Of a stretch of 64,000 nucleotides of DNA, positions 1 to 64,000 are shown piece after piece. The notes beneath the pieces are model-generated. The model saw nothing but the letters and a program-made list of their open reading frames with translations, was not told the DNA's origin and did not search any database. Each line of letters opens with the position of its first letter. The first letter of the stretch is position 1. A program made the translations under genes and the position numbers. This DNA comes from an uncultured Acidobacteriota bacterium. GTDB lineage: Bacteria > Acidobacteriota > Terriglobia > Bryobacterales > Bryobacteraceae. Location: assembly GCA_902826685.1 (NCBI GenBank), contig CADEFT010000012.1, positions 104,979-168,978 on the forward strand, in the 5' to 3' direction.

Positions 1-164
1 AGAAGCTGCGCGAGCGTGGCCGCGAAGACGTACCAGGAACTGCCGGGCGGCATGGCGGCGATCACCAGGGCGCGATGAGGCGGCGCCGTTGCCGCCGACC
101 AGGCGGCGGCTCCCACGACGGCCGACGCGGCTACGGGGACGAACAGGCGCCGGGTCGTAATCAT
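1..164 (-). CDS. Partial (N-terminus only) exported solute-binding-type protein
   Basis: Hand translation of the minus strand from ATG at 164 gives MITTRRLFVPVAASAVVGAAAWSAATAPPHRALVIAAMPPGSSWYVFAATLAQL. It has a twin-arginine-like signal, then a segment reminiscent of TAXI/TRAP- or ABC-type periplasmic binding proteins. It starts 5 nt after the stop of the DapA-like gene and runs off the window edge. The family call is weak. Confidence 0.4.
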   Translation of the reverse strand, partial: MITTRRLFVPVAASAVVGAAAWSAATAPPHRALVIAAMPPGSSWYVFAATLAQL

Positions 165-168
165 TCGG

Positions 169-1125
169 TTAGGATACAGCCACGGTCTCAAGAGCGGGAG
201 CCAGCCGAGCTTGGGCCACGGCGGCGCGGATACGGTCGAGCATCGCTCCGGCGGGGGCAGTCACCGGTGGGCGCGTGAGGTTCGATCGCAGGCGGCCGGC
301 CAGCACCATGGCGGTTTTCATGCGGGCATGCGCGTCGCCGCTCGGCTCGCCGCTGGCGTAGACGACTTCCTTGAGCGGATTGATGCGCGCCTGAATGGCC
401 TGGGCGCGGCGCAGGTCGCCGTCGCAAACCGCCTGATAGAGCTCGACGATCGTTTCGGGAATGAACGATGCAAAGCCCACCAGCGCTCCGTCGACACCCT
501 GCACCATCGACGTCAACAGATATTCGTCATGGCAGGTGAGCATGGTCACGGCCGGGTTGGCGGCGCGGACGGCGGCGAGGTCGCGGTCGTATTTCGACAT
601 CTCGCGCGTGCCGATCTTCATCGTGGTCACGCCTGGGATGCACGCCAGTTCGGCGAGCAGTTCGGACGAATAGGCGGCCTTGGTCCAGGACGGATAGATG
701 TGCACGATCAGGTTGATGCCGACGGCCTTGGCGATGGCGGTGAAATGGTCCACCACATGCCGCGGCTGCATGCCGAAGCGGAGCCAATAATGGGGCGGCA
801 TGACCAGCAGTCCTTGCGCGCCGGCCTCTTCGGCCATTTGCGCGTGCTCCACCGCTTCCGCCACGCCTTCGCAACAGATACCGGAGATCACCGGCACCTG
901 GCCGCGCACCTCATCGGCTACGATGCGCGTCACCTCCGCCCGCTCCCTGGGACTCAGCGCGAAAACCTCGCCGGTGTGTCCATTGGTGACCAGGCCGCCG
1001 ATGCCTTTGTGTCCGGCGAGCCAGCGTGCGAAACGGCGCAACTCGGCTTCGTCGATCGAAAGGTCGTCGCGATAAGGCAGTTGCATGGCCGGAAGAATTC
1101 CGGTAAACGGTTTGACCAAAGGCAT
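169..1125 (-). CDS. Dihydrodipicolinate synthase / N-acetylneuraminate lyase family class I aldolase
   Basis: 318-aa ORF with DHDPS-family motifs: TNGHTGE, IVHIYPSW and a candidate Schiff-base Lys in TTMKIGT. It lies next to an IclR regulator, as keto-deoxy-sugar-acid aldolases often do. Confidence 0.85.
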   Translation of the reverse strand: MPLVKPFTGILPAMQLPYRDDLSIDEAELRRFARWLAGHKGIGGLVTNGHTGEVFALSPRERAEVTRIVADEVRGQVPVISGICCEGVAEAVEHAQMAEEAGAQGLLVMPPHYWLRFGMQPRHVVDHFTAIAKAVGINLIVHIYPSWTKAAYSSELLAELACIPGVTTMKIGTREMSKYDRDLAAVRAANPAVTMLTCHDEYLLTSMVQGVDGALVGFASFIPETIVELYQAVCDGDLRRAQAIQARINPLKEVVYASGEPSGDAHARMKTAMVLAGRLRSNLTRPPVTAPAGAMLDRIRAAVAQARLAPALETVAVS

Positions 1126-1146
1126 GGGGCGAACTTCTCCTTTTAT

Positions 1147-1962
1147 TCAAGCGGCCGATGCCGCTCCCGATACTCTCAAAATGCGGCTCAGTTCCACGGC
1201 CGCGCGGACGAGCGGGCCCGCCGACGTGGCGACGAAATCCTCCACCGAACTGGCGAGGGAAGGCGCCGCCACGCTGACCGCGCCGTAGGGATGTCCATCC
1301 GGATCGAGTACAGGCGCGGCCAGCGCCCGCAAGCCCGGCACGTTTTCCTGATCGCAGAGCGCATAGCCCAATTGGCGCACCCGTCCCAGGCGCCGTTCGA
1401 TTTCGGCGATGGTGACGGGCGTTTTGGGCGTATGTTTCACGCGTTCCCGCAGGCGCAACACTTCAAGCCGCCGCTCCGGCGGAAGGTAGGCGAGAATGGC
1501 GTGGCCGGCGGCGGTGCAATAAGCCGGGATGCGCGATCCGACGCGAACGTTCACGCCCAGGCGCATCCAGCCGGCCTGCACGCGCTCGATGTAGACGACC
1601 TCGGCGCCTTCGAGCACGCTGAGGCTGGCGGCTTCACTCACCTCGCCCACCAGCGAGCGCAGAATGGGTCGCGACGATTCGTGCAGATCCATGCCGGAAA
1701 GCGCCTGGAAACCGAGATCGAGCACCTTCATGGCCAGCCGGTAGCGCTTGGCGCCATCCACCTGGTGCAGATAGCCGAGCGTCACGAACGTCTTCACGAC
1801 GCGAAAGGCGGTGCCGGCGTCGAGTCCGGCCTTGGCGGCGATCTGGGACAGATTCTGTTCGGGCTCGCGGGCGGTGAAGGATTCGAGGACGCGCAATCCC
1901 TTGGCCAGCGACTGCACGGTGCTCTTCAGATCCGGACGATCGGCTTTGTCGGTTTTTCGCAT
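1147..1962 (-). CDS. IclR-family transcriptional regulator
   Basis: 271 aa. N-terminal winged HTH (LAKGLRVLESF...NLSQIAAKAGLDAGTAFRVVKTFVTLGYL) and a C-terminal IclR effector-domain pattern (AVSVAAP...). Confidence 0.9.
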   Translation of the reverse strand: MRKTDKADRPDLKSTVQSLAKGLRVLESFTAREPEQNLSQIAAKAGLDAGTAFRVVKTFVTLGYLHQVDGAKRYRLAMKVLDLGFQALSGMDLHESSRPILRSLVGEVSEAASLSVLEGAEVVYIERVQAGWMRLGVNVRVGSRIPAYCTAAGHAILAYLPPERRLEVLRLRERVKHTPKTPVTIAEIERRLGRVRQLGYALCDQENVPGLRALAAPVLDPDGHPYGAVSVAAPSLASSVEDFVATSAGPLVRAAVELSRILRVSGAASAA

Positions 1963-2040
1963 TCCGAAACAATTTCCGCCACGCGCTTCTAAACGCTATC
2001 ACGGCCCCGGCCATATGGTCAATAAAATTTGCGGGAACCA

Positions 2041-2069
2041 TTGCCCTAAGCGCGCCGGTCTGATACGAT
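2041..2069 (+). promoter_or_regulatory. Candidate sigma70-type promoter for the TonB-like receptor operon
   Basis: TTGCCC (2041-2046), 17-nt spacer, TACGAT (2064-2069). It sits in the 128-nt divergent gap between the IclR gene and the receptor gene. Each hexamer matches consensus at only 4/6. Acidobacterial promoter rules are poorly known to me. Confidence 0.2.
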
Positions 2070-2090
2070 TCTTGCCGCCTGGGGGAAACA

Positions 2091-5000
2091 ATGTTTCGCT
2101 ATCCGAAAATTCATCTCGCGGCCATGGCGCTGCTTGCGGTGTTCCAACTGCCCGCGCAGGTCACCACCGCCACGTTCTACGGAATCGTCACCGACCCGAG
2201 CGGCGCCGTGATCGCCGCCGCCGAAGCCACGCTCACCAACGAAGGCACACAGGCCACGTTGCGGCAAACGGCGGACTCGACCGGTGAGTTCGTATTCAAC
2301 TTCGTTCCGGTCGGCACGTACACGCTGCGCGTGCAGGCCAACGGATTCAAGGTGTCTCTCAACAAGGGAATTCCGTTAAGCGCGGGCGAGAGCCTGCGGC
2401 GGACGTTCGCGCTCGAAGTGGGAACGGTTAGCGAATCGGTGGAAGTGCTGTCGCAGGCTTCGCTGGTGAACACCGTATCGGCGGAGCAAAGGGAAAGCAT
2501 CGGCACCGCGCAGGTGCAGGAGCTGCCGCTCTCGCGCCGCAACGTGGCCGGGCTGGTCACGCTTTCAAGCGGGGTGACGCGCAGCGGAGGGGACGTCTAC
2601 CTGAACGGCGCGGGGCGCGGCGGCACCAGCGTCTCGGTGGATGGCACCGATGCCACGGGCAACCCGGAGCGGCCATCGCTTGCGATGTTCGGCGACTTCA
2701 ACTACATCAACGGCATCAGCATCGAGGCCGTCGGCGAAGTGCAGATCATCAAGGGCGTGATTCCGGCCGAATACACACGGTCGATGGGCGGCAATCTGAA
2801 CATCATCAGCCGGTCCGGCACCAACCAGTTCCATGGCAGCGTGTTCGAAAATTTCCGCGCCGAAAACCTGAACGCGCGGCTGCAGTTTCTTTCGACTAAG
2901 CCCGGCGTGACGTTCAATCAGTTCGGCGGCTCGATCGGCGGACCGGTGTTGCGGGACCGGCTGTTCGGTTTCTTCGTGTATGAAGGCTACCGGGAGCGGG
3001 CGTTTTCCGCGGTATCGGGCAATGTGCCCACCGAACGGCTGCGCAACGACATGCTGCGAGCGGTCCCGGCCTACAAGGCGTTCCTCGATACGTTCCCTTT
3101 GCCCAACCAGCCGCACAATCTGGCCGGTCAAACCGGACAGTTCATCGGCGCGGGGTCGTTGAAGAACGCCGACAATCACATGGTGATCAAGCCCGATTGG
3201 CGCATCACCGACAACATGAGCGCTTCGGTGACCGTCACCCGATTCCGCCCCACGCGGTCGCAGCCGCGCGTGCAGGCCATCAATTCGCGCGAATTCACCG
3301 GCGTCACCGATCGCGTTTCGGCCATCTATACGTACTTCAAGAGCCGCTGGACGTCGGAAAGCCGCTACGGCTACAACAAGAACGTCGTCGACCGGCTGGA
3401 TGCCATCTTCAACGTGATGGATACAAGCAAGACGGAGACGAAGTTCGGCGGGCGGCGCCTGCCCTGCATCAACGCCGTGGGTTTCAGCGGCTGCGGCGAG
3501 ATTCTCACGCTCGGCGCGCCGAATCATTCCTTCGATCAGAAGGTGGCGGTGATCAGCGGGCGGCATTCGTTCAAGTTCGGCGGCGTATTCTTCAAACGCA
3601 GCATTGGCCGCGCCAACATCGAGAACCCCGACATCCGCTTCCAGAATGAAGCCGACCTGCTCGCCAACATCCCCAACCTGGTGCAGATGACCTTCGGCAC
3701 CGATCTCTATCAGGCCAGGTCGAAAGAGTGGGGCATCTTCGTGCAGGACGATTTCCGGGTCAGCAAGAAGCTCGTTCTGAACTTCGGCATCCGCAACGAT
3801 TTCTTCGGCAACTATGTGGCACGGGCCGCCAACGGAGGGCCGCCGCACGCCTACAACCGCGGGTTCGCCGATTTCGGAACGTTCCAGCATACGCCGGTGC
3901 GCCCGATCGACAATCCATACAACAACGACGCCATCAACCTGGCGCCGCGCGTGGGCTTCAGCTTTAATCCGGATGGCGCGAGCAAGAATGTGATTCGCGG
4001 CGGGCTGAGCACGATGTTCACCAATCTGGCCGGCGAAACGGTGACGCAGACGGTGCAGAACTCGCTGGTGGATCCGTTCCGGTCCGCGTTCAGCCGCGCC
4101 GAAGCGTTGCAGTTCAACCTGCGGTATCCGCAGTACAACGAAGACGTGATCCGGCTGGTGGCGGGTGGCGCCAGCGGAGGCTCGCCGCGTGTAATCGACC
4201 CTCGCATCGTGTCGCCGTATGCGTTCAATCTCTACCTCGGCTACCAGCGCGAGATCTCGCAGGCGATGGCGCTTGAGACGGCCTATGCCGGCAACCGCGG
4301 CGTGAAATGGCACACCAGCCGCATGGCCAACGAAGTGAATCCGCTCACGGGCATTCGTCCCAATCCCGCGTTTGCCCGCATGGATTATTGGGACAACGCC
4401 GACAGCACGTGGTATCACTCCTGGCAGACTTCGCTGCGCTATCGCATGACCAACAGGCTGACGGCGAACGTGCATCACACCTGGTCGAAGGTGATGGCTT
4501 ACGGCGCGGGCGACATCGGATGGACTTCGACGAATACGCCGAATTTCTACGATCTGCGCTCGAACCGGGCACTGGCCGACGGCAGCCTGCTGCACGTGTT
4601 CAATGTCAACGCCGTGTATGAGCTTCCCAGGCTTCAGGGAATGACGCCCGCAGCGCGGCATCTGCTGGGCGGATGGCAGGTGGCCACGATTTTCACCGCC
4701 AGTTCCGGATCGCCCATCAACTTGGGCCACCCCACTGGCATCAGCGGAACCCGCCCCGACTATCTGGGCGGGCAGGCGGTGCTCGACAATTACCGCCAGA
4801 CGCTGGTTTACCTCAATCGCGCCTCGTTCGCCCCGGTGCCGGAGAATGCGCTGGGCAACGCGATTCGCCTGGGCAATGTGGGGCGCAACTCGCTGCGCGG
4901 ACCGGGCCGCTGGAACGCCGATATCAGCTTCGGCAAGAACTTCGCCGTGAAGGAACGCTACCGCGTGCAGATCCGCACGGATCTGTTCAATGCGTTCAAC

Positions 5001-5111
5001 CACACCAACTACGGCAACCCCGACACCAATATCGAGTCGGCCAACTTCGGCCGGATCAACAGCACAGCCGGAGCGCGCGAGATCCAACTTAACGCGCGTT
5101 TCGTCTTTTAG
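2091..5111 (+). CDS. TonB-dependent-receptor-like outer membrane protein with N-terminal carboxypeptidase-regulatory-like domain
   Basis: 1006 aa. Signal peptide (MALLAVFQLPAQV), CarboxypepD_reg-like beta-sandwich (FYGIVTDPSGAVIAAAEATLTNEGT...GTYTLRVQANGFK), a plug-like region, and a long barrel ending in a terminal aromatic residue (QLNARFVF). Confidence 0.85.
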   Translation: MFRYPKIHLAAMALLAVFQLPAQVTTATFYGIVTDPSGAVIAAAEATLTNEGTQATLRQTADSTGEFVFNFVPVGTYTLRVQANGFKVSLNKGIPLSAGESLRRTFALEVGTVSESVEVLSQASLVNTVSAEQRESIGTAQVQELPLSRRNVAGLVTLSSGVTRSGGDVYLNGAGRGGTSVSVDGTDATGNPERPSLAMFGDFNYINGISIEAVGEVQIIKGVIPAEYTRSMGGNLNIISRSGTNQFHGSVFENFRAENLNARLQFLSTKPGVTFNQFGGSIGGPVLRDRLFGFFVYEGYRERAFSAVSGNVPTERLRNDMLRAVPAYKAFLDTFPLPNQPHNLAGQTGQFIGAGSLKNADNHMVIKPDWRITDNMSASVTVTRFRPTRSQPRVQAINSREFTGVTDRVSAIYTYFKSRWTSESRYGYNKNVVDRLDAIFNVMDTSKTETKFGGRRLPCINAVGFSGCGEILTLGAPNHSFDQKVAVISGRHSFKFGGVFFKRSIGRANIENPDIRFQNEADLLANIPNLVQMTFGTDLYQARSKEWGIFVQDDFRVSKKLVLNFGIRNDFFGNYVARAANGGPPHAYNRGFADFGTFQHTPVRPIDNPYNNDAINLAPRVGFSFNPDGASKNVIRGGLSTMFTNLAGETVTQTVQNSLVDPFRSAFSRAEALQFNLRYPQYNEDVIRLVAGGASGGSPRVIDPRIVSPYAFNLYLGYQREISQAMALETAYAGNRGVKWHTSRMANEVNPLTGIRPNPAFARMDYWDNADSTWYHSWQTSLRYRMTNRLTANVHHTWSKVMAYGAGDIGWTSTNTPNFYDLRSNRALADGSLLHVFNVNAVYELPRLQGMTPAARHLLGGWQVATIFTASSGSPINLGHPTGISGTRPDYLGGQAVLDNYRQTLVYLNRASFAPVPENALGNAIRLGNVGRNSLRGPGRWNADISFGKNFAVKERYRVQIRTDLFNAFNHTNYGNPDTNIESANFGRINSTAGAREIQLNARFVF

Positions 5112-5125
5112 AGAAAGAGGAAGTC

Positions 5126-6400
5126 ATGAACCGGCGTCACTTTCTGCTGGGAGCGTCCGTGGCCGCGGCGGGCCGCCCGAAAGCCGTAGCCGCCAGCGAC
5201 AAAGTCACCATCTGTCTGATGGGTGTGGGTGGGCGCGGCAAAACGCTGGCGCAGTGGTTCGGCGCGCTGCCCGATGTGAGCATCCCGCTGGTGTGCGACG
5301 TCGATCAGAACGTCACCGGCCCGGTGATGAAAATGGTCACCGAATCTCAGGGGAAAGAACCGCGCGCGATTTCCGACTTCCGCCGTGCGCTCGAAGACAA
5401 GAGCATCGACGCCATCGTGATGGCCACGCCGCTGCACTGGCATGCGCCGGGGACGATTCTCGCCTGCGACGCAGGCAAGGATGTCTACGTGGAGAAGCCG
5501 GCTTCACACAATATCCGGGAAGGGCGCCTGATGGTGGAGGCGGCGCGCCGCAACCGGCGAGTCGTACAGATGGGCATCCAATCGCGCAGCCGTCCGGTGA
5601 CGCAGCGGTTCGTCGAGTACGTGCAATCGGGCAAGCTCGGCAAGACTCTAGCCGCGAAGGTATGGAACGTGCAGATGCGCCGCAACATCGGCCACAAAGC
5701 CGATGAGCCGGTCCCTTCGGGAGTCGAATACGACATCTGGACGGGCCCGCTCCCGATGATGCCCTTCAATCGCAACCGCTACCACGGCACCGTGAACTGG
5801 CACTGGCACTACGGCACCGGCGATATCGGCAACGATGGCGTGCATTGGCTGGACATCGCGCGGTGGGCGATGAACCTGGATTATCCGCGTCATGTTTCCG
5901 GCATGGGCTCGAAGCTTTACTTCGACGACGATCAGCAGACGCCGGACACCATGAATATCACCTACGATTACGGCACCAAGATCATCCATTTCGAGCAGCG
6001 GCTATGGAATCGCTACAGGATGGAAGGATCGGAGAACACGGTGGCCGTTTACGGCAGCGAGGGGATGGCGCAGGTGGGACGCTGGCAGGGCGGCCATCAT
6101 GAATTTCGCGTGTTCGATTCGGCGGGCAAGATGGTGGAGTCGGAGCGCGAGCCGTCGCCGGATTTCAATTCCCACGCCCGCAATTTCATCGACTGCGTAA
6201 AAAGCCGCAAGCGGAGTGAGGGAGACATCGAGGCGGGCCATATGTCCACCGTGCTCTGCCATCTGGGCAACATCGTGGCGCGCACCAGACGCGCCGTCGA
6301 ATTCGATGGCAAGGCGGAGCGCATCGTGGGCGATGCCGAAGCCAACCGTTTGGTGGCACGCGAATATCGCAAGCATTGGTCGACGCCGAAGGGAGCCTGA
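5126..6400 (+). CDS. Tat-exported Gfo/Idh/MocA-family oxidoreductase
   Basis: 424 aa. Twin-arginine signal MNRRHFLLGASVAAAG, Rossmann motif MGVGGRG, and the EKP motif VYVEKPASHN. It is a paralog of the 18558-19832 gene, which has the same length. Confidence 0.9.
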   Translation: MNRRHFLLGASVAAAGRPKAVAASDKVTICLMGVGGRGKTLAQWFGALPDVSIPLVCDVDQNVTGPVMKMVTESQGKEPRAISDFRRALEDKSIDAIVMATPLHWHAPGTILACDAGKDVYVEKPASHNIREGRLMVEAARRNRRVVQMGIQSRSRPVTQRFVEYVQSGKLGKTLAAKVWNVQMRRNIGHKADEPVPSGVEYDIWTGPLPMMPFNRNRYHGTVNWHWHYGTGDIGNDGVHWLDIARWAMNLDYPRHVSGMGSKLYFDDDQQTPDTMNITYDYGTKIIHFEQRLWNRYRMEGSENTVAVYGSEGMAQVGRWQGGHHEFRVFDSAGKMVESEREPSPDFNSHARNFIDCVKSRKRSEGDIEAGHMSTVLCHLGNIVARTRRAVEFDGKAERIVGDAEANRLVAREYRKHWSTPKGA

Positions 6401-6404
6401 GCCC

Positions 6405-7289
6405 ATGACGATCACGCGAAGAGGCTTCACGGCCCTGCCCGCCGCCCTGTGGGCGCAAACGCCGGGGCTTGCCGGTCGCGTTTGCCTTTTCACCGATCAC
6501 CTGGCCGGCTTCACGTATCCGGAAGTGGCGCGGATGTTGAAGGACCTGGGCGTCGCCGGACCCGATCTCACGGTGCGGCGCGGCGGCCTGGTAGCGCCGG
6601 AGCGCGCGGCGGAAGATCTTCCCAAGGCGATGGCGGCCTTTAAGGACCAGGGCCTGAGCGTGCCGATGATCACCACCACCATCACTTCGGCTCAGGATCC
6701 GTCGGCGCGCGGCGTGATGGAGGCGGCCTCAAAGGCCGGGATCCGCTATTACAAGCTCGGGTATTTCGCGTACAAGGATCTGGCGCGATGGAATGAGACG
6801 ATCGAATCGACGCGCGGCTCGTTGCGCGAACTGGCGGCGGCGGGCGCGAAGCTCGACCTCAGCGCGGGCATGCACAATCACGCTGGAGATTCCGTCGGGT
6901 GCTCGCTGTGGGATTCGATGGAGGCGCTACAAGGCGTCGATGCGGCGCGCGTGGGGTTTTACTTCGATCCGGCGCAGGCCACCATCGAGGGTGGGAAGAC
7001 CGGTTGGAATCTGAACTTCCGCCGCATCGCGCCCAGGCTCATGATGGTGGCGATCAAAGACTTCGTTTGGGAGAAGACGGAGAAAGGCTGGCGGACGCGA
7101 TGGGTCCCGCTGGGCGAGGGGATGGTGAACTACTCCCAATTCTTTCCGTTGCTGAAGCAGGCGGCGTTCCCGGGTCCGATTTCGCTGCATATCGAGTACG
7201 ATCCGGGCGGGAAGACAAAGACGGAGCGTTACGACAAGAGCCTGGAAGCGGCGGCGCGCGATCTGCAGTTTTTGAGGCGGCACCTTTGA
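6405..7289 (+). CDS. Tat-exported sugar phosphate isomerase/epimerase (xylose isomerase-like TIM barrel)
   Basis: Start moved to ATG 6405 (MTITRRGFTALPAALWAQ), because the longer ORF from 6216 overlaps the 3' end of the previous gene. TIM-barrel family pattern (GIRYYKLG, HNHAGDSV, ISLHIEYD). Confidence 0.8.
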   Translation: MTITRRGFTALPAALWAQTPGLAGRVCLFTDHLAGFTYPEVARMLKDLGVAGPDLTVRRGGLVAPERAAEDLPKAMAAFKDQGLSVPMITTTITSAQDPSARGVMEAASKAGIRYYKLGYFAYKDLARWNETIESTRGSLRELAAAGAKLDLSAGMHNHAGDSVGCSLWDSMEALQGVDAARVGFYFDPAQATIEGGKTGWNLNFRRIAPRLMMVAIKDFVWEKTEKGWRTRWVPLGEGMVNYSQFFPLLKQAAFPGPISLHIEYDPGGKTKTERYDKSLEAAARDLQFLRRHL

Positions 7290-8305
7290 CACGAAGAACA
7301 CTGCTGGCGGCGGCACCGGCGATTCTGCGCGCCAAGACTCTCACGGTAGGCGCCGGCGAGCACACCTACGAAGTGATTCACGATTGGGGTACGCTTCCGG
7401 CCGGACTGCGCTGGGGCAATACACACGGCGCCGTCGAGGATTCCGAAGGCCGCCTCTATATCGCGCACACCGTGCACGCTTCAAGCGAACACCGCGAGGC
7501 GCTGGTGGTGTTCGATTCGAAGGGCCGCTACATTCGCGGTTGGGGCGAGCAATTCCAAGGGGGCGCGCACGGCTTGCATCTGCGCAAGGAAGGCCGCGAG
7601 GAGTTTCTCTACTTCGTCGATACGGGCAAAGGCCGGCCCGGCGGCGGCATCAGCGCCAGACACGCGTGCCTGATTAAGATGACGTTGAAGGGCGAGGAAG
7701 TGCTGCGGATCGGGTATCCGAAGGAAGCGCCCGGCTACAAGGCGGACGGCTCCTCGAAGTTCAGCCCCACCAACGTCGCCATCGCGCCGAACGGCGACAT
7801 CTATCTGGCCGACGGCTACGGCTCCTATTACATTAATCAGTACGATGCGCGCGGCCGGTTCATCCGATCGTTTGGCGGCAGTGGAAACGGCGCGGGCCAA
7901 CTGGCGTGTCCGCATGGACTGATGGTGGATGTACGCGCGGCCGAGCCGTACCTTCTGGTGGCCGATCGCACCAATAACCGGTTGCAGCGGTTCACGCTCG
8001 ATGGCAGACACATCGGCTTTGGCGATGGCGTCCACATGCCGTGTCATTTTCATGAGCGCAACGGCGTGACGGTGGTGCCGGACCTTGCGGCGAGGCTCAC
8101 GCTGCTCGATCGTGAGAACCGCGTCATCGCGCATCTGGGCGAAGACACGGCGGGCGACTGGCAGGAGTTAAGGAAGAAGCCGCGCGGCGAGTTCCGGCCC
8201 GGCAAGTTCGTGAGTCCCCATGGCGCGTGCTTCGATCATGCGGGCAATATTTTCGTCACCGAGTGGGTCGAGGTTGGAAGAGTTACCAAGTTGAGGCGTG
8301 TTTGA
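7286..8305 (+). CDS. Tat-signal NHL-repeat beta-propeller protein
   Basis: TTG at 7286 gives (L/M)TRRTLLAAAPAILRA and overlaps the upstream TGA by 4 nt. NHL-like blades are visible: IYLADGYGSYYINQYD, GAGQLACPHGLMVD, VADRTNNRLQRFTLDG, PHGACFDHAGNIFVTEW. Confidence 0.75.
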   Translation: MTRRTLLAAAPAILRAKTLTVGAGEHTYEVIHDWGTLPAGLRWGNTHGAVEDSEGRLYIAHTVHASSEHREALVVFDSKGRYIRGWGEQFQGGAHGLHLRKEGREEFLYFVDTGKGRPGGGISARHACLIKMTLKGEEVLRIGYPKEAPGYKADGSSKFSPTNVAIAPNGDIYLADGYGSYYINQYDARGRFIRSFGGSGNGAGQLACPHGLMVDVRAAEPYLLVADRTNNRLQRFTLDGRHIGFGDGVHMPCHFHERNGVTVVPDLAARLTLLDRENRVIAHLGEDTAGDWQELRKKPRGEFRPGKFVSPHGACFDHAGNIFVTEWVEVGRVTKLRRV

Positions 8306-8310
8306 TCGTG

Positions 8311-9219
8311 TTACTTTACGGCGGCAAACGCCTTCCACAAAGGTTCGGGATCGGCTCCTTCGTGAATCGCCACCCGGTAGCGGAACCGCAGCGTCCCGCC
8401 GGACGGAATCTCCAATTTGCCGTTCTGCGATTTGTCGCGGGTGAAGTCGCGAACGCCGAAAGGATTGGCGGCGTTGAGCCCATAGCCGCGCGCATGCCAG
8501 TAAGTGGGATGGCGGGGATTGGAAGGATGATCGAGGATCGCCACACCGAGACGCTTGCCGTCGCGGGTGGTGGAGTAGTCGACCCAGCGCGAGCGCTTTC
8601 CCCAGATGGCCTTGGTGGTCTCGAGCCCTTCGGCGTTGCGCAGAGCGGCGCCGCGGTTCTCGCGGAAGTCGTCGGAATAGCGGAACCCGAGACCGCCGTC
8701 TTCGGTGTCGCCCGCGGTGACGGGCGCCCCGGCGTCCGCGCGGATGGTGATGGTGACATCGACGAAGATCAGATCGCCTTGCAAGACGAAGGCGAACTGC
8801 TGCAGAACCGACCCCAGCCGTTTCCCGCCGGCGATGAAATCGAGTTCGGCTTCCAGGCGGTTCGAACGTGTGCGCGGCTTGCCACGCAGGATCAGCTTGC
8901 CGGTCTTTTCGGGTCCCAGTTCCCGCCAGAAATCCGCTCCGCTGATGTCGCCGTGCGACCACCAGAGGCCGCGATGCCAGGCGTGGTCCTCGATCTCCCC
9001 GGTCTTTTGTTCCACCGGCCAGCGGCGCGTCACGATGGCGCCATTGGCGGTACGCAGGGGATGCAGAAACGGCTTGTCCCACTTCGATTCGTAGTGAAAA
9101 GCGGTGAAGGGCTTGCCGTCGAGCCGGACTTCCATGGCGCTGGCGCCGGGGTGGAAAGTGAAGCTGGCGGCGGTGGCGGCGTGGACGCACGCAAGCGCGG
9201 TCAAAAGAGAAATCTTCAT
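8311..9219 (-). CDS. PmoA-like / DUF6807-family secreted protein
   Basis: 302 aa. Signal peptide MKISLLTALACVHAATA. The motifs KPFLHPLRT, HAWHRGLWWSHGD, GGLGFR and WVDYS are, as I recall, typical of the 'methane oxygenase PmoA'-named Pfam family. That family accompanies Gfo/Idh/MocA genes in Planctomycetes, Verrucomicrobia and Acidobacteria. Confidence 0.7.
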   Translation of the reverse strand: MKISLLTALACVHAATAASFTFHPGASAMEVRLDGKPFTAFHYESKWDKPFLHPLRTANGAIVTRRWPVEQKTGEIEDHAWHRGLWWSHGDISGADFWRELGPEKTGKLILRGKPRTRSNRLEAELDFIAGGKRLGSVLQQFAFVLQGDLIFVDVTITIRADAGAPVTAGDTEDGGLGFRYSDDFRENRGAALRNAEGLETTKAIWGKRSRWVDYSTTRDGKRLGVAILDHPSNPRHPTYWHARGYGLNAANPFGVRDFTRDKSQNGKLEIPSGGTLRFRYRVAIHEGADPEPLWKAFAAVK

Positions 9220-9255
9220 TCGGGCTCCAAGTTCCTCCTGAGTATACTCAACGGT

Positions 9256-11340
9256 ATGCGCGCCGCCCGCCTGATTCTGGTTCTGGCATCGGCGTGTGCG
9301 GCGATGGGCGCGGATCTATGGTCGCTGCAGCCGGTGCGCAAGCCGCCGGTGGAAGGAGCCGATGCGATCGATGGCCTGATCCGGGCGCGGTTGGCGAAAG
9401 AGAAACTCGCGCCGTCGCCCGAAGCGCCGAGACACGTGCTGCTGCGCCGGTTGTCGCTCGATCTCACGGGTTTGCCGCCAACGCCCGCGGAGATGGCGGC
9501 GTTTCTGGCGGATGGTTCGCCCGGCGCCTGGGCGCGTCAGATCGACCGTCTTTTGAAATCGCCGCACTACGGCGAGAAGTGGGGCCGCCACTGGCTCGAT
9601 CAGGCGCGATACGCCGACTCGGATGGATTCCGCGCCGACCGTTTCCGTCCGCACGCCTGGCGCTACCGGCAATGGGTGATTGACGCGCTGAATCGCGATC
9701 TGCCGTTTGACCAGTTCACCATCGATCAGATCGCCGGCGACCTGGTGCCGAACGGTTCCACCGATCAGCGCATTGCCACCGGATTTCATCGCAATACGCT
9801 GACCAATCGCGAAGGCGGCATCGACTCCGAGCAGTTCCGGATCGAGCAGGTGATCGACCGCACCAACACGACCGGTACCGTCTGGCTGGGACTCACCGCC
9901 GGCTGCGCGCAGTGTCACGACCACAAGTACGATCCCATCAGCCAACGCGACTATTACCGGCTGTTTGCGTTTTTCAACGAAGCCGACGAAGACCAGATGG
10001 ATGCGCCCATGCCCGGCGAGTTGGGCCCGCACCTGCGCCTGCGTCCGGCCTACGACGCGCGGCGGCGCGAGTTGCTTAACGGCGCGAACGTTCCGGCGCT
10101 GCAGGCGGAGTGGGAGCGGGGAATGCTTGAAGCGGCGGCGAATCCGGGGAGGAAGCTCGACTGGGATCACGCCTTCGACGACCTGCGGACCGATTGCGAG
10201 GATGGCGAGAAGATTCTGCGCACGCCGGCCGGGGCACGCACGCGGCGGCAGGCCAAGATCCTTGCCGACTACTTCCTTGCGAACTACTCTCGCGTGATCA
10301 GTAAGGAACGGAAAGAAGAGCTGAAGTTCGATGCGTTGGCAAAGCAACTGCGCGAACTCGACGGTACTCTGCCGCCGTTGAGCGAGGCGGCGGTGCTGCG
10401 GGCCTTCGACCGTAAGAGCCACGTTCTGAGTCGGGGCGATTTCAAGCAGCCGGGCGCGGCGGTGGATCCCGGCACTCCATCGGCTCTGCCGCCGCTCGAT
10501 GCGGCGGGCCCGCGCGCCACACGGCTCGATCTGGCGCGCTGGCTCGTGAGCCGGTCGAATCCGCTGACGGCCCGCGTGGTCGTGAATCGCGTGTGGCAGG
10601 AATATTTTGGGCGCGGCCTGGTGCGCACGTCTGAGAATTTCGGCAACCAGGGCGAACTGCCAACGCATCCGGAGCTGCTCGATTGGCTGGCGGCTGAATT
10701 CATGGATGGTGGCTGGAGTTTGAAGCGTCTCCATCGGCTCATCGTTTCCTCCGCCGCGTACCGGCAGTCGTCGGCGGTCCCTGAGGAACTGGCCGCGCGC
10801 GATCCGGAGAACAAATTGCTCGCCCGGCAGTCGAGGCTGCGCTTGAGCGCGGAGGCGATTCGCGATAGCGCGCTCGCCGTGAGCGGCCTGCTGTCGGCGG
10901 AGGTGGGAGGGCCCAGCGTGCGGCCGGCTCAACCGCAAGGGGCCGGCAAGGACTGGAAGGAAAGCGCGGGCCGCGATCGCTATCGCCGCGGGCTCTACAT
11001 TCAACTGAACCGCACGGCGCCGTATCCGCTGCTGGTGAACTTCGACGCTCCGAACGGTTACGGGGCCGTTTGCCGGCGTAATCGCTCGAACACGCCGCTG
11101 CAGGCTTTGAACCTGTTGAACGATCCGGTGTTCGTCGAGGCGGCTCGCGCTCTGGCCGCGCGCACAGAGGCCGAGGGCGGCCGTTTGGATCGGATCTTCG
11201 AGCTTTGCCTCGGCCGCAAACCCGCCAACGACGAACGCGAGTGGCTGCTCACCTATTGGAGCAGCCAGCCCGAAGCCATGGCCTGGACGGGAGTGGCAAG
11301 CGTGGTAATGAACATGGATGAGTTCCTGACGCGCGAGTAA
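9256..11340 (+). CDS. DUF1549/DUF1553 (PSD1-type) protein without an N-terminal cytochrome c domain
   Basis: ATG 9256 chosen (signal peptide MRAARLILVLASACAAMGA). The upstream part of the ORF is antisense to the PmoA-like gene. Motifs: LSLDLTGLPPTPAE, SPHYGEKWGRHWLD, CAQCHDHKYDP, NRVWQEYFGRGLV, HPELLDWLA. Confidence 0.85.
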   Translation: MRAARLILVLASACAAMGADLWSLQPVRKPPVEGADAIDGLIRARLAKEKLAPSPEAPRHVLLRRLSLDLTGLPPTPAEMAAFLADGSPGAWARQIDRLLKSPHYGEKWGRHWLDQARYADSDGFRADRFRPHAWRYRQWVIDALNRDLPFDQFTIDQIAGDLVPNGSTDQRIATGFHRNTLTNREGGIDSEQFRIEQVIDRTNTTGTVWLGLTAGCAQCHDHKYDPISQRDYYRLFAFFNEADEDQMDAPMPGELGPHLRLRPAYDARRRELLNGANVPALQAEWERGMLEAAANPGRKLDWDHAFDDLRTDCEDGEKILRTPAGARTRRQAKILADYFLANYSRVISKERKEELKFDALAKQLRELDGTLPPLSEAAVLRAFDRKSHVLSRGDFKQPGAAVDPGTPSALPPLDAAGPRATRLDLARWLVSRSNPLTARVVVNRVWQEYFGRGLVRTSENFGNQGELPTHPELLDWLAAEFMDGGWSLKRLHRLIVSSAAYRQSSAVPEELAARDPENKLLARQSRLRLSAEAIRDSALAVSGLLSAEVGGPSVRPAQPQGAGKDWKESAGRDRYRRGLYIQLNRTAPYPLLVNFDAPNGYGAVCRRNRSNTPLQALNLLNDPVFVEAARALAARTEAEGGRLDRIFELCLGRKPANDEREWLLTYWSSQPEAMAWTGVASVVMNMDEFLTRE

Positions 11341-11344
11341 TGCC

Positions 11345-12736
11345 ATGAGAAACCGCCGTCAATTCTTGCAAGCAGCTTCGGGGTTCGGCGGTCTGGCGCT
11401 CGCCGACCTGATGGCGGCGGAAGCGAATCCGCTCGCGCCGAAGCCGCCGCACTTCCCGGCTACGGCTCGTAGCGTCATCTTCCTCTTCATGCCGGGTGGG
11501 CCGAGCCAGATCGACCTGCTGGACCCGAAGCCCGAACTTCGCAAGTGGCATGGCAAGCCGCTTCCATCGCCGGCGACGAAGGATTTGAAGCTGGCGTTCA
11601 TCAAGCCGAATGCAAACGCGGTGGCGAGCCCGTGCACATTTTCGCGCCACGGCCAGTCGGGCGCCGAGTTTTCCGATCTGCTGCCAAACCTCGCCGGGCA
11701 AGCCGACAATCTTTGCGTCGTGCGCAGCCTGCATACCGATGCGTTCAATCACGATCCGGGCGAATTGATGCTGATGACCGGGTCGATGCAATTCGGCCGT
11801 CCGTCGATGGGGGCGTGGGTGTCGTATGGACTCGGCAGCGAGTCTCGCGACCTGCCGGGGTTTGTCGTGCTCAGTTCGGGCACCGGCCCGAGCGCCGGAT
11901 CGAACGACTGGTCGAACGGCTTTCTGCCGTCGGCGTATCAGGGCACTCCGTTTCGCGGGTCGGGCGATCCCATTCTTTATCTTTCCAATCCCGAAGGATT
12001 CACGGCTCCGATGCAGCGCGCGCGATTGGACGTGCTGCGCCGCCTCAATGAGAAGCATCGCCGCGACAGCGGAGATGCGGAGATCGACGCCCGCATCGCG
12101 TCTTATGAACTGGCGTTCCGGATGCAGATGGCCGCGCCGGAGCTTTTGGATCTCGCCAAGGAGCCAAAGGCGGTGCTCGACCGGTATGGCGTGGGGCGCG
12201 AACCGACGCATCAATATGGATTGCACTGCCTGCTGGCACGGCGAATGGTGGAGCGCGGCGTGCGCTTCATTCTGGTTTCTCACGGCAGTTGGGACGACCA
12301 CAACGACATCGACAAGAACCTGCGCAAGAACTGCGAGATCACCGATCAACCGGCCGCCGCGCTGATCGCCGATCTGAAGCAGCGTGGCCTGCTCGATTCC
12401 ACGCTGGTGATCTGGGGCGGTGAGTTCGGGCGCACCCCCATGACGCAGCAGCAGCGGCCCGATATCGGTTACGGGCGCGACCATCATCCGAACGCCTACA
12501 GCATGTGGCTGGCTGGCGGAGGCATGCGGGCGGGCGCAACGGTGGGCCGCACCGATGATCTTGGGCTTGAAGCGGTGGAAGATCCGATCCACATTCACGA
12601 CCTGCAGGCGACGCTTCTGCACACTCTCGGATTCGACCACACCAAGCTGACCTATTTTCATTCCGGGCGGAACTTCCGGCTCACCGACGTCGAAGGCAAG
12701 GTAGTGTCAAAGCTACTCAAGAAGGGGGCGGCATGA
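11345..12736 (+). CDS. DUF1501-family (sulfatase/phosphatase-fold) Tat-signal protein
   Basis: 463 aa. Tat signal MRNRRQFLQAASGFGGLALA. Motifs PGGPSQIDLLDPKP, FNHDPG, GGEFGRTP and GRDHHP. It starts 5 nt after the DUF1553 stop. Confidence 0.85.
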   Translation: MRNRRQFLQAASGFGGLALADLMAAEANPLAPKPPHFPATARSVIFLFMPGGPSQIDLLDPKPELRKWHGKPLPSPATKDLKLAFIKPNANAVASPCTFSRHGQSGAEFSDLLPNLAGQADNLCVVRSLHTDAFNHDPGELMLMTGSMQFGRPSMGAWVSYGLGSESRDLPGFVVLSSGTGPSAGSNDWSNGFLPSAYQGTPFRGSGDPILYLSNPEGFTAPMQRARLDVLRRLNEKHRRDSGDAEIDARIASYELAFRMQMAAPELLDLAKEPKAVLDRYGVGREPTHQYGLHCLLARRMVERGVRFILVSHGSWDDHNDIDKNLRKNCEITDQPAAALIADLKQRGLLDSTLVIWGGEFGRTPMTQQQRPDIGYGRDHHPNAYSMWLAGGGMRAGATVGRTDDLGLEAVEDPIHIHDLQATLLHTLGFDHTKLTYFHSGRNFRLTDVEGKVVSKLLKKGAA

Positions 12737-15234
12737 AGGTGTCGCTGCTTCTTCTTTGGGTTTTGCCTGCGGCGGCGGCCATCGATTTCACACGCGATGT
12801 CGAGCCGATTCTGGCCGCGCGCTGTCACTCCTGCCATGGAGCGCGGACGCAGATGAAAAATCTGCGTCTCGACAGCCGCGAGGACGCGCTGCGGGTTCTA
12901 TCGCCCGGCAAAAGTGCGGAGAGTCTACTGGTACGCATGGTGTCAGGCGCCGAGGAGAAACGCATCATGCCACCGGTGGGCGCCAGGCTGACCGCGGAGG
13001 AAGTCGAGCGGCTGCGCCGGTGGATCGACGAAGGCGCTGTTTGGCCGAAGTCGGCGGCGGCCGGTGCGGCGAAGGCCGGACACTGGTCCCTGCAGCCGGT
13101 AAGCCGCCCGGCGCCGCCCAACACCCGGAATCGTATTTGGGCGCGAAACGAAGTGGACCGCTTCATTCTGGCGCGGCTTGAGCGCGAGGGCTGGGAGCCG
13201 TCGCCTGAGGCGGCGAAGACGACGCTGATCCGCCGCGTGTCGCTCGATCTCACCGGGCTTCCTCCCGCGCCGCGCGAAGTGGCGGAGTTTCTGGGAGACA
13301 ATCGCGCGGACGCTTACGAGCGTTTGGTGGACCGGCTGCTCGAGTCTCCTCATTACGGCGAGCGATGGGCGCGTCAGTGGCTCGATCTGGCCCGCTACGC
13401 CGATAGCGACGGCTATGAGAAAGACTACGTGCGGCCGCATGCCTGGCGGTGGAGGCATTGGGTGATCGGCGCGTTGAACGCCGACATGCCGTTCGACCGG
13501 TTCACGATCGAGCAGATTGCCGGCGATCTGCTGCCGGAGGCGACGGTCGATCAACGGATCGCCACCGGGTTCCATCGCAATACGCTGACCAATCGCGAAG
13601 GCGGCGTGAACAACGAGCAGTTTCGCGTGGAGCAGGTGATGGACCGCGCGGCGACGGTGGGCACGGTATGGCTGGGGCTCACGTTTGGATGCGCGCAGTG
13701 CCACGACCACAAATACGATCCGATCGCGCAGAAGGACTTCTACCGGCTGTTTGCGTTCTTCAACCCGGCGGGCGAGTTGGATATCGACGCCCCGCTCGAC
13801 GGAGAGATGGGTCCTTATTTGGCGGCGCTTCCCGAATATCGCCGCAACCGTGAAGCGTTATTGGCCGAATACGGCGTCGCGAAGTATCAACCGGCGTGGG
13901 AAGCGCGAATGAAAGAGGCACGCGAGTTTCCGGGCAAGTGGACCGATTGGGATCACGCGCTGGATGCGTTGACCAAGTACCTGGACAACGCCCTGCGAAT
14001 TCTGGATACGCCACCTGCGAAACGAACCCAAAAGCAGACCGACGCCATGACGGACCACTTCGTCCAGAACTACCACCGGGTGATCGGTAAGGACGAATGG
14101 AAGCAACTCAAATTCACCGAGCTTCGCAAGAAGCTGCGCGAGCTGCGCGGCGGCTTTCCGGCGCTAAGCGAGGCACCGGTGCTGGTGGAAGAGGCGCCGC
14201 GCCGGTCGCATGTGCTGGTGCGCGGCGATTGGAAAAAGCCGGGAGCGGCGGTGGAGCCAGTTGTACCTGGATTCCTGCATCCCGGGCCTGCGGATGCCGC
14301 GCCTTCGCGGCTGACGCTGGCTCGATGGCTGGTGTCGCCTGAGAATCCATTGACGGCGCGCGTGACGGTCAATCGCGTGTGGCAGGAGTTGTTCGGGCGC
14401 GGTCTGGTGCGGACGTCCGACGATTTCGGCGCGCAGGGAGAGAAGCCATCGCATCCGGAGCTGCTCGACTGGCTGGCGGCGCGTTTCCTGGATACGGACT
14501 GGAAGCGCAAGGCGCTGATCCGGCTGATCGTCACGTCGGCGGCGTACCGGCAGTCGTCGAATGCGCGGGCTGAAATCGACGCGCGCGATCCCGGCAACGC
14601 CCTGCTCTCTCATCAATCTCGGTTGCGGCTGCCCGCCGAGCTGATTCGGGATTCGGCGCTGCACGTGAGTGAACTGCTGTATCCGGCCATCGGCGGGCGC
14701 AGCGTGCGGCCTCCGTTGCCAAAGGGCGTGATGGATCTGGCCTACGGCACCGACGTTGGTTGGAACGAAGATATGGGCCGCGAGCGGTACCGGCGCGGAC
14801 TTTACATCCACTTCCAGCGCACGGTGCCTTATCCGCAGTTGATGAATTTCGATGCGCCGGACGCGGCGGTGGCGGCGTGCAGGCGCGAGCGCTCGAACAC
14901 ACCGTTGCAGGCGTTGAATCTTCTGAACGACCCGGTGTTCGTGGAATCGGCGCAAGGTTTGGCCGCGCGGCTGCTGCGGGAGACGCCCGGGCGGGATGCG
15001 GCATCACGGGCCGTGCATCTGTTCCAGCTTTGCCTTAGCCGGGAACCTGGCCGGCGGGAGGCGGAGTTCCTCACGGATTCCTATCGCCAGCAGGCGGCGC
15101 TATTTGAGAAGAACACCGCCGCGGCGGCGTTCTTTCCGCTCGAAATTCCCGGCGTGGCGCGGACGGATGCGGCGGCCTGGACGGCCGTGGCCAGCGCCAT
15201 TCTGAACCTGGACGAATTCATCACGCGTGAGTAA
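12733..15234 (+). CDS. PSCyt1 (planctomycete-type cytochrome c) + DUF1549 + DUF1553 protein
   Basis: 833 aa. Its ATG overlaps the upstream TGA (ATGA). CxxCH CHSCH at 12823-12837 with a downstream MPP, then the same DUF1549/DUF1553 motifs as the 9256 gene (SPHYGERWARQWLD, CAQCHDHKYDP, NRVWQELFGRGLV). Confidence 0.9.
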   Translation: MKVSLLLLWVLPAAAAIDFTRDVEPILAARCHSCHGARTQMKNLRLDSREDALRVLSPGKSAESLLVRMVSGAEEKRIMPPVGARLTAEEVERLRRWIDEGAVWPKSAAAGAAKAGHWSLQPVSRPAPPNTRNRIWARNEVDRFILARLEREGWEPSPEAAKTTLIRRVSLDLTGLPPAPREVAEFLGDNRADAYERLVDRLLESPHYGERWARQWLDLARYADSDGYEKDYVRPHAWRWRHWVIGALNADMPFDRFTIEQIAGDLLPEATVDQRIATGFHRNTLTNREGGVNNEQFRVEQVMDRAATVGTVWLGLTFGCAQCHDHKYDPIAQKDFYRLFAFFNPAGELDIDAPLDGEMGPYLAALPEYRRNREALLAEYGVAKYQPAWEARMKEAREFPGKWTDWDHALDALTKYLDNALRILDTPPAKRTQKQTDAMTDHFVQNYHRVIGKDEWKQLKFTELRKKLRELRGGFPALSEAPVLVEEAPRRSHVLVRGDWKKPGAAVEPVVPGFLHPGPADAAPSRLTLARWLVSPENPLTARVTVNRVWQELFGRGLVRTSDDFGAQGEKPSHPELLDWLAARFLDTDWKRKALIRLIVTSAAYRQSSNARAEIDARDPGNALLSHQSRLRLPAELIRDSALHVSELLYPAIGGRSVRPPLPKGVMDLAYGTDVGWNEDMGRERYRRGLYIHFQRTVPYPQLMNFDAPDAAVAACRRERSNTPLQALNLLNDPVFVESAQGLAARLLRETPGRDAASRAVHLFQLCLSREPGRREAEFLTDSYRQQAALFEKNTAAAAFFPLEIPGVARTDAAAWTAVASAILNLDEFITRE

Positions 15235-15238
15235 TTCC

Positions 15239-16603
15239 ATGGACCCCACACGGCGCGCCTTCTTTCATTCCTTCAGCGGCATGCTTGGCGCCGCGGCGCT
15301 CGGCGATCTGCTGGCGCCGAAAAAGCCTCACTTTCCGGCCAAAGCGAAGAACGTCATCTTTTTCTTCCAGGCCGGCGGGCCGAGCCACATCGACCTTTAC
15401 GATCCGAAGCCGGCGTTGCGAAAGTGGCACGGACAGCCGCTGCCGGAGTCGATGACCAAGGATCTGAACTTCGTCTTTGTGAAACCGGACGCCAAGGTGT
15501 TGGGCAGCGAGCGCGTCTTCAAGCCGCATGGGCGCTCCGGCATCGAGTTTTCCGATTACATCCCGCACATCGCCGCCAACGCCGACGACATCTGCCTGGT
15601 GCGTTCGATGCACACCGAGGCATTCAATCATCATCCGGGCCAGGCGATGCTGTTCACCGGATCGACGCAGTTCGGCAGGCCGACGGCGGGCGCGTGGGTG
15701 TCCTATGGATTGGGCAGCGAGTCGCGCGATATGCCGGCGTTCGTAGTCTTAAGTTCGGGCAACGGGGCAAGCGGCGGGTCGACGAACTGGGCGAGCGGAT
15801 TTCTGCCCTCCACCTATGCCGGAACGGTGTTTCGAAATTCGGGCGAGCCCATCCTTTATCTGCCGGACCCGCCCGGCGTGTCGCGGGAAACGCAGCGTGC
15901 CCGGCTCGACCTGATTCGCAAGCTGAACGAGGAACGCCAGTACGACACCGGCGATTCTTCGATCGCCAGCCGCATCGAGTCCTATGAGCTGGCGTTCCGG
16001 ATGCAATCGGCCGCGCCGCAGTTCCTCGATTTTTCCAAGGAATCGGCGAAGACGCTGGAGGATTACGGAGTCAACACCGAACCCATGCGTCCGTATGCGG
16101 TGAACTGCCTGCTGGCGCGGCGCATGGTGGAACGGGGCGTGCGATTCGTGATGCTTTCACACGCCAGTTGGGACGATCATCAGGAGTTGAACCGCAAGCT
16201 GAAGAAGAATTGCGACATCACCGATCGGCCCATCGGAGCGCTGATCCGCGATTTGAAGCAGCGTGGGCTGCTCGATTCCACGTTGTTGATCTGGGCCGGC
16301 GAGTTTGGCCGCACACCGATGGGCCAACTGGAACGGATCGACGAAGATCCCGGCCGCGATCATCATCCCAACTGCTTTAGCGCCTGGGCGGCGGGTGGCG
16401 GGATCAAGGGCGGGCAGGCGGTGGGAAAGACCGACGATCTCGGGCTGCGCGTCGCCGAAGATCCCGTGCACATCCACGACCTGCAGGCCACGATGCTGCA
16501 CTGCCTGGGGCTCGAACACACACGCCTGACCTACCGTCACATGGGCCGCGATTTCCGGTTGACCGACGTTGGCGGCCAAGTAGTGAAACGAATGCTCGCA
16601 TGA
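15239..16603 (+). CDS. DUF1501-family Tat-signal protein (paralog of 11345-12736)
   Basis: ATG 15239 (MDPTRRAFFHSF) is preferred over GTG 15227. Motifs AGGPSHIDLYDPKP, FNHHPG, GEFGRTP and GRDHHP. Confidence 0.85.
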   Translation: MDPTRRAFFHSFSGMLGAAALGDLLAPKKPHFPAKAKNVIFFFQAGGPSHIDLYDPKPALRKWHGQPLPESMTKDLNFVFVKPDAKVLGSERVFKPHGRSGIEFSDYIPHIAANADDICLVRSMHTEAFNHHPGQAMLFTGSTQFGRPTAGAWVSYGLGSESRDMPAFVVLSSGNGASGGSTNWASGFLPSTYAGTVFRNSGEPILYLPDPPGVSRETQRARLDLIRKLNEERQYDTGDSSIASRIESYELAFRMQSAAPQFLDFSKESAKTLEDYGVNTEPMRPYAVNCLLARRMVERGVRFVMLSHASWDDHQELNRKLKKNCDITDRPIGALIRDLKQRGLLDSTLLIWAGEFGRTPMGQLERIDEDPGRDHHPNCFSAWAAGGGIKGGQAVGKTDDLGLRVAEDPVHIHDLQATMLHCLGLEHTRLTYRHMGRDFRLTDVGGQVVKRMLA

Positions 16604-17655
16604 CAAATTTGAAAACAGCACGAAGGAAATTTCTCGCCGGCAGCCTGGCGGCAACCACCATGAGCAATGCACCGGCATCGACACGGGGCTCGCGTATCGA
16701 CTCGCAGAGCCACTTGTTCTCGGAGGAGTTTCTGAAACTTCTCGAGAAGCGCAAGACGTCGCCCTATGTCTACCGCAAGGGCGAGGAACGCTATGTGGTG
16801 GTGGGCGAATGGCACCGGCGGCTTATGCCAAAGCACACCGACGCGGCGGCCAAGATCGCCGATATGGACAAGGCCGGCGTGGCGATGACGGCACTTAGCA
16901 TCAACGATCCGGGTCCTGAACTGTTCGGAAAGGATTCGACGGCGATGGCGGCGATGCTGAACGATTTCATCGCCGATACGGTGCGGCAGCACCCGAAGCG
17001 TTTCTTCGGCCTGGCGACGCTGCCGTTTCATTCGCCGGAGGCGATGTTGAAGGAGTTTGACCGCGCCATCGGCAAGCTGGGGATGAAGGGCATTCTGCTC
17101 TATTCGAATCTCGACGGCCGGTTTCCGGACGAGCCGGAGTACCGTCCTCTCTATGCCGAAGCCGAGCGCCGGGGAGTGCCCATCCTGCTGCATCCGGCGC
17201 TGCCGATGACTTATACCGCCGTGAGCGGCTATCAGATGGCGCCGATGCTGGGCTTGATGTTCGACACCACCATCGCGCTCTGCCGCCTGATTCTTTCCGG
17301 CGTGCTCGACAAGCACCCGGACCTGAAACTGGTCTGTCCGCATGTGGGCGGGGCGCTGCCGTTCCTGATCGGCCGTGTGGATCATCAGACGATGGTGTTG
17401 AAACGGGGCGCGGAAAACATCCGCATGGCGCCGAGCGAGTATCTGAAGCGCGTCTATCTGGACACGGTGTCGCCGATTCCGATGGCGATCCGCTACGGCA
17501 TCGAATTCTCCGGCATCGACCGGATGCTGTATTCAAGCGATCATCCGTGGGTGGACCCTTCGCTGATCGCCGGTCACGTGGAAAGCCTGAAACTGCCGGC
17601 GGCCGATGAGGCGAAGGTTTTCTCGGGAAACGCCAGGAGGCTCTTCGGCCTATGA
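16600..17655 (+). CDS. Amidohydrolase_2-family (ACMSD / sugar-lactonase type) metal hydrolase with Tat-like signal
   Basis: 351 aa. ATGA overlap with the upstream stop. Signal TARRKFLAGSLAATTM. Motifs IDSQSHLF (metal His), ILLHPA, HVGGALP and YSSDHPW are typical of PF04909-type enzymes. Confidence 0.8.
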   Translation: MTNLKTARRKFLAGSLAATTMSNAPASTRGSRIDSQSHLFSEEFLKLLEKRKTSPYVYRKGEERYVVVGEWHRRLMPKHTDAAAKIADMDKAGVAMTALSINDPGPELFGKDSTAMAAMLNDFIADTVRQHPKRFFGLATLPFHSPEAMLKEFDRAIGKLGMKGILLYSNLDGRFPDEPEYRPLYAEAERRGVPILLHPALPMTYTAVSGYQMAPMLGLMFDTTIALCRLILSGVLDKHPDLKLVCPHVGGALPFLIGRVDHQTMVLKRGAENIRMAPSEYLKRVYLDTVSPIPMAIRYGIEFSGIDRMLYSSDHPWVDPSLIAGHVESLKLPAADEAKVFSGNARRLFGL

Positions 17656-18557
17656 TGGCGCGGCGCACTTTACTGGCGGCTCCGCTTGGGGTAGCGATGG
17701 CGAAGCCGAAGCCGTTTCGACTGGCGGTGTGCAGCGAGACGTTTCCAGGGCTTCCTTTCGCGAAGATGTGCGAGGCGGCGCGGCGCACGGGATATACGGG
17801 TCTTGAGATCGATCCATCGAATCTGGGCGGCGATCCGGCGGCGCTGCCGGCGGCCGGGCGCGCGGCGCTGCGTTCGGCGATGAAAGATGCCGGGCTCACC
17901 TTCTGCGGTCTGCATTCCTTTCTGAAGGCGCCCGCCGGGTTGCACCTCACGACGCCCGATGCGGCGGTGCGCGCGCGGACATGGGAATATTTCGGATCGC
18001 TCATCGACCTGGCGGCGGATCTCGGCCCGCATCCGGTGATGGTGCTCGGCTCGTCCAAGCAGCGGCAGGCGATCGATGGCGCCACCCCGGCCGACGCGGC
18101 GAAACGATTGCAAGAGGGGCTGAGGAAGGTGGCGCCACACGCGGCCGGGCGCGGCGTCACGATTCTGATGGAGCCGCTGGCTCCGCATCTGTGCAACGTG
18201 GTTCATACGATGGACGAGGCCGCGGCGATCGTGGAGGCGGTGAATAGCCCGGCGGTGCAGACCATGCTCGACACGCACAACACGGCGGGTGAAAACGCGC
18301 CACTGCCGGAAGTCATTCGCCAACACTTCCGCCGCATCCGGCACGTGCATTTGAACGAGCTCGATGGACGCTATCCCGGTGCGGGAAATTTCGCATTCGC
18401 GCCGGTGCTGCAAACGCTGCGCGATCTTGGCTACGCGGGATGGCTTTCGGTGGAAGTATTCGATTTCAAGCCCGATGGCGAGACCGTGGCCCGTCTCGCC
18501 GCCGGCCACATTCGAACGGTGGAAGCGGGCCTCAATTCCCCTAAAGGAGAGCGATAG
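17652..18557 (+). CDS. Sugar phosphate isomerase/epimerase (xylose isomerase-like TIM barrel), Tat-like signal
   Basis: 301 aa. ATGA overlap with the upstream stop. Signal MMARRTLLAAPLGVAMA. Motifs GYTGLEID, ILMEPL, HVHLNE and WLSVEVF. Confidence 0.8.
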   Translation: MMARRTLLAAPLGVAMAKPKPFRLAVCSETFPGLPFAKMCEAARRTGYTGLEIDPSNLGGDPAALPAAGRAALRSAMKDAGLTFCGLHSFLKAPAGLHLTTPDAAVRARTWEYFGSLIDLAADLGPHPVMVLGSSKQRQAIDGATPADAAKRLQEGLRKVAPHAAGRGVTILMEPLAPHLCNVVHTMDEAAAIVEAVNSPAVQTMLDTHNTAGENAPLPEVIRQHFRRIRHVHLNELDGRYPGAGNFAFAPVLQTLRDLGYAGWLSVEVFDFKPDGETVARLAAGHIRTVEAGLNSPKGER

Positions 18558-19832
18558 ATGAACCGGCGGTATTTCATGATGGGCGGCGCGGTAGCGGCTA
18601 CCGCGTTCCGGCGCAAGGCGGTGGCGGCGAGCGACCGCGTGCAGATCGGAATCATAGGAGTGGGCGGACGCGGCCGTTATCTGCTGCAAAGCTACGGCAA
18701 GATCAACGGCGTGGCGATCAAGACGCTGTGCGACGCCGACAAATCGTCACTTGAGAAGGCTCAGGCGGTGGCGACGAAGATGAGTCTGGCCAAGCCGGGC
18801 GAAGTGGGCGATATGCGCCGCGTGCTCGACGACAAGGAGATCGACGCGGTGGTGGTTACCACGCCCGATCACTGGCACGCGCCCGCGGCCATCCTTGGCG
18901 TAGAGGCGGGCAAGGACGTGTATGTCGAAAAGCCGGCTTCGCACAATATTCGCGAAGGGCGGCTGATGATCGATGCCGCGCGGCGGACGGGCAAGCTGAT
19001 GCAGGTGGGCACGCAATCGCGCAGCCGCGAATCGACGGTGCGGGCGATTGAACTGATCAAGTCGGGCAAGATCGGCAAGGTGCTGATGGCGAAGGCATGG
19101 AACATCCAGCTTCGCGACGATATCGGCCACAAGGAAGACGGCCCGGTGCCGGCGGGGGTCGATTACGAAACGTGGCTCGGGCCCGCGCCGTGGATTCCGT
19201 TCAACGAGAATCGCTTCCATTACAAGTGGCACTGGCATTGGCATTTCGGCACCGGCGACGCGGGCAACGACGGCGCGCACCAGATCGACATCGCGCGCTG
19301 GGCGCTCGGGGAAAGCTATCCGGTGCGCGTGAGCGGATCGGGCCGCAAGGTGTTTTTCAAGGACGATCAGCAGACGCCCGATACGATGCTGGCCACCTTC
19401 GATTACGAAGACGGCAAGAGCCTGATCTGGGAGCAGCGCATCTGGAATCCGTATGGCATGAGCGAGATCGAAAACGGCGTGGGCGTGTATGGAACCGACG
19501 GCATGGTGCACATCGGCCAATACAACCGGCGCTGGGGTTACAAGGTATTCGACGCCAAGGGCAAGATGACGCAGCACGACGACGCGGGCGACAGCGATGC
19601 CATCCACCAGCAGAAGTTCGTCGATTGCATCCGCTCACGGCAGCTTCCGCCGGCCGACATCATGGAAGGGCACCTTTCGGCGATCCACTGCCACCTGGCG
19701 AACATTGTCGCGCGCACCGGGCATAACGTGACGTTCGATCAGGAGACCGAATCCATTCCAGCCGACTCGAGCGCCAACGTGCACGTCAAACGCGCCTATC
19801 GCACGCATTGGGGCACGCCGAAGATGCTATAA
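18558..19832 (+). CDS. Tat-exported Gfo/Idh/MocA-family oxidoreductase (paralog of 5126-6400)
   Basis: 424 aa. The start directly abuts the upstream TAG. Signal MNRRYFMMGGAVAATA. Motifs IGVGGRG and VYVEKPASHNIREGRLM (identical block in the paralog). Confidence 0.9.
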   Translation: MNRRYFMMGGAVAATAFRRKAVAASDRVQIGIIGVGGRGRYLLQSYGKINGVAIKTLCDADKSSLEKAQAVATKMSLAKPGEVGDMRRVLDDKEIDAVVVTTPDHWHAPAAILGVEAGKDVYVEKPASHNIREGRLMIDAARRTGKLMQVGTQSRSRESTVRAIELIKSGKIGKVLMAKAWNIQLRDDIGHKEDGPVPAGVDYETWLGPAPWIPFNENRFHYKWHWHWHFGTGDAGNDGAHQIDIARWALGESYPVRVSGSGRKVFFKDDQQTPDTMLATFDYEDGKSLIWEQRIWNPYGMSEIENGVGVYGTDGMVHIGQYNRRWGYKVFDAKGKMTQHDDAGDSDAIHQQKFVDCIRSRQLPPADIMEGHLSAIHCHLANIVARTGHNVTFDQETESIPADSSANVHVKRAYRTHWGTPKML

Positions 19833-19839
19833 ACGCGCC

Positions 19840-20688
19840 ATGCAAGTCGGATTGATCGGCGCCGGGCTGCTCGGCTCGGCGTTGGCGGAGCGGTTTGTGC
19901 GGGCGGGCCACACGGTCCGCGGTTTCGATACGGACGCGGCGCGGCTCAAGGCTCTGACGGACATCGGGGCGCAGGCGGCCGGCTCGGCGCGGGAAGCGGC
20001 GGAGTGGGGTGAAATCGTGGTGCTGTGCCTGCCCGACTCATCGGTGTCGATGCGCGTCTGCGCCGATATTGCGGGCGAGTTGGGCGAGGACAAAATTCTG
20101 GTGGACACCACCACGGGCGCACCCGGCGAGATGGAAGAGATCGGCCGCCGCGTGCCGCGCTACCTCGACGCCACCGTTGCCGGTTCGAGCGGGCAGGTTA
20201 GAAAAGGCGAAGCGGTGGCGCTGGCGGGCGGCGACACGCGGGACTTCGACGCCTGCCGCGGATTACTGATGAGTTTCTGCGGGCGCGCGTTCCATGTGGG
20301 CCCGAGAGGTGCCGGCGCGCGCATGAAACTGGTGGTGAACCTGGTGCTGGGATTGAATCGCGCGGCGCTGGCGGAAGGGCTGGCATTCGCCGAATCGATG
20401 GGGATGGATTTAGGGCTGACGCTCGAAGTCCTGCGCAGCGGTCCGGCGCATTCCGTGGCGCTTGACCGCAAGGGAGAGAAGATGATCCGGCGCGACTACG
20501 GGCCGGAGGCGCGGCTGCGGCAGCATCATAAGGACGTGCGATTGATGCTCAAGGAGGCGGCACAGTTGGGCATGACGCTGCCGCTAAGCGAGGTTCATGA
20601 CCGGCTGTTGGAGGCCGCCGAAGGTGCCGGGTACGCCGACGCCGATAATTCGGCCGTGCTCGAAGCGCTCAGGCAAAAATGCCGCTGA
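19840..20688 (+). CDS. NAD(P)-dependent beta-hydroxyacid dehydrogenase (3-hydroxyisobutyrate/6-phosphogluconate dehydrogenase-like)
   Basis: 282 aa. N-terminal Rossmann motif [16 protein letters not shown], then [11 protein letters not shown]. The last 20 nt overlap the convergent DUF1552 gene. Confidence 0.85.
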
Positions 20689-22012
20689 TCTCGCGCGAGG
20701 CGGTGGGGAACGTCTTCAGATCCGACTTCATGGCCTTGTTGGCGACGGCGAGGTAAAGGTCGCCGATGGTGCCGGTGGTGCGCGTATGGCGTCCGGTGAG
20801 CAGCTTACCGCCGTGGCCCGCCACGATCACCGAAAGGCCGTTGTTCTTGTGGTCGTTGGCTTCGGCGTGCTCGTGAACATACACGATGGTGGTGTTGTCG
20901 AGCATGTTGTTTTCGCCCTCGGGCGTGGCCTTCAGCTTGCCCACCAGGTAAGCCAATTCCTCCACGTGCCAGCGGCAGATGTCGCGCATGATGCGCTGGC
21001 CGTCCGGTCCGTCGGCGCCGGGAGCCTTGCCGTCGCGATGGGTGTAGTCATGGTGGCGCGCGGCGGTATAGCCAAGCCAGGGGAAGCGGGTCAGGCCCTG
21101 GCATTTGGTGAGCATGTAGGAGGCGACGCGCGTCTGGCCGGAAGCGAGCGCGTGCACCAGCAGATCGCTTTGCAGCTTGGCGATGCGCGGCCAGTCTTTC
21201 ATGTCGCCGTCGAAATCCGGCGCTTCCACTTTGCGGTATTCCGGCGGCAGGCTGGCGATGGACCGCTCCACGTCGCGCACCGAAGCCAGATGTTCTTCCA
21301 GGCGCGTGCGATCCTCACGGCCAAGGGACTGGCGAAGCTGAGCCGCGTCCTCGCGCACCGCGTCGAGCACGCTGCGCTTGCGATTGACCCAACCCTGATC
21401 GCGGGCGCCGAACAATCGATCAAAAAGCTTGTGGGGCAGCATTTCCGGCGGCAGCGCGCGGTCGTAACCGGCCCAGCTCATGTTGCGTTGGATGCTTTCG
21501 CCGAACGATTCCTGCGAAACGCCGATCTGCAGCGAGCGGAACCGGCTTTCGCCCCCCACCCTGGCGGCGATGGTCTGATCGATGGAAGCACCACCGGCGC
21601 CGCGGCCGGTGAACTGGGTGCCGGTCATCAAGGCGGCCATCGACCGGTGGTGATCGTTGCCCGGACCGGGCAGCCGGGCGGCGGGATTGTCGAGTCCCGT
21701 AATGACGTGGATGTCTTCGCGGAACGGAGCGAGAGGCGCCAGGCATGGCGTCATGACGAAGTTCGTCCCCGTCTCGGTGGGGATCCAGTAGCGCTCCACC
21801 ACGCCGTTGCCGTTGAACCAGAGGACGAACCGCGATGCGGGCGCGGACTTGACTCCGCCACGCGTTGGAGCGGCATAGGCGGTGCCGGAGGAGTTGAACA
21901 TCGCCGCCAGCGGCGGCAGGCCCAGCGTCACCGGGGCTCCGGCCGCGGCCGAGACGCCGCGCAGGAACAATCGCCTGGAGACCGAGCGGTCTTTAGTAAA
22001 GATCGATGCCAT
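20669..22012 (-). CDS. DUF1552-family Tat-signal protein
   Basis: 447 aa. Signal [16 protein letters not shown]. Motifs [13 protein letters not shown] and [14 protein letters not shown]. The start overlaps the upstream stop (TGATG). This is the usual partner of DUF1592-type proteins. Confidence 0.8.
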
Positions 22013-23943
22013 CAGTTCGCCCTCGCTTCCGGAAAAATACTGCGCCTGGCCAATGCGATCATGAGCTCCTGAAACTGAAATCCGCTATGGCGGAAATCCT
22101 CAAAAGCGCGTTCAATCACGGCCTTATCCGCGGCCCGCTCATGGCGCCCGGCCATCCAACGGAACAACTGTTTCGCCACGCATTGCTGGCACTGCGGGGT
22201 ACCTGCCAAGATTTTACCAAGTTCGCGCGGCGTGCTGAAGCTGGAATCCTTGAGCCCGGCGACGTTGCCGCGGGTGTCGAGTTCGAGCTCCACCTTCTTG
22301 GCTTCCTCGCGCCGCTCTTCCCGATTGGGAAAGATGGTGAGCATCAGCTTCTCGCGATAGCCGCCGATGGCATCGAACTTCTCAAAGCCGAGGCCAATGG
22401 GATCGATGAGGCTGTGGCAACTGGCGCAGCTTTCATTGTTGAGATGAAGCGACAGACGGTCCTTCTGAGTGCGCGGCTGATCCTTGCTGATGGGCGGCAG
22501 GTTGACGTTTACACCGGGCGGAGGCTGTGGGACATCCTGGCACAGAAACTGTTCCCGCACGAAGAGGCCGCGCGAAGTGGGCGACGTCTCGGCGGGCTTC
22601 GAAGTCATGGTGAGGAAACTGGCGTGCGACAGGACGCCGCCGCGGGCGGTGGATTCGGGCAGCTCCACTTTGCCGTAATCTTCCTTGGGCGCGGGCACCT
22701 GATAGAGCTTCGCGAGATCGCCGTTGGCATAGGTGTAGCCGGCCGAGTAGAACTCCATGAAGTTGCCCTTCTTCCACACCAGTTCCGCCACCAGCCGCCG
22801 CGTCTCCTCGGTCATGGCGAGCGTCAACTCGGGCGTGAATTGCGGGTAGAGACGGCGGTCGCGCACGGTGCCGGTAAGCCGGTCGAAGCGGAGCCACTCG
22901 GTGACGAACTCATCCACCGACTCGCGGGCCTTGGGCGATTCGAGCAGCCGCCGCATCTGGCGTTCCACGCCTTCGGGCGTGTTCAATTCACCGCTGCGGG
23001 CCGCATCGAGCAAGGCCGCATCGGGCATGGTGTTCCACGCGAAATAGGAAAGCTTCGACGCCGTCTCATAGGGTTTCAGCGAAAGGTCGAGCCCGTTCTC
23101 CGAACGCATGAGGAAATTGGGCGACTGCAGCATCACTTCGACGGCCACTTGCGCGCCCGCGGAAAAGCTCTTGGAGGAAGCGGCTTCGGCGGCGAACAGC
23201 TTGGCGTAGCGGGCCTGCTCGGCGGGCGCAAGCGGCCGGCGGAAGGCACGCAGTCCGAAGTCGCGCAGGAACCGGTCGCGGCAGACCGCGTCTTCGGGCG
23301 ACTTCGGTTTGCAGGGGATCAACCCGCGCGGATCGCCGCCGAGAAAAACCTTGCGGGCGATCTTTTCGGCCGCGGCGGCATAGGCTTCGGCAAGTAATGG
23401 CGAGGTGTTTTGCGCCTCGTACTGGTTGCGAAAGCCGTTCACGAAATCCTCGGGAGGGAACTGGTCGGCCAGACGCGAATTCTCGCCCAGCAGGTCGCGC
23501 AGCGTGTTGTTGTATTGCGAATGCGTCAGACGGCGCAACACCGGTCCGGTGGTGAAGGGCTTATTTTCCGCCAGCTTCACGCGAAGAGTCTCGATGGGCG
23601 CGGTGGCGAGATAGTCGACCCAAGCCTGCAGCGCCTTTTCATCGTCGCTGCCGGGTTCGATGCGAACGCCGCCGGCATGCGGCACGCGGCGGGTGGGCTT
23701 GCTCAGCAGCAGCGATTTCGCGGGCGTATTGCGATCGACGAAGATATGCAGGGAACGGCCGAAGGCTTCAATCTGCGCGGTGGAAGGCTTGGCTTCGGGA
23801 AAGTGCAGACGCGTGGGCGAAGCGACGCCTTCATCGCTATGGCAGCCCGCGCAGTTGGCTTTCACGAGGATTGGGTAAACGGCCGACACGAAGTCGGCGC
23901 CGGAGGCGGAGAGTGCCAGCAGGGCCAGCGGAATCAGAGCCAT
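22012..23943 (-). CDS. DUF1587/DUF1592/DUF1595/DUF1588/DUF1585-type protein with cytochrome-c-like CxxCH motifs
   Basis: 643 aa. Signal peptide. CAGCHSDEG near the N-terminus and [19 protein letters not shown] near the C-terminus. Motifs [14 protein letters not shown] and SPNFLMRSE. Confidence 0.8.
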
Positions 23944-23953
23944 CTCTCCTTTA

Positions 23954-24907
23954 TTATCGCCCGTGCGAGGGATCGAGCGGCAGGCACAATTCGGTGCGCC
24001 AGGTAGCCGGGTCGGCGCTCGATTCGGGTCCGGCGAGATAGCGCTCCCACAAGTCGCCGCGGCCCTTGAGGCCCTGGACGTTCATCCATTCGCCGAACTG
24101 GCGCCAGGCGTCGTAGAGTCCTTCGTATCCGCCGCGATACTCGGACCGTGCGATCCTGGCGGCGGGTAACTCGCCTGGCTTGACGCGGCCTTGCGGCTTG
24201 ACCGGCGCGCTCACGGGGAAGCCGGCTTCGAAGTCGAAGTCCGTGGGCGATGTGGTGAGGTGATGCGTGAACAGTGGCCCCACAATGCGCAATCCCTGCC
24301 CGGCGGCGGCGGCCATCAATTCCTGAATGGCGGGCGGCAGTTCGGTTTGGATCTGGTTGCGTGGAATCTTCAGGTGGATGACGGCGGCCGTGTGCCGTTC
24401 GGAGTCGATGACGACCGGCCCGGCGATGCCACGGACGATCAGCGCCTCCAACCGGTCGAAGCCGGCGATCATGCCCCTCTCCATGCCGGAGCGGCTGGCG
24501 ATGTCGCGCGCTTCCCTCGACTCATAGAGCACGGTGATGGTGACCCTCGTCACGTCCTCGCGCCGCTCGAAGATCGTCGTGTTGAGCGCTTCGCCCGGAT
24601 ACCAGGCGTCGTCAAACCGTTCGGTGGCGGCGATGAGCCGCGGCCTTACGATCTCGCGGAACACGCCACCCATGCCCATATCCGGCACTCCCTTTTTGCG
24701 CCATACGTAGCGGTAACTGCCGCCCACCTTCAGATCGATGTCGCAGACCGGCATCGTCCAGCCGCCGGGACCGAGCAGCCATTGGCGCACCAGTTCCGGC
24801 TTAGTGAAGGCGTCGAAGACCAGTTCCCGCGGGGCATCGAAGTCGCGGACTATTTCAATTTCGCGCTCCGAGGGCGTCGAGATCCGGAAGCTTTGCGGGT
24901 AGTGCAT
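23954..24907 (-). CDS. SRPBCC (AHSA1/START-like) domain fused to a GyrI-like small-molecule-binding domain
   Basis: Start set at MHYPQSF (24907). N-terminal half: EIVRDFDAPRELVFDAFTKPELVRQWL...VGGSYRY (AHSA1-like). C-terminal half: VIHLKIPRNQI...GPLFTHH...YRGGYEGLYDAWRQFGEWM...WERYL (GyrI-like). Confidence 0.75.
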   Translation of the reverse strand: MHYPQSFRISTPSEREIEIVRDFDAPRELVFDAFTKPELVRQWLLGPGGWTMPVCDIDLKVGGSYRYVWRKKGVPDMGMGGVFREIVRPRLIAATERFDDAWYPGEALNTTIFERREDVTRVTITVLYESREARDIASRSGMERGMIAGFDRLEALIVRGIAGPVVIDSERHTAAVIHLKIPRNQIQTELPPAIQELMAAAAGQGLRIVGPLFTHHLTTSPTDFDFEAGFPVSAPVKPQGRVKPGELPAARIARSEYRGGYEGLYDAWRQFGEWMNVQGLKGRGDLWERYLAGPESSADPATWRTELCLPLDPSHGR

Positions 24908-25272
24908 GGGTTCGTTCCTTTCGATTTCGATGACAGGCCGTCCAGCAGATTGTCGAGAAGCGCGAAAGACGATTCCCAGAATCGCCGGTAATCCTCGAGC
25001 CATTTGCTGGCGGCGGCAAGCGGGGCCGGGTGCAGACGGCTGGGGCGGCGCTGTGCCTCGCGGCCGCGCACGATCAGGCCCGCGCGTTCGAGGACTTTGA
25101 GGTGCTTGGAGATCGCCGGTTGGGACATGGAGAAAGGTTCGGCCAGTTCGCCGACGGTCGCTTCGCCGAGGGCGAGCCGGGCGAGAATGGCCCGGCGGGT
25201 GGGGTCGGCGAGGGCGGCGAAGGTGGCATCGAGAGCCTTGGCCTTTGCATAACCTTTCGTTTCCATAACCAT
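24850..25272 (-). CDS. ArsR/SmtB-family transcriptional regulator
   Basis: 140 aa. Motifs FAALADPTRRAILARL and GELAEPFSMSQPAISKHLKVLERAGLI. The 3' end overlaps the SRPBCC start by 58 nt. Confidence 0.9.
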   Translation of the reverse strand: MVMETKGYAKAKALDATFAALADPTRRAILARLALGEATVGELAEPFSMSQPAISKHLKVLERAGLIVRGREAQRRPSRLHPAPLAAASKWLEDYRRFWESSFALLDNLLDGLSSKSKGTNPCTTRKASGSRRPRSAKLK

Positions 25273-25305
25273 ATGGTTAATGACTGGAGAGCCTTTGTCA
25301 AGCTT

Positions 25306-26286
25306 TTAGCGAATGCGATGGTCGGTGAACCGTAAATAGGGAACGGGGGAGGAAGACTTCATGTGACAGGAGAGGCAGTTGGTCTCGTTGGCGCGCGCGC
25401 ATCGCGAGGTTGGGGCGCCCGCGTGGCAGCCCTGGCATTTGGCGGAATAGAAGGCCGCGTCGTTGCGCCGCGCATTGGCGTGCGGGTCGTGGCAGGTGAG
25501 GCAGGAGAGCTTCCCGCTCGCTTGAAAGCATCGGCTGGCGATCAAGCCAATGGGTTGGAACCGGATGGAGACCGGATCCTCGATCTCGGGCTTGGTCGAT
25601 TTCCGTTGCGCCGGTTCGGGCGAGCGATGGCATCCGGCGCAGATCTGGACGCTGGCCGGCGCGGAGAAGCGCCCGGGGTTGAGCAGCTTCGCCGTGGCGG
25701 GGGCGGCGGCATGCGCGGCGCCCGGCCCGTGGCAGCGCTCGCAGTTGACACCGGGCTCGGCGAAATCGGCCGCGCCGCGCACACCGGTGGCATGGCAGTT
25801 GAAGCATCGGGTGATGGTTTCGGGCGGTTGCGGAATCCCGAGGGCGGCCTGAGCGCTTGAATCGGCGCTCGCCGGATGGCCCATCGTCAATCCCGGCCGG
25901 CCCGCATAGAGCGAGATGCGGTGTTCGAAGAACAGGCCGCCGGAACGACCCACGGGAGTGAACGCCTGGGCGCCGGAGCCAACCGCCCATTCAAGCGTCG
26001 CGGCGGCCCGTTGATTCCCCACCCGCGCGGTGACGGCCAGGCCTTCCGGCGCGCGGCGGTATTCAAACTCCACTCCGTTGCGCTCGCGAATGGGCCGGTC
26101 GAGAAACGCCGCCGCGATTTCGGAAATCGGCCGCAGCGCCCGCGCGTGGTGGGTGGCGGTCTGGCCTGCGTACTCGCCGTGGCACTTGAGGCAGGCGACG
26201 GTACCGGCGTAAGGCGGCAGTGCCGCAAGCAGGAGGGCGCCGGCAGCGATGGTCACACTCGAATCGTACCGTATGGCGGTGCGCAC
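25306..26286 (-). CDS. Heptaheme c-type cytochrome (multiheme cytochrome family)
   Basis: 326 aa. N-terminal hydrophobic signal/anchor. Seven CxxCH motifs: CLKCH, CFNCH, CERCH, CAGCH, CLTCH, CQGCH, CLSCH. Confidence 0.85.
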   Translation of the reverse strand: MRTAIRYDSSVTIAAGALLLAALPPYAGTVACLKCHGEYAGQTATHHARALRPISEIAAAFLDRPIRERNGVEFEYRRAPEGLAVTARVGNQRAAATLEWAVGSGAQAFTPVGRSGGLFFEHRISLYAGRPGLTMGHPASADSSAQAALGIPQPPETITRCFNCHATGVRGAADFAEPGVNCERCHGPGAAHAAAPATAKLLNPGRFSAPASVQICAGCHRSPEPAQRKSTKPEIEDPVSIRFQPIGLIASRCFQASGKLSCLTCHDPHANARRNDAAFYSAKCQGCHAGAPTSRCARANETNCLSCHMKSSSPVPYLRFTDHRIR

Positions 26287-26335
26287 GCGGGGCGGGTTTA
26301 TGAGTTACAATTTTCTCACTAAGAGGTAAAACTCA

Positions 26336-27808
26336 ATGCTCGGCTTTCTGACATTGGCGACTTGCTCGATTCTTGCTTTCGGACAAGGGCCGTTCCGGAT
26401 GTTGAAGGTCCAGTCCGGTCCTTCGGGCAAGGTGGAAGGTTCGAAGTTCTTATTTGACCAAGTGCGGTCGAACTTCGAATTTCCCAAGGATCAAGAGCTT
26501 ATCGTGTATTTTGAATGGTCCGGTCCAGCCGGCAAGCACAGTCTTTCCGGTGTCTGGAAGGATCCCTCGGGCAAGCCCGTTCAGATCTCGGACATCGCGA
26601 TGGAAACAACGGGCGAGCCGTTTTCGGCGTATTGGACTTTTCGAGTGGTGGCCGATATGACTCCGGGAGTTTGGGAGTTAGAGGCGAGAATCAATGGGGT
26701 TCCTGCAGGCTCACATGCGTTTCATTTGTCGATTCCGGCTCCCACACCTTCAGCGCCCCCCGCGCCTAAGACCGAGTTCAAACGCCCGGTACCTACGCTC
26801 GACGAGTTGTTCGCCCGCCGGACATCGCTTGTCTGGATCGACAGGTTAGACGAGGCCGGACGGAGAGTGGACCGGGCCACTGGTTTCGTCAGCGCCGCGA
26901 ACCAGGTGACAACGGCGTTTCAGGCGATCGACGGCTCGGACGGAATTGAAGTTGAGTTTGCAACGGGTAAGCGCCTGCGGGTCACGTCCGTCGCCGCGGT
27001 CAGCCGCATGCAGGATTGGGCCGTTCTCCATGCCGACACGGGAACGATCCCTCCGCTCAAGGCGGCAGCGGCCTATGTCACGCCGATCGGTGAGCGGCTG
27101 CTGGTGTTTAACGTCGAGAACGGAGCGCGGACCATCGGCGGAGTGGACTACACGGGTAAAGACAACCGGCCCGAATTTGGCGGGCGCATTTTGATCAGCC
27201 CGTCTCCGACGCTTGAGTCCGCCGGTGGACCGCTGATGGACAAATATGGCGACGTAACGGGTGTATTGGGGGGAAGCCTGACGCCGGGGTCGCGCGTTAC
27301 TGGCAGAGCGCTTTCGGTCAGCCCCGGGTTATTCAATAAGCTACGGTCAGGGGTCCTGGCGACGCCAATCCACGACATTCCATCGCCGATCCAAGTCAGT
27401 GGAGAAACATTCGACGCACTATTGGCGCGCGGAATCCTCACGCCGGGTCTCCGGCTTCACCCGAATGTCAGATACGGCGGCACGGCAGGAAGGGCGCGGA
27501 AGAAGGATGAAAACTTCGCCGAGAACGATTTAAGCGAGTTTTCGAGACGGGATGAAACGGTGGTCGTCTTCGCTCAGTTAGAGGAGATAGTGAAGGCCAA
27601 GAACGCGGTTATTAGAGCTGAGGTCTACGATGCCCAGAATCGACGGCGCGTGAATGTGCCAGCGGCAAAGGTGAAGTGGGCCGGCAAGATTCCCGTGCGA
27701 TGGTCGGCGAGTTTTTCCCCGGCTCAACTCGTTCCTGGCGTCCATCGGGTCGATCTCCTGCTTGATGGCCAGGTCGTGTGGCGTACCTTCTTCGAGATTC
27801 GCGATTAG
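26336..27808 (+). CDS. Secreted hypothetical protein: degenerate trypsin-like (S1C-like) core flanked by two beta-sandwich-like modules
   Basis: 490 aa. Signal peptide MLGFLTLATCSILAFG. The central region resembles Trypsin_2 (ATGFVS...DWAVLHAD...ESAGGPLMD...GDVTGVLGG), but the expected His and Ser positions read Q and A. G+C is noticeably lower than in neighbouring genes. Confidence 0.65.
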   Translation: MLGFLTLATCSILAFGQGPFRMLKVQSGPSGKVEGSKFLFDQVRSNFEFPKDQELIVYFEWSGPAGKHSLSGVWKDPSGKPVQISDIAMETTGEPFSAYWTFRVVADMTPGVWELEARINGVPAGSHAFHLSIPAPTPSAPPAPKTEFKRPVPTLDELFARRTSLVWIDRLDEAGRRVDRATGFVSAANQVTTAFQAIDGSDGIEVEFATGKRLRVTSVAAVSRMQDWAVLHADTGTIPPLKAAAAYVTPIGERLLVFNVENGARTIGGVDYTGKDNRPEFGGRILISPSPTLESAGGPLMDKYGDVTGVLGGSLTPGSRVTGRALSVSPGLFNKLRSGVLATPIHDIPSPIQVSGETFDALLARGILTPGLRLHPNVRYGGTAGRARKKDENFAENDLSEFSRRDETVVVFAQLEEIVKAKNAVIRAEVYDAQNRRRVNVPAAKVKWAGKIPVRWSASFSPAQLVPGVHRVDLLLDGQVVWRTFFEIRD

Positions 27809-27812
27809 AACA

Positions 27813-29558
27813 TTACCGCAGCGCTTTCTTCCCTACAATTCCCTTCCCCTGCTGCACGGTGATCCAGTGATTGGCGGGGACGGACCCAAGCGGCTCCACT
27901 TTTCCATCGGGCCAGCGAATCGCCAGCCCGGCCTGTGCCGCCGTGCCCAATCCGAAATGGACGCGCAGATCGCCTTGTGAGATGTGATAGCCGCCGCTGC
28001 GCACTTCGTTGGTCTGCTTCCTGGCGCCTACGGTCAGCGTGACCCGCGCGCCAATAGCGTGACGTCCGCCGGCGGTCAGCGCCTCGACAAGCACCGAATT
28101 GCCGGCGGGCGCCGAGTTCTTCAGCAGCGAAGGAGCCTCGTGCATATTCACCACCACGATCTCCAGCGAGCCGTCGTTATCCAGATCCGCCACCGCGATG
28201 CCGCGCGAGGAATGCGGCGTCAGAATGCCTTCGCCGGCCGAGGCGGAAAGATCGTGGAACTGGCCGTCGCCACGATTCCAATAGAGAACCCGCTGCTGCT
28301 TCCACTTCTCATTGATCGAGGCCGCATCCACCTCCGGGTACACATGGCCGTTGACCTCGAAAATATCGGGCCGCCCGTCGTGGTCGAAATCGAGAAACGC
28401 GGTACCCCAGCCGAGGAACTTGGTGTTGACGGCAAGTCCGGCGGCGATGGTGGTATCGGTGAACGACCCGTCGCCGTTGTTCTTATACAAGGTGGGCGTG
28501 TCGTCGGAGAAGTTCGTTTTGAAGATATCGAGGCGCCCGTCGCCGTTGAAATCGGCGGCGGTGGCGCCCATGCCCGCCTGTTCACGTCCGTCTTCGTTGA
28601 GAGCCGTACCCGAAATCAGGCCGATCTCCTCGAACGTGCCGTCGTGCTTGTTGCGATAGAGCAGGCTGGCGGTGGAATCGCACGCGACGTACACATCCAC
28701 CCAGCCGTCGTCGTCGAAGTCGCCGGTCAGCGCGGTGAAGCCGTAGAAATTCTTGGCGGTGGCGATACCGGCCTTCTTTGAAACGTCGGTGAAGTTGCCG
28801 CGGCCGTCGTTCTGAAACAGCGACATGGTTTCGGCCGGCAGCCCGCGCGGACCGCACACCACCGGCAGGCCTTTCCATTGACACTGCGCTTTGTCGCCGG
28901 GCTTGGGCGTGCGCGCGGGATCGAACTCCAGATAGTGGGCGATGAAGAGGTCGAGGTCGCCGTCGCGGTCGTAGTCCAGAAAAGCGCAACCGGTGGACCA
29001 GCGCTTGGGGGCGGCGAGCCCGCGGGCCTTGGTCTCGTCCTCGAACGCTCCTCCGGTATTGCGGTAGAGCACGTTTTGCCCCCACTGGGTGATCACGAGG
29101 TCGATCCTGGCATCGTTGTCCACGTCACCGGCACAACCGCCTTGGGCCCAGCCGGTGTGGCGGATTCCGGCCTTCGCGGTCACATCTTCAAACTTGAGGC
29201 CGCCCAGGTTGCGGTAGAGATAGTGGCTAACCGGCGGGCCTTCAAAGCGCGCACCGTTGGGGAAGAAGATATCCTGCAAGCCGTCGTTGTCGAAGTCGAG
29301 GACGACGACGCCGGTACCGGTGGTTTCCACAATATATTGCTTGGCGCGTTCGGCGCCGGAGACGGCGACGCCGGTCAAGCCGGCCTGCGGCGCCAGGTCG
29401 CGATAGTTCACGGCGGGCGCCTTCATCCCCGCCGGCAGGGGACGCGCCGGGCGCGCGGTAGCGCTTCCAGTTGCCATACCCTGGGGCTGGGCGGGTGGCG
29501 TAAACAGCGGGAAAAGCAGGAGGATAAGCATCCTTGCCTCAATTATAAGATTCGGCAA
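27813..29558 (-). CDS. CRTAC1-like protein: FG-GAP/VCBS repeats + ASPIC/UnbV C-terminal domain
   Basis: 581 aa. Repeated Ca-binding-like loops: DFDNDGLQDIFF, DVDNDARIDL, DYDRDGDLDLF, DFDDDGWVDVY, DFNGDGRLDIF, DFDHDGRPDIF, DLDNDGSLEIVV. C-terminal GARVTLTVGARKQTNEVRSGGYHISQGDLRVHFGLG. The start could instead be the internal Met at 29531. Confidence 0.85.
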   Translation of the reverse strand: MPNLIIEARMLILLLFPLFTPPAQPQGMATGSATARPARPLPAGMKAPAVNYRDLAPQAGLTGVAVSGAERAKQYIVETTGTGVVVLDFDNDGLQDIFFPNGARFEGPPVSHYLYRNLGGLKFEDVTAKAGIRHTGWAQGGCAGDVDNDARIDLVITQWGQNVLYRNTGGAFEDETKARGLAAPKRWSTGCAFLDYDRDGDLDLFIAHYLEFDPARTPKPGDKAQCQWKGLPVVCGPRGLPAETMSLFQNDGRGNFTDVSKKAGIATAKNFYGFTALTGDFDDDGWVDVYVACDSTASLLYRNKHDGTFEEIGLISGTALNEDGREQAGMGATAADFNGDGRLDIFKTNFSDDTPTLYKNNGDGSFTDTTIAAGLAVNTKFLGWGTAFLDFDHDGRPDIFEVNGHVYPEVDAASINEKWKQQRVLYWNRGDGQFHDLSASAGEGILTPHSSRGIAVADLDNDGSLEIVVVNMHEAPSLLKNSAPAGNSVLVEALTAGGRHAIGARVTLTVGARKQTNEVRSGGYHISQGDLRVHFGLGTAAQAGLAIRWPDGKVEPLGSVPANHWITVQQGKGIVGKKALR

Positions 29559-29590
29559 AAGCGGCTGGAAGCCTATTATTTTTCATATAT

Positions 29591-29620
29591 TTGACTCGCC
29601 GCCCGCTTCGATGGTATCAA
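29591..29620 (+). promoter_or_regulatory. Candidate sigma70-type promoter for the second TonB-like receptor gene
   Basis: TTGACT (29591-29596), 18-nt spacer, TATCAA (29615-29620). It lies in an AT-richer 140-nt divergent intergenic region about 78 nt upstream of ATG 29698. An AGGAG Shine-Dalgarno sits 7 nt before the ATG. Confidence 0.3.
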
Positions 29621-29697
29621 AGTGTCATAGTCCGGGGAAGGGTGTTGAAGCACCTGTTATTTCAGTAAAGAAAAAAGCTTTGTCTCAGGAGCTTTGC

Positions 29698-32600
29698 ATG
29701 CGAACTCTGTTGTCGCGTTTCTCTCTGTTTACCGCGCTGGCCGCCTCGTTGCTGGCGCAATCCGATAACTCCTACATTACAGGCATCGTGAAGGACGCCA
29801 GTGGTGCCGCCGTGGCCAACGCCAGCGTGGTGGTGACCAACGAAGGAACGGCCTTCACGCGCCAGGCCACGACCAATGAGTCGGGCCTTTATTCCGTCAC
29901 CAACCTGGCGCCGGGGTATTACACCGTCGCCATCGAAGCCACCGGTTTCAAGAAGTTCTCCAAGACCCGCAACAAGCTGGAAGCGGGCATTCCGCTGGGC
30001 GTGAACGTGGAGCTGTCGTTGGGGCAGCTCACCGAGATCATCAATGTCGAAGCCAGCGTGGCCACGCTCAACACCGAGTCGGCCACGGTGGGCAAGACCG
30101 TGGAACAGAAGCAGATTCAAAACCTCACTTTGAACGGGCGCAACCCACTGTTTCTGGCTTTGCTGAAACCCGGCGTCCGCGGCAACGCGCTTTCCGGCTT
30201 CAGCTTCGGCCTGACCAGCGGCGGTTTCGCCGTCAACGGCGGCCGGTCGCAGGATTCGCTGATCACCTTTGACGGCGCGGTGGGCGTGCGCACGCGCGCC
30301 AACGGCACCTCCATCGGCACGGCCGATCTCGACACAGTGCAGGAAGTCCAGATTCTGACGGCGAACTACTCGGCCGAGTACGGGCGCAGCGGATCGGGCC
30401 AGGTGCGCATGGTGACGCGATCGGGCAGCAAGGATTTTCATGGCACCGCCTATGAATACTTCCGCAACAGCGCGCTCGACGCCAATAGCTGGGCGCGCAA
30501 CCGGAACACCACCACCAACTTCGTGGCGCCGTTCCGCTATAACCAGTTCGGCTACAACTTGAGCGGACCGGTGATGATTCCGAAAGTCTTCAACCGGAAC
30601 CGCGAGAAGCTGTTCTTCCTGTTCAGCCAGGAATGGGTGAAGTATCGTCTGGAAGCGGGCAACGGATTCCAGCGGGTGCCAAGCGCGGCCATGCGCAACG
30701 GCGATTTCAGCGAACTGCTGAATGCGAACAACCTCTACTACAACGGCGTCCGCACGCTGACCGACCCCACCACCAACGCGCCTTTCGCCAACAACGTCAT
30801 TCCCGCCAGCGGTCTGAGCCCGAACGGCATTGCATTCCTGCGCACCTATCCGGGGGCCAACGGCGTCTACCAGGGCAACAATAACTTCTATCAGGTGCGG
30901 CCGAATCCGCAGAACCAGCGCAAGGACACCATCGCCATCGACTTCAACCCGACGTCGAACCAGGTGGTGAAGTTCCGCCACGCCAACATGGCAGTCAACA
31001 GCCTGGATGCGTTCCGCTCCGGGTTCGACTACGCCATTACGGCGTTTGACCGGCCGAACAAGACGGCCAGCCTGGGCCATATCATGACCCTGAGCCCCAC
31101 CACCATCAACGAATTCCTGGTGGCGGCCTCGGTGGATCGAGTCTACATCGCCGTCGATCAGACCGGCCAGCGCTACCTGCGCTCGCGCAGCGGCATCAAC
31201 TATCCTTACCTGTTTGCCGAACCCAAGGAGATTCAGGACAAGGTGCCGACCATCGTGATTCCGAACCTGGGCACGATCGACGGCGGCCCGTATCCGTCGA
31301 GCTCTACCGGCCCGATTTACCAGATCTCGAACAACTTCACCAAGATCGCCGGCAACCACACCTTTAAGGCCGGCGTGCTGTTTGAGCGCTCCGGGCAGAA
31401 CGACTTCGACCAGATCAACGTGTCGGGCGTGCCGGGCGGCACCAACAATCAGAATGGACGGTTCGAATTCAGCGACGTGCGCCCGGGCAGCGCGCCGGGC
31501 ACCGGCATCGGGATGGGCAACACGGCGCTGGGCCTGTTTTCCACCTATGCCGAAATCGGACCGCGCAGCTTCACGCCTTACCGCGGCCACATGTTCGAAT
31601 TCTTCGGGCAGGATTCGTGGCGGGTAACGGATAAGCTGAAACTGGAACTCGGGTTCCGCGGCACCTGGCAGAACGGCTACTACAAATCGCTGTGGGGCAA
31701 CATCGCCTACTTCGATCCGAACAAGTACAACCCGGCCTCGGCGGCGGTGATCGAGCGGGCCTCGGGAAACATTCTCAGCGGCGACCGCTACAACGGCGTG
31801 GTGATTCCCGGCTCGTCGTTCCCGGCGGCGGGCAAGGGCCGCGTTCCGGCCATCGACAGCGGACAGTTCGACCGGCTGTTGAGCGGCGGTGGTTCCTATC
31901 CCTCGAAGAACCAGTTCAACGTCATGCCGCGGCTGGGCCTGGCCTACAGCCTGGGTTCGAAGCAGGTGCTGCGCGCCGGTTTCGGCGGCTTCATGTCGCG
32001 CCCCGGCGTTTATGACAGCGTATTCCTGGGCGGCAATCCGCCGTGGCAGCCGATGGCGTCGGTGACCAACGGCAGCGCCGACAATCCTGGCGGCGCGACC
32101 CGCACGGCTTTCCCGCAGTTCTTCATGACCATCGACCCGGTCTACAAGATTCCGCGCGCGTATAACTGGAACGTCAGCTATCAACGCGAGATCGGCTTTG
32201 AGACGACGCTCGAAATCGGTTACGTGGGAACGGCCAGCAACTATCTGTCGCGGGAGCGCGATCTGAATCAGTTACCTTTCGGCACCACGCTGCGGCCGGA
32301 AAATCAGGGCGCCAACGTGAACTTCCTGCGGCCTTACAAGGGCTACGCCAATATCCCCATGCTCGAGCATTCGGGCCGCAGCGAATACAACGGCATGCAG
32401 ATCGAAGTGAACCGCCGCTTCAAGAACAACCTGAGCTTCGGTTTCGCCTATACCCTTTCGAAGGCCTACGACGGCAACTCCGGACCGCGGCAAGGGTTCG
32501 CCGATGTCGGCAACCAGGGGCTCAACTGGGGCAAGGCCGACTTCGATACGCGCCATGTGGCCGTGGTCAATTTCATCTATGAATTCCCGTTCCTGCGCGG

Positions 32601-33105
32601 TTCGAGCAACAGAGCGCTTAAGGCAGTGGCGGGCGGATGGCAGATTTCGGGCGTTTCGCAGTTCCAAACCGGCGTTCCGTTCACCGTCACCACCACCGAC
32701 GATTTCTACGGCATCGGCTCCACCAATGCCAAGCCGTGGAATCTGAACGGCACCACCACGCAGCCCCGGCAATTCTCCAACGGCGCGGATTCGAACTTCT
32801 GGTTCAGCCCCACCGTGAACGGATCGGCCTGGGCCACGCGGCCGGCCAACGGCACCTACGGCAATCAGAACCGCAACTCGATCGGCTTCCATCATCCGGG
32901 CTTCCAGAACTGGAACCTGGCCGGATTCAAGTCGTTCGCGATTACGGAAAAGCAGGCGATCCAGTTCCGCTTCGAAGCCTTCAACTGGCTCAACCATCCG
33001 AACTGGAGCACGGTGGAGGCCACGCCCACCAACGCCGCCTTCGGCAAGGTGACCTCGAAGACCAGCGAGCGCAATCTGCAGCTTTCGCTGCGCTACTCGT
33101 TCTGA
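29698..33105 (+). CDS. TonB-dependent-receptor-like outer membrane protein with carboxypeptidase-regulatory-like domain
   Basis: Start at ATG 29698 (MRTLLSRFSLFTALAASLLAQ), preceded by AGGAG. Motifs ITGIVKDASGAAVANASVVVTNEGT...GYYTVAIEATGFK, plug and barrel regions, and terminal LSLRYSF. Confidence 0.85.
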   Translation: MRTLLSRFSLFTALAASLLAQSDNSYITGIVKDASGAAVANASVVVTNEGTAFTRQATTNESGLYSVTNLAPGYYTVAIEATGFKKFSKTRNKLEAGIPLGVNVELSLGQLTEIINVEASVATLNTESATVGKTVEQKQIQNLTLNGRNPLFLALLKPGVRGNALSGFSFGLTSGGFAVNGGRSQDSLITFDGAVGVRTRANGTSIGTADLDTVQEVQILTANYSAEYGRSGSGQVRMVTRSGSKDFHGTAYEYFRNSALDANSWARNRNTTTNFVAPFRYNQFGYNLSGPVMIPKVFNRNREKLFFLFSQEWVKYRLEAGNGFQRVPSAAMRNGDFSELLNANNLYYNGVRTLTDPTTNAPFANNVIPASGLSPNGIAFLRTYPGANGVYQGNNNFYQVRPNPQNQRKDTIAIDFNPTSNQVVKFRHANMAVNSLDAFRSGFDYAITAFDRPNKTASLGHIMTLSPTTINEFLVAASVDRVYIAVDQTGQRYLRSRSGINYPYLFAEPKEIQDKVPTIVIPNLGTIDGGPYPSSSTGPIYQISNNFTKIAGNHTFKAGVLFERSGQNDFDQINVSGVPGGTNNQNGRFEFSDVRPGSAPGTGIGMGNTALGLFSTYAEIGPRSFTPYRGHMFEFFGQDSWRVTDKLKLELGFRGTWQNGYYKSLWGNIAYFDPNKYNPASAAVIERASGNILSGDRYNGVVIPGSSFPAAGKGRVPAIDSGQFDRLLSGGGSYPSKNQFNVMPRLGLAYSLGSKQVLRAGFGGFMSRPGVYDSVFLGGNPPWQPMASVTNGSADNPGGATRTAFPQFFMTIDPVYKIPRAYNWNVSYQREIGFETTLEIGYVGTASNYLSRERDLNQLPFGTTLRPENQGANVNFLRPYKGYANIPMLEHSGRSEYNGMQIEVNRRFKNNLSFGFAYTLSKAYDGNSGPRQGFADVGNQGLNWGKADFDTRHVAVVNFIYEFPFLRGSSNRALKAVAGGWQISGVSQFQTGVPFTVTTTDDFYGIGSTNAKPWNLNGTTTQPRQFSNGADSNFWFSPTVNGSAWATRPANGTYGNQNRNSIGFHHPGFQNWNLAGFKSFAITEKQAIQFRFEAFNWLNHPNWSTVEATPTNAAFGKVTSKTSERNLQLSLRYSF

Positions 33106-33162
33106 GGGCTGAGGGGCCGGGCGGAAATCCGGCCCCGTTCCGCCTCGTATACTGGCTGGAAC

Positions 33163-34020
33163 ATGAAACTGATCCGTTTCGAATATCAGGGAACGATCCA
33201 TTGCGGCGTCGTCACCGGCGGCGGCGCCGTTCCCGTGGCCGAGATCAATGCACGGCGCGGGACCAAGGTGCCGGACGATGTTCTGGCCATCATTCAACAG
33301 GGCGCCGCCGCCAGTCTCGATGCCACCGGTATCGGCGCTATCCCGCTCGACCAGGTGCGGCCGCTGGTGCCCTACGACGTTCCGCCGAAAATCTGGTGCA
33401 TTGGATTGAACTATCATTCGCACGCCGTGGACATCAACGCCGTGCAGCCGGAAGAGCCGGGCAGTTTTATGAAGCCCGCCTCCTGCATCGTGCAGCCGGG
33501 TGGACCGCTGGTGCTGCCGCCGCCGGAGGTGTCAAACGACGTCGATGCCGAGGGCGAGCTCGGCATTATCATCGGACGCCAGGCGCGCTATGTTCCGGCG
33601 GAACATGTGAAGGACGTCATCTTCGGCTACGTGACGACGCTCGACCTGACGGCGCTCGATGTGCTGGCGCGAAACACGCGGTACCTGACGCGGTCCAAGA
33701 GCATCGACACGTTCTTCAGCTTCGGCCCGGTGATCGTGACGGCCGATGAGATCGCCGATGTGGATGCGCTCGAAGTCGTGACCGCGCACAACGGCAAAGT
33801 CTGGTCGCGCGACTTCGTGCGCAACATGCGGACACGGCCGTTCGAACTGGTGCGCTTTCACAGCGATTACTTCACTCTCGAGCCGGGCGACGTGATCTCG
33901 ACCGGATGTCCAAGGGGCGCGCGAATCAAGCCGGGCGATACGGTGGAGGCGCGGATCGAGGGAGTGGGGCGGCTGAGCGCTTCGGTGGTGCAGGGCACGC
34001 GGCAACCGCGTTACTTTTGA
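33163..34020 (+). CDS. Fumarylacetoacetate hydrolase (FAH) family protein
   Basis: 285 aa. Motifs KIWCIGLNYHSHA, DAEGELGIIIG, SKSIDTFFSFGP and LEPGDVISTGCP. Confidence 0.9.
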   Translation: MKLIRFEYQGTIHCGVVTGGGAVPVAEINARRGTKVPDDVLAIIQQGAAASLDATGIGAIPLDQVRPLVPYDVPPKIWCIGLNYHSHAVDINAVQPEEPGSFMKPASCIVQPGGPLVLPPPEVSNDVDAEGELGIIIGRQARYVPAEHVKDVIFGYVTTLDLTALDVLARNTRYLTRSKSIDTFFSFGPVIVTADEIADVDALEVVTAHNGKVWSRDFVRNMRTRPFELVRFHSDYFTLEPGDVISTGCPRGARIKPGDTVEARIEGVGRLSASVVQGTRQPRYF

Positions 34021-34174
34021 GGAACCGCGAACAACGGAGACCGGCGCGAGCTTTGGTTCCGGGCCCGTTGGTGGACCGCGCCGGTCCCTGTTCGCTTCTG
34101 AGGACTCGCCCGCGAAACGGAAGCGGGGGCCGCGTAGGTCGATGTCACGAGGGTGCCCGCGCATCCTTTGCGGG

Positions 34175-34978
34175 CTAGTGCGACATCGAGTAGATGATGT
34201 AATTCAGCGTGATGCGGTAGGCGGCCGAGGCATAGCGTTCCGGATAGTTGGGATGATCGGCCCACTCCCAGGCATCGCCTAAATCCATGTTGTGGCAGAT
34301 GGCCACCATCAGTCTGCCCTTGTCATCATAAACGCCGCGCCATTTGGGATCGATGCCGCCCTTCTCGAACGTCTGCCCGCTGAAGACGGTGTAAACGCCG
34401 GGAATCTGCGGCCGGTCGTCGAGATCGTAGAGCACGTGGAAAATCTGATCGCTGTTCTGGAGCTCCATGATGGGCTTGTCCGGCAGCACTTTGGTCAGGC
34501 CCGCCACGAACGCTTCCCACTCATAGGGGCCGTGGAAATCGTCGACCATCAGGAAGCCGCCGCGATTGAGGTAATCGCGCAGCCGGGCCGCCTGGTCTTC
34601 GGTGAAATCCCAATAGCCGACTTCCACCGCGTAGATCCATGGGTACTTGTAGATATCGTCGGAATCGATGTCCACCACCTGTTCGACCGAACGAGTGTGC
34701 AGGCGCGAGAGGCGGCGTATGCCCTGCAGAAGCTGGCGGTCGGCCTTGGGGTAGTCGGTGGCCCAACTCCCACCGCGGCGGTAGTAGCCGCCGCGCGTCC
34801 CGGCGCCATAGCGCAGACGCCCGAACACGTACTCGGTCTTTTCGGCGGCGTCGGCGGGCGTGGGTGCGGGGTTGTCTTCCTCGTCGTCGAACTGAGGGCG
34901 ATAGCGGCGCTGCGCGTAGAGAGCGGTTGCCAGCAGCAACAGCGCGACGGCTGCGGCAAAGCGGCGGGAGAACGGCAC
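34175..34978 (-). CDS. DUF4159-domain secreted protein
   Basis: 267 aa. Signal peptide. Motifs WATDYPKADRQLL, YKYPWIYAVEVGYWDFTEDQAARLRDYLNRGGFLMVDDFHG and ICHNMDLGDAWEW match my recollection of DUF4159. Confidence 0.7.
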   Translation of the reverse strand: MPFSRRFAAAVALLLLATALYAQRRYRPQFDDEEDNPAPTPADAAEKTEYVFGRLRYGAGTRGGYYRRGGSWATDYPKADRQLLQGIRRLSRLHTRSVEQVVDIDSDDIYKYPWIYAVEVGYWDFTEDQAARLRDYLNRGGFLMVDDFHGPYEWEAFVAGLTKVLPDKPIMELQNSDQIFHVLYDLDDRPQIPGVYTVFSGQTFEKGGIDPKWRGVYDDKGRLMVAICHNMDLGDAWEWADHPNYPERYASAAYRITLNYIIYSMSH

Positions 34979-35019
34979 GAACCCACTCTATAGCAGGCTC
35001 GAATGGGGTGCAAGGCCGT

Positions 35020-35400
35020 CTATTGATGAGCGGAATATTGCGACTGCGGCGGGTTCATCTTGATCTCAATGGTCTTTTCCTCTTCATTGAGATCGTAGAC
35101 TTCGCCGTAGGTCTGGTAGCCGCGCGCGTGCACCATGATGCGCACTTTGCCCTGCGGAATCGGCGGCAGTTTGACGACGCCTTCCTGGTTGGAGCGGGTC
35201 TCCCAGTGGCGGCGGTTCTTCTTGCCGAGCTTGGCGACGGAGCGGCCTTCGACGAAATCCACCGTGACCGCGGCGCGATCGATGGGCTTGTCCTTGAGCG
35301 TCTTCACTTCGATGCGCAGAGTGGTGGTGGGGTCGTCGGCGTGCGCTGAAGGAGCCGCGAGAATCATGAGAGCGAAGGCGAGGCTCGAAAGGATCCGCAT
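35020..35400 (-). CDS. Small secreted carboxypeptidase-regulatory-like beta-sandwich protein
   Basis: 126 aa. Signal peptide MRILSSLAFALMILAAPSAHA. Motifs LRIEVKTLKDKPIDRAAVTV...NQEGVVKLPPIPQGKVRIMVHARGYQTY. Confidence 0.65.
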   Translation of the reverse strand: MRILSSLAFALMILAAPSAHADDPTTTLRIEVKTLKDKPIDRAAVTVDFVEGRSVAKLGKKNRRHWETRSNQEGVVKLPPIPQGKVRIMVHARGYQTYGEVYDLNEEEKTIEIKMNPPQSQYSAHQ

Positions 35401-35408
35401 GTCCGCTA

Positions 35409-36401
35409 TTATCGCAGGCCGCGCGAGGCATACCAGGCGATGGCGGCGTCGAGGGTTCGCTGGCGCAGTTCGGGCTCACCGCCGAGACTGAGCGCGTGCC
35501 GGTGGCCCGCCTCGGCCGTGCTTTCGCGCAGCGCAACGTCCGTCCAGGCTTTGCGGATCCCTTCGGCCAGCGCGCCGGCATCTTCCGGCGGAACGAACAA
35601 CGCCTGGCTGGTGAGGACGTCGGCGGCACCGGGAGTGCGGGAGATCACGACGCACTTGCGCAGCAGCATGGCGTTGAGATAAACGCCGATGCCAGAGGCG
35701 TTCATGGATGAAGCGAGGATGGGCAGTGCGACAACCTTGGCGCCTTCAAGAATGCGGATCATCGAATCCTGCGAACCGTCGTCGTCGAGCAGCGTCACGT
35801 TCTTCGGCAAATCCTCGGGCCGGCGCGTGAAGCGGGAGCAGTGAATCTCGAATTCGCGATAGTTGGGCTTGGGAACGGCGGCCGGATAAGGCAGCTTTTC
35901 CATGGCGGCGAAGAAGGTGTCGTAATCGCGCTGCGAGCGGCCGAAGCACAACACGTACTCGCCCTCGCGAAATTTTGAAGGCTCATAGCGGTAGCGCAGA
36001 TTCGGCTTGAAGTGAACGAAGGAGCTGTTACCGGCGCGGATCCCGTAATATCTGGCGTAGCCCTCGGAGCCGTGAAAATAGTTGATGAAATGATCCACTC
36101 GAGTGAGCAGGGTCTTCTTCACCAGGGCGGCGGCGCGCTGCTTCCATGTTTCCGGACGGCGTAGAACGATGTCGGCCGACACCAGAGGCTTGCGTTGGGA
36201 AGGATGAAGCCAGAAGTGGCGGCAAAGCTGCAACGTCAAATCGGCATCGCCGTTGATCAGCACCAGCGCCGCGCGCGGCAGGCCGGCCAGCAGTTCCGGA
36301 AACGTCCGCACCACTTCCGCCGTGCCCGTCTCGCCGGTGGCCGCGGTCCAGGTGGCGGGAAAGCGCGGAAAATTCGTGCAGATAGGAATGGGAGGCTGCA
36401 T
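35409..36401 (-). CDS. Putative glycosyltransferase (GT-B-like; family call weak)
   Basis: 330 aa. Coding-like composition. The C-terminal half (VLCFGRSQRDYDTFFAAM...VVALPILASSMNASGIGVYLNAMLLRKCVVIS...LFVPPEDAGALAEGI) resembles the GT1/GT4 nucleotide-sugar-binding half. Confidence 0.55.
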   Translation of the reverse strand: MQPPIPICTNFPRFPATWTAATGETGTAEVVRTFPELLAGLPRAALVLINGDADLTLQLCRHFWLHPSQRKPLVSADIVLRRPETWKQRAAALVKKTLLTRVDHFINYFHGSEGYARYYGIRAGNSSFVHFKPNLRYRYEPSKFREGEYVLCFGRSQRDYDTFFAAMEKLPYPAAVPKPNYREFEIHCSRFTRRPEDLPKNVTLLDDDGSQDSMIRILEGAKVVALPILASSMNASGIGVYLNAMLLRKCVVISRTPGAADVLTSQALFVPPEDAGALAEGIRKAWTDVALRESTAEAGHRHALSLGGEPELRQRTLDAAIAWYASRGLR

Positions 36402-36447
36402 CTAAGATTGAAGGATTCGTGAAACTCCATTATAGGAAGCGAGGACA

Positions 36448-37248
36448 ATGAAGCTGAACTGCGCGATGGCGGGTAACGGACCGCCGATGGTGTTGCTGCA
36501 CGGCGTGACGCGCCGCTGGCAGTCGTTTCTGCCCGTGATGGCGGGCCTGGGGGCGGGGGCGAGCCTGATGGCGGTGGACCTGCCGGGCCACGGCGCTTCC
36601 GGCCGGATGCGGCGGTACCGGGTCATTGACTATGCCGGGCCGATTGTGGAACTGCTGAGCGAGCGCTTTGCCGAACCGGTGGTGGTGTACGGCCATTCGC
36701 TCGGCTCGATGCTGGCGGCGGCCGTTGCCGCCGAAGCGCCGAAGCTGGTACGCGCGGTGGTGATGGAGGATCCGCCTTTTGAAACGATGGGCTCGCGCAT
36801 CCGCGAGGGCATGCTGCACGATTGGTTCCGTGCGCTGGCGCCGTTCGCCGCAAGCCGCGATCCGGTGGGCGCGCTCGCCCGCCGGCTGGGAGAAGCGCAG
36901 GCCGGAGGTGTGCCCCTCAAGCAACTGCGCGACGGGGTGGCATTGCGTTTCACGGCGGCTTCTTTGAAGCGCATGGACCCGGCGGTGCTCGAACCGATAG
37001 TGGCGGGCGAATGGATGTTGGGGTATGATCGCGATTCGATCTTGAGCCGCGTGCGGTGTCCCGCTTTGCTGGTGCAGGCCGACCCGGCGGCGGGCGCTAT
37101 GCTGACCGATGCCGACGCGGCGGAAGCGGCCGCGCGCATGGCCGATTGCGTTTCCGTCCGGGTTGCCGGAGCGCCGCATCTGATTCACTGGGCCGATCCC
37201 GGTGCGATGGTCCGGCTGGTGCAGGGATTCGTGACCACTTTGGAGTAG
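36448..37248 (+). CDS. Alpha/beta-fold hydrolase
   Basis: 266 aa. Motifs PMVLLHGVTRRW, nucleophile elbow YGHSLGS, and C-terminal GAPHLIHW (catalytic His region). Confidence 0.85.
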   Translation: MKLNCAMAGNGPPMVLLHGVTRRWQSFLPVMAGLGAGASLMAVDLPGHGASGRMRRYRVIDYAGPIVELLSERFAEPVVVYGHSLGSMLAAAVAAEAPKLVRAVVMEDPPFETMGSRIREGMLHDWFRALAPFAASRDPVGALARRLGEAQAGGVPLKQLRDGVALRFTAASLKRMDPAVLEPIVAGEWMLGYDRDSILSRVRCPALLVQADPAAGAMLTDADAAEAAARMADCVSVRVAGAPHLIHWADPGAMVRLVQGFVTTLE

Positions 37249-37253
37249 AACCA

Positions 37254-38468
37254 ATGAAACGACGGGAATTTCTGGCGCTGTTGAGCACGCAGGCCGTGGC
37301 CGCGCCGCAATACGATCTGCTGGTGCGCGGCGGACGGCTCATCGATCCGGCCCAGGGCATCTCGGCCGCTCGCGACATTGCCATCAGCGGTGGCAAGGTG
37401 GCGGCGATCGCCGAAACCATCGACTCCGCGACGTCGCGCACGGTGATGGATGCGCGCAACATGATCGTCACGCCGGGCCTGGTGGACGTGCATGTCCACG
37501 TTTATGACGGCGTGGCGCCGCTGGGGATTCCGGCCGATCCCACCTGTATCGCCAAGGGAGTCACAACGGTGCTTGACGCGGGCTCATCCGGCGCGCACAC
37601 CTTTCCCGGTCTGAAGAAGTACGTCATTCGCATGGTGGATACGCGGGTCTACGCGCTGCTGAACATCTCGCTGCTTGGGCAATCGACACTTTCGACCGAC
37701 AACCCGCACGGAGAACTGCTCGACCTGCGCTTCGTCAACGCCGCGATGGCCATCAAGACCATCGAGCAGAATCGCGACGTAATTCTGGGCTTGAAGATCC
37801 GGCTGACGGGCAACATCACCGGGCCGAACGATCTGAAGGCGCTGGCCATCGCCCGCGAGGCGGCCGACGCGGTGAAGCTGCCTTTGATGGTGCATATCGG
37901 CGGGTCCTATTCGCCGGTGCCGCAGATCGTGGGCATGCTCAAACGGGGCGACGTGATCACGCACAGCTTCCGTGGCGGACCGGGCGGCATCGTGGACGAC
38001 AGGTTTCGCGTACTGCCCGAAGTCCGGCGCGCGATGGAGCGCGGCGTCCAGCTCGATGTCGGCCACGGCGCGGGCAGCTTTTCCTTCGAGACGGCGGAGA
38101 AACTGATGGCGCAGGAAATCACGCCCGGTACGATTTCAAGCGACGTCCACCAGTTCAACGTGAATGGGCCGGTATTCGATCTGGCCACCACGCTCTCCAA
38201 GTTCCTTCATCTGAAGATGCCCATCGAGGAAGTGATCCGGCGGGCGACGGCAAATCCGGCCAGGGCGTTTGCCTTCCCGGCGGGGACGGGCTCTCTGAAA
38301 GTGGGGACGACGGCGGATCTTTCGGTGTTCGAGCTGCGCGAGGGGCGCTTTGAGTTCACCGATTCCTTACAGGGGCGGCGAACGGGAGACCGCAAGCTGT
38401 TTCCGGTAGCTACGGTGAAAGGCGGATCGATTTACGGGAGTTCCTGGCTGCCTGTGGTAACCGGCTGA
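37254..38468 (+). CDS. Amidohydrolase-superfamily metallohydrolase (dihydroorotase/deacetylase-like) with Tat-like signal
   Basis: Start at ATG 37254 (MKRREFLALLSTQAVAA). The upstream ORF extension overlaps the previous gene. Motifs PGLVDVHVHVYDG, GLKIRL, MVHIG, ITHSF and LDVGHG. Confidence 0.8.
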   Translation: MKRREFLALLSTQAVAAPQYDLLVRGGRLIDPAQGISAARDIAISGGKVAAIAETIDSATSRTVMDARNMIVTPGLVDVHVHVYDGVAPLGIPADPTCIAKGVTTVLDAGSSGAHTFPGLKKYVIRMVDTRVYALLNISLLGQSTLSTDNPHGELLDLRFVNAAMAIKTIEQNRDVILGLKIRLTGNITGPNDLKALAIAREAADAVKLPLMVHIGGSYSPVPQIVGMLKRGDVITHSFRGGPGGIVDDRFRVLPEVRRAMERGVQLDVGHGAGSFSFETAEKLMAQEITPGTISSDVHQFNVNGPVFDLATTLSKFLHLKMPIEEVIRRATANPARAFAFPAGTGSLKVGTTADLSVFELREGRFEFTDSLQGRRTGDRKLFPVATVKGGSIYGSSWLPVVTG

Positions 38469-38471
38469 GAC

Positions 38472-41309
38472 TCACGGGCGGAGGCGGCGCGACGCCTCTT
38501 CGGTGCGCGCCCGCAGCTTTTGATCCTCGGCGCGCAGCGCGCCCTTTTGGGCCAAGCCGTCGAAGACATCCATCGCCCGGCGATAGAATCCGGCCTGCTC
38601 GCCGGCGGCCGCCACCTCCGCCCGGCGAATCAAGGCCCACGCCAGGCCCCGTTGATTTTCAACGCTCCCGCCGTCGGCCTGGCACAGGCGTTCGAACAAT
38701 TGCAACGCCGACTGGCTGGAATCAAGGGCGGCCGCACGATCGCCCGCCAGCGACTGCATGTCGCTGATCTTGAGGCGCGCGACGCCGAGAGTATGCGCCG
38801 CAAAGCCGCTCAGGCCATCCTGCGCCGACCATTCCGCGGCCAGTTCCTCCAGCTTGCGGAAATTCTCCAGCGCTTCGGCGGAAGCGCCGGAAGCGGCCTG
38901 CAGGTTGCCGAGCCGTTCATATACCAGCGCCAGGTCGCGCCGCGCCAGCAGATTGGCCGGGTCCTGCCGCGCCAGCTTCCCGAAAATATCGAGCACGCGT
39001 TTGTAGCCTTCGGCCGCCGCGGCCTTCTGCCCGGCGCGCGCCAGCATGTCGGCGGCGCGCATTTCGATGAAGCCCAGATCGCGTTGCGCCAGGGCGTTGC
39101 GCGGATCGTTTCCGGCCAGTTCCCTTCGTATCGCCAGCGCCTTCTGATAGTGGCCGCCCGCCTCGGCCGTATTGCCGCGGTTGGCCTGCGCGCGGCCCAA
39201 GTCCTCATGCATCACCGAAAGGTCGCGCCGCGTCTGGGCGTTGGTGGGATCTTCGGTGGCCAGTTTTTCGAGAATGCCGAGACCTTTGGCGAAATTGTCG
39301 AGCGCCTGCGGCATGCTGCCCGCGCGGTCCAGAGCCTGGCCATTTGAACCGTAGGCCGCCGCCAAATTGCGCCGCGCCGTGGCGTTGGCTGGATCCTCGG
39401 CCAGCAGCGCTTCGGAAATTTTCAACGCCTTGCCGCTCAGCTCGACCGCCTGCGCCGTCTTGCCCGACGACGCCAGAATGTTCGCCGCGTTCTGATAGCT
39501 TTTCACCAGCAGGCTGCGGGCCGGGCGGCTGGATGGATTCTCCTGAACCAGCTTTTCGTGGATCTGAAGCGCGGCGGTGTAATGTTTCAGAGCCTCGGCG
39601 GTGGAACCGCTTGAAACCAGCAGATCGGCGATGGACTCGTAGCTGGCGGCCAGATCGCGGCGGATGCCGGCATCGAGCGGGTCGCGCTTCAACAGTTCCT
39701 CGCGCAGTTCGATGGCCTTCTGGTAATTCTTGAGCGCGCCGGCCGAGTCGCCGAGATTGGCCATGTTGGGATTGCCCTTCAGGTCGCCCACGCGCTGGTA
39801 GGCGGTGGCCAGTTCGCGCGCCAGGCCCGGATCGTCGGACACCTCGCGCGAAAGACTGTCGAGGTAGTCCATGGCCTTGCGCACCATGATTTCGCGGGCG
39901 GCGGTAGTGCCGGCAAGCGGCGCCATCGCGTCGTGCACCTCGAACAGGAACGAATTCGCCATCTTGCGAACTTCGTCGAAGCGCCGCTGCGCCTTGGCGC
40001 GTTCGAGCCTGGCGACGTGCGCCTCGCGCGTGGCGATGGTCAACCCGGCGATCAGCGCAATGAGAATCGAAAACGCCGCCGCCGTATAGGTCTTGTGCCG
40101 CGTGACGAATTTGCGCGCCAGGTAGACGGGCGTGTAGGGATGCGCGTTGACGGGCAGGTGGGCCAGGTGGCGGCGAATGTCTTCGGCGAACTCTTCGGCC
40201 GACGCATAGCGGTTGGCCGTATCGCGCGCCAGGGCGCGCAGCAGGATGGCATCGATGTCGCCGCGCAGCCGGCGCTTTAGGCTGTCGGCGGTGCCCTCGC
40301 GGGTGGAGGAAACGAGCTCGGGCGAGCGCGCCACGCGAATGGAGCCGTCGGTACGGGTTTCCTCCATCACCCGGTCGACCGACTCCGACGGCCGCACCGG
40401 ATCCTGCGTCGCCAGCATTTGCAGCAGCGCGGTGCGCGAACCGGCGGGAAACGGATGATGGCCGGTCAGCAGTTCATAAAGCACCACACCCAGTTGATAA
40501 ACGTCGGTGGAGGTGGTGATGGCCTCGCCCTTTACCTGCTCCGGGCTGGCGTACTCCGGGGTGAGCATGCGCATCGAAGTCGCGGTGCGGTCGAGCGGCT
40601 GCGTGTCGGTGTCGGCATTCACGATCTTGGCGATGCCGAAATCGAGCAGTTTCACGCCGCCGTCCTTTTTGACCAGGATGTTGCTCGGCTTCAGGTCGCG
40701 GTGGATGACCAGGTTCTGGTGCGCATGGCGCACGGCGGCGCAGACTTCGAGAAACAGCATCAGCCGCGCATCGATGTTCAGCTTATGCCGGTCGCAGTAG
40801 TCGTCGATGGGGACGCCTTCGACATACTCCATCACAAGGTAGGGATGGCCTTCGGGCGTGGTGCCGCCATCGAGCAGGGCGGCGATGTTGGCGTGATCGA
40901 GGTTGGCCAGAATCTGGCGCTCGGTCTTGAACCGCTCATGGACGGCGCGGTTTTCGCGGTCGCGGATCACCAGCTTGATCGCCACCTGCTTGCGGTATTG
41001 ATCGTCGGCGCGCGCGGCCAGATAGACGGCGCCCATGCCGCCGCGGCCGAGTTCGCGCACGATCTCGTAGTTGCCAACCTGTTTCGGCGCGGGGATCTCG
41101 GGCTCGAACAGTTTGCTGAGCGGATCGACGGGCGAATCGTCGAGGAACGTGCTTTCCGCCGTGTCGGAAACCAGCATCCGCTCCACTTCGGTGCGAATCT
41201 GCGGGTCGCCGGCGGCGGCGTTCAGGATGTAATCGGGCCGGTGCGCCTGAGGCAGTTCCAGCGCCTGCTGGAAGATTTGCTTTACCCGCTGGTATTGGTC
41301 AGCCGTCAT
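38472..41309 (-). CDS. Ser/Thr protein kinase with one TM helix and a long C-terminal TPR array
   Basis: 945 aa. Kinase motifs LGRGGMGAVY, VAIKLV, HRDLKPSNILV, DFGIAKI and TPEYASPEQ. TM helix AAAFSILIALIAGLTIA. Many TPR-like repeats follow. Confidence 0.9.
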   Translation of the reverse strand: MTADQYQRVKQIFQQALELPQAHRPDYILNAAAGDPQIRTEVERMLVSDTAESTFLDDSPVDPLSKLFEPEIPAPKQVGNYEIVRELGRGGMGAVYLAARADDQYRKQVAIKLVIRDRENRAVHERFKTERQILANLDHANIAALLDGGTTPEGHPYLVMEYVEGVPIDDYCDRHKLNIDARLMLFLEVCAAVRHAHQNLVIHRDLKPSNILVKKDGGVKLLDFGIAKIVNADTDTQPLDRTATSMRMLTPEYASPEQVKGEAITTSTDVYQLGVVLYELLTGHHPFPAGSRTALLQMLATQDPVRPSESVDRVMEETRTDGSIRVARSPELVSSTREGTADSLKRRLRGDIDAILLRALARDTANRYASAEEFAEDIRRHLAHLPVNAHPYTPVYLARKFVTRHKTYTAAAFSILIALIAGLTIATREAHVARLERAKAQRRFDEVRKMANSFLFEVHDAMAPLAGTTAAREIMVRKAMDYLDSLSREVSDDPGLARELATAYQRVGDLKGNPNMANLGDSAGALKNYQKAIELREELLKRDPLDAGIRRDLAASYESIADLLVSSGSTAEALKHYTAALQIHEKLVQENPSSRPARSLLVKSYQNAANILASSGKTAQAVELSGKALKISEALLAEDPANATARRNLAAAYGSNGQALDRAGSMPQALDNFAKGLGILEKLATEDPTNAQTRRDLSVMHEDLGRAQANRGNTAEAGGHYQKALAIRRELAGNDPRNALAQRDLGFIEMRAADMLARAGQKAAAAEGYKRVLDIFGKLARQDPANLLARRDLALVYERLGNLQAASGASAEALENFRKLEELAAEWSAQDGLSGFAAHTLGVARLKISDMQSLAGDRAAALDSSQSALQLFERLCQADGGSVENQRGLAWALIRRAEVAAAGEQAGFYRRAMDVFDGLAQKGALRAEDQKLRARTEEASRRLRP

Positions 41310-41351
41310 GCCCGGAAGCCGCGCGACCTACCAGTGTACCCTTGACGCGGG

Positions 41352-41765
41352 CTATGCCAGTTGGCTGCCGGAAAAGAACCAGCCCAGCTCGAACGCGGCG
41401 GTTTCGGGCGCATCGGACCCATGGGTGGCGTTGCGCTCGATGTTGGCGCCGAACTTCTTGCGGATGGTGCCTTCGGCGGCCTTTTCGGGATTGGTGGCGC
41501 CCATGAGGTCGCGCCAGGCTTGAATGGCGTTTTCGCGTTCCAGCGCCAGAACCACGACGGGCCCTTCGGTCATGAAAGCGACCAGGCCGCCGAAGAACGG
41601 CCGCTCCTTATGCACGGCGTAGAAGCCTTCGGCCTGCGCCTTGCTGAGCCGTGTCAGGCGCATGGCCTTGATCTTGAATCCGGCCTTTTCGATCTCGGCG
41701 AGGATAGCGCCCGTGTAGCCCGAGGCAACCGCATCCGGTTTGATGATGGCGAATGTTTTCTGCAT
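41352..41765 (-). CDS. ndk: Nucleoside diphosphate kinase
   Basis: 137 aa. Motifs [21 protein letters not shown] and the active-site segment NATHGSD. Confidence 0.95.
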
Positions 41766-41778
41766 CGAATGAAACTCT

Positions 41779-42645
41779 TCAAATCCTTTTCTTGACGGAG
41801 TCGCCCAGGTCGGCGGGCGACTCGCAGACGGTGATGCCGGCGTCGCGCATGGCGTCCATCTTGTCGGATGCTTTGCCGGAGCCGCCGGAAATAATCGCGC
41901 CCGCGTGGCCCATGCGCCGTCCCGGAGGCGCCGTCTGTCCGGCGATGAAGCCGATGACCGGCTTCTTCACGTTGGCCTTTACGAAGGCCGCCGCCTTCTC
42001 TTCCGCGTCGCCGCCGATTTCGCCGATCATGACGATGGCGTGCGTATCGGGGTCGTCATTGAACAGCCGCAGCGCATCGGTGTGAGTGGTGCCGATGATC
42101 GGATCGCCGCCGATACCGATACAGGTCGATTGGCCCAGACCGAGCTTGGTCAACTGGCCCACCGCTTCATAAGTCAACGTGCCGGAGCGCGAAACGACGC
42201 CCACCGCACCGGCCATGTGAATATGACCCGGCATGATGCCGATCTTGCAGGCGCCGGGCGTGATCACACCGGGGCAATTGGGACCCACCAGGCGCGTCGG
42301 CTTCCCCTGAAGGAACGACCACGCGCGCACCATGTCGAGCGCGGGGATGCCTTCGGTGATGCAAACCACCAGTTCGATGCCCGCGTCGGCCGCTTCCATG
42401 ATGGCTTCGGCGGCGAAAGGCGGAGGAACGAAGATCACCGAGGCGTTGGCACCCGTCGTCTTCACCGCCTGCGCCACGGTGTCGAACACCGGCCGGTCGA
42501 GATGCGTGGTGCCGCCCTTGCCCGGCGTCACGCCGCCCACCACATTGGTTCCGTAGGCGATCGATTGCGTGGCGTGGAAGGTGCCTTCCTTGCCCGTGAA
42601 GCCCTGCACCAGCAGGCGCGTATTCTTTCCAACCAGTACGCTCAT
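41779..42645 (-). CDS. sucD: Succinyl-CoA synthetase alpha subunit
   Basis: 288 aa. Motifs [22 protein letters not shown] and the phosphohistidine loop MGHAGAI. 4-nt overlap with sucC. Confidence 0.95.
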
Positions 42646-43799
42646 TGCGCCAACCTCACCACTTTTTCGGCCGCGTCTTTCATGCCGTCGGCGACCGTGA
42701 AATTGAATCCGGATTCGGCCAGAATCTGGCGGCCCTGCTCGACGTTGGTGCCTTCCATGCGGATGACGATGGGCACCTTGACGTTGAGTTCGCGCGCGGC
42801 GTTGACGACGCCCGTGGCTAAAGTGTCACATCGCAAAATACCGCCGAAGATATTGATCAGCACCGCTTTCACCGCCGAATCGGCCAGCAGGATGCGGAAG
42901 GCGTTCTTGATCTGCTCGGCGTTGGCGCCGCCGCCGACATCGAGGAAGTTGGCGGGCGATCCGCCGGCATATTTGATGATGTCCATGGTGCCCATGGCGA
43001 GTCCGGCGCCGTTCACCATGCAGGCGATGTTGCCATCCAGCTTGATGTAGTTGAGGCTGAATTTCGAAGCTTCCACTTCGAGCGGGTCTTCCTCGTTCAG
43101 ATCGCGCAGCTCGATCAGTTCCTTGTGACGGAACAGCGCGTTGTCGTCGAGGGTGATCTTGGCGTCGAGCGCGACCACTTTGCCGTCCTTGGTGAGGATC
43201 ATGGGGTTGATCTCGGCAAGCGACGCATCGATGGCGTCATAGGCCTTCGACAGCGCCATCATCATCTGCGCCGCGGCGTTCACCGAAGCGGCCGGGATGC
43301 CCATGCCGAAAGCCAGCTTGCGCGCCTGGAAAGCCATAAGGCCGGCGCCTGGGGTGATGGGCTCCTTCAGGATCAGCTCGGGCGTCTTGGCGGCGACTTC
43401 CTCGATGTCCATGCCGCCCGCCGCCGACGCCATGAACACGCATTTGCCGATGGCGCGGTCGAGCACGATGCCCAGGTAAAGTTCGCGCTCGATGGGCAGC
43501 GTCTCTTCCACCAGCAGGCTCTTCACCACGCGGCCTTCGGGTCCGGTCTGGTGCGTGATGAGGGTCATGCCCAGAATTTTCGAAGCCACTTCCACCGCCT
43601 GCGCGGTATCCTTGGCGACCTTGACGCCGCCGCCCTTGCCACGGCCGCCGGCGTGGATCTGCGCCTTCACCACGACGCTGCCGCCCAGTTCCTTGGCCGC
43701 CGCTTCGGCTTCGGCGACCGAGAAAGCGGCCTTGCCGCGCGGCACGGGGACGCCATATTTGGCCAAGAGCGCCTTGGCCTGATACTCATGAATTTTCAT
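42642..43799 (-). CDS. sucC: Succinyl-CoA synthetase beta subunit
   Basis: 385 aa. Motifs [20 protein letters not shown] and [18 protein letters not shown] (ATP-grasp), and the CoA-ligase C-terminal domain. Confidence 0.95.
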
Positions 43800-43852
43800 C
43801 GGATTTTAGCCTGTTTAGTATTCTGAAAGCAGACAGGATCTTTCATTATAAC

Positions 43853-44872
43853 ATGGCCTTCCTGAGTTTCTTCCACCGTGTGGCCGATCGAGTGGACCTC
43901 ACCGCCCAAGAGGCGCGCGAGGCGATGAGCGCCATTCTTGAAGGACAGGTCACGGTGCCGCAGATCGCGGCGTTTCTGGTGGCGCTGCGCATGAAGGGCG
44001 AGACCGAAGACGAGATTCTGGGCTTCGCCACGGCCATGCGGGAAAAGGCCGTTCGGGTGGAGGCGGGCCTTCCGCCGGGAGCGCCTCTGCTCGATACCTG
44101 TGGCACCGGCGGCGACGGCGGCGGCACTTTCAATATCTCCACCGTGGCGGCGTTCGTCGCGGCGGGCGCGGGCGTGCATGTAGCCAAACACGGCAACCGG
44201 TCGCTGGCTAGCCAGTGCGGTTCGGCGGATGTGCTGGAGGAACTCGGCGTGAACATCGCCATGCCGCCCGATCTGGCGGGCCGCGCCATCCGCGAAGCGG
44301 GCATCGGGTTCCTATTCGCGCCCGCCATCCACCCGGCCATGAAGTACGCCCAGCCGGCGCGCGCCGAATTGAAAATGCGCACGGCGTTTAATCTGCTGGG
44401 TCCGTTATCCAATCCGGCGGGCGCGACGGCGCAGTTGATCGGCGCTCCCTCGATTCGCGCCGCCGAACTGATGGCGTCGGCCGCCGCACGCCTCGGCGTC
44501 AGGCGCGCCTTCGTCGTGCACGGCTCCGACGGATTGGACGAAATCACCACCACCGGCGAGACGCACGCCTGGGAGGTATCGGATGGCGCGGTGCGGCCGG
44601 CGGCGCTCACGCCCGAACAGTTCGGCGTCGCGCGCTCCACTCCCGGAAGACTGCAAGGGGGAACGCGCCACCGCAACGCGGCCATCGCGCGGGAAATCCT
44701 GAACGGCGCCCCGGGCCCCCCGCGCGATATCGTTGTCGTCAACGCCGGGGCCGCGCTCGTCGCCGCCGGCGCCGCCGGGAGCTTCCTGGAAGGCGCATCC
44801 CTGGCCGCCCGGTCGATCGATTCCGGGGCGGCGTGGGCGGCCGTCGGCAAGCTCGCCGCCATACAGCCGTAA
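43853..44872 (+). CDS. trpD: Anthranilate phosphoribosyltransferase
   Basis: 339 aa. Motifs LDTCGTGGDGGGTFNIST, KHGNRS and AFNLLGPLSNPA. No other trp genes lie next to it. Confidence 0.9.
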   Translation: MAFLSFFHRVADRVDLTAQEAREAMSAILEGQVTVPQIAAFLVALRMKGETEDEILGFATAMREKAVRVEAGLPPGAPLLDTCGTGGDGGGTFNISTVAAFVAAGAGVHVAKHGNRSLASQCGSADVLEELGVNIAMPPDLAGRAIREAGIGFLFAPAIHPAMKYAQPARAELKMRTAFNLLGPLSNPAGATAQLIGAPSIRAAELMASAAARLGVRRAFVVHGSDGLDEITTTGETHAWEVSDGAVRPAALTPEQFGVARSTPGRLQGGTRHRNAAIAREILNGAPGPPRDIVVVNAGAALVAAGAAGSFLEGASLAARSIDSGAAWAAVGKLAAIQP

Positions 44873-44938
44873 ACCAACCGTGGTTGCGCTAAACTTCACC
44901 GTACGGCTGCCGATCTAGCTGAGGTGGAAGTAGAATCG

Positions 44939-46093
44939 ATGTCGATTCCTGAAGATGCCGGGTACGGTTCCCCCGGCGGCGCAAACGAGGACTTTGCAGT
45001 CCTCAAGGGCCGGTTTCTGGCGGTCCTCAATCACGAAATCCGGACGCCGCTCAGCGGCATCATGGGCATGACCGATCTGCTTCTCGAGACGGCACTCGAC
45101 GACGAGCAGCGCGAGTACGTGACGGCCGCCCGCTCCTGCGCCGAGACGTTGTTTGACGTGTTGAACGCCACGCTGGACTATTCGGCGCTCACCACCGGAC
45201 GCGTCGCGCTCGAACAGGGCGAGTTTCACCTGGTGGAAGTCATCACCGCAGCGCTCGCCGAGCACAAGTTTCAGGCCGAATCGAAAGGGCTCGACCTGCG
45301 GTGGCGGTTTGAGGGCCGCGTGCCGGAGACGATTGTCGGCGATGCGTTGCGGCTGCGGCAGGTTCTTTCCCACCTGGTGTCAAACGCCGTGAAGTTCACC
45401 AACGCGGGCGAGGTAGAGCTAGTGGCCGCCGTCGTATCGCGCCAGCCTCTATCGGCATGTCTGGAGTTCCGTGTGCGCGATACCGGCATCGGCATTCCAC
45501 CGTCGCAGCTGGACCACATCTTCGACTCTTTCCGCCAGGTGGATAGCGGCCTGGCGCGGCGCTACAACGGGCTGGGATTGGGCCTGGCGCTGGCCGAGAA
45601 GCTCACCCATCTGATGGGCGGCCAGATTCGCGCCGAAAGTACCCCGGGCGAGGGAACGATCTTTTTCACCCGCATCGAGTTTCCGCTGCCGGAAGATGCC
45701 GGCGAGACGGCATCGGCGGCCGCCGCGGCGGGCAAGCGCATCCTGCTGGTGGAAGACAACGAAGTGGCGCAGCGCATTTTCACGCACATCCTGCGGCGGG
45801 GGAATTATGCGGTGGATTGCGCCGCCAGCGGCGATTCGGCCCTGGAATCGGCGGTGCACAACGAATACGACCTGGTGCTGATGGATCTGCAGATGCCGGG
45901 CCTGGACGGTATCGAGACGACGAAAGCGCTGCGCGGGATGCCGCGTTACCGGAAGACGCCCATCGTGGCGCTGACCGCCAATTCCGCCGACGAGCACCGG
46001 CGGATGTGTCTGGAAGTCGGAATGCAAGGCTTCCTGCTCAAGCCCGTGCCGTCGGACGAGTTGCTGGCCACGGTCGCGCGCTGTTTGAGTTGA
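44939..46093 (+). CDS. Hybrid sensor histidine kinase/response regulator lacking a recognisable input domain
   Basis: ATG 44939 is preferred (GAGGTGGA about 10 nt upstream) over GTG 44924. H-box LNHEIRTPL, N-box SNAVKFT, G1 DTGIGI, G2 GLGLGL. The REC domain has LMDLQMPGLDG and LLKP. Only about 25 residues precede the DHp domain. Confidence 0.85.
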   Translation: MSIPEDAGYGSPGGANEDFAVLKGRFLAVLNHEIRTPLSGIMGMTDLLLETALDDEQREYVTAARSCAETLFDVLNATLDYSALTTGRVALEQGEFHLVEVITAALAEHKFQAESKGLDLRWRFEGRVPETIVGDALRLRQVLSHLVSNAVKFTNAGEVELVAAVVSRQPLSACLEFRVRDTGIGIPPSQLDHIFDSFRQVDSGLARRYNGLGLGLALAEKLTHLMGGQIRAESTPGEGTIFFTRIEFPLPEDAGETASAAAAAGKRILLVEDNEVAQRIFTHILRRGNYAVDCAASGDSALESAVHNEYDLVLMDLQMPGLDGIETTKALRGMPRYRKTPIVALTANSADEHRRMCLEVGMQGFLLKPVPSDELLATVARCLS

Positions 46094-46166
46094 ACCGGGC
46101 TGGAAAGCGCCGCCCGGCGCCCTCCAGCCCGATACCCGGCTTATCGATGCCGGTCTGCTACCCGAA

Positions 46167-46727
46167 CTAGAGGCCGGAACACTGATCTTCTTTGTTTCCG
46201 GCCCTGTTGCCGCCACCGGCCGGAGCCGGCGTATTCTCCTTGCACTGCATGTTCTGCCGGATCGTGTTGCTGGTGATGCTTGCGCCACCGGTGTTCTTGA
46301 ACAACTGGAAGTCGCTTCCGATGAACGCGCCGTTCGCAAAGAGGTGACCGGAGTTCTCCACATACTGGAAACTGCCGTGAATGGTCGTGCCCCGCTGGAT
46401 GGCGCTGGCCTGATAGTTGTATTTGATCTGGACGTTGCCTCCCACCGTTACGCTGGGACCGACGATGCGCACGTAGGCGCCGCCGTCTTCGCTCTGAACG
46501 TTGCCGTTGATGAACGTACGGCCTGAGATCGTCAGCCCGCCGCTCCGTTGCACATAGACGCTGCCGTTCAGCCGCGCGTCGCGAAGATCGCAGGTCGCCC
46601 CCTGCGGGACAACCACGTTGTCATGCGATCCGGTAAGGGTTCCCGTGCAGCGGGTCTCCTCGGCGAAAAGACCCACCGGTAGCGCCAAAATCGCGGCGAC
46701 AGTGAAAGCTGCCATATTTCGAGTCAT
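46167..46727 (-). CDS. Secreted beta-solenoid-like repeat protein (hypothetical)
   Basis: Start at MTRNMAAF (46727), preceded by AGGAGA. Signal peptide AAILALPVGLFA. About six repeats of 18-21 residues carry G-[NS]-[VF]-Q-like cores (NGSVYVQ, NGNVQSE, GGNVQIK, HGSFQYV, GSDFQLF, RQNMQCK). One Cys pair caps each end. Confidence 0.6.
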   Translation of the reverse strand: MTRNMAAFTVAAILALPVGLFAEETRCTGTLTGSHDNVVVPQGATCDLRDARLNGSVYVQRSGGLTISGRTFINGNVQSEDGGAYVRIVGPSVTVGGNVQIKYNYQASAIQRGTTIHGSFQYVENSGHLFANGAFIGSDFQLFKNTGGASITSNTIRQNMQCKENTPAPAGGGNRAGNKEDQCSGL

Positions 46728-46823
46728 GCTTTTTTCTCCTATTCCGAAGCCTTGCTGAATGCCCGGCCTCACTCGAATGGGGTTAGGAGCATGCCCGCGA
46801 AATATAGCCAGCGCCTTCCATCG

Positions 46824-48188
46824 TCAAAATTCCGTCGCTTTTCGAACGGCGCGATAGACGTCCAGCCGGCCATTGCCGAGATTGCCGGATACGGGAGCCG
46901 CTTCCTTGAGCCCATCCTCGGCCTTTTCCCAGTTCAAGGAGGGCTTCACCTGCAACATCAACGCGACGGTGCCGGATACCAGCGGCGCGCTAAACGACGT
47001 GCCCCAGGCGGCGGCATAGCGCCCGCCGGGGTATGCCGTAATGAGCGCCTCTCCGGGAGCGGCGAGAGTGACGAGGTTGTCGCCGTGATTGGTGAACGGG
47101 CTCTGGATGTCCGCCAGGTTTGTCGACGCCACGCCGATCACTTCCTTATAGCCGGCCGGATACACCATGGTCTCGGCGCCGTGGTTTCCGGCCGAGGCCA
47201 CGCAGATCACGCCGCGGCTTGCCACAAACTCGATCGCCCGCTGGAGTTCGGCGGAGGGCGCCTGCAAGCTGAGACTCATATTGATCACCTTGGCGCCATT
47301 CGCCTCGGCGTGGAAGATGGCGCGAAGAATGTGGAACACCGGAGCCTTGCCATCGCCGCCAAACGGTTTGAGCGGCATGATCATCGCCGTGGGAGCGGCG
47401 CGATGCACCAGGCCGGCCACCATGGTGCCGTGACCGAAATGCGGTGGCAGGCGCCGCGGATCGATGCGGCTGGCGGTGTTGCGATCGAGAATCGCGGTGG
47501 TGTAAGGGTTGGTCTCGCCCGCGGTGTCGAGAATCGCGGTGGTGTAAGGGCTGAGGATGGCTCTGGTCTCCGCATCGAGATCCTCCAGTTCCGAGGGCGC
47601 GCCGGCACGCTCGCGGATGAAGTCGTAACCGGGAACGAGCCAACGGCGCAGCAGCGGATGATTGGGATCGATTCCCGTATCGATGATGGCGACGACGCCG
47701 GATCCGGTTCCATACCTTGCGTGCGACAACGGCGTTCGAATTAACGCAAGCGCCGGTTGATTGACGTAGCCGGACCAGGCCGGATCGCCGCCGAACGTGG
47801 TGAAGCTGCGGTCGCCAAGCGCGCTGTTGACCGGCGCGGTGTTCGTGATCAACCGGCGCCCGCCGGGCGATGTCTCCGGCAACGAAACGACCACATTCAA
47901 TTCCACCAATACGTCGTCGTCGTCATCGTCGTCATCATCGTCGTCGCCGCCATGGTCGTAGTTCTTGAGCCGGCGGATCACCTCATCGGGCGGAATCCCC
48001 TCCGGCCCCTGAACCAGGTATATGTCCTGGCCCGGGATCTGCCTCAGGATCGCGAGGCCGAACCGGCTTGCCAGTTCCCGAAGGTAGGCGGCGGTGGTTC
48101 GCACGATGAACTGGTCGGCCGCAACAGCGGGCCTTCCCAGAGTAAAGACCAGTCCGATCAGAAGAAACAGTCGCGTCACGGTTGTCAT
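46824..48188 (-). CDS. Secreted subtilisin-like serine protease (peptidase S8) with I9-like propeptide
   Basis: Start at MTTVTRLFLLIGLVFTLGRPAVA (48188), with GGAGG upstream; its ATG overlaps the upstream TGA. The catalytic triad is intact: AIIDTGID (Asp), HGTMVAG (His), GTSFSAPLVSG (Ser). An 11-Asp run sits in the propeptide. Confidence 0.9.
   Translation of the reverse strand: MTTVTRLFLLIGLVFTLGRPAVAADQFIVRTTAAYLRELASRFGLAILRQIPGQDIYLVQGPEGIPPDEVIRRLKNYDHGGDDDDDDDDDDDVLVELNVVVSLPETSPGGRRLITNTAPVNSALGDRSFTTFGGDPAWSGYVNQPALALIRTPLSHARYGTGSGVVAIIDTGIDPNHPLLRRWLVPGYDFIRERAGAPSELEDLDAETRAILSPYTTAILDTAGETNPYTTAILDRNTASRIDPRRLPPHFGHGTMVAGLVHRAAPTAMIMPLKPFGGDGKAPVFHILRAIFHAEANGAKVINMSLSLQAPSAELQRAIEFVASRGVICVASAGNHGAETMVYPAGYKEVIGVASTNLADIQSPFTNHGDNLVTLAAPGEALITAYPGGRYAAAWGTSFSAPLVSGTVALMLQVKPSLNWEKAEDGLKEAAPVSGNLGNGRLDVYRAVRKATEF
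47485..47550 (-). repeat. Perfect 24-nt direct repeat (two copies, 42-nt period) inside the S8 protease gene
   Basis: tcgagaatcgcggtggtgtaaggg occurs at 47485-47508 and again at 47527-47550. It encodes PYTTAILD twice (SPYTTAILDTAGETNPYTTAILDRN). Confidence 0.9.
47913..47945 (-). repeat. Imperfect GAC/GAT trinucleotide tract encoding 11 consecutive Asp
   Basis: Reverse complement reads gac gac gat gat gac gac gat gac gac gac gac, giving DHGG-D11-VLVE in the S8 propeptide. Confidence 0.95.
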
Positions 48189-48829
48189 GATTTCCTCCCA
48201 AAACTCCGAGTTTGCCTCAGGCCGGTAACGGATCCGAGGGGAACTTCGATTTCGCGTCTTCCCGCACCATCCCTCACGCATAGACGGAGATTCGCCCGGG
48301 ATGGGGACTCCAGGTGAAACTCACCCGATTCGTTGGTAGATGTCTGCTGGATCACCTGGCGCCCGGACATCAAAAGCACTGGGAGCGCGGCCGTCCCCGC
48401 CGCTCCACGGGCCATGGAGATCTGGCCGGCGATCGCCACGGCGCGGCGGGGACCACTCCGATCGACCAGCAGTTCCACCGTGACGTCTTCGGCGCGGAAG
48501 GCAAGCCTGTGCGCGCCGCCACCGGCACTGCGAACACCCTCCAGAGCGAGGGCGGCCTCGCTGTCGGAGGTCAAGGCGGCGAGGACCTGGCGCCAGAGAG
48601 ATTCGCCGCCCTGCTGGCGCGGGACGAAGAGCCGCGCGGCGCGAGCGACGACGGCATCCGGCACGTCGACGTCGTGACGGGCCGTTTCGACAACATTTCG
48701 GAGCCGCGCCACAACGGGCGCGCAGGAGTCACACCCGCCGCCGAGGTGAGCTTCCATCTCCGACCGGTATGGCTCGGGCACTAGCCCCCTAACGAAGTCG
48801 GCCCAGCGTTCTATGGCGTAGTGGGTCAC
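48185..48829 (-). CDS. Soluble zinc-finger (zf-HC2-like) anti-sigma-like protein with C-terminal carboxypeptidase-regulatory-like beta-sandwich
   Basis: 214 aa. N-terminus WADFVRGL...EMEAHLGGGCDSCAPVV (H-x4-C-x2-C, close to the ZAS H-x3-C-x2-C motif). No hydrophobic TM segment. C-terminus AIAGQISMARG...LPVLLMSGRQVIQQTSTNESGEFHL. Confidence 0.65.
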   Translation of the reverse strand: MTHYAIERWADFVRGLVPEPYRSEMEAHLGGGCDSCAPVVARLRNVVETARHDVDVPDAVVARAARLFVPRQQGGESLWRQVLAALTSDSEAALALEGVRSAGGGAHRLAFRAEDVTVELLVDRSGPRRAVAIAGQISMARGAAGTAALPVLLMSGRQVIQQTSTNESGEFHLESPSRANLRLCVRDGAGRREIEVPLGSVTGLRQTRSFGRKS

Positions 48830-48842
48830 ATTCTTCTTCCCT

Positions 48843-51710
48843 TCATATGGGGTCGCCGGAACCGGCCGGAAATATATCCTGAAAAGTTCTTTGGGAGCGG
48901 CCGGTGACGGCGAACGGGGCCCAGTAGTAGGGGTGGGGGTACCGCTCGCGCGTTTCGAGCATCGCCTCCCGCAGGGCTTGGCAAACGCCGCGGCCGGAGC
49001 CGATCTTGCCGTAAAAGCGGCCCATGTATTCGGCCGTGCTGCGATCGTTCACTTCCCAGAGCGAGAGGTGGACGGTGTGCGCGCCCGCATGCAGCAGACC
49101 GCGCGCAAGCCCCATCACTTCGCCGGCTCCCACGGTTTCCTGCACGCCGGTCGCGCAGCCGCTTAGAGTAATCAGTTCCGCGGCGAAATCGAAGTCGTAC
49201 AAATCGAAGACGCAGAGCCGCGAGTCGCCCATGCGAATGGACGAAAACAAGGGGTTGTCCTGGCGGAAGATTCCATGTGTGGCCAGATGAATGAAGCGGC
49301 TTGTGGCGGCGGCGCGGCGAAGCGCCTCGGCCGTGGCGCTGGAGCCCGTCAGCAGGCGCGCCGGTTGAAGAAATCCCGCTACCGACTCGACTTCCCTGGC
49401 GATATCGGGCGCCCTCTCGTCGCTCACTCCAACCACGGTGGAATGGCCTGCCCAGGCGGGTTCCTTCTCCATGCAGAGCCGGTAAACCATCGCGCTGGGC
49501 GCGTATGAAACGGTCCGCCGGTCGATCACGTGGGCATCGCCATCGTGCATGGCATGGAATGGCAGCCGGTGCAGCGGCCCATGCGGAACCACCACCCAGT
49601 GCCCGTTGGGAAGCCAGGGATGGGCGGGCTCGATCAGCGCCCGGTACAGGCTTTCCAGATGCCCCCGTGTGGCGGCCAGCCAGGCCGGATCGCCGGAGGC
49701 GGGACCCGGGGAAGCGGAGAGATTCCGCGACATCTGAAAGCCGAGCAGGCGCCCGGTTCGCACCACTTCGTCAAGCGGGCCGAGCGGCACGTGGCGAATC
49801 TGAGTGGGTGTGACGACAAAGAGATGGAGCCGGCCACCGGCGGCGTAGTAATCGAGGAGGGCGGTTTCCTGGGGTAACACCGCCTGGATGCGGCTTGCTT
49901 GGGCTTCCCCCGTATCCGCGAGTGGAGCCTCGACGGCCCTTGCGGTTCGCGACGCCGTCAGCGCCGCCGCCAGCTCTTCCTCACACTGCACGATTCTTTC
50001 CCGCAAATCGCGCATCGGGCCGCTCTGCGGACTCCTCTTATCCGACTCCGCCCGGTCCAGTTGCCGGTAGTACCAGGCCAGCCGCCGGCGAACCGCCTGC
50101 AGCGCCTCCGTTTCGGCGAACCGCTCCCCCGTGGCGACGCTTCGCGCGCGGGTGCTCAACGTCATCGATTCGGCCAGGCTGCGGGACTTGGCGTGTTCAA
50201 CGTACTTCAACAGTTCCTCGACCGGAGTATGGACGGCACCGGTGACCGCCAGACGGACGAGATTCTCGTAGACAAGGTGCTTGTCCTCGAGAAATGCGAT
50301 TCTCAAGTCGCCATGGGGGATCTGGCCGCGCAGCACTTCGAGAATCCGGTGCGCTTCCCGGTAGGCGGCCGCCGCGGCATGGGGATCGCCTTCCGCCTCG
50401 GCCACCCGGCCGGAGGCGATGCAGAAGTGAAAACTCAGCGGGGCGGTTGCCGCGTTGTGAAGATAGGCGCGTGCCTGATCGCAATGCCGCCGCGCGCGGG
50501 AAGCGTCGTTGGCCAGCAACTCGATATTGGCCAGCAGGAGCGCACAGAGGATCGCTTTGCCCGGCAGCAGCGAAGCGTCCAGCGCGCGCAGGGCGCCGAG
50601 GGCGACTTCACGAGCCTTCCCGATCTGTCCCAGTTCGAGAAAAACGGCCGCGCGGTGGAAGTCGGCCGTCGCCTGCCAGGCGGAATTTTTTTCCCGGCCA
50701 AAGAGGGCGCGCGCCCGGTTGAGCACCGGCAGCACGTTGCCCGACTCGCCCGCTCGGAACGACGCCAGCCCCAGATTGACCAGCGACTTCGCCTGTTCGT
50801 AGCGCATCCCGAGTCCGGCGAACCGGCCGGCGGCGTCTCCGGCGAATCTGGCGGCCTCGGCATAGAGATTGAGTTCCAGGTAGAGATCGCTCTGGTCGAG
50901 CTTGGCGATGGCGGCGTGATAGGTGTTGCCGCGTTCCTCGACGTCGGAGCGCCGGTACAGCCCAACGGCTTGAGCGTATTCCCCGCGCAGGTAATAGAGA
51001 TTGGCGATGTTGTCGTTCACTTCCGCCATAAGAAGTGTGAGTCCCTGGTCCCGGTAGAAAAGACGGGCCTCTTGGTAGGCCTGAAGGGCGCGATCGAAGT
51101 CGTGAACGGCCGCATGACACACGGCCATGTTGCGCATGGCGATGGCGGCGGACGGGTAATCGCCGTTCTCCTTCAAGCCGGCGATCGCTCGCTGATAGAG
51201 TTCGAGCGCTTCCTCATGACGATCCCGGCGGTGGAGGATGTTTCCGATATTGCTGTCCAGACGCGCCAGGCGGAGGCTATCGCCCTCCCGTTGAAAGATC
51301 TCCCTGGCGCGCTCCGCCCATTCAAGCGCTTCCTCGTAGCGGCCGAGATAAATCAGCGTCTGGAGGGCGCTGCTCCGCGTGCGGCCGGCATCGACATGCT
51401 CGCCGAGCCGGTCCAGGATGCGGAGAGCCTTGCGGTAGGCGCCGGCCGCGCGGCGATAGTTGCCGGTCAGATACGAGACGTGGCCTCGCATCCTCAGGGC
51501 CTCGGCATAGGCACGCCGGTCGGGCAGTTGGCGGGCCACGGTGTGGGCCGCGTCGGCGTACCGCGCAGCCGTGCCGATATCCACATGCATTCGGGCGCTC
51601 ACTTCGGCGCACAGCCGGCGAGCCAGTTCCACGGTCACCGCCGAAGGAAAATCGAGGAGCAGTTGCCTGCGTGCCGCTTCGTCCTTGGCTGACACAAGTT
51701 GGGACTCCAT
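48843..51710 (-). CDS. Cytoplasmic TPR-repeat protein with C-terminal CHAT (caspase-like) protease domain
   Basis: Start at MESQLVSAKDE (51710), 2 nt after the sigma stop. The longer ORF extension overlaps the sigma gene. About 550 residues of TPR-like repeats, then a CHAT domain with candidate catalytic His (FIHLATHG) and Cys (ITLSGCATG). No signal peptide. Confidence 0.85.
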   Translation of the reverse strand: MESQLVSAKDEAARRQLLLDFPSAVTVELARRLCAEVSARMHVDIGTAARYADAAHTVARQLPDRRAYAEALRMRGHVSYLTGNYRRAAGAYRKALRILDRLGEHVDAGRTRSSALQTLIYLGRYEEALEWAERAREIFQREGDSLRLARLDSNIGNILHRRDRHEEALELYQRAIAGLKENGDYPSAAIAMRNMAVCHAAVHDFDRALQAYQEARLFYRDQGLTLLMAEVNDNIANLYYLRGEYAQAVGLYRRSDVEERGNTYHAAIAKLDQSDLYLELNLYAEAARFAGDAAGRFAGLGMRYEQAKSLVNLGLASFRAGESGNVLPVLNRARALFGREKNSAWQATADFHRAAVFLELGQIGKAREVALGALRALDASLLPGKAILCALLLANIELLANDASRARRHCDQARAYLHNAATAPLSFHFCIASGRVAEAEGDPHAAAAAYREAHRILEVLRGQIPHGDLRIAFLEDKHLVYENLVRLAVTGAVHTPVEELLKYVEHAKSRSLAESMTLSTRARSVATGERFAETEALQAVRRRLAWYYRQLDRAESDKRSPQSGPMRDLRERIVQCEEELAAALTASRTARAVEAPLADTGEAQASRIQAVLPQETALLDYYAAGGRLHLFVVTPTQIRHVPLGPLDEVVRTGRLLGFQMSRNLSASPGPASGDPAWLAATRGHLESLYRALIEPAHPWLPNGHWVVVPHGPLHRLPFHAMHDGDAHVIDRRTVSYAPSAMVYRLCMEKEPAWAGHSTVVGVSDERAPDIAREVESVAGFLQPARLLTGSSATAEALRRAAATSRFIHLATHGIFRQDNPLFSSIRMGDSRLCVFDLYDFDFAAELITLSGCATGVQETVGAGEVMGLARGLLHAGAHTVHLSLWEVNDRSTAEYMGRFYGKIGSGRGVCQALREAMLETRERYPHPYYWAPFAVTGRSQRTFQDIFPAGSGDPI

Positions 51711-51712
51711 CG

Positions 51713-52312
51713 TCACATCCCCAGATCCTGGAGTTCTTGCGCGAGCTTCTTCAGGCAGCGGGCGCGGATAAACCCGATGGAGCCGGTGGCAAGACCGAGT
51801 TCCTTCGCCACTTCCTCGTAAGGCCGGGGCGACTCCTCGAAAAACAGCATCCGGATCATTTCGCGGCACCTCGGCTGCAAGCGCGTCATGGCTTCCCGCA
51901 CCGTTTGCTGCCGCTCCAGTTCGTCGAGCCATTCCGGCAGCACCTGCAGGGCGGCCCCCCCTTGGTCCGGCTGGTCGAGGTTGGCGGCCTCGAAGCGGCC
52001 CAGCCTTTGCTTGGTGTGAAAACACTTGTTGGCGGCGACTCGGACCAGCCATCCGCGCAGCGCCTCAACGTTCCGGAGCCGATCGAGTTCCTTGAACAGA
52101 TCGACGCACACGGCCTGAAAAACGTCGGCCGCTTCGTCGGCCGGGAAGCGATACCGGAGCGGCACCGAGTAGATCAGCTTTTTGTACTTTTCGATCAGCG
52201 CTTCCCACGCCCGTTCGTCGCCCTGCAGGCAGGACGCCACCAGATCGCGATCTTCCCACGCCGGCGATGGCCCGGAGCGGTCCACGGGTACGGACTTGGC
52301 TGGCCCGCTCAT
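51713..52312 (-). CDS. ECF-type RNA polymerase sigma-70 family factor
   Basis: Start at MSGPAKS (52312); its ATG overlaps the TGA of the upstream binding-protein gene. Region 2 (AWEALIEKYKKLIYSVPLRY...DVFQAVCVDLFK...WLVRVAANKC) and region 4 (REMIRMLFFEESPRPYEEVAKELGLATGSIGFIRARCLKKL). Confidence 0.9.
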   Translation of the reverse strand: MSGPAKSVPVDRSGPSPAWEDRDLVASCLQGDERAWEALIEKYKKLIYSVPLRYRFPADEAADVFQAVCVDLFKELDRLRNVEALRGWLVRVAANKCFHTKQRLGRFEAANLDQPDQGGAALQVLPEWLDELERQQTVREAMTRLQPRCREMIRMLFFEESPRPYEEVAKELGLATGSIGFIRARCLKKLAQELQDLGM

Positions 52313-54030
52313 GGGCGGGGCGCCTGGTTGCCGGCGTGAGACCAAAAGATCTCGTCGGCATTCCACAGAACGGGGTGGCCGATGGCGCCCGGCCGCAGAT
52401 TCCCCAAGGCCTCGCGCGCCGCCACCAGGACGTTCGGGCTGGCGAGGGGGATGAAAGGCAGTTGGCCGGCGAGGATTCGCTGCACCTGGTCGAAGTCGCT
52501 CTTGCGTTGCGCGGCGCCGGTCGTGCCGATCTGACGCCTCATCAGGCCGTCGATTTCGCCTTCCCAGGCGAAAACGGGCTTGCCGCTCATGTTCCACAAC
52601 CGCGTGCTTCCCGCCGACATCAGCACGTTCATGTCGGCCACCGGATCCGCTTCGCCGGGCCGCAGCGCCATGACCGCGGCGTCGAAGTCCCTCCGGTTGG
52701 TCACTCGATCCACCAGGCTCCGGAACTCCAGCGGAACCACTTGAACCTTGATGCCGAGCGGCTTCAAATCCTCCTCGATGATGGCCGCCGTCTGTGTATA
52801 GACGGGATTAGCGGCGTTGGCGACGATCGTGAATTCGACGGCCACCGCGTTCTCGTCGACCAGGAGGCCGCGCGAATCCCAGCGGAAACCGGCGCGGCGG
52901 AGCAGCTCGCGAGACCGGCTGGCCGATCCCGGCGGTCTGGGCAGCGATTCATCCATCCAGTGCCCCCGGGCCGGCGTTACGTGTCCCCACAGCGGAGTCG
53001 CCCGTCCCCGGTAGACCAGCTTCACGATGGCCTGCCGGTCGATGGCCGCTGAAATCGCCTGCCGGAACGCCTGCCGCTGAAACCATTTCCGTGGCGCCGC
53101 CGCGGTTTCGGGCGCCGGATTGAGATTGAAAAGCAGGAAGGTATAGTCGAGCCCGGCACCGAGGTCGAGAACCCGATGCTTCATCCGCTCCCCCGCGCGG
53201 GTCAGGACTGAATAGCTGCCCGGGCCGAAGCCCGCAACCAGATCGGCTTCGCCGGCGGTGAAGCGGGCGGTCATCGCGTCCTCGTTGGCCGCGAAGACGA
53301 ACTCCACTTCGTCCAGGTAAGGCAGCGGGCGGCCCGCGGGATCCCTTTTCGAGTAGTGCGGGTTGCGCTCCAGCACGATCCGCTCACCCGGTTGAATCGA
53401 TTTCAAACGAAAAGGGCCCGCGCCGGCGATCCCGGCACTGGCCGTTCCGAGGCCCCAGGTGGCGGCGAGCCTGCCTCCGCGATAGGCTTCGGCGAGGTGT
53501 TTCGCGGGAAGAATCGAGATCCCGGCCAGCATCTTCTCGCCCAGCGCGTACGGCTCGGCTAGCGTGAATCGCAACTCATCCGGCCCGGCAAGGGCCACCT
53601 GAACCGGTTGTCCACCCACGGTGAGAAGTTCCCGTTGAGGCGACGCGGTCTTGGGGTTGATATGAACGTCGAACGTAAACAGAACGTCGCCGGCGGTCAA
53701 TGGACTGCCGTCTGAAAATTTCAGACCCCTTCGCAGCCGCACCGTGATCTCACGGCCATCGGTACTGGTCTTCCACGATTCGGCCAGAACACCTTCGGTG
53801 GCGAGAGACTTCGGGTTGAGGCGGACCAGCGGAGCGCCCATCAGCCCGGTGACGGCGCGCGAGGGCTCATCTATGGCAAAGACTGGATTGAGCGTCTTGG
53901 GCTCGGAACGCTGCGCGACGACCAAGCGTCCGCCGGAGGTGGCGGGAACCGGTTGCGACGCGGCTGCAACGAAAACAACGGTGAGGAAAACAGCAGGGGT
54001 GGTACGGGCTGGAAGGCCAAAAAAATTCAT
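52309..54030 (-). CDS. ABC transporter substrate-binding protein, family 5 (peptide/nickel type)
   Basis: 573 aa. Signal peptide. Motifs RLVVAQRSEPKTLNPV, LKFSDGSPLTAGDV and ERNPHY, typical of SBP_bac_5. Confidence 0.85.
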   Translation of the reverse strand: MNFFGLPARTTPAVFLTVVFVAAASQPVPATSGGRLVVAQRSEPKTLNPVFAIDEPSRAVTGLMGAPLVRLNPKSLATEGVLAESWKTSTDGREITVRLRRGLKFSDGSPLTAGDVLFTFDVHINPKTASPQRELLTVGGQPVQVALAGPDELRFTLAEPYALGEKMLAGISILPAKHLAEAYRGGRLAATWGLGTASAGIAGAGPFRLKSIQPGERIVLERNPHYSKRDPAGRPLPYLDEVEFVFAANEDAMTARFTAGEADLVAGFGPGSYSVLTRAGERMKHRVLDLGAGLDYTFLLFNLNPAPETAAAPRKWFQRQAFRQAISAAIDRQAIVKLVYRGRATPLWGHVTPARGHWMDESLPRPPGSASRSRELLRRAGFRWDSRGLLVDENAVAVEFTIVANAANPVYTQTAAIIEEDLKPLGIKVQVVPLEFRSLVDRVTNRRDFDAAVMALRPGEADPVADMNVLMSAGSTRLWNMSGKPVFAWEGEIDGLMRRQIGTTGAAQRKSDFDQVQRILAGQLPFIPLASPNVLVAAREALGNLRPGAIGHPVLWNADEIFWSHAGNQAPRP

Positions 54031-54040
54031 CTGGCGGAAC

Positions 54041-54988
54041 CTACGGCGCCGGCATTCCGATCCTTAACCCCCTCGCTAATTCATTGTAACAACCAAAGAC
54101 CAGCGCGAACCCGGCCGCCGGTAACGTCATCCACCAGTAGCTCTCCAGTACTTCGATCTGGCTGAGCGAGGCAAGCAGCGATCCCCAACTGGGAACGGAG
54201 CCGCCGAGGCCCAGGCCGAGAAACGACAGCGATGCCTCCGCCAACACATACTGCGGTATGGCGAGGCTCAGATAGGTAGCCAGCGTGGGAATCGTGGCGG
54301 GCGCGATGTGATGCCAGATCAGGTAGGAGTCCGGGGCGCCGAAACCGCGCGCAGCCAGGACGAACTCACGCTCCTTGGCGGAAAGAACGATCCCGCGCAC
54401 CAGCCGCGCCGGCCGCGCCCACCCGATCGCCCCAAGCAGGGCGAGCAGCGCCAGGAACAGCGTCCGCGGATCGGCGTTCAGGGGGAAAAAGGCGCGCATC
54501 GCCAACAGCAGATACATCCACGGAAGCGCCAGGAACAGCTCCGCCGCCCGCATCGTCAGACGATCGGCCCGGCCCCCATAGAATCCGGCGGCGAGTCCCA
54601 GTCCGGCCCCTAGGATCGCCGACAGCAGGGCGGCGGCGAGGCCCGAGAACAGCGACGTCCGGGCCCCATAAATCCAGCGCGAAAACTGGTCCCGGCCGAG
54701 ACCGTCGGTGCCCATCAGGAAGACCTTGCCGGGCTCGCCGGCGCCAAACAGCCGCCGCCCGTCGTGGCCGCGAGGAAAGAGCTTCACCGGATACCTGGTG
54801 AGCGCGCCGCCATCGTCCCGGCCGTAGGCGACCAGCCGCAGGCCCTCGATCCGCAGGGGCGTAGGCGGGGCCCACTGGTGTTGGCGATGTTGCCGCGTGG
54901 GATCATAGGGCGCAACGAAGCCGGCCATCGCCGCCAGGACATGAAGCACAAGCAAGGCAATCAGGCTGGCCCGCGCGGCAATTCTCAC
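54041..54988 (-). CDS. ABC transporter permease (DppC/OppC-like)
   Basis: 315 aa. Multiple TM helices. Motifs LMGTDGLGRDQFSRWIYGARTSL and the EAA-like loop VLSAKEREFVLAARGFGA. Confidence 0.85.
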   Translation of the reverse strand: MRIAARASLIALLVLHVLAAMAGFVAPYDPTRQHRQHQWAPPTPLRIEGLRLVAYGRDDGGALTRYPVKLFPRGHDGRRLFGAGEPGKVFLMGTDGLGRDQFSRWIYGARTSLFSGLAAALLSAILGAGLGLAAGFYGGRADRLTMRAAELFLALPWMYLLLAMRAFFPLNADPRTLFLALLALLGAIGWARPARLVRGIVLSAKEREFVLAARGFGAPDSYLIWHHIAPATIPTLATYLSLAIPQYVLAEASLSFLGLGLGGSVPSWGSLLASLSQIEVLESYWWMTLPAAGFALVFGCYNELARGLRIGMPAP

Positions 54989-55905
54989 GCCGCCTCCCGC
55001 CGGATGCGAGGATCGGCGGCGTAGAGCAGCAGATCGGCAACCAGATTCCCCACCAGCAGCAGAATCGCCGATAGCATGACCGCGGCCAGAACCACATGCA
55101 CGTCGCGGCCGAGTATGGCTTCGAGCAGCAAGGGGCCAAGACCAGGCCAGTTCAGTACGACTTCCACGATGAGCGTCGAACTCGTCATCGAGGCCAGCGA
55201 CAAGCCGAACAGCCCGATGAGAGGATTGGCGGCGGCCGGCAAGGCGTGCCCGAAGAGAATCCGCCGCGCCGGGATGCCATGCGCCCGCAGGTGGCCGATG
55301 AAAGGCGAACGCAGGATCTCATGGAGGCTGGTGCGCACGTGCCGGAAGACGGCCGGGAAAGAAACCATGGTCATCGCCGCGATGGCCAGCGGCAGACTCC
55401 CGCTCACCTCAATGAAGCCGGTGCGGACGGCGAACAACAGGCAGGCAAGGGCGACGAGAAGATCCGGGAGAGAGGCCAACAGGGACGCAAACGCGCTCAC
55501 CGGCCTGTCGATCCAGCCCCGCTCGCGCGCGGCCGACCACACACCCAGCGGTACCGCCAGAAGCCAGGTGAGCGCTAAAGAAAAACCGGCCAGGAGCAGC
55601 GTGTTGCCCACGCGCCTCCATAGAATCCGGGAGACGGGCATGTTGTAGGCGAACGACAGTCCCAGGTCGCCGCGAAGAGTCGAGCCCAGCCAGTGCACGT
55701 AGCGAGGGACCAGAGCGCGGTCCAGACCATATTGCTTGCGGAAAGCTTCAGCCGTTTCGGGAGGAATCTGGGGATTGACGCGCATCTCGTCAAGATAGTC
55801 GCCCGGCGCCAGTTCGAACATGGCGAAAGAGAGAATGGACACGCCGAACAGAAGCAGCGCTCCGTGCCACAGGCGGCCGAGCAGGAACGGGAGGGGCACG
55901 GTCAA
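54985..55905 (-). CDS. ABC transporter permease (DppB/OppB-like)
   Basis: 306 aa. Motifs LPFLLGRLWHGALLLFGVSILSFAMFELAPGD and YGLDRALVPRYVHWL. 4-nt overlaps with both neighbours. Confidence 0.85.
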   Translation of the reverse strand: MTVPLPFLLGRLWHGALLLFGVSILSFAMFELAPGDYLDEMRVNPQIPPETAEAFRKQYGLDRALVPRYVHWLGSTLRGDLGLSFAYNMPVSRILWRRVGNTLLLAGFSLALTWLLAVPLGVWSAARERGWIDRPVSAFASLLASLPDLLVALACLLFAVRTGFIEVSGSLPLAIAAMTMVSFPAVFRHVRTSLHEILRSPFIGHLRAHGIPARRILFGHALPAAANPLIGLFGLSLASMTSSTLIVEVVLNWPGLGPLLLEAILGRDVHVVLAAVMLSAILLLVGNLVADLLLYAADPRIRREAA

Positions 55906-56651
55906 TTCCCCCGATCGGGCAGCATCGCGGCCAGCAGCGCGAGGCTGGCCGGATGCCTGGCGCCACTCGAAAAATCCGCCCCGGGAGATTGCTCCACCAC
56001 GCGGCCATTCTCCAAAACGACGACTCGACCGGCGGCCTGGAGCGCGGCGGCCATGTCGTGTGTGACATAGACGAGGCCGAGCGCACGCTGCCGTTGGATC
56101 CGGCCGAGCAGCGAGGTGATCCGTTGCTGGTTCGCCGGGTCGAGGCCCGTCAGCGGTTCGTCGAGAATCAACACCTGAACGCCGGGTACGGCAAGCGCTC
56201 TGGCGATGGCGACGCGCTGCCGCTGGCCGCCGCTCAGTTGGTCCGGCCGCCGGTCAAGCAAGTCCGTATCCAGCCCGGCGTCGTCCATGATCTGGCGCAC
56301 GCGGCCGGTGAGCGCCGCTCCCGTTACCCCTCGCAATCGAAGAGGCTCGCCGATGAGATCGAGTACCGTCCATCGCGGGTTGAGCGCGGTTGGGGAATCC
56401 TGAAACACGAGTTGGACGCCCGGCACTGCCCACAACTCCCCCTCAGTCAACGGCTCGAGACCCGCCAGGCAGCGGGCGAGTGTGCTCTTCCCCGCGCCCG
56501 AACGGCCCACGATGGCGACGGTTTCCCCGGCGCGGATCTCGAAATCGACAGGACCGAGCGCCCGGTACGATGTGGTCCGGCCGAAGCCGGCACGGACGTC
56601 CTGGTAGACTTTCCCCGCGCCAGCGGCCTTCAACAGCACCGGTTCCATCAA
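55902..56651 (-). CDS. ABC transporter ATP-binding protein (DppF-like, short form)
   Basis: 249 aa. Walker A GRSGAGKST, signature LSGGQRQRVAIARAL, Walker B VLILDEP. Confidence 0.9.
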   Translation of the reverse strand: MMEPVLLKAAGAGKVYQDVRAGFGRTTSYRALGPVDFEIRAGETVAIVGRSGAGKSTLARCLAGLEPLTEGELWAVPGVQLVFQDSPTALNPRWTVLDLIGEPLRLRGVTGAALTGRVRQIMDDAGLDTDLLDRRPDQLSGGQRQRVAIARALAVPGVQVLILDEPLTGLDPANQQRITSLLGRIQRQRALGLVYVTHDMAAALQAAGRVVVLENGRVVEQSPGADFSSGARHPASLALLAAMLPDRGN

Positions 56652-57364
56652 TCGATCAACCTCCCGTCGCGCAGTTCCAGGACGCGTCCGGTCAGAAAGG
56701 ACAGGGCGGCACGATTGTGGCTGAAAAGGAGAATCGACGTGCCTGTCCGTTCCCGCAGTTGCCGCAGGAGTTGGAGTATTTCGTACTGAGTGACCGAGTC
56801 CAAAGTGGAGGTGGGTTCATCGGCGATCAACAGTTTCGGCGAGCAGCAGATCGCCTGGGCGATCACGGCGCGCTGGCGCTGACCGCCGCTCAGTTGATGG
56901 GGATAGGACCGCGCCACCCGCTCCGCCTCGCGGCCGAACAGATCATGAAGGGAAGCTCTCGCGGCTCGCCTCGCCTCGCTCCAGGTATGGGTCCGATGGG
57001 CATACAGGACCTCGGCGACCTGGACCTCGACGGTCCGAACGGGATTCAAGGCCACGGACGGTTCCTGGGGAACCATTCCGATCCGCGCTCCGCGAATCTT
57101 TCGACGCTGGGCCTCCGGTGCTTGAAAGAAGTCCTGGCCCTCGAACAGCATCGTTCCAGTAGTTTCGGTTTGCGCCGGCGGAAGAAGCCGCAAAAGGGCG
57201 CGGGCGAGCGTCGTCTTCCCTCCGCCCGATGGGCCGAAGACACCGACGGCTTCGCCTTCCTGCAGCGTGAGCTGCAACCGTTCGAGCACGGGCGTGCGCC
57301 CGGTCCCCTGCAACCGGTACGCCACGCACAGTTGGTTCACTTCGAGCAGGCAGGAGGAGCCCAT
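56648..57364 (-). CDS. ABC transporter ATP-binding protein (DppD-like, short form)
   Basis: 238 aa. Walker A GPSGGGKTT, signature LSGGQRQRAVIAQAI, Walker B LLIADEPTS. Confidence 0.9.
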   Translation of the reverse strand: MGSSCLLEVNQLCVAYRLQGTGRTPVLERLQLTLQEGEAVGVFGPSGGGKTTLARALLRLLPPAQTETTGTMLFEGQDFFQAPEAQRRKIRGARIGMVPQEPSVALNPVRTVEVQVAEVLYAHRTHTWSEARRAARASLHDLFGREAERVARSYPHQLSGGQRQRAVIAQAICCSPKLLIADEPTSTLDSVTQYEILQLLRQLRERTGTSILLFSHNRAALSFLTGRVLELRDGRLID

Positions 57365-57427
57365 AGGCCGAAGGCCTTCATATTACCGTGGAAGGCACAT
57401 CGGCCCGGTTGCCCGGCGGAACGGCCG

Positions 57428-59737
57428 CTACTCGGCGACCCGCAGCAGGACCGTATTGCTGTCGCGTCCATTGACGCGCACCCGCACCGCGACACTGCCG
57501 TTCGACACCTCAATATCTTCCGGCACGCGGAAGCGCACGATGGCCGAGCCTGCCTTACCGCTCTGCGCGCCGGCCCACTCCAGTTCCAGGCGGCGGTCGC
57601 CCGCGAACAACTCAAGCGAATCGACGAGGTTGTACGGCGTTCCCATCGGCACGGCGAAGCCATCGAGAACCGGCTTGTCGAAAGGCCCGAAGCCGGTGCC
57701 ATACAGAGTGACGCGTTCGCCGCGCGCGGCGGGCGAATCGGCGCCGATCTCCGAACCGTTCTCATGCGCCGCCGTGGCGTAGGAGAGCGTATCGGACTTG
57801 GTGTGATAGAGGCCGGGCGCGTTGCGGCTGACGTTCAACTGCAGACGCATCTCGTTGTTGATGCCGGACCGCACATAGATCCAATGCTGCCCGTCGGTCA
57901 GATCGGAAGGAACGAAGAACTGAACCTGGCCCGGCGTGACCGACACCAGCGGCAGAAGCCTGTCGTTCAGGCGAACGATCAACCCGCCGAGGGTCTGCGC
58001 CAGAGGATTGCCGGGACCGGTGACCGTTTCCGCCGACAGGTTCACGCCGGTGATCAGCGCGATCGAACCCGGAGCCACCAGCGGCTCGGCCTGGTCCTCG
58101 GCCGCGGCGGCGTTGCGTACGTTGTTCTCATCGGCCCACGGCACCGTTTCAAGCAGCGCGCGAACGGCGCGCGGCGCGGACATTTCCAGACGGCCGCTGC
58201 GGAACGTGCCGCTGAGGTCTCCATCCCAACGGCGGAACCGGTAGCCGGGCTTGGTTTCGGCGGTGATGGCGACGCTCGTGTTGGCGTCGAAGAAGCCGTC
58301 GCCGGTATCGGGATCGGTGCGGAAGTTGGCGCCGGGTTGAGGATCGGAGCTGGCCTCCAGCCGGTACAGATTCTTATAGGCGGCCACCAGCGTGGTGGTG
58401 GGTTCGTTCCCGAAGGTGAACGTGCGCGCCTGCGCCCCGTTGTCGGACCATCGCATGAACTCCATGCGGCTGGTGCCGGAAACGGAAATCGACGGTGGCG
58501 CGCCGATCTCGATGCGCGTTCCCGCGGGCTTGTCGAAGGTGCACGCGCCACGGCATTCCTGACCGTCGATCAACACCGGAAGTCCGGGGGGCAATGTCTC
58601 CACCGAGAGTCTGCTGAGCGCTTCATAGGTGGCCACCAGGCGGTATCCCGTTTCGACGTGCTGATCGAGGATGGCGACTTCCTGAGCCGCCGCACCGCCG
58701 TTGGACCAGCCCTTGAACACAAAGCGCCTTCCGCGCGAATCGGTCTGCTCGGCGGGGGCGCTCACCTGATACTTCATGCCCACGCCCCAGACGAAGTTAT
58801 AGGCCGGCCAGTTTTCCCGCCCTTCCACGCGCAGCTTCAGGCCAACGGGTTCGGTGACGAAACTGGCTGTCACGCCACGCACGTATTTAGCCGTCAGGGT
58901 TTCTGCCACGTTGGAGTTCTTGACCTGGTAGATTTCGTTCAATTTCGCGCCATTCGACCAGTGCGAGAACACCCACGTGCGGCTGGAATTGTCTTTCTCC
59001 ACCTGCGGAGAAACGGCGCCCAGGGTGTGGCGCGTTCCTTCGCCCCAATCCATCTCGGCCGGTGAGCGCGTGGGCGTTCCGTCCGGCGCCACAAGCAATC
59101 CCGCCGGATCGGTATTCAGATTCACGCGTTTGGCGGCCGCGAAAATGCTCGAAAAAGTCAGTGGCACCTTGGCCACGATGGTCAGCGACGGGCCGGTGGC
59201 GTAATTGGCCGTGGGACCCCAGCCGGCAAAGACAAAGCCCGCGTTGGGCGAGGCGAACAATCTCACCGTGCTCTCAGGCGTTACCCACTCTTCAATATCG
59301 GTGGTGGATTGCTTGTTGTTGACCAGCACATATCCCGGCGGCTTGCAGATATCGGGGGCCGAAGCGTCGCATTTGTTGAACAACACGCGTACGAGCAATT
59401 CGGCATTGAATTGCGCCCGCACCGCGGTCACCGTGGGATCGGCGGTGATCACCATCGACTCAGTGGTAAAGCTGAACGTGTTGCCAGGATCGCTCCAACC
59501 GGTGAATTTGTAGCGTTGCCCTTCGAACGGGAACTGCTCCGGATCTACCGAAAGCGTGTGTTTGCTGCCGGCCGGCCAGATAAAGGCCTGATTGCCGCGG
59601 TAAGGCTGCCCGTCGACGAAAAACCGTAAGCCGGTTGGTTCCGTGTAAACCCGCGTCGTGGACAAACGCTCCTGCGCCGCCGCCTCGTTCGACAAGGCCG
59701 CCACCGTCCAGAGCGCAAACACAAGGTGCCTGCTCAT
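57428..59737 (-). CDS. Secreted repeat protein: about six divergent InlB-B-type repeats + TIGR03437-like (Solibacter-type) C-terminal domain
   Basis: 769 aa. Signal peptide MSRHLVFALWTVAALSNEAAA. Recurrent F-x-G/R-W-S motifs: YKFTGWSD, FVFAGWGP, WVFSHWSNG, FVFKGWSNG, MEFMRWSDN, YRFRRWDGD. C-terminus: APGLY...GERVTLYGTGFGP...AGAQSGKAGSAIVRFRVP...VRVNGRDSNTVLLRV. Confidence 0.75.
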   Translation of the reverse strand: MSRHLVFALWTVAALSNEAAAQERLSTTRVYTEPTGLRFFVDGQPYRGNQAFIWPAGSKHTLSVDPEQFPFEGQRYKFTGWSDPGNTFSFTTESMVITADPTVTAVRAQFNAELLVRVLFNKCDASAPDICKPPGYVLVNNKQSTTDIEEWVTPESTVRLFASPNAGFVFAGWGPTANYATGPSLTIVAKVPLTFSSIFAAAKRVNLNTDPAGLLVAPDGTPTRSPAEMDWGEGTRHTLGAVSPQVEKDNSSRTWVFSHWSNGAKLNEIYQVKNSNVAETLTAKYVRGVTASFVTEPVGLKLRVEGRENWPAYNFVWGVGMKYQVSAPAEQTDSRGRRFVFKGWSNGGAAAQEVAILDQHVETGYRLVATYEALSRLSVETLPPGLPVLIDGQECRGACTFDKPAGTRIEIGAPPSISVSGTSRMEFMRWSDNGAQARTFTFGNEPTTTLVAAYKNLYRLEASSDPQPGANFRTDPDTGDGFFDANTSVAITAETKPGYRFRRWDGDLSGTFRSGRLEMSAPRAVRALLETVPWADENNVRNAAAAEDQAEPLVAPGSIALITGVNLSAETVTGPGNPLAQTLGGLIVRLNDRLLPLVSVTPGQVQFFVPSDLTDGQHWIYVRSGINNEMRLQLNVSRNAPGLYHTKSDTLSYATAAHENGSEIGADSPAARGERVTLYGTGFGPFDKPVLDGFAVPMGTPYNLVDSLELFAGDRRLELEWAGAQSGKAGSAIVRFRVPEDIEVSNGSVAVRVRVNGRDSNTVLLRVAE

Positions 59738-59829
59738 GCCTGTACCATCGGCAAGGCGGAATGCAACCTTTAGCTCGCGTACTGGGGGATAGATCGAGCG
59801 GTCTATTGCGCGCGTCTACACTGTAGGGC

Positions 59830-61134
59830 ATGGCTGTCCCATTGTTCCTGCTGCTCGCAATCGCGGCCCGCGGCGCCGACTGGCCGCAATTTCGCGGACC
59901 TTCAGCCTCCGGAGCCGGCACCGGAACGCCTCCGGTGGAATGGAACGGCGAGAAGCGCCAAAACATCCTGTGGAAGACGCCGCTTCCCGGATTGGGGCAT
60001 TCGAGCCCCATCCTGTGGGGCGACCGTATCTTTCTCACCAGCGCCGTGCCGGCCAGCGGCAAGTCCGGCTTGAAGCTGGGACTCTATGGCGATATCGCGC
60101 CGGTGGAAGGCGAGAGCGCTCAAAGCTTCAACATCTATTGTCTCGATCGCAAATCCGGCCGGATTCTGTGGCAGAAGACGGCGTTTTCCGGCCAACCGAA
60201 AGTCAAGCGCCATCCCAAGGCGACCCACGCCAACGCCACTCCGGCGACCGATGGCAAGCACCTGGTGGTCTCGTTCGGATCGGAGGGACTTTATGCCTAC
60301 ACGCTCGATGGCAAACTGCTGTGGAAACAGGATCTGGGCGTGCTCGACGCCGGTTACTTCCGCGCACCCGAGGCGCAATGGGGATTTTCGAGCTCCCCTA
60401 TCCTCCACGACGGCATGGCGATCGTGCAGGCGGACGTGCAGAAAGATTCTTTTCTCGCCGCCTTCGATGTCCGCACCGGTAAACAGATCTGGCGTACGCG
60501 GCGCGAAGACGTGCCGACGTTTGGCAGCCCGGCGGCGGTGCCGCGCGGCGACGGCTGGCAGATCGTGGTCAACGGGTGGAAACATATCGGCGGCTACGAC
60601 GCCAAAACCGGCGCGCCGCTGTGGAACCTGAAAGGCGGCGGCGACATTCCGGTGCCCACTCCCGTTTACGCCGGCGGACTGATTCTGATCACCAACGCCC
60701 ATGGAGACGGACGGCCGATCTTCGCCATCCGGCCCGATGCCAAGGGCGACATCACCGGCAGCGCCGAAGCCATCGCGTGGTCCCATCCACGGGCGGGCAA
60801 CTACATGCAGACGCCGCTGATCTCCGGCGGACTCGCCTACTTCTGTTACGACAACGGCGTGCTGTCCGTCTATCAATTGAAGACCGGCGAGCGCCTATAC
60901 CAGCAACGCCTGGGCGGCGGCTCCACCGGCTTCACCAGTTCGCCGGTGGCGGCCGGCGGCAGACTCTATATCACCAACGAAGACGGCCGCACGTACGTGC
61001 TGGCGCAGGGCGGCGTGTATAAAGAGGAAGCCGGGAACGAACTGGGAGAAACGGTGATGGCGAGTCCCGCCGTCGCCGACGGCGTAATCTATCTGCGCGG
61101 CCGTTCCCACTTGTTCGCCATCGGCGCCAGGTGA
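59830..61134 (+). CDS. PQQ-like (BamB-like) beta-propeller repeat protein, secreted
   Basis: 434 aa. Signal peptide. Motifs DWPQFRGP, ILWKTPLPGLGHSSPILWGDRIFLTS, RILWQK, KLLWKQD, KQIWRT and APLWNL, typical of PQQ_2-type propellers. Confidence 0.8.
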   Translation: MAVPLFLLLAIAARGADWPQFRGPSASGAGTGTPPVEWNGEKRQNILWKTPLPGLGHSSPILWGDRIFLTSAVPASGKSGLKLGLYGDIAPVEGESAQSFNIYCLDRKSGRILWQKTAFSGQPKVKRHPKATHANATPATDGKHLVVSFGSEGLYAYTLDGKLLWKQDLGVLDAGYFRAPEAQWGFSSSPILHDGMAIVQADVQKDSFLAAFDVRTGKQIWRTRREDVPTFGSPAAVPRGDGWQIVVNGWKHIGGYDAKTGAPLWNLKGGGDIPVPTPVYAGGLILITNAHGDGRPIFAIRPDAKGDITGSAEAIAWSHPRAGNYMQTPLISGGLAYFCYDNGVLSVYQLKTGERLYQQRLGGGSTGFTSSPVAAGGRLYITNEDGRTYVLAQGGVYKEEAGNELGETVMASPAVADGVIYLRGRSHLFAIGAR

Positions 61135-61135
61135 A

Positions 61136-62098
61136 TCAGCCGGGGAAATCGAACTCGGCGATCACGGGAGCGTGGTCGGACTCGGGAAACTTCGTATCGA
61201 GCGCGAACGCGATCGACTCATCGTGCAGGATCTCGTTGTGGATTTCGGTGTTGCGGTAGTTGGCGAGCATGGGGCGCGAAAGCAGCAGATGATCGAGCAT
61301 CGTCGGGCGGCCCTGATGATAGAGGCTGAAGCGGGCGGGTTCGGGAACCGTGCGCTCGCAGGGAATCATCACGCGGTGAGCCAGACCTCCGTTGCCGGTA
61401 TCTTCGACATCGCCGCGTAGCGCCTGCACCGGCACGTCGTCGAGATCGGCATTCAGGTCGCCGCAGACGATGATGCGGGCCTCGGGATCGGCGTCGAACA
61501 GCGTATCGAGGAATAGCCGTACTTCGAGCGCCTGGCCTACGCGCTTCAGCGAGGAAACGAAAAAACCTTCGGCGTAAGCGGCCACCGAGCGCCACGTATT
61601 GGCATTGATCTGCTGGCCGGCAATCGACGTGGGAATCCGCGACTTCAAGTGCAGGTTGATTACGTGCAGCGGCCCGAACGGCGCGTTGACGACGGCATAG
61701 AGCGCCGGCCGCTCCCACTGGATGTCCTTGGCATCGGGTTCGGGGGGAAGCGACGTTACCTTTTTATACTGAGGCGCCGCCGCGAACTCATGCTTGAACT
61801 GCCGGGAGGAGGCGATGGGAAACTGGCTGAGGATCACCAGGTTCCGCTCGCGGGAAATGTCGCCATCGGATTCGCGCGTCACCGCCACGTCGTAGTTCTG
61901 ATAGCGTGTGCCCTCGATCAGCGCCCGCAAGGCGTGCAGATCGGCGGGCGAACCCTGTCCGTTCACCTCCTGCAGACACAACACGTCGGCCGAAACGCGC
62001 TGCAGCATGGGGCGCATCACCGCAATGCGGGTGGCAAGCGATGGGACCGCGACGTCGTCCCAATTTTCGAGATTGAAGGTGGCAATGCGAAACTTCAT
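61136..62098 (-). CDS. Endonuclease/exonuclease/phosphatase (EEP) family protein
   Basis: Start at MKFRIATFNLENW (62098); its ATG overlaps the GntR TGA. Motifs DVLCLQEV, IVCGDLNAD and SDHAPVIAEF. Confidence 0.85.
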   Translation of the reverse strand: MKFRIATFNLENWDDVAVPSLATRIAVMRPMLQRVSADVLCLQEVNGQGSPADLHALRALIEGTRYQNYDVAVTRESDGDISRERNLVILSQFPIASSRQFKHEFAAAPQYKKVTSLPPEPDAKDIQWERPALYAVVNAPFGPLHVINLHLKSRIPTSIAGQQINANTWRSVAAYAEGFFVSSLKRVGQALEVRLFLDTLFDADPEARIIVCGDLNADLDDVPVQALRGDVEDTGNGGLAHRVMIPCERTVPEPARFSLYHQGRPTMLDHLLLSRPMLANYRNTEIHNEILHDESIAFALDTKFPESDHAPVIAEFDFPG

Positions 62099-62823
62099 GA
62101 TTTGCGCTTTCTGGACTTGAGAAGCCGCCACCCGTTACTGGCCCGCGGCTCCACCAGATCGGTGACGTTATTGGCGCCGAACTTGACGTGTTCGCGCATG
62201 GTGAGATCGGCTTTGAGAGGATCGCCCGCGCATAGCACCGCAGCCAGATGCGCATGGAAGCCGGACGGCAGGGCGGTGCGGTTCACCACCGTGTCGAACA
62301 GCCAATTGAACACCAGCACCTGCTCGCGCTCGATGGCTTCCTTGAGAAGATTGCAGCCGGTGGATTCGGCGATGAACAGATGAAACCGGGTGTGGTAGGT
62401 GCGCACGGAAAACAGGAAGTCCATCTCCATCGCCCCTTCGGCGCAGCAGGCGTACAACTGGTCCAGACGCTTGCCCATGGTCTCGAGTTCGGCGCGCTGG
62501 GCATCGGTGGCGTGCTCGGCGAACAGGCGCGCCGTCTGCGATTCCAGGGCTTCGCGCAACAGGTAGCGTTCAAGAATGTCCTGCTTGCTGGGCACGCGCA
62601 CGCGAGTGCCGACGCGGGGCTTGCTTTCCACCAGCCCGTCGCGCTCCAGCCGCTGCAGCGCCTCCGACACCGGCAGGAAGCTCATGCCGAAATCCTCGGC
62701 CAGTTTGCGGCGCGGCAGGGCCGCTCCCAGTGGATAGTCTCCTCTCAGAATCCTGTCGCGAATCTGTTCATAGGCGCGCTCGGCCAACGTGGCCGCCGCA
62801 TTCACCGCTCGAAGAGTTGCCAT
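62095..62823 (-). CDS. GntR-family transcriptional regulator (FadR/FCD subfamily)
   Basis: 242 aa. wHTH: YEQIRDRILRGDYPLGAALPRRKLAEDFGMSFLPVSEALQRLERDGLV. Helical FCD-like C-terminal domain. Confidence 0.9.
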   Translation of the reverse strand: MATLRAVNAAATLAERAYEQIRDRILRGDYPLGAALPRRKLAEDFGMSFLPVSEALQRLERDGLVESKPRVGTRVRVPSKQDILERYLLREALESQTARLFAEHATDAQRAELETMGKRLDQLYACCAEGAMEMDFLFSVRTYHTRFHLFIAESTGCNLLKEAIEREQVLVFNWLFDTVVNRTALPSGFHAHLAAVLCAGDPLKADLTMREHVKFGANNVTDLVEPRASNGWRLLKSRKRKS

Positions 62824-62845
62824 GGGACCGCCCCTAGGATATCAG

Positions 62846-63586
62846 TCAGCGGTTGAGCAGGAGATGGAGGGTGCCGGGCGACGCTCCCTGCTCGAGAACG
62901 CGGAATCCCGCCTCCTGCGCGCTCGCCGTCCACCAGGCCGCGCCGCGCGTGCCGCCGTGGGTGAGCATGGGCCCGAAAGCGAACTTCATCCAGCCATCGT
63001 TGCCTACCAGCATCAGCAGAAAATCGCCGCCGGGCTTCAGCACACGATGCGCTTCGGCTAAGGACTGCCGCGCGCCTTCGCGGCCCACGTGATCCATGGC
63101 ATATGCGCTCACGATGGCGTCGAAACTTTCGGGTGCATAGGGCAGCTTGCGCATGTCGGCCGTTTCGATGGTGGCGCGCCCGGCCACCCCCGCGGCTTCG
63201 AGATTCGCTTTCAGGCGCGCCTGCGGACTTCCTTCATGGCCGAAGTGGCGGTCGAAGGAATCGCCGAACAGATCGCTCGCCACCAGCGTCGCCTGGGGAC
63301 GCGCCCTCAGCACCATGATGGCCGAACGTCCGGTCCCCGCGCCGATATCGAGCACCCGCCCCGTACCCGAGCGCAGGAAGCCTGCCGACGGCAGCACCGG
63401 CACCGACGTGGCGCGCAAGGACTGCATGATCGCCAGCGACACCGCCGACCATATCGTCAAGACTCCCGCCAGCGCCAGCACCCAGCGCGGCCACTTTCGC
63501 TTCCAGGCCAGGATCAAGAGCGCCAGGGCGGGTATCAACACCACCGCATGGCCATAGGTCAACCACCACGGGTATCCGAAATCCAT
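62846..63586 (-). CDS. Class I SAM-dependent methyltransferase with two N-terminal TM helices
   Basis: 246 aa. TM helices VVLIPALALLILAW and WVLALAGVLTIWSAVSLAIM. SAM motif I VLDIGAGTGRS. Post-I LVASD. Motif VLKPGGDFLL. Confidence 0.85.
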   Translation of the reverse strand: MDFGYPWWLTYGHAVVLIPALALLILAWKRKWPRWVLALAGVLTIWSAVSLAIMQSLRATSVPVLPSAGFLRSGTGRVLDIGAGTGRSAIMVLRARPQATLVASDLFGDSFDRHFGHEGSPQARLKANLEAAGVAGRATIETADMRKLPYAPESFDAIVSAYAMDHVGREGARQSLAEAHRVLKPGGDFLLMLVGNDGWMKFAFGPMLTHGGTRGAAWWTASAQEAGFRVLEQGASPGTLHLLLNR

Positions 63587-63629
63587 ATCGCTACATTGTG
63601 ACGCAACCGCCTTGCGATATCATGCCGGG

Positions 63630-64000
63630 ATGCCGTTTTTCGCGCTCGCCTCCGCGCTGGCCTGTTGGGGACTGGCTCAGACCAGCCCGGTGAAGATCGA
63701 CAACGATCAGGTCAAGGTTCTGGTGGTCCATCAGGATCCACACAAGAAGACCCGTCTGCACAAGCACGACGTCAATCGCGTGATGATCTATCTGAACGAG
63801 GGCGGGCAGACCATCGCCTATCAGGATGGCAAGGTCACCAAGCTCAAATGGAAGGCCGGCGAAGCGCTGTGGAGCCCGGCGTCGGGCATGCACATCGCCG
63901 AGATTACCTCGAACGGCGCGGTCTCGATCGCCGAAGTGGAATTGAAGAAGCCGGCCGCCGGGACGCCGCCGCGCTACCCGGCGCTCGATCCGGTCAAGGT
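63630..64000 (+). CDS. Partial secreted cupin-like small protein (3' end outside the window)
   Basis: Hand translation from ATG 63630 gives MPFFALASALACWGLAQTSPVKIDNDQVKVLVVHQDPHKKTRLHKHDVNRVMIYLNEGGQTIAYQDGKVTKLKWKAGEALWSPASGMHIAEITSNG..., open to the window end. It has a signal peptide plus an H-x-H-containing beta-rich pattern. The family call is weak. Confidence 0.5.
   Translation, partial: MPFFALASALACWGLAQTSPVKIDNDQVKVLVVHQDPHKKTRLHKHDVNRVMIYLNEGGQTIAYQDGKVTKLKWKAGEALWSPASGMHIAEITSNGAVSIAEVELKKPAAGTPPRYPALDPVK

Follow-up and report, generated by a model that had tools for sequence, protein, structure and literature searches.

The genes for an ECF sigma factor, a cytoplasmic TPR-CHAT protein, a soluble anti-sigma-like protein and a secreted S8 subtilase form a conserved module in Acidobacteriota, and we tentatively propose that it is a two-unit switch in which the CHAT protease would cut the anti-sigma factor to free the sigma factor, a reading that we consider almost as apt to be right as wrong. 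One unit, translationally coupled, would comprise a peptide/nickel-type ABC importer, the sigma factor and the cytoplasmic TPR-CHAT protease. The other would be expressed from its own motif, TATATTT-N15/16-ACYCY, and would comprise a soluble ZAS-type anti-sigma factor with a beta-sandwich C-terminal domain and the secreted S8 subtilase; a second copy of the motif in the window genome would add a secreted beta-helix protein. Here, the window is the whole 64,000-nucleotide stretch of DNA that was analysed, and its relevant features are as follows:

56648-57364 and 55902-56651, minus strand: two ABC ATPase genes, NikD/E-, Opp- or Cnt-like (Pfam ABC_tran 3.6e-30 and 3.3e-26)
54985-55905 and 54041-54988, minus strand: two BPD_transp_1 permease genes with overlapping ends (Pfam, NCBIfam)
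52309-54030, minus strand: periplasmic substrate-binding protein SBP_bac_5 with a signal-like N-terminus (Pfam 3.8e-75, hydropathy)
51713-52312, minus strand: ECF (group IV) sigma factor, 199 aa (Sigma70_r2, Sigma70_r4, TIGR02937)
48843-51710, minus strand: predicted cytoplasmic TPR-CHAT caspase-fold protease, 955 aa (Pfam)
48849-48876, minus strand: motif TATATTT-N16-ACCCC, copy 1, 40 nt upstream of the anti-sigma GTG and within the 3' end of the CHAT ORF
48185-48829, minus strand: soluble ZAS-type anti-sigma-like protein, 214 aa, GTG start (alignments, profile match to RslA, AF2 model)
46824-48188, minus strand: secreted S8 subtilase, 454 aa (Peptidase_S8, PF00082, 1.4e-38)
46779-46806, minus strand: motif TATATTT-N16-ACCCC, copy 2, 72 nt upstream of the 186-aa gene
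46167-46727, minus strand: secreted 186-aa all-beta protein (AF2, fold search)

The sequence-only reading had described five co-directional, closely packed genes, and this arrangement is real: all five minus-strand ORFs were found where it had placed them, and the boundaries were matched by an independent gene caller, which gave the same 199-, 955- and 214-aa products on identical metagenome contigs. Read from the sequence, the sigma TGA (51715-51713) lies 2 nt from the CHAT ATG at 51710, the CHAT TGA (48845-48843) lies 13 nt from the start of the 214-aa gene at 48829, the 214-aa and S8 genes are joined by an ATGA overlap (48188-48185), and the S8 TGA (46826-46824) is followed after 96 nt by the ATG of the 186-aa gene at 46727. 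Two details required correction. The 214-aa gene starts with GTG rather than ATG, and the cassette does not end at 52312: there, the sigma start codon and the TGA of the upstream SBP_bac_5 gene, part of the ABC importer operon, overlap as ATGA (52312-52309, also read from the sequence). The source of the window is a soil Acidobacteriota genome.

The predicted identities of the ECF sigma factor, cytoplasmic TPR-CHAT protein, soluble ZAS-like anti-sigma factor and secreted S8 protease were borne out by HMM searches, residue checks and hydropathy. The sigma factor has the sigma2 and sigma4 regions (Sigma70_r2, 2.3e-9, residues 39-103; Sigma70_r4, 8.3e-6, residues 141-190) without sigma3 and sigma1.1, in the ~200 aa expected of the ECF family, and it matches TIGR02937 (2.2e-22) with 79.4 bits versus a cut-off of 42.9. 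Its closest solved structures are the ECF sigmas SigH, RpoE and SigL, its orthologues are ~50% identical, and hydropathy gave no signal peptide or TM segment. The permeases encoded upstream belong to a peptide/nickel/opine-type ABC importer according to Pfam and NCBIfam, and the substrate class may accordingly be peptide, nickel or opine. The related loci L001, L006-L008 and L013 have permease orthologues (47-50% identity) at the corresponding place. The ATPase genes, whose best NCBIfam matches fall under cut-off, stand upstream in L001 and L029 as in the window, but not in L006-L008 or the P0230 contig; L028 has no importer. The stop codon of the SBP gene runs into the sigma start codon or directly adjoins it in the window, in L001 and L029 and on the P0230 contig. 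That several lineages couple the sigma factor translationally to a peptide/nickel-type ABC importer is new here.

The TPR-CHAT protein consists of TPR repeats at approximately residues 40-560 (TPR_12, 4e-34), a region weakly similar to RapF (E=0.003), and a CHAT domain at residues 685-937 (PF12770, 3.1e-52). The catalytic pair nominated from the sequence is present, with His812 (codon 49275-49277) in H[IL]ATHG and Cys852 (codon 49155-49157) in LSGC[GAS]TG, and both residues are invariant in 15/15 orthologues, which retain an intact dyad at ~40% identity. Neither a signal peptide nor a TM segment was found by hydropathy. The sigma and CHAT genes are separated by -4 to 16 nt in each of the seven contexts for which genes were called, the window being included by sequence.

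The N-terminal domain of the 214-aa protein is helical and holds H3, H28, C33 and C36, spaced H3-x24-H28-x4-C33-x2-C36, with x3 in some relatives. H28, C33 and C36 do not vary among 60 diverse family members, and H3 is kept in at least 90% of them; by alignment the site follows the ZAS pattern H/C-x23-26-H-x3-C-x2-C, the corresponding spacer in the window protein being x4. The description of this protein as zf-HC2-like held only for the family: the window protein itself has no Pfam or NCBIfam match even at E<10, and zf-HC2 (PF13490) is matched by 13/60 relatives, with CarboxypepD_reg matched by 4/60. The top PDB sequence match of the family profile is RslA (3hug_B), aligned on the zinc motif with a weak E=0.02, and the top fold match of the AF2 model is the soluble ZAS anti-sigma factor ChrR (2q1z_B), also weak (5e-3). 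As the sequence-only reading had it, there is no TM helix, and no signal peptide, by hydropathy. In the AF2 model, a low-confidence linker (residues 67-104) with invariant L86, D89, S90, G98 and R100 leads to a CarboxypepD_reg-like beta-sandwich (residues 106-197). From the ZAS motif and the adjacency to the sigma gene, we infer that the 214-aa protein would bind the neighbouring sigma factor and keep it inactive; adjacency is the basis for pairing the two as cognates, and the anti-sigma gene has an ECF sigma gene nearby in 8/11 sampled contexts.

The neighbourhood fared well when traced through relatives, which were Acidobacteriota or Terriglobia. The order sigma-CHAT-antisigma-S8 is kept across distant Acidobacteriota (~30-50% identity) and was seen in eight of 11 contexts, which had been selected for long contigs or for fusion. 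In each of the metagenome loci (10/10) the CHAT gene is upstream, and the S8 gene is downstream in those whose sequence permits a call (8/8). The most conserved pairing is that of the anti-sigma and S8 genes (10/11 sampled contexts), which also occur as a pair with no adjacent sigma or CHAT gene in P0167, P0169 and P0050. The invariant linker residues of the anti-sigma factor are present in these loci as well and are therefore not CHAT-specific. In P0062 and P0094, the anti-sigma factor, a hydrophobic segment and S8 are joined in natural fusions, the former found on two contigs from two samples and the latter in a sigma-CHAT context. These anti-sigma-S8 fusions are new here; they retain an AxA-type signal-peptidase site and might be split again into two proteins.

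A bipartite motif, TATATTT-N15/16-ACYCY, lies upstream of the anti-sigma gene in every locus read and is likewise new here. Its spacing is fixed at 15-16 nt and its spacer sequences differ between lineages; in the 64 kb of the window, TATATTT occurs three times versus 0.63 expected. No canonical sigma-70 promoter was found at the motif sites. TATATTT could alternatively serve the housekeeping sigma as a -10 element. As no copy is found upstream of the sigma gene, the usual ECF autoregulation is not seen, and the CHAT gene also has no motif of its own. The 186-aa protein is a lineage-specific cargo, and its gene has the second copy of the motif upstream. The sequence-only reading had counted this protein as a cassette member and called it a beta-solenoid. 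Membership was not upheld, no syntenic or other homologue being found in the related loci examined, and the fold assignment drew weak support: the protein has no Pfam match, and its single-sequence AF2 model (pLDDT 62) gave beta-helix-type fold matches that were non-significant. From this model, it is probably a beta-helix.

In the mechanism that we propose, a cytoplasmic cue, maybe an imported ligand, would act at the TPR array to activate the CHAT dyad, and CHAT would then cut the anti-sigma factor, most likely in the interdomain linker, by analogy with Csx29 and Csx30. The motif architecture and distribution suggest that the freed sigma factor would fire the motif promoters to yield S8 and cargo as output, and that new anti-sigma factor made from the same class of promoter would provide negative feedback.

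A protease/anti-sigma sigma switch of this kind is not unprecedented, and the module is a variant of known logic; the statement that no characterised example was known is corrected by Csx29/Csx30/CASP-sigma, CalpL/CalpT/CalpS and DdvA. In the type III-E craspase, the TPR-CHAT protein Csx29 cleaves Csx30, which relieves inhibition of the ECF-like CASP-sigma (PMC10028731). The window resembles it in placing a cytoplasmic TPR-CHAT protein beside a soluble sigma inhibitor, and by this analogy cleavage of the anti-sigma factor by CHAT is plausible. However, cleavage is shown in craspase, where the protease is Cas7-11-bound and target-RNA-activated and Csx30 is not ZAS, whereas the window lacks both cas genes and a CRISPR array, and its CHAT protein scores 32.5 bits against the Csx29 NCBIfam model NF041237 (4.2e-8; cut-off 300). 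The release of a sigma factor by TPR-CHAT cleavage of its inhibitor is so far demonstrated only in CRISPR-linked systems. CalpL, as cited in bioRxiv 10.1101/2023.06.23.546230, cleaves the anti-sigma factor CalpT to release CalpS in a type III CRISPR system. According to that citation, the system shares with the window a fully cytoplasmic protease, a soluble anti-sigma factor and an ECF-type sigma, but CalpL is a cyclic oligoadenylate-activated, CRISPR-linked Lon-SAVED enzyme rather than a TPR-CHAT protein. In Myxococcus xanthus DdvA/DdvS, DdvA is a ZAS-TM-TPR-CHAT anti-sigma factor controlling an ECF sigma (PMC11506125), so that a ZAS domain is functionally joined to a TPR-CHAT region with a conserved His/Cys dyad. 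There, a single TM polypeptide with a periplasmic dimeric TPR-CHAT region undergoes RseP-dependent intramembrane proteolysis and the regulon is a CBASS/CRISPR island; in the window, the ZAS and TPR-CHAT parts are separate soluble cytoplasmic proteins, neither with a TM segment or signal peptide, and the output is a subtilase. The 214-aa protein shares an N-terminal helical zinc domain with an H...H-x3/4-C-x2-C site with ChrR/SigE, RsrA/SigR and RslA/SigL, and with ChrR also a second, all-beta C-terminal domain and the lack of a TM helix. It differs from ChrR in that its C-terminal domain is an Ig/CarboxypepD_reg-like sandwich and not a cupin, and from all three in that its proposed inactivation is proteolytic, not oxidative.

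ECF54, as summarised in a review (PMC8999054, after Huang et al. 2015 and Casas-Pastor et al. 2021), has conserved CHAT, subtilase and carboxypeptidase(-regulatory) neighbours, and proteolytic regulation has been proposed for it. It is an actinobacterial group, reported to lie near a 4Fe-4S protein and to have no recognisable anti-sigma factor. The window has all three neighbour domains, conserved, with CarboxypepD_reg matched by some 214-aa relatives, and is likened to ECF54 by this neighbour content. It differs in belonging to Acidobacteriota, in its cryptic ZAS anti-sigma domain and in its coupling to an ABC importer. The sequence-only reading had held that an ECF group already described with a CHAT partner would count against its proposal, and ECF54 is such a group in part. 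In the reading that the review puts forward for ECF54, the target of CHAT and/or S8 might be the sigma factor, or the TPR array might bind sigma directly, leaving the 214-aa protein as an accessory or target rather than the anti-sigma factor. The tight sigma-CHAT pairing and the separate promoter-like motif of the 214-aa gene agree with this, but the conserved H/H/C/C site and the RslA and ChrR matches point to an anti-sigma factor, and a secreted S8 cannot reach a cytoplasmic sigma; we regard this explanation as improbable. Less probable again is that the ZAS zinc/thiol site senses redox or electrophile stress as in RsrA and ChrR, the other genes being merely co-expressed or part of the regulon. 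The conserved ligands, the ChrR-like soluble two-domain architecture and the antisigma-S8 pairs lacking CHAT all suit such a sensor, yet the conserved position of CHAT between the sigma and anti-sigma genes, with an intact dyad in ~40%-identical orthologues, would be unusual for a mere target, and CHAT does not carry the motif that marks other putative targets.

We give still less weight to a split or fused trans-envelope anti-sigma factor, in which S8 would serve outside the cytoplasm as sensor or site-1-like protease and CHAT would supply only a later step in the cytoplasm, or with the anti-sigma factor monitoring export of the S8 precursor. This would account for the near-constant antisigma-S8 adjacency, the natural fusions through a hydrophobic segment and the ATGA coupling in the window. 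However, the 214-aa protein of the window has no TM segment, and a periplasmic S8 therefore cannot reach it; the fusions may be processed at their signal-peptidase site, and S8 relatives carry adhesin-like Big, cadherin or PA domains, as in secreted output enzymes. A conflict, abortive-infection or programmed-death system with CHAT as effector, also raised by the sequence-only reading, is very improbable, despite the role of CHAT proteases in CRISPR type III-E, III-B and CBASS-linked defence and the slight Csx29 similarity, which is far under its cut-off. PADLOC gave no system-specific match, only generic TPR and subtilase/IetS-fragment matches, and nothing for the sigma factor, the anti-sigma factor or the 186-aa protein; the 64 kb hold no CRISPR array or tandem repeats; and the neighbours are all non-cas, comprising housekeeping genes (sucCD, trpD and a BamB-like gene). 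This reading is weaker because no defence-system model was matched and the neighbours are housekeeping genes, and stable synteny with a nutrient-type ABC importer also argues against it.

A more specific form of the CHAT-cleavage mechanism, unlikely as a whole, is a non-CRISPR, importer-fed caspase switch. An imported peptide or metal-ligand would bind the TPR array in the way that peptides bind RRNPP receptors, CHAT would cut the ZAS anti-sigma factor, and the sigma factor would fire the TATATTT-N15/16-ACYCY promoters, whose products would be the subtilase, secreted cargo specific to the lineage and a new supply of anti-sigma factor; the module's own subtilase might make the peptide outside the cell. 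The likeness to RRNPP systems is by analogy only and lies in the joint encoding of an SBP_bac_5-type importer, a cytoplasmic TPR protein and a secreted protease; the window module lacks an HTH or phosphatase output, and no gene for a pro-peptide was identified in it. If true, this would be a self-amplifying, self-limiting protein/peptide-sensing circuit that is widespread in Acidobacteriota.

The S8 subtilase has the predicted triad in subtilisin order (D170, H253 and S398), with N335 as the oxyanion residue. Its signal peptide was also supported, by an N-terminal signal-like segment of the kind that hydropathy shows in the SBP and the 186-aa protein; a propeptide-like region that includes a poly-Asp run from residue 82 is present, and Inhibitor_I9, which had been suggested, was not detected by HMM search. 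The catalytic Asp and His are separated by an insertion of ~55 aa (codons 47607-47433), at which the PDB alignment breaks (residues 193/252); it is made up of short '..T.AILD'-type repeats that are found in all orthologues.

The five genes of the cassette picked out by the sequence-only reading are present, co-directional on the minus strand, and their coordinates were borne out when ORFs and junctions were read, apart from minor corrections and a boundary that lies further upstream. The sigma TGA (51715-51713) is followed after a 2-nt gap by the CHAT ATG at 51710; the CHAT TGA (48845-48843) is followed after 13 nt by the gene for the 214-aa protein, whose start codon at 48829 is GTG, not the ATG initially assigned; this gene and the S8 gene are joined by an ATGA overlap (48188-48185); and the S8 TGA (46826-46824) lies 96 nt from the ATG of the gene for the 186-aa protein (46727). 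A different gene caller yielded the same 199-, 955- and 214-aa products on identical metagenome contigs. HMM searches recovered the expected domains in three of the five proteins, namely an ECF sigma factor with r2 and r4 (TIGR02937, 79 bits against a cut-off of 43), a 955-aa protein with TPR_12 repeats and a CHAT domain (3.1e-52) and a 454-aa S8 subtilase (1.4e-38), whereas the 214- and 186-aa proteins gave no Pfam or NCBIfam match even at E<10. Hydropathy places the sigma, the CHAT protein and the 214-aa protein in the cytoplasm, in agreement with the claim that CHAT lacks a signal peptide, and finds N-terminal signal-like segments in the S8 protease, as had been proposed, in the substrate-binding protein (SBP) encoded upstream and in the 186-aa protein.

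The sigma gene had been taken as the edge of the cassette, but its start codon and the stop codon of an SBP_bac_5 gene overlap (ATGA, 52312-52309), with two permease and two ATPase genes further upstream. Together these encode an ABC importer of the peptide/nickel/opine transporter family, for which every NCBIfam model scores below its cut-off. The order permease-permease-SBP-sigma recurs in related loci L001, L006-L008, L013 and L029 and on the contig of P0230, a representative of the 214-aa protein's family; in L016 and L017 only the SBP gene is seen upstream of sigma, where the contig ends. Several of the loci with an importer share the SBP/sigma overlap, and the importer is absent from L028. 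Its attachment to the sigma-CHAT cassette is a new finding.

Conservation of the neighbourhood was examined in 11 synteny contexts, comprising family members chosen by the length of their contigs, independently of context, and two fusion proteins. The order sigma, TPR-CHAT, anti-sigma, S8 is kept in 8 of the 11, and the anti-sigma gene precedes, or is fused to, an S8 gene in 10. A single peptide pattern, taken from a six-sequence alignment, located 2 genome loci and 17 metagenome loci, one of the latter being the L001 contig again; because the scan relied on one pattern, the resulting locus counts are biased towards it. Among these 16 new metagenome and 2 genome loci, CHAT lies upstream in 10/10 metagenome loci with enough sequence and S8 lies downstream in 8/8. 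Relative to the window proteins, identity is approximately 50% for sigma, 47% for the SBP and 40% for both CHAT and S8, falling to 30% for the anti-sigma. The two fusions, P0062 and P0094, each join an anti-sigma, a hydrophobic segment and an S8 protease. As P0062 follows a TPR-CHAT gene and recurs unchanged on contigs of two different samples, and P0094 lies within a sigma-CHAT context, both are real genes and not frameshift artefacts. In the contexts of P0167 and P0169 (locus L005, 5027-8568), 'orphan' antisigma(-S8) genes stand without a sigma or CHAT gene but keep the TATATTT motif described below; they diverge from genes for two large proteins (~540-590 aa) with multiple CarboxypepD_reg domains, and gidB and parAB lie nearby.

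The module is common, and the family of the 214-aa protein is large and unannotated: an exhaustive profile search gave 4407 cluster representatives (clusters at 50% identity) at E<=1e-3, of which 563 reach E<=1e-30. All members with a source name are 'hypothetical' and come from Acidobacteriota or Terriglobia; a plasmid tblastn search with the anti-sigma gave no match. H28, C33 and C36 are shared by all 60 diverse members compared, and H3 by nearly all; together they form the H...H-x3/4-C-x2-C signature that marks zinc-binding anti-sigma (ZAS) domains. The best PDB match of the family profile, although weak (E=0.02), is the ZAS anti-sigma RslA (3hug_B), aligned on this same motif. In an AF2 model (pLDDT 70) a helical N-domain is joined to a beta-sandwich (residues 106-197) by a linker of low confidence (residues 67-104); its closest fold match (E=5e-3) is the soluble, two-domain ZAS anti-sigma ChrR. 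When members were scanned singly, 13/60 matched zf-HC2 (best 5e-7) and 4/60 matched CarboxypepD_reg; the C-terminal domain is a CarboxypepD_reg-like sandwich. Since motif, PDB, fold and individual-member matches agree, the description 'zf-HC2-like, no TM' holds for the family, although the 214-aa protein itself has no Pfam match. Linker residues D89, S90, G98 and R100 were considered as a CHAT-specific cleavage site and rejected as such; because they are equally conserved in members without an adjacent CHAT, they stay a mere candidate.

Both proteases retain their catalytic residues. His812 (H[IL]ATHG) and Cys852 (LSGC[GAS]TG) of CHAT are invariant in 15/15 orthologues at an overall identity of only ~40%, and the predicted dyad is intact; the S8 triad is likewise complete (D170, H253, S398). 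A phmmer search of PDB with the CHAT protein matched only TPR proteins, which leaves Pfam/NCBIfam matches and the literature as the basis for comparing it with Csx29, DdvA and separase. Every S8 linked to the 214-aa family carries an insertion of ~55 residues between the catalytic Asp and His:

47433-47609 (minus strand), S8 residues 194-252: insertion made of 8-residue repeats

The insertion, seen also in the S8 genes of L001, L006, L014, L021 and L026-L028 and in both fusions, consists of 2-5 copies of (D/N)Q(S/A)Txx(I/L)L, as in 'DQATVSILDQATVSILD' (units include DQSTAAIL and YTTAILD), and its possible roles include those of a structured lid, a unit that binds calcium or a pseudo-substrate. 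The window S8 also has a run of 11 aspartates (GGDDDDDDDDDDDV) in its propeptide-like region (47900-47950, minus strand, residues 82-92). In relatives (the P0230 contig, L016, L006 and L026) the S8 partner is often much enlarged: one has cadherin/Big_9 repeats and is 2013 aa long, Big_7, PPC or PA domains occur in others, and sometimes a second S8 gene follows. These enlarged partners suggest protease/adhesin outputs at the surface or outside the cell.

In independent lineages, the spacers between CHAT and anti-sigma share a promoter-like motif consisting of TATATTT, 15-16 non-conserved bases and AC(C/T)C(C/T), which is a new finding. It occurs in every locus read, including L005 and L026, which have no sigma or CHAT, and the fusion locus L030, and its TATATTT is usually the sole copy in ~20 kb. 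The 64-kb window contains three TATATTT against 0.63 expected, two of which form the full motif on the coding strand:

48876-48849 (minus strand): motif copy 40 nt before the anti-sigma GTG, within the tail of the CHAT ORF
46806-46779 (minus strand): motif copy 72 nt before the gene for the 186-aa protein

No canonical sigma-70 promoter was detected at these sites. A fixed spacing around a variable spacer is the architecture of ECF-type -35/-10 promoters; alternatively, the motif may be a -10 element plus a conserved leader. Allowing one mismatch, no copy precedes the sigma or ABC genes in the window, and the locus thus reads as two units: a translationally coupled importer-sigma-CHAT unit, and a motif-antisigma-S8 unit with the second motif copy predicted to drive the 186-aa gene in this genome. 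The remaining TATATTT at 29586 (plus strand) and a near-match at 29547 (minus strand) were rejected as motif copies, as they lie in an unrelated AT-rich divergent intergenic region (29520-29600) that has TATAATT on the opposite strand and no ACYCY half-site. Bipartite k-mer hits suggesting a shared promoter upstream of permease and S8 genes proved to be an artefact of the near-identical DNA of L006, L007 and L008 and of RBS-like words. At 1422 (minus strand) in L006, and at equivalent sites in L007 and L008, a near-match (CATATTT-N15-ACTCT) faces a divergent Glycos_transf_1 gene beside the permease genes, and in that lineage this gene may belong to the regulon as well; a glycosyltransferase is likewise the divergent neighbour on the P0230 contig.

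The sequence-only reading knew of no characterised example of such a system, yet several exist. By cleaving Csx30, the TPR-CHAT protease Csx29 relieves the ECF-like CASP-sigma of inhibition (PMC10028731); CalpS is released when CalpL cleaves the anti-sigma CalpT, according to work cited in bioRxiv 10.1101/2023.06.23.546230; and DdvA of M. xanthus, the anti-sigma for ECF sigma DdvS, joins a ZAS domain, a TM segment and a periplasmic TPR-CHAT (PMC11506125). The window module is not a craspase: its CHAT protein reaches 32.5 bits with the Csx29 model, whose cut-off is 300, and neither cas genes nor arrays are present. Nor is it of DdvA type, its ZAS and TPR-CHAT proteins being separate and soluble. 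Group ECF54 has conserved carboxypeptidase-, subtilase- and CHAT-domain neighbours, with proteolytic control proposed (PMC8999054), and is without a recognisable anti-sigma (Casas-Pastor et al. 2021). Compared by described neighbours, not by sigma sequence, the window has the same neighbour-domain set, but it belongs to another phylum, bears a Pfam-invisible but recognisable ZAS domain on its CarboxypepD_reg-type neighbour, and is set apart by its importer coupling and promoter motif. The module is an uncharacterised, widespread acidobacterial variant of a type of system already known, in which an ECF sigma/anti-sigma pair has a caspase-fold protease as its proposed controller.

The best-supported reading of this anatomy is a cytoplasmic proteolytic sigma switch, for which we infer the binding, cleavage, signal and promoter specificity. 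The ZAS protein would sequester sigma while the TPR-CHAT protease is made together with sigma and the importer; a cue at the TPR array would lead CHAT to cleave the ZAS protein, and freed sigma would then act at the promoters that carry the motif, with S8 and cargo as the output and a fresh supply of anti-sigma as the feedback. The earlier interpretation is partly supported: it stands in its anatomy and falls in its claims of no precedent and of beta-solenoid membership. Four rivals to the proteolytic switch remain. Three of them are that CHAT acts on or binds sigma directly, as proposed for ECF54; that the switch is a redox one at the ZAS site, with its conserved H/H/C/C residues, the proteases being no more than members of the regulon; and that anti-sigma and S8, which are fused through a hydrophobic segment in P0062 and P0094 and are separate genes in the window, form a split trans-envelope sensor. 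The fourth, a conflict or defence system, which the sequence-only reading had named as an alternative, is disfavoured, and we rejected it on a PADLOC scan in which no system model matched, the housekeeping gene context and the lack of CRISPR.

Acidobacteriota count among the most abundant bacteria of soils, and to our knowledge almost nothing is known of their gene regulation. If the proteolytic switch is correct, caspase-fold TPR-CHAT proteases would control ECF sigmas outside CRISPR immunity, and the puzzle of an ECF group without an anti-sigma but with proteases would be answered by a cryptic ZAS domain on the CarboxypepD_reg-type neighbour. A defined promoter motif would also be in hand, together with catalytic residues and a candidate substrate for the protease, which would open the system to direct tests and perhaps to use as an orthogonal, protease-gated sigma switch.

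The 186-aa protein, previously counted as a cassette member, has no homologue in any related locus examined and therefore falls outside the conserved cassette; its signal-like N-terminus agrees with the proposed secretion, while its beta-solenoid nature is weakly supported. A hybrid histidine kinase/response regulator gene (HisKA, HATPase_c, Response_reg; 44924-46093, plus strand) converges on the end of its gene, with no link to the cassette seen in relatives. Rfam gave no family match in 44-60 kb of the window. Directly upstream of the ABC ATPases, at 57428-59737 (minus strand), lies a gene for a 769-aa protein with an InlB B-repeat-like segment and the TIGR03437 'Solibacter uncharacterized C-terminal domain' (2e-43); given its 63-nt gap from the ATPases it may or may not be part of the operon, and it hints at a Bryobacterales/Solibacter-like host.
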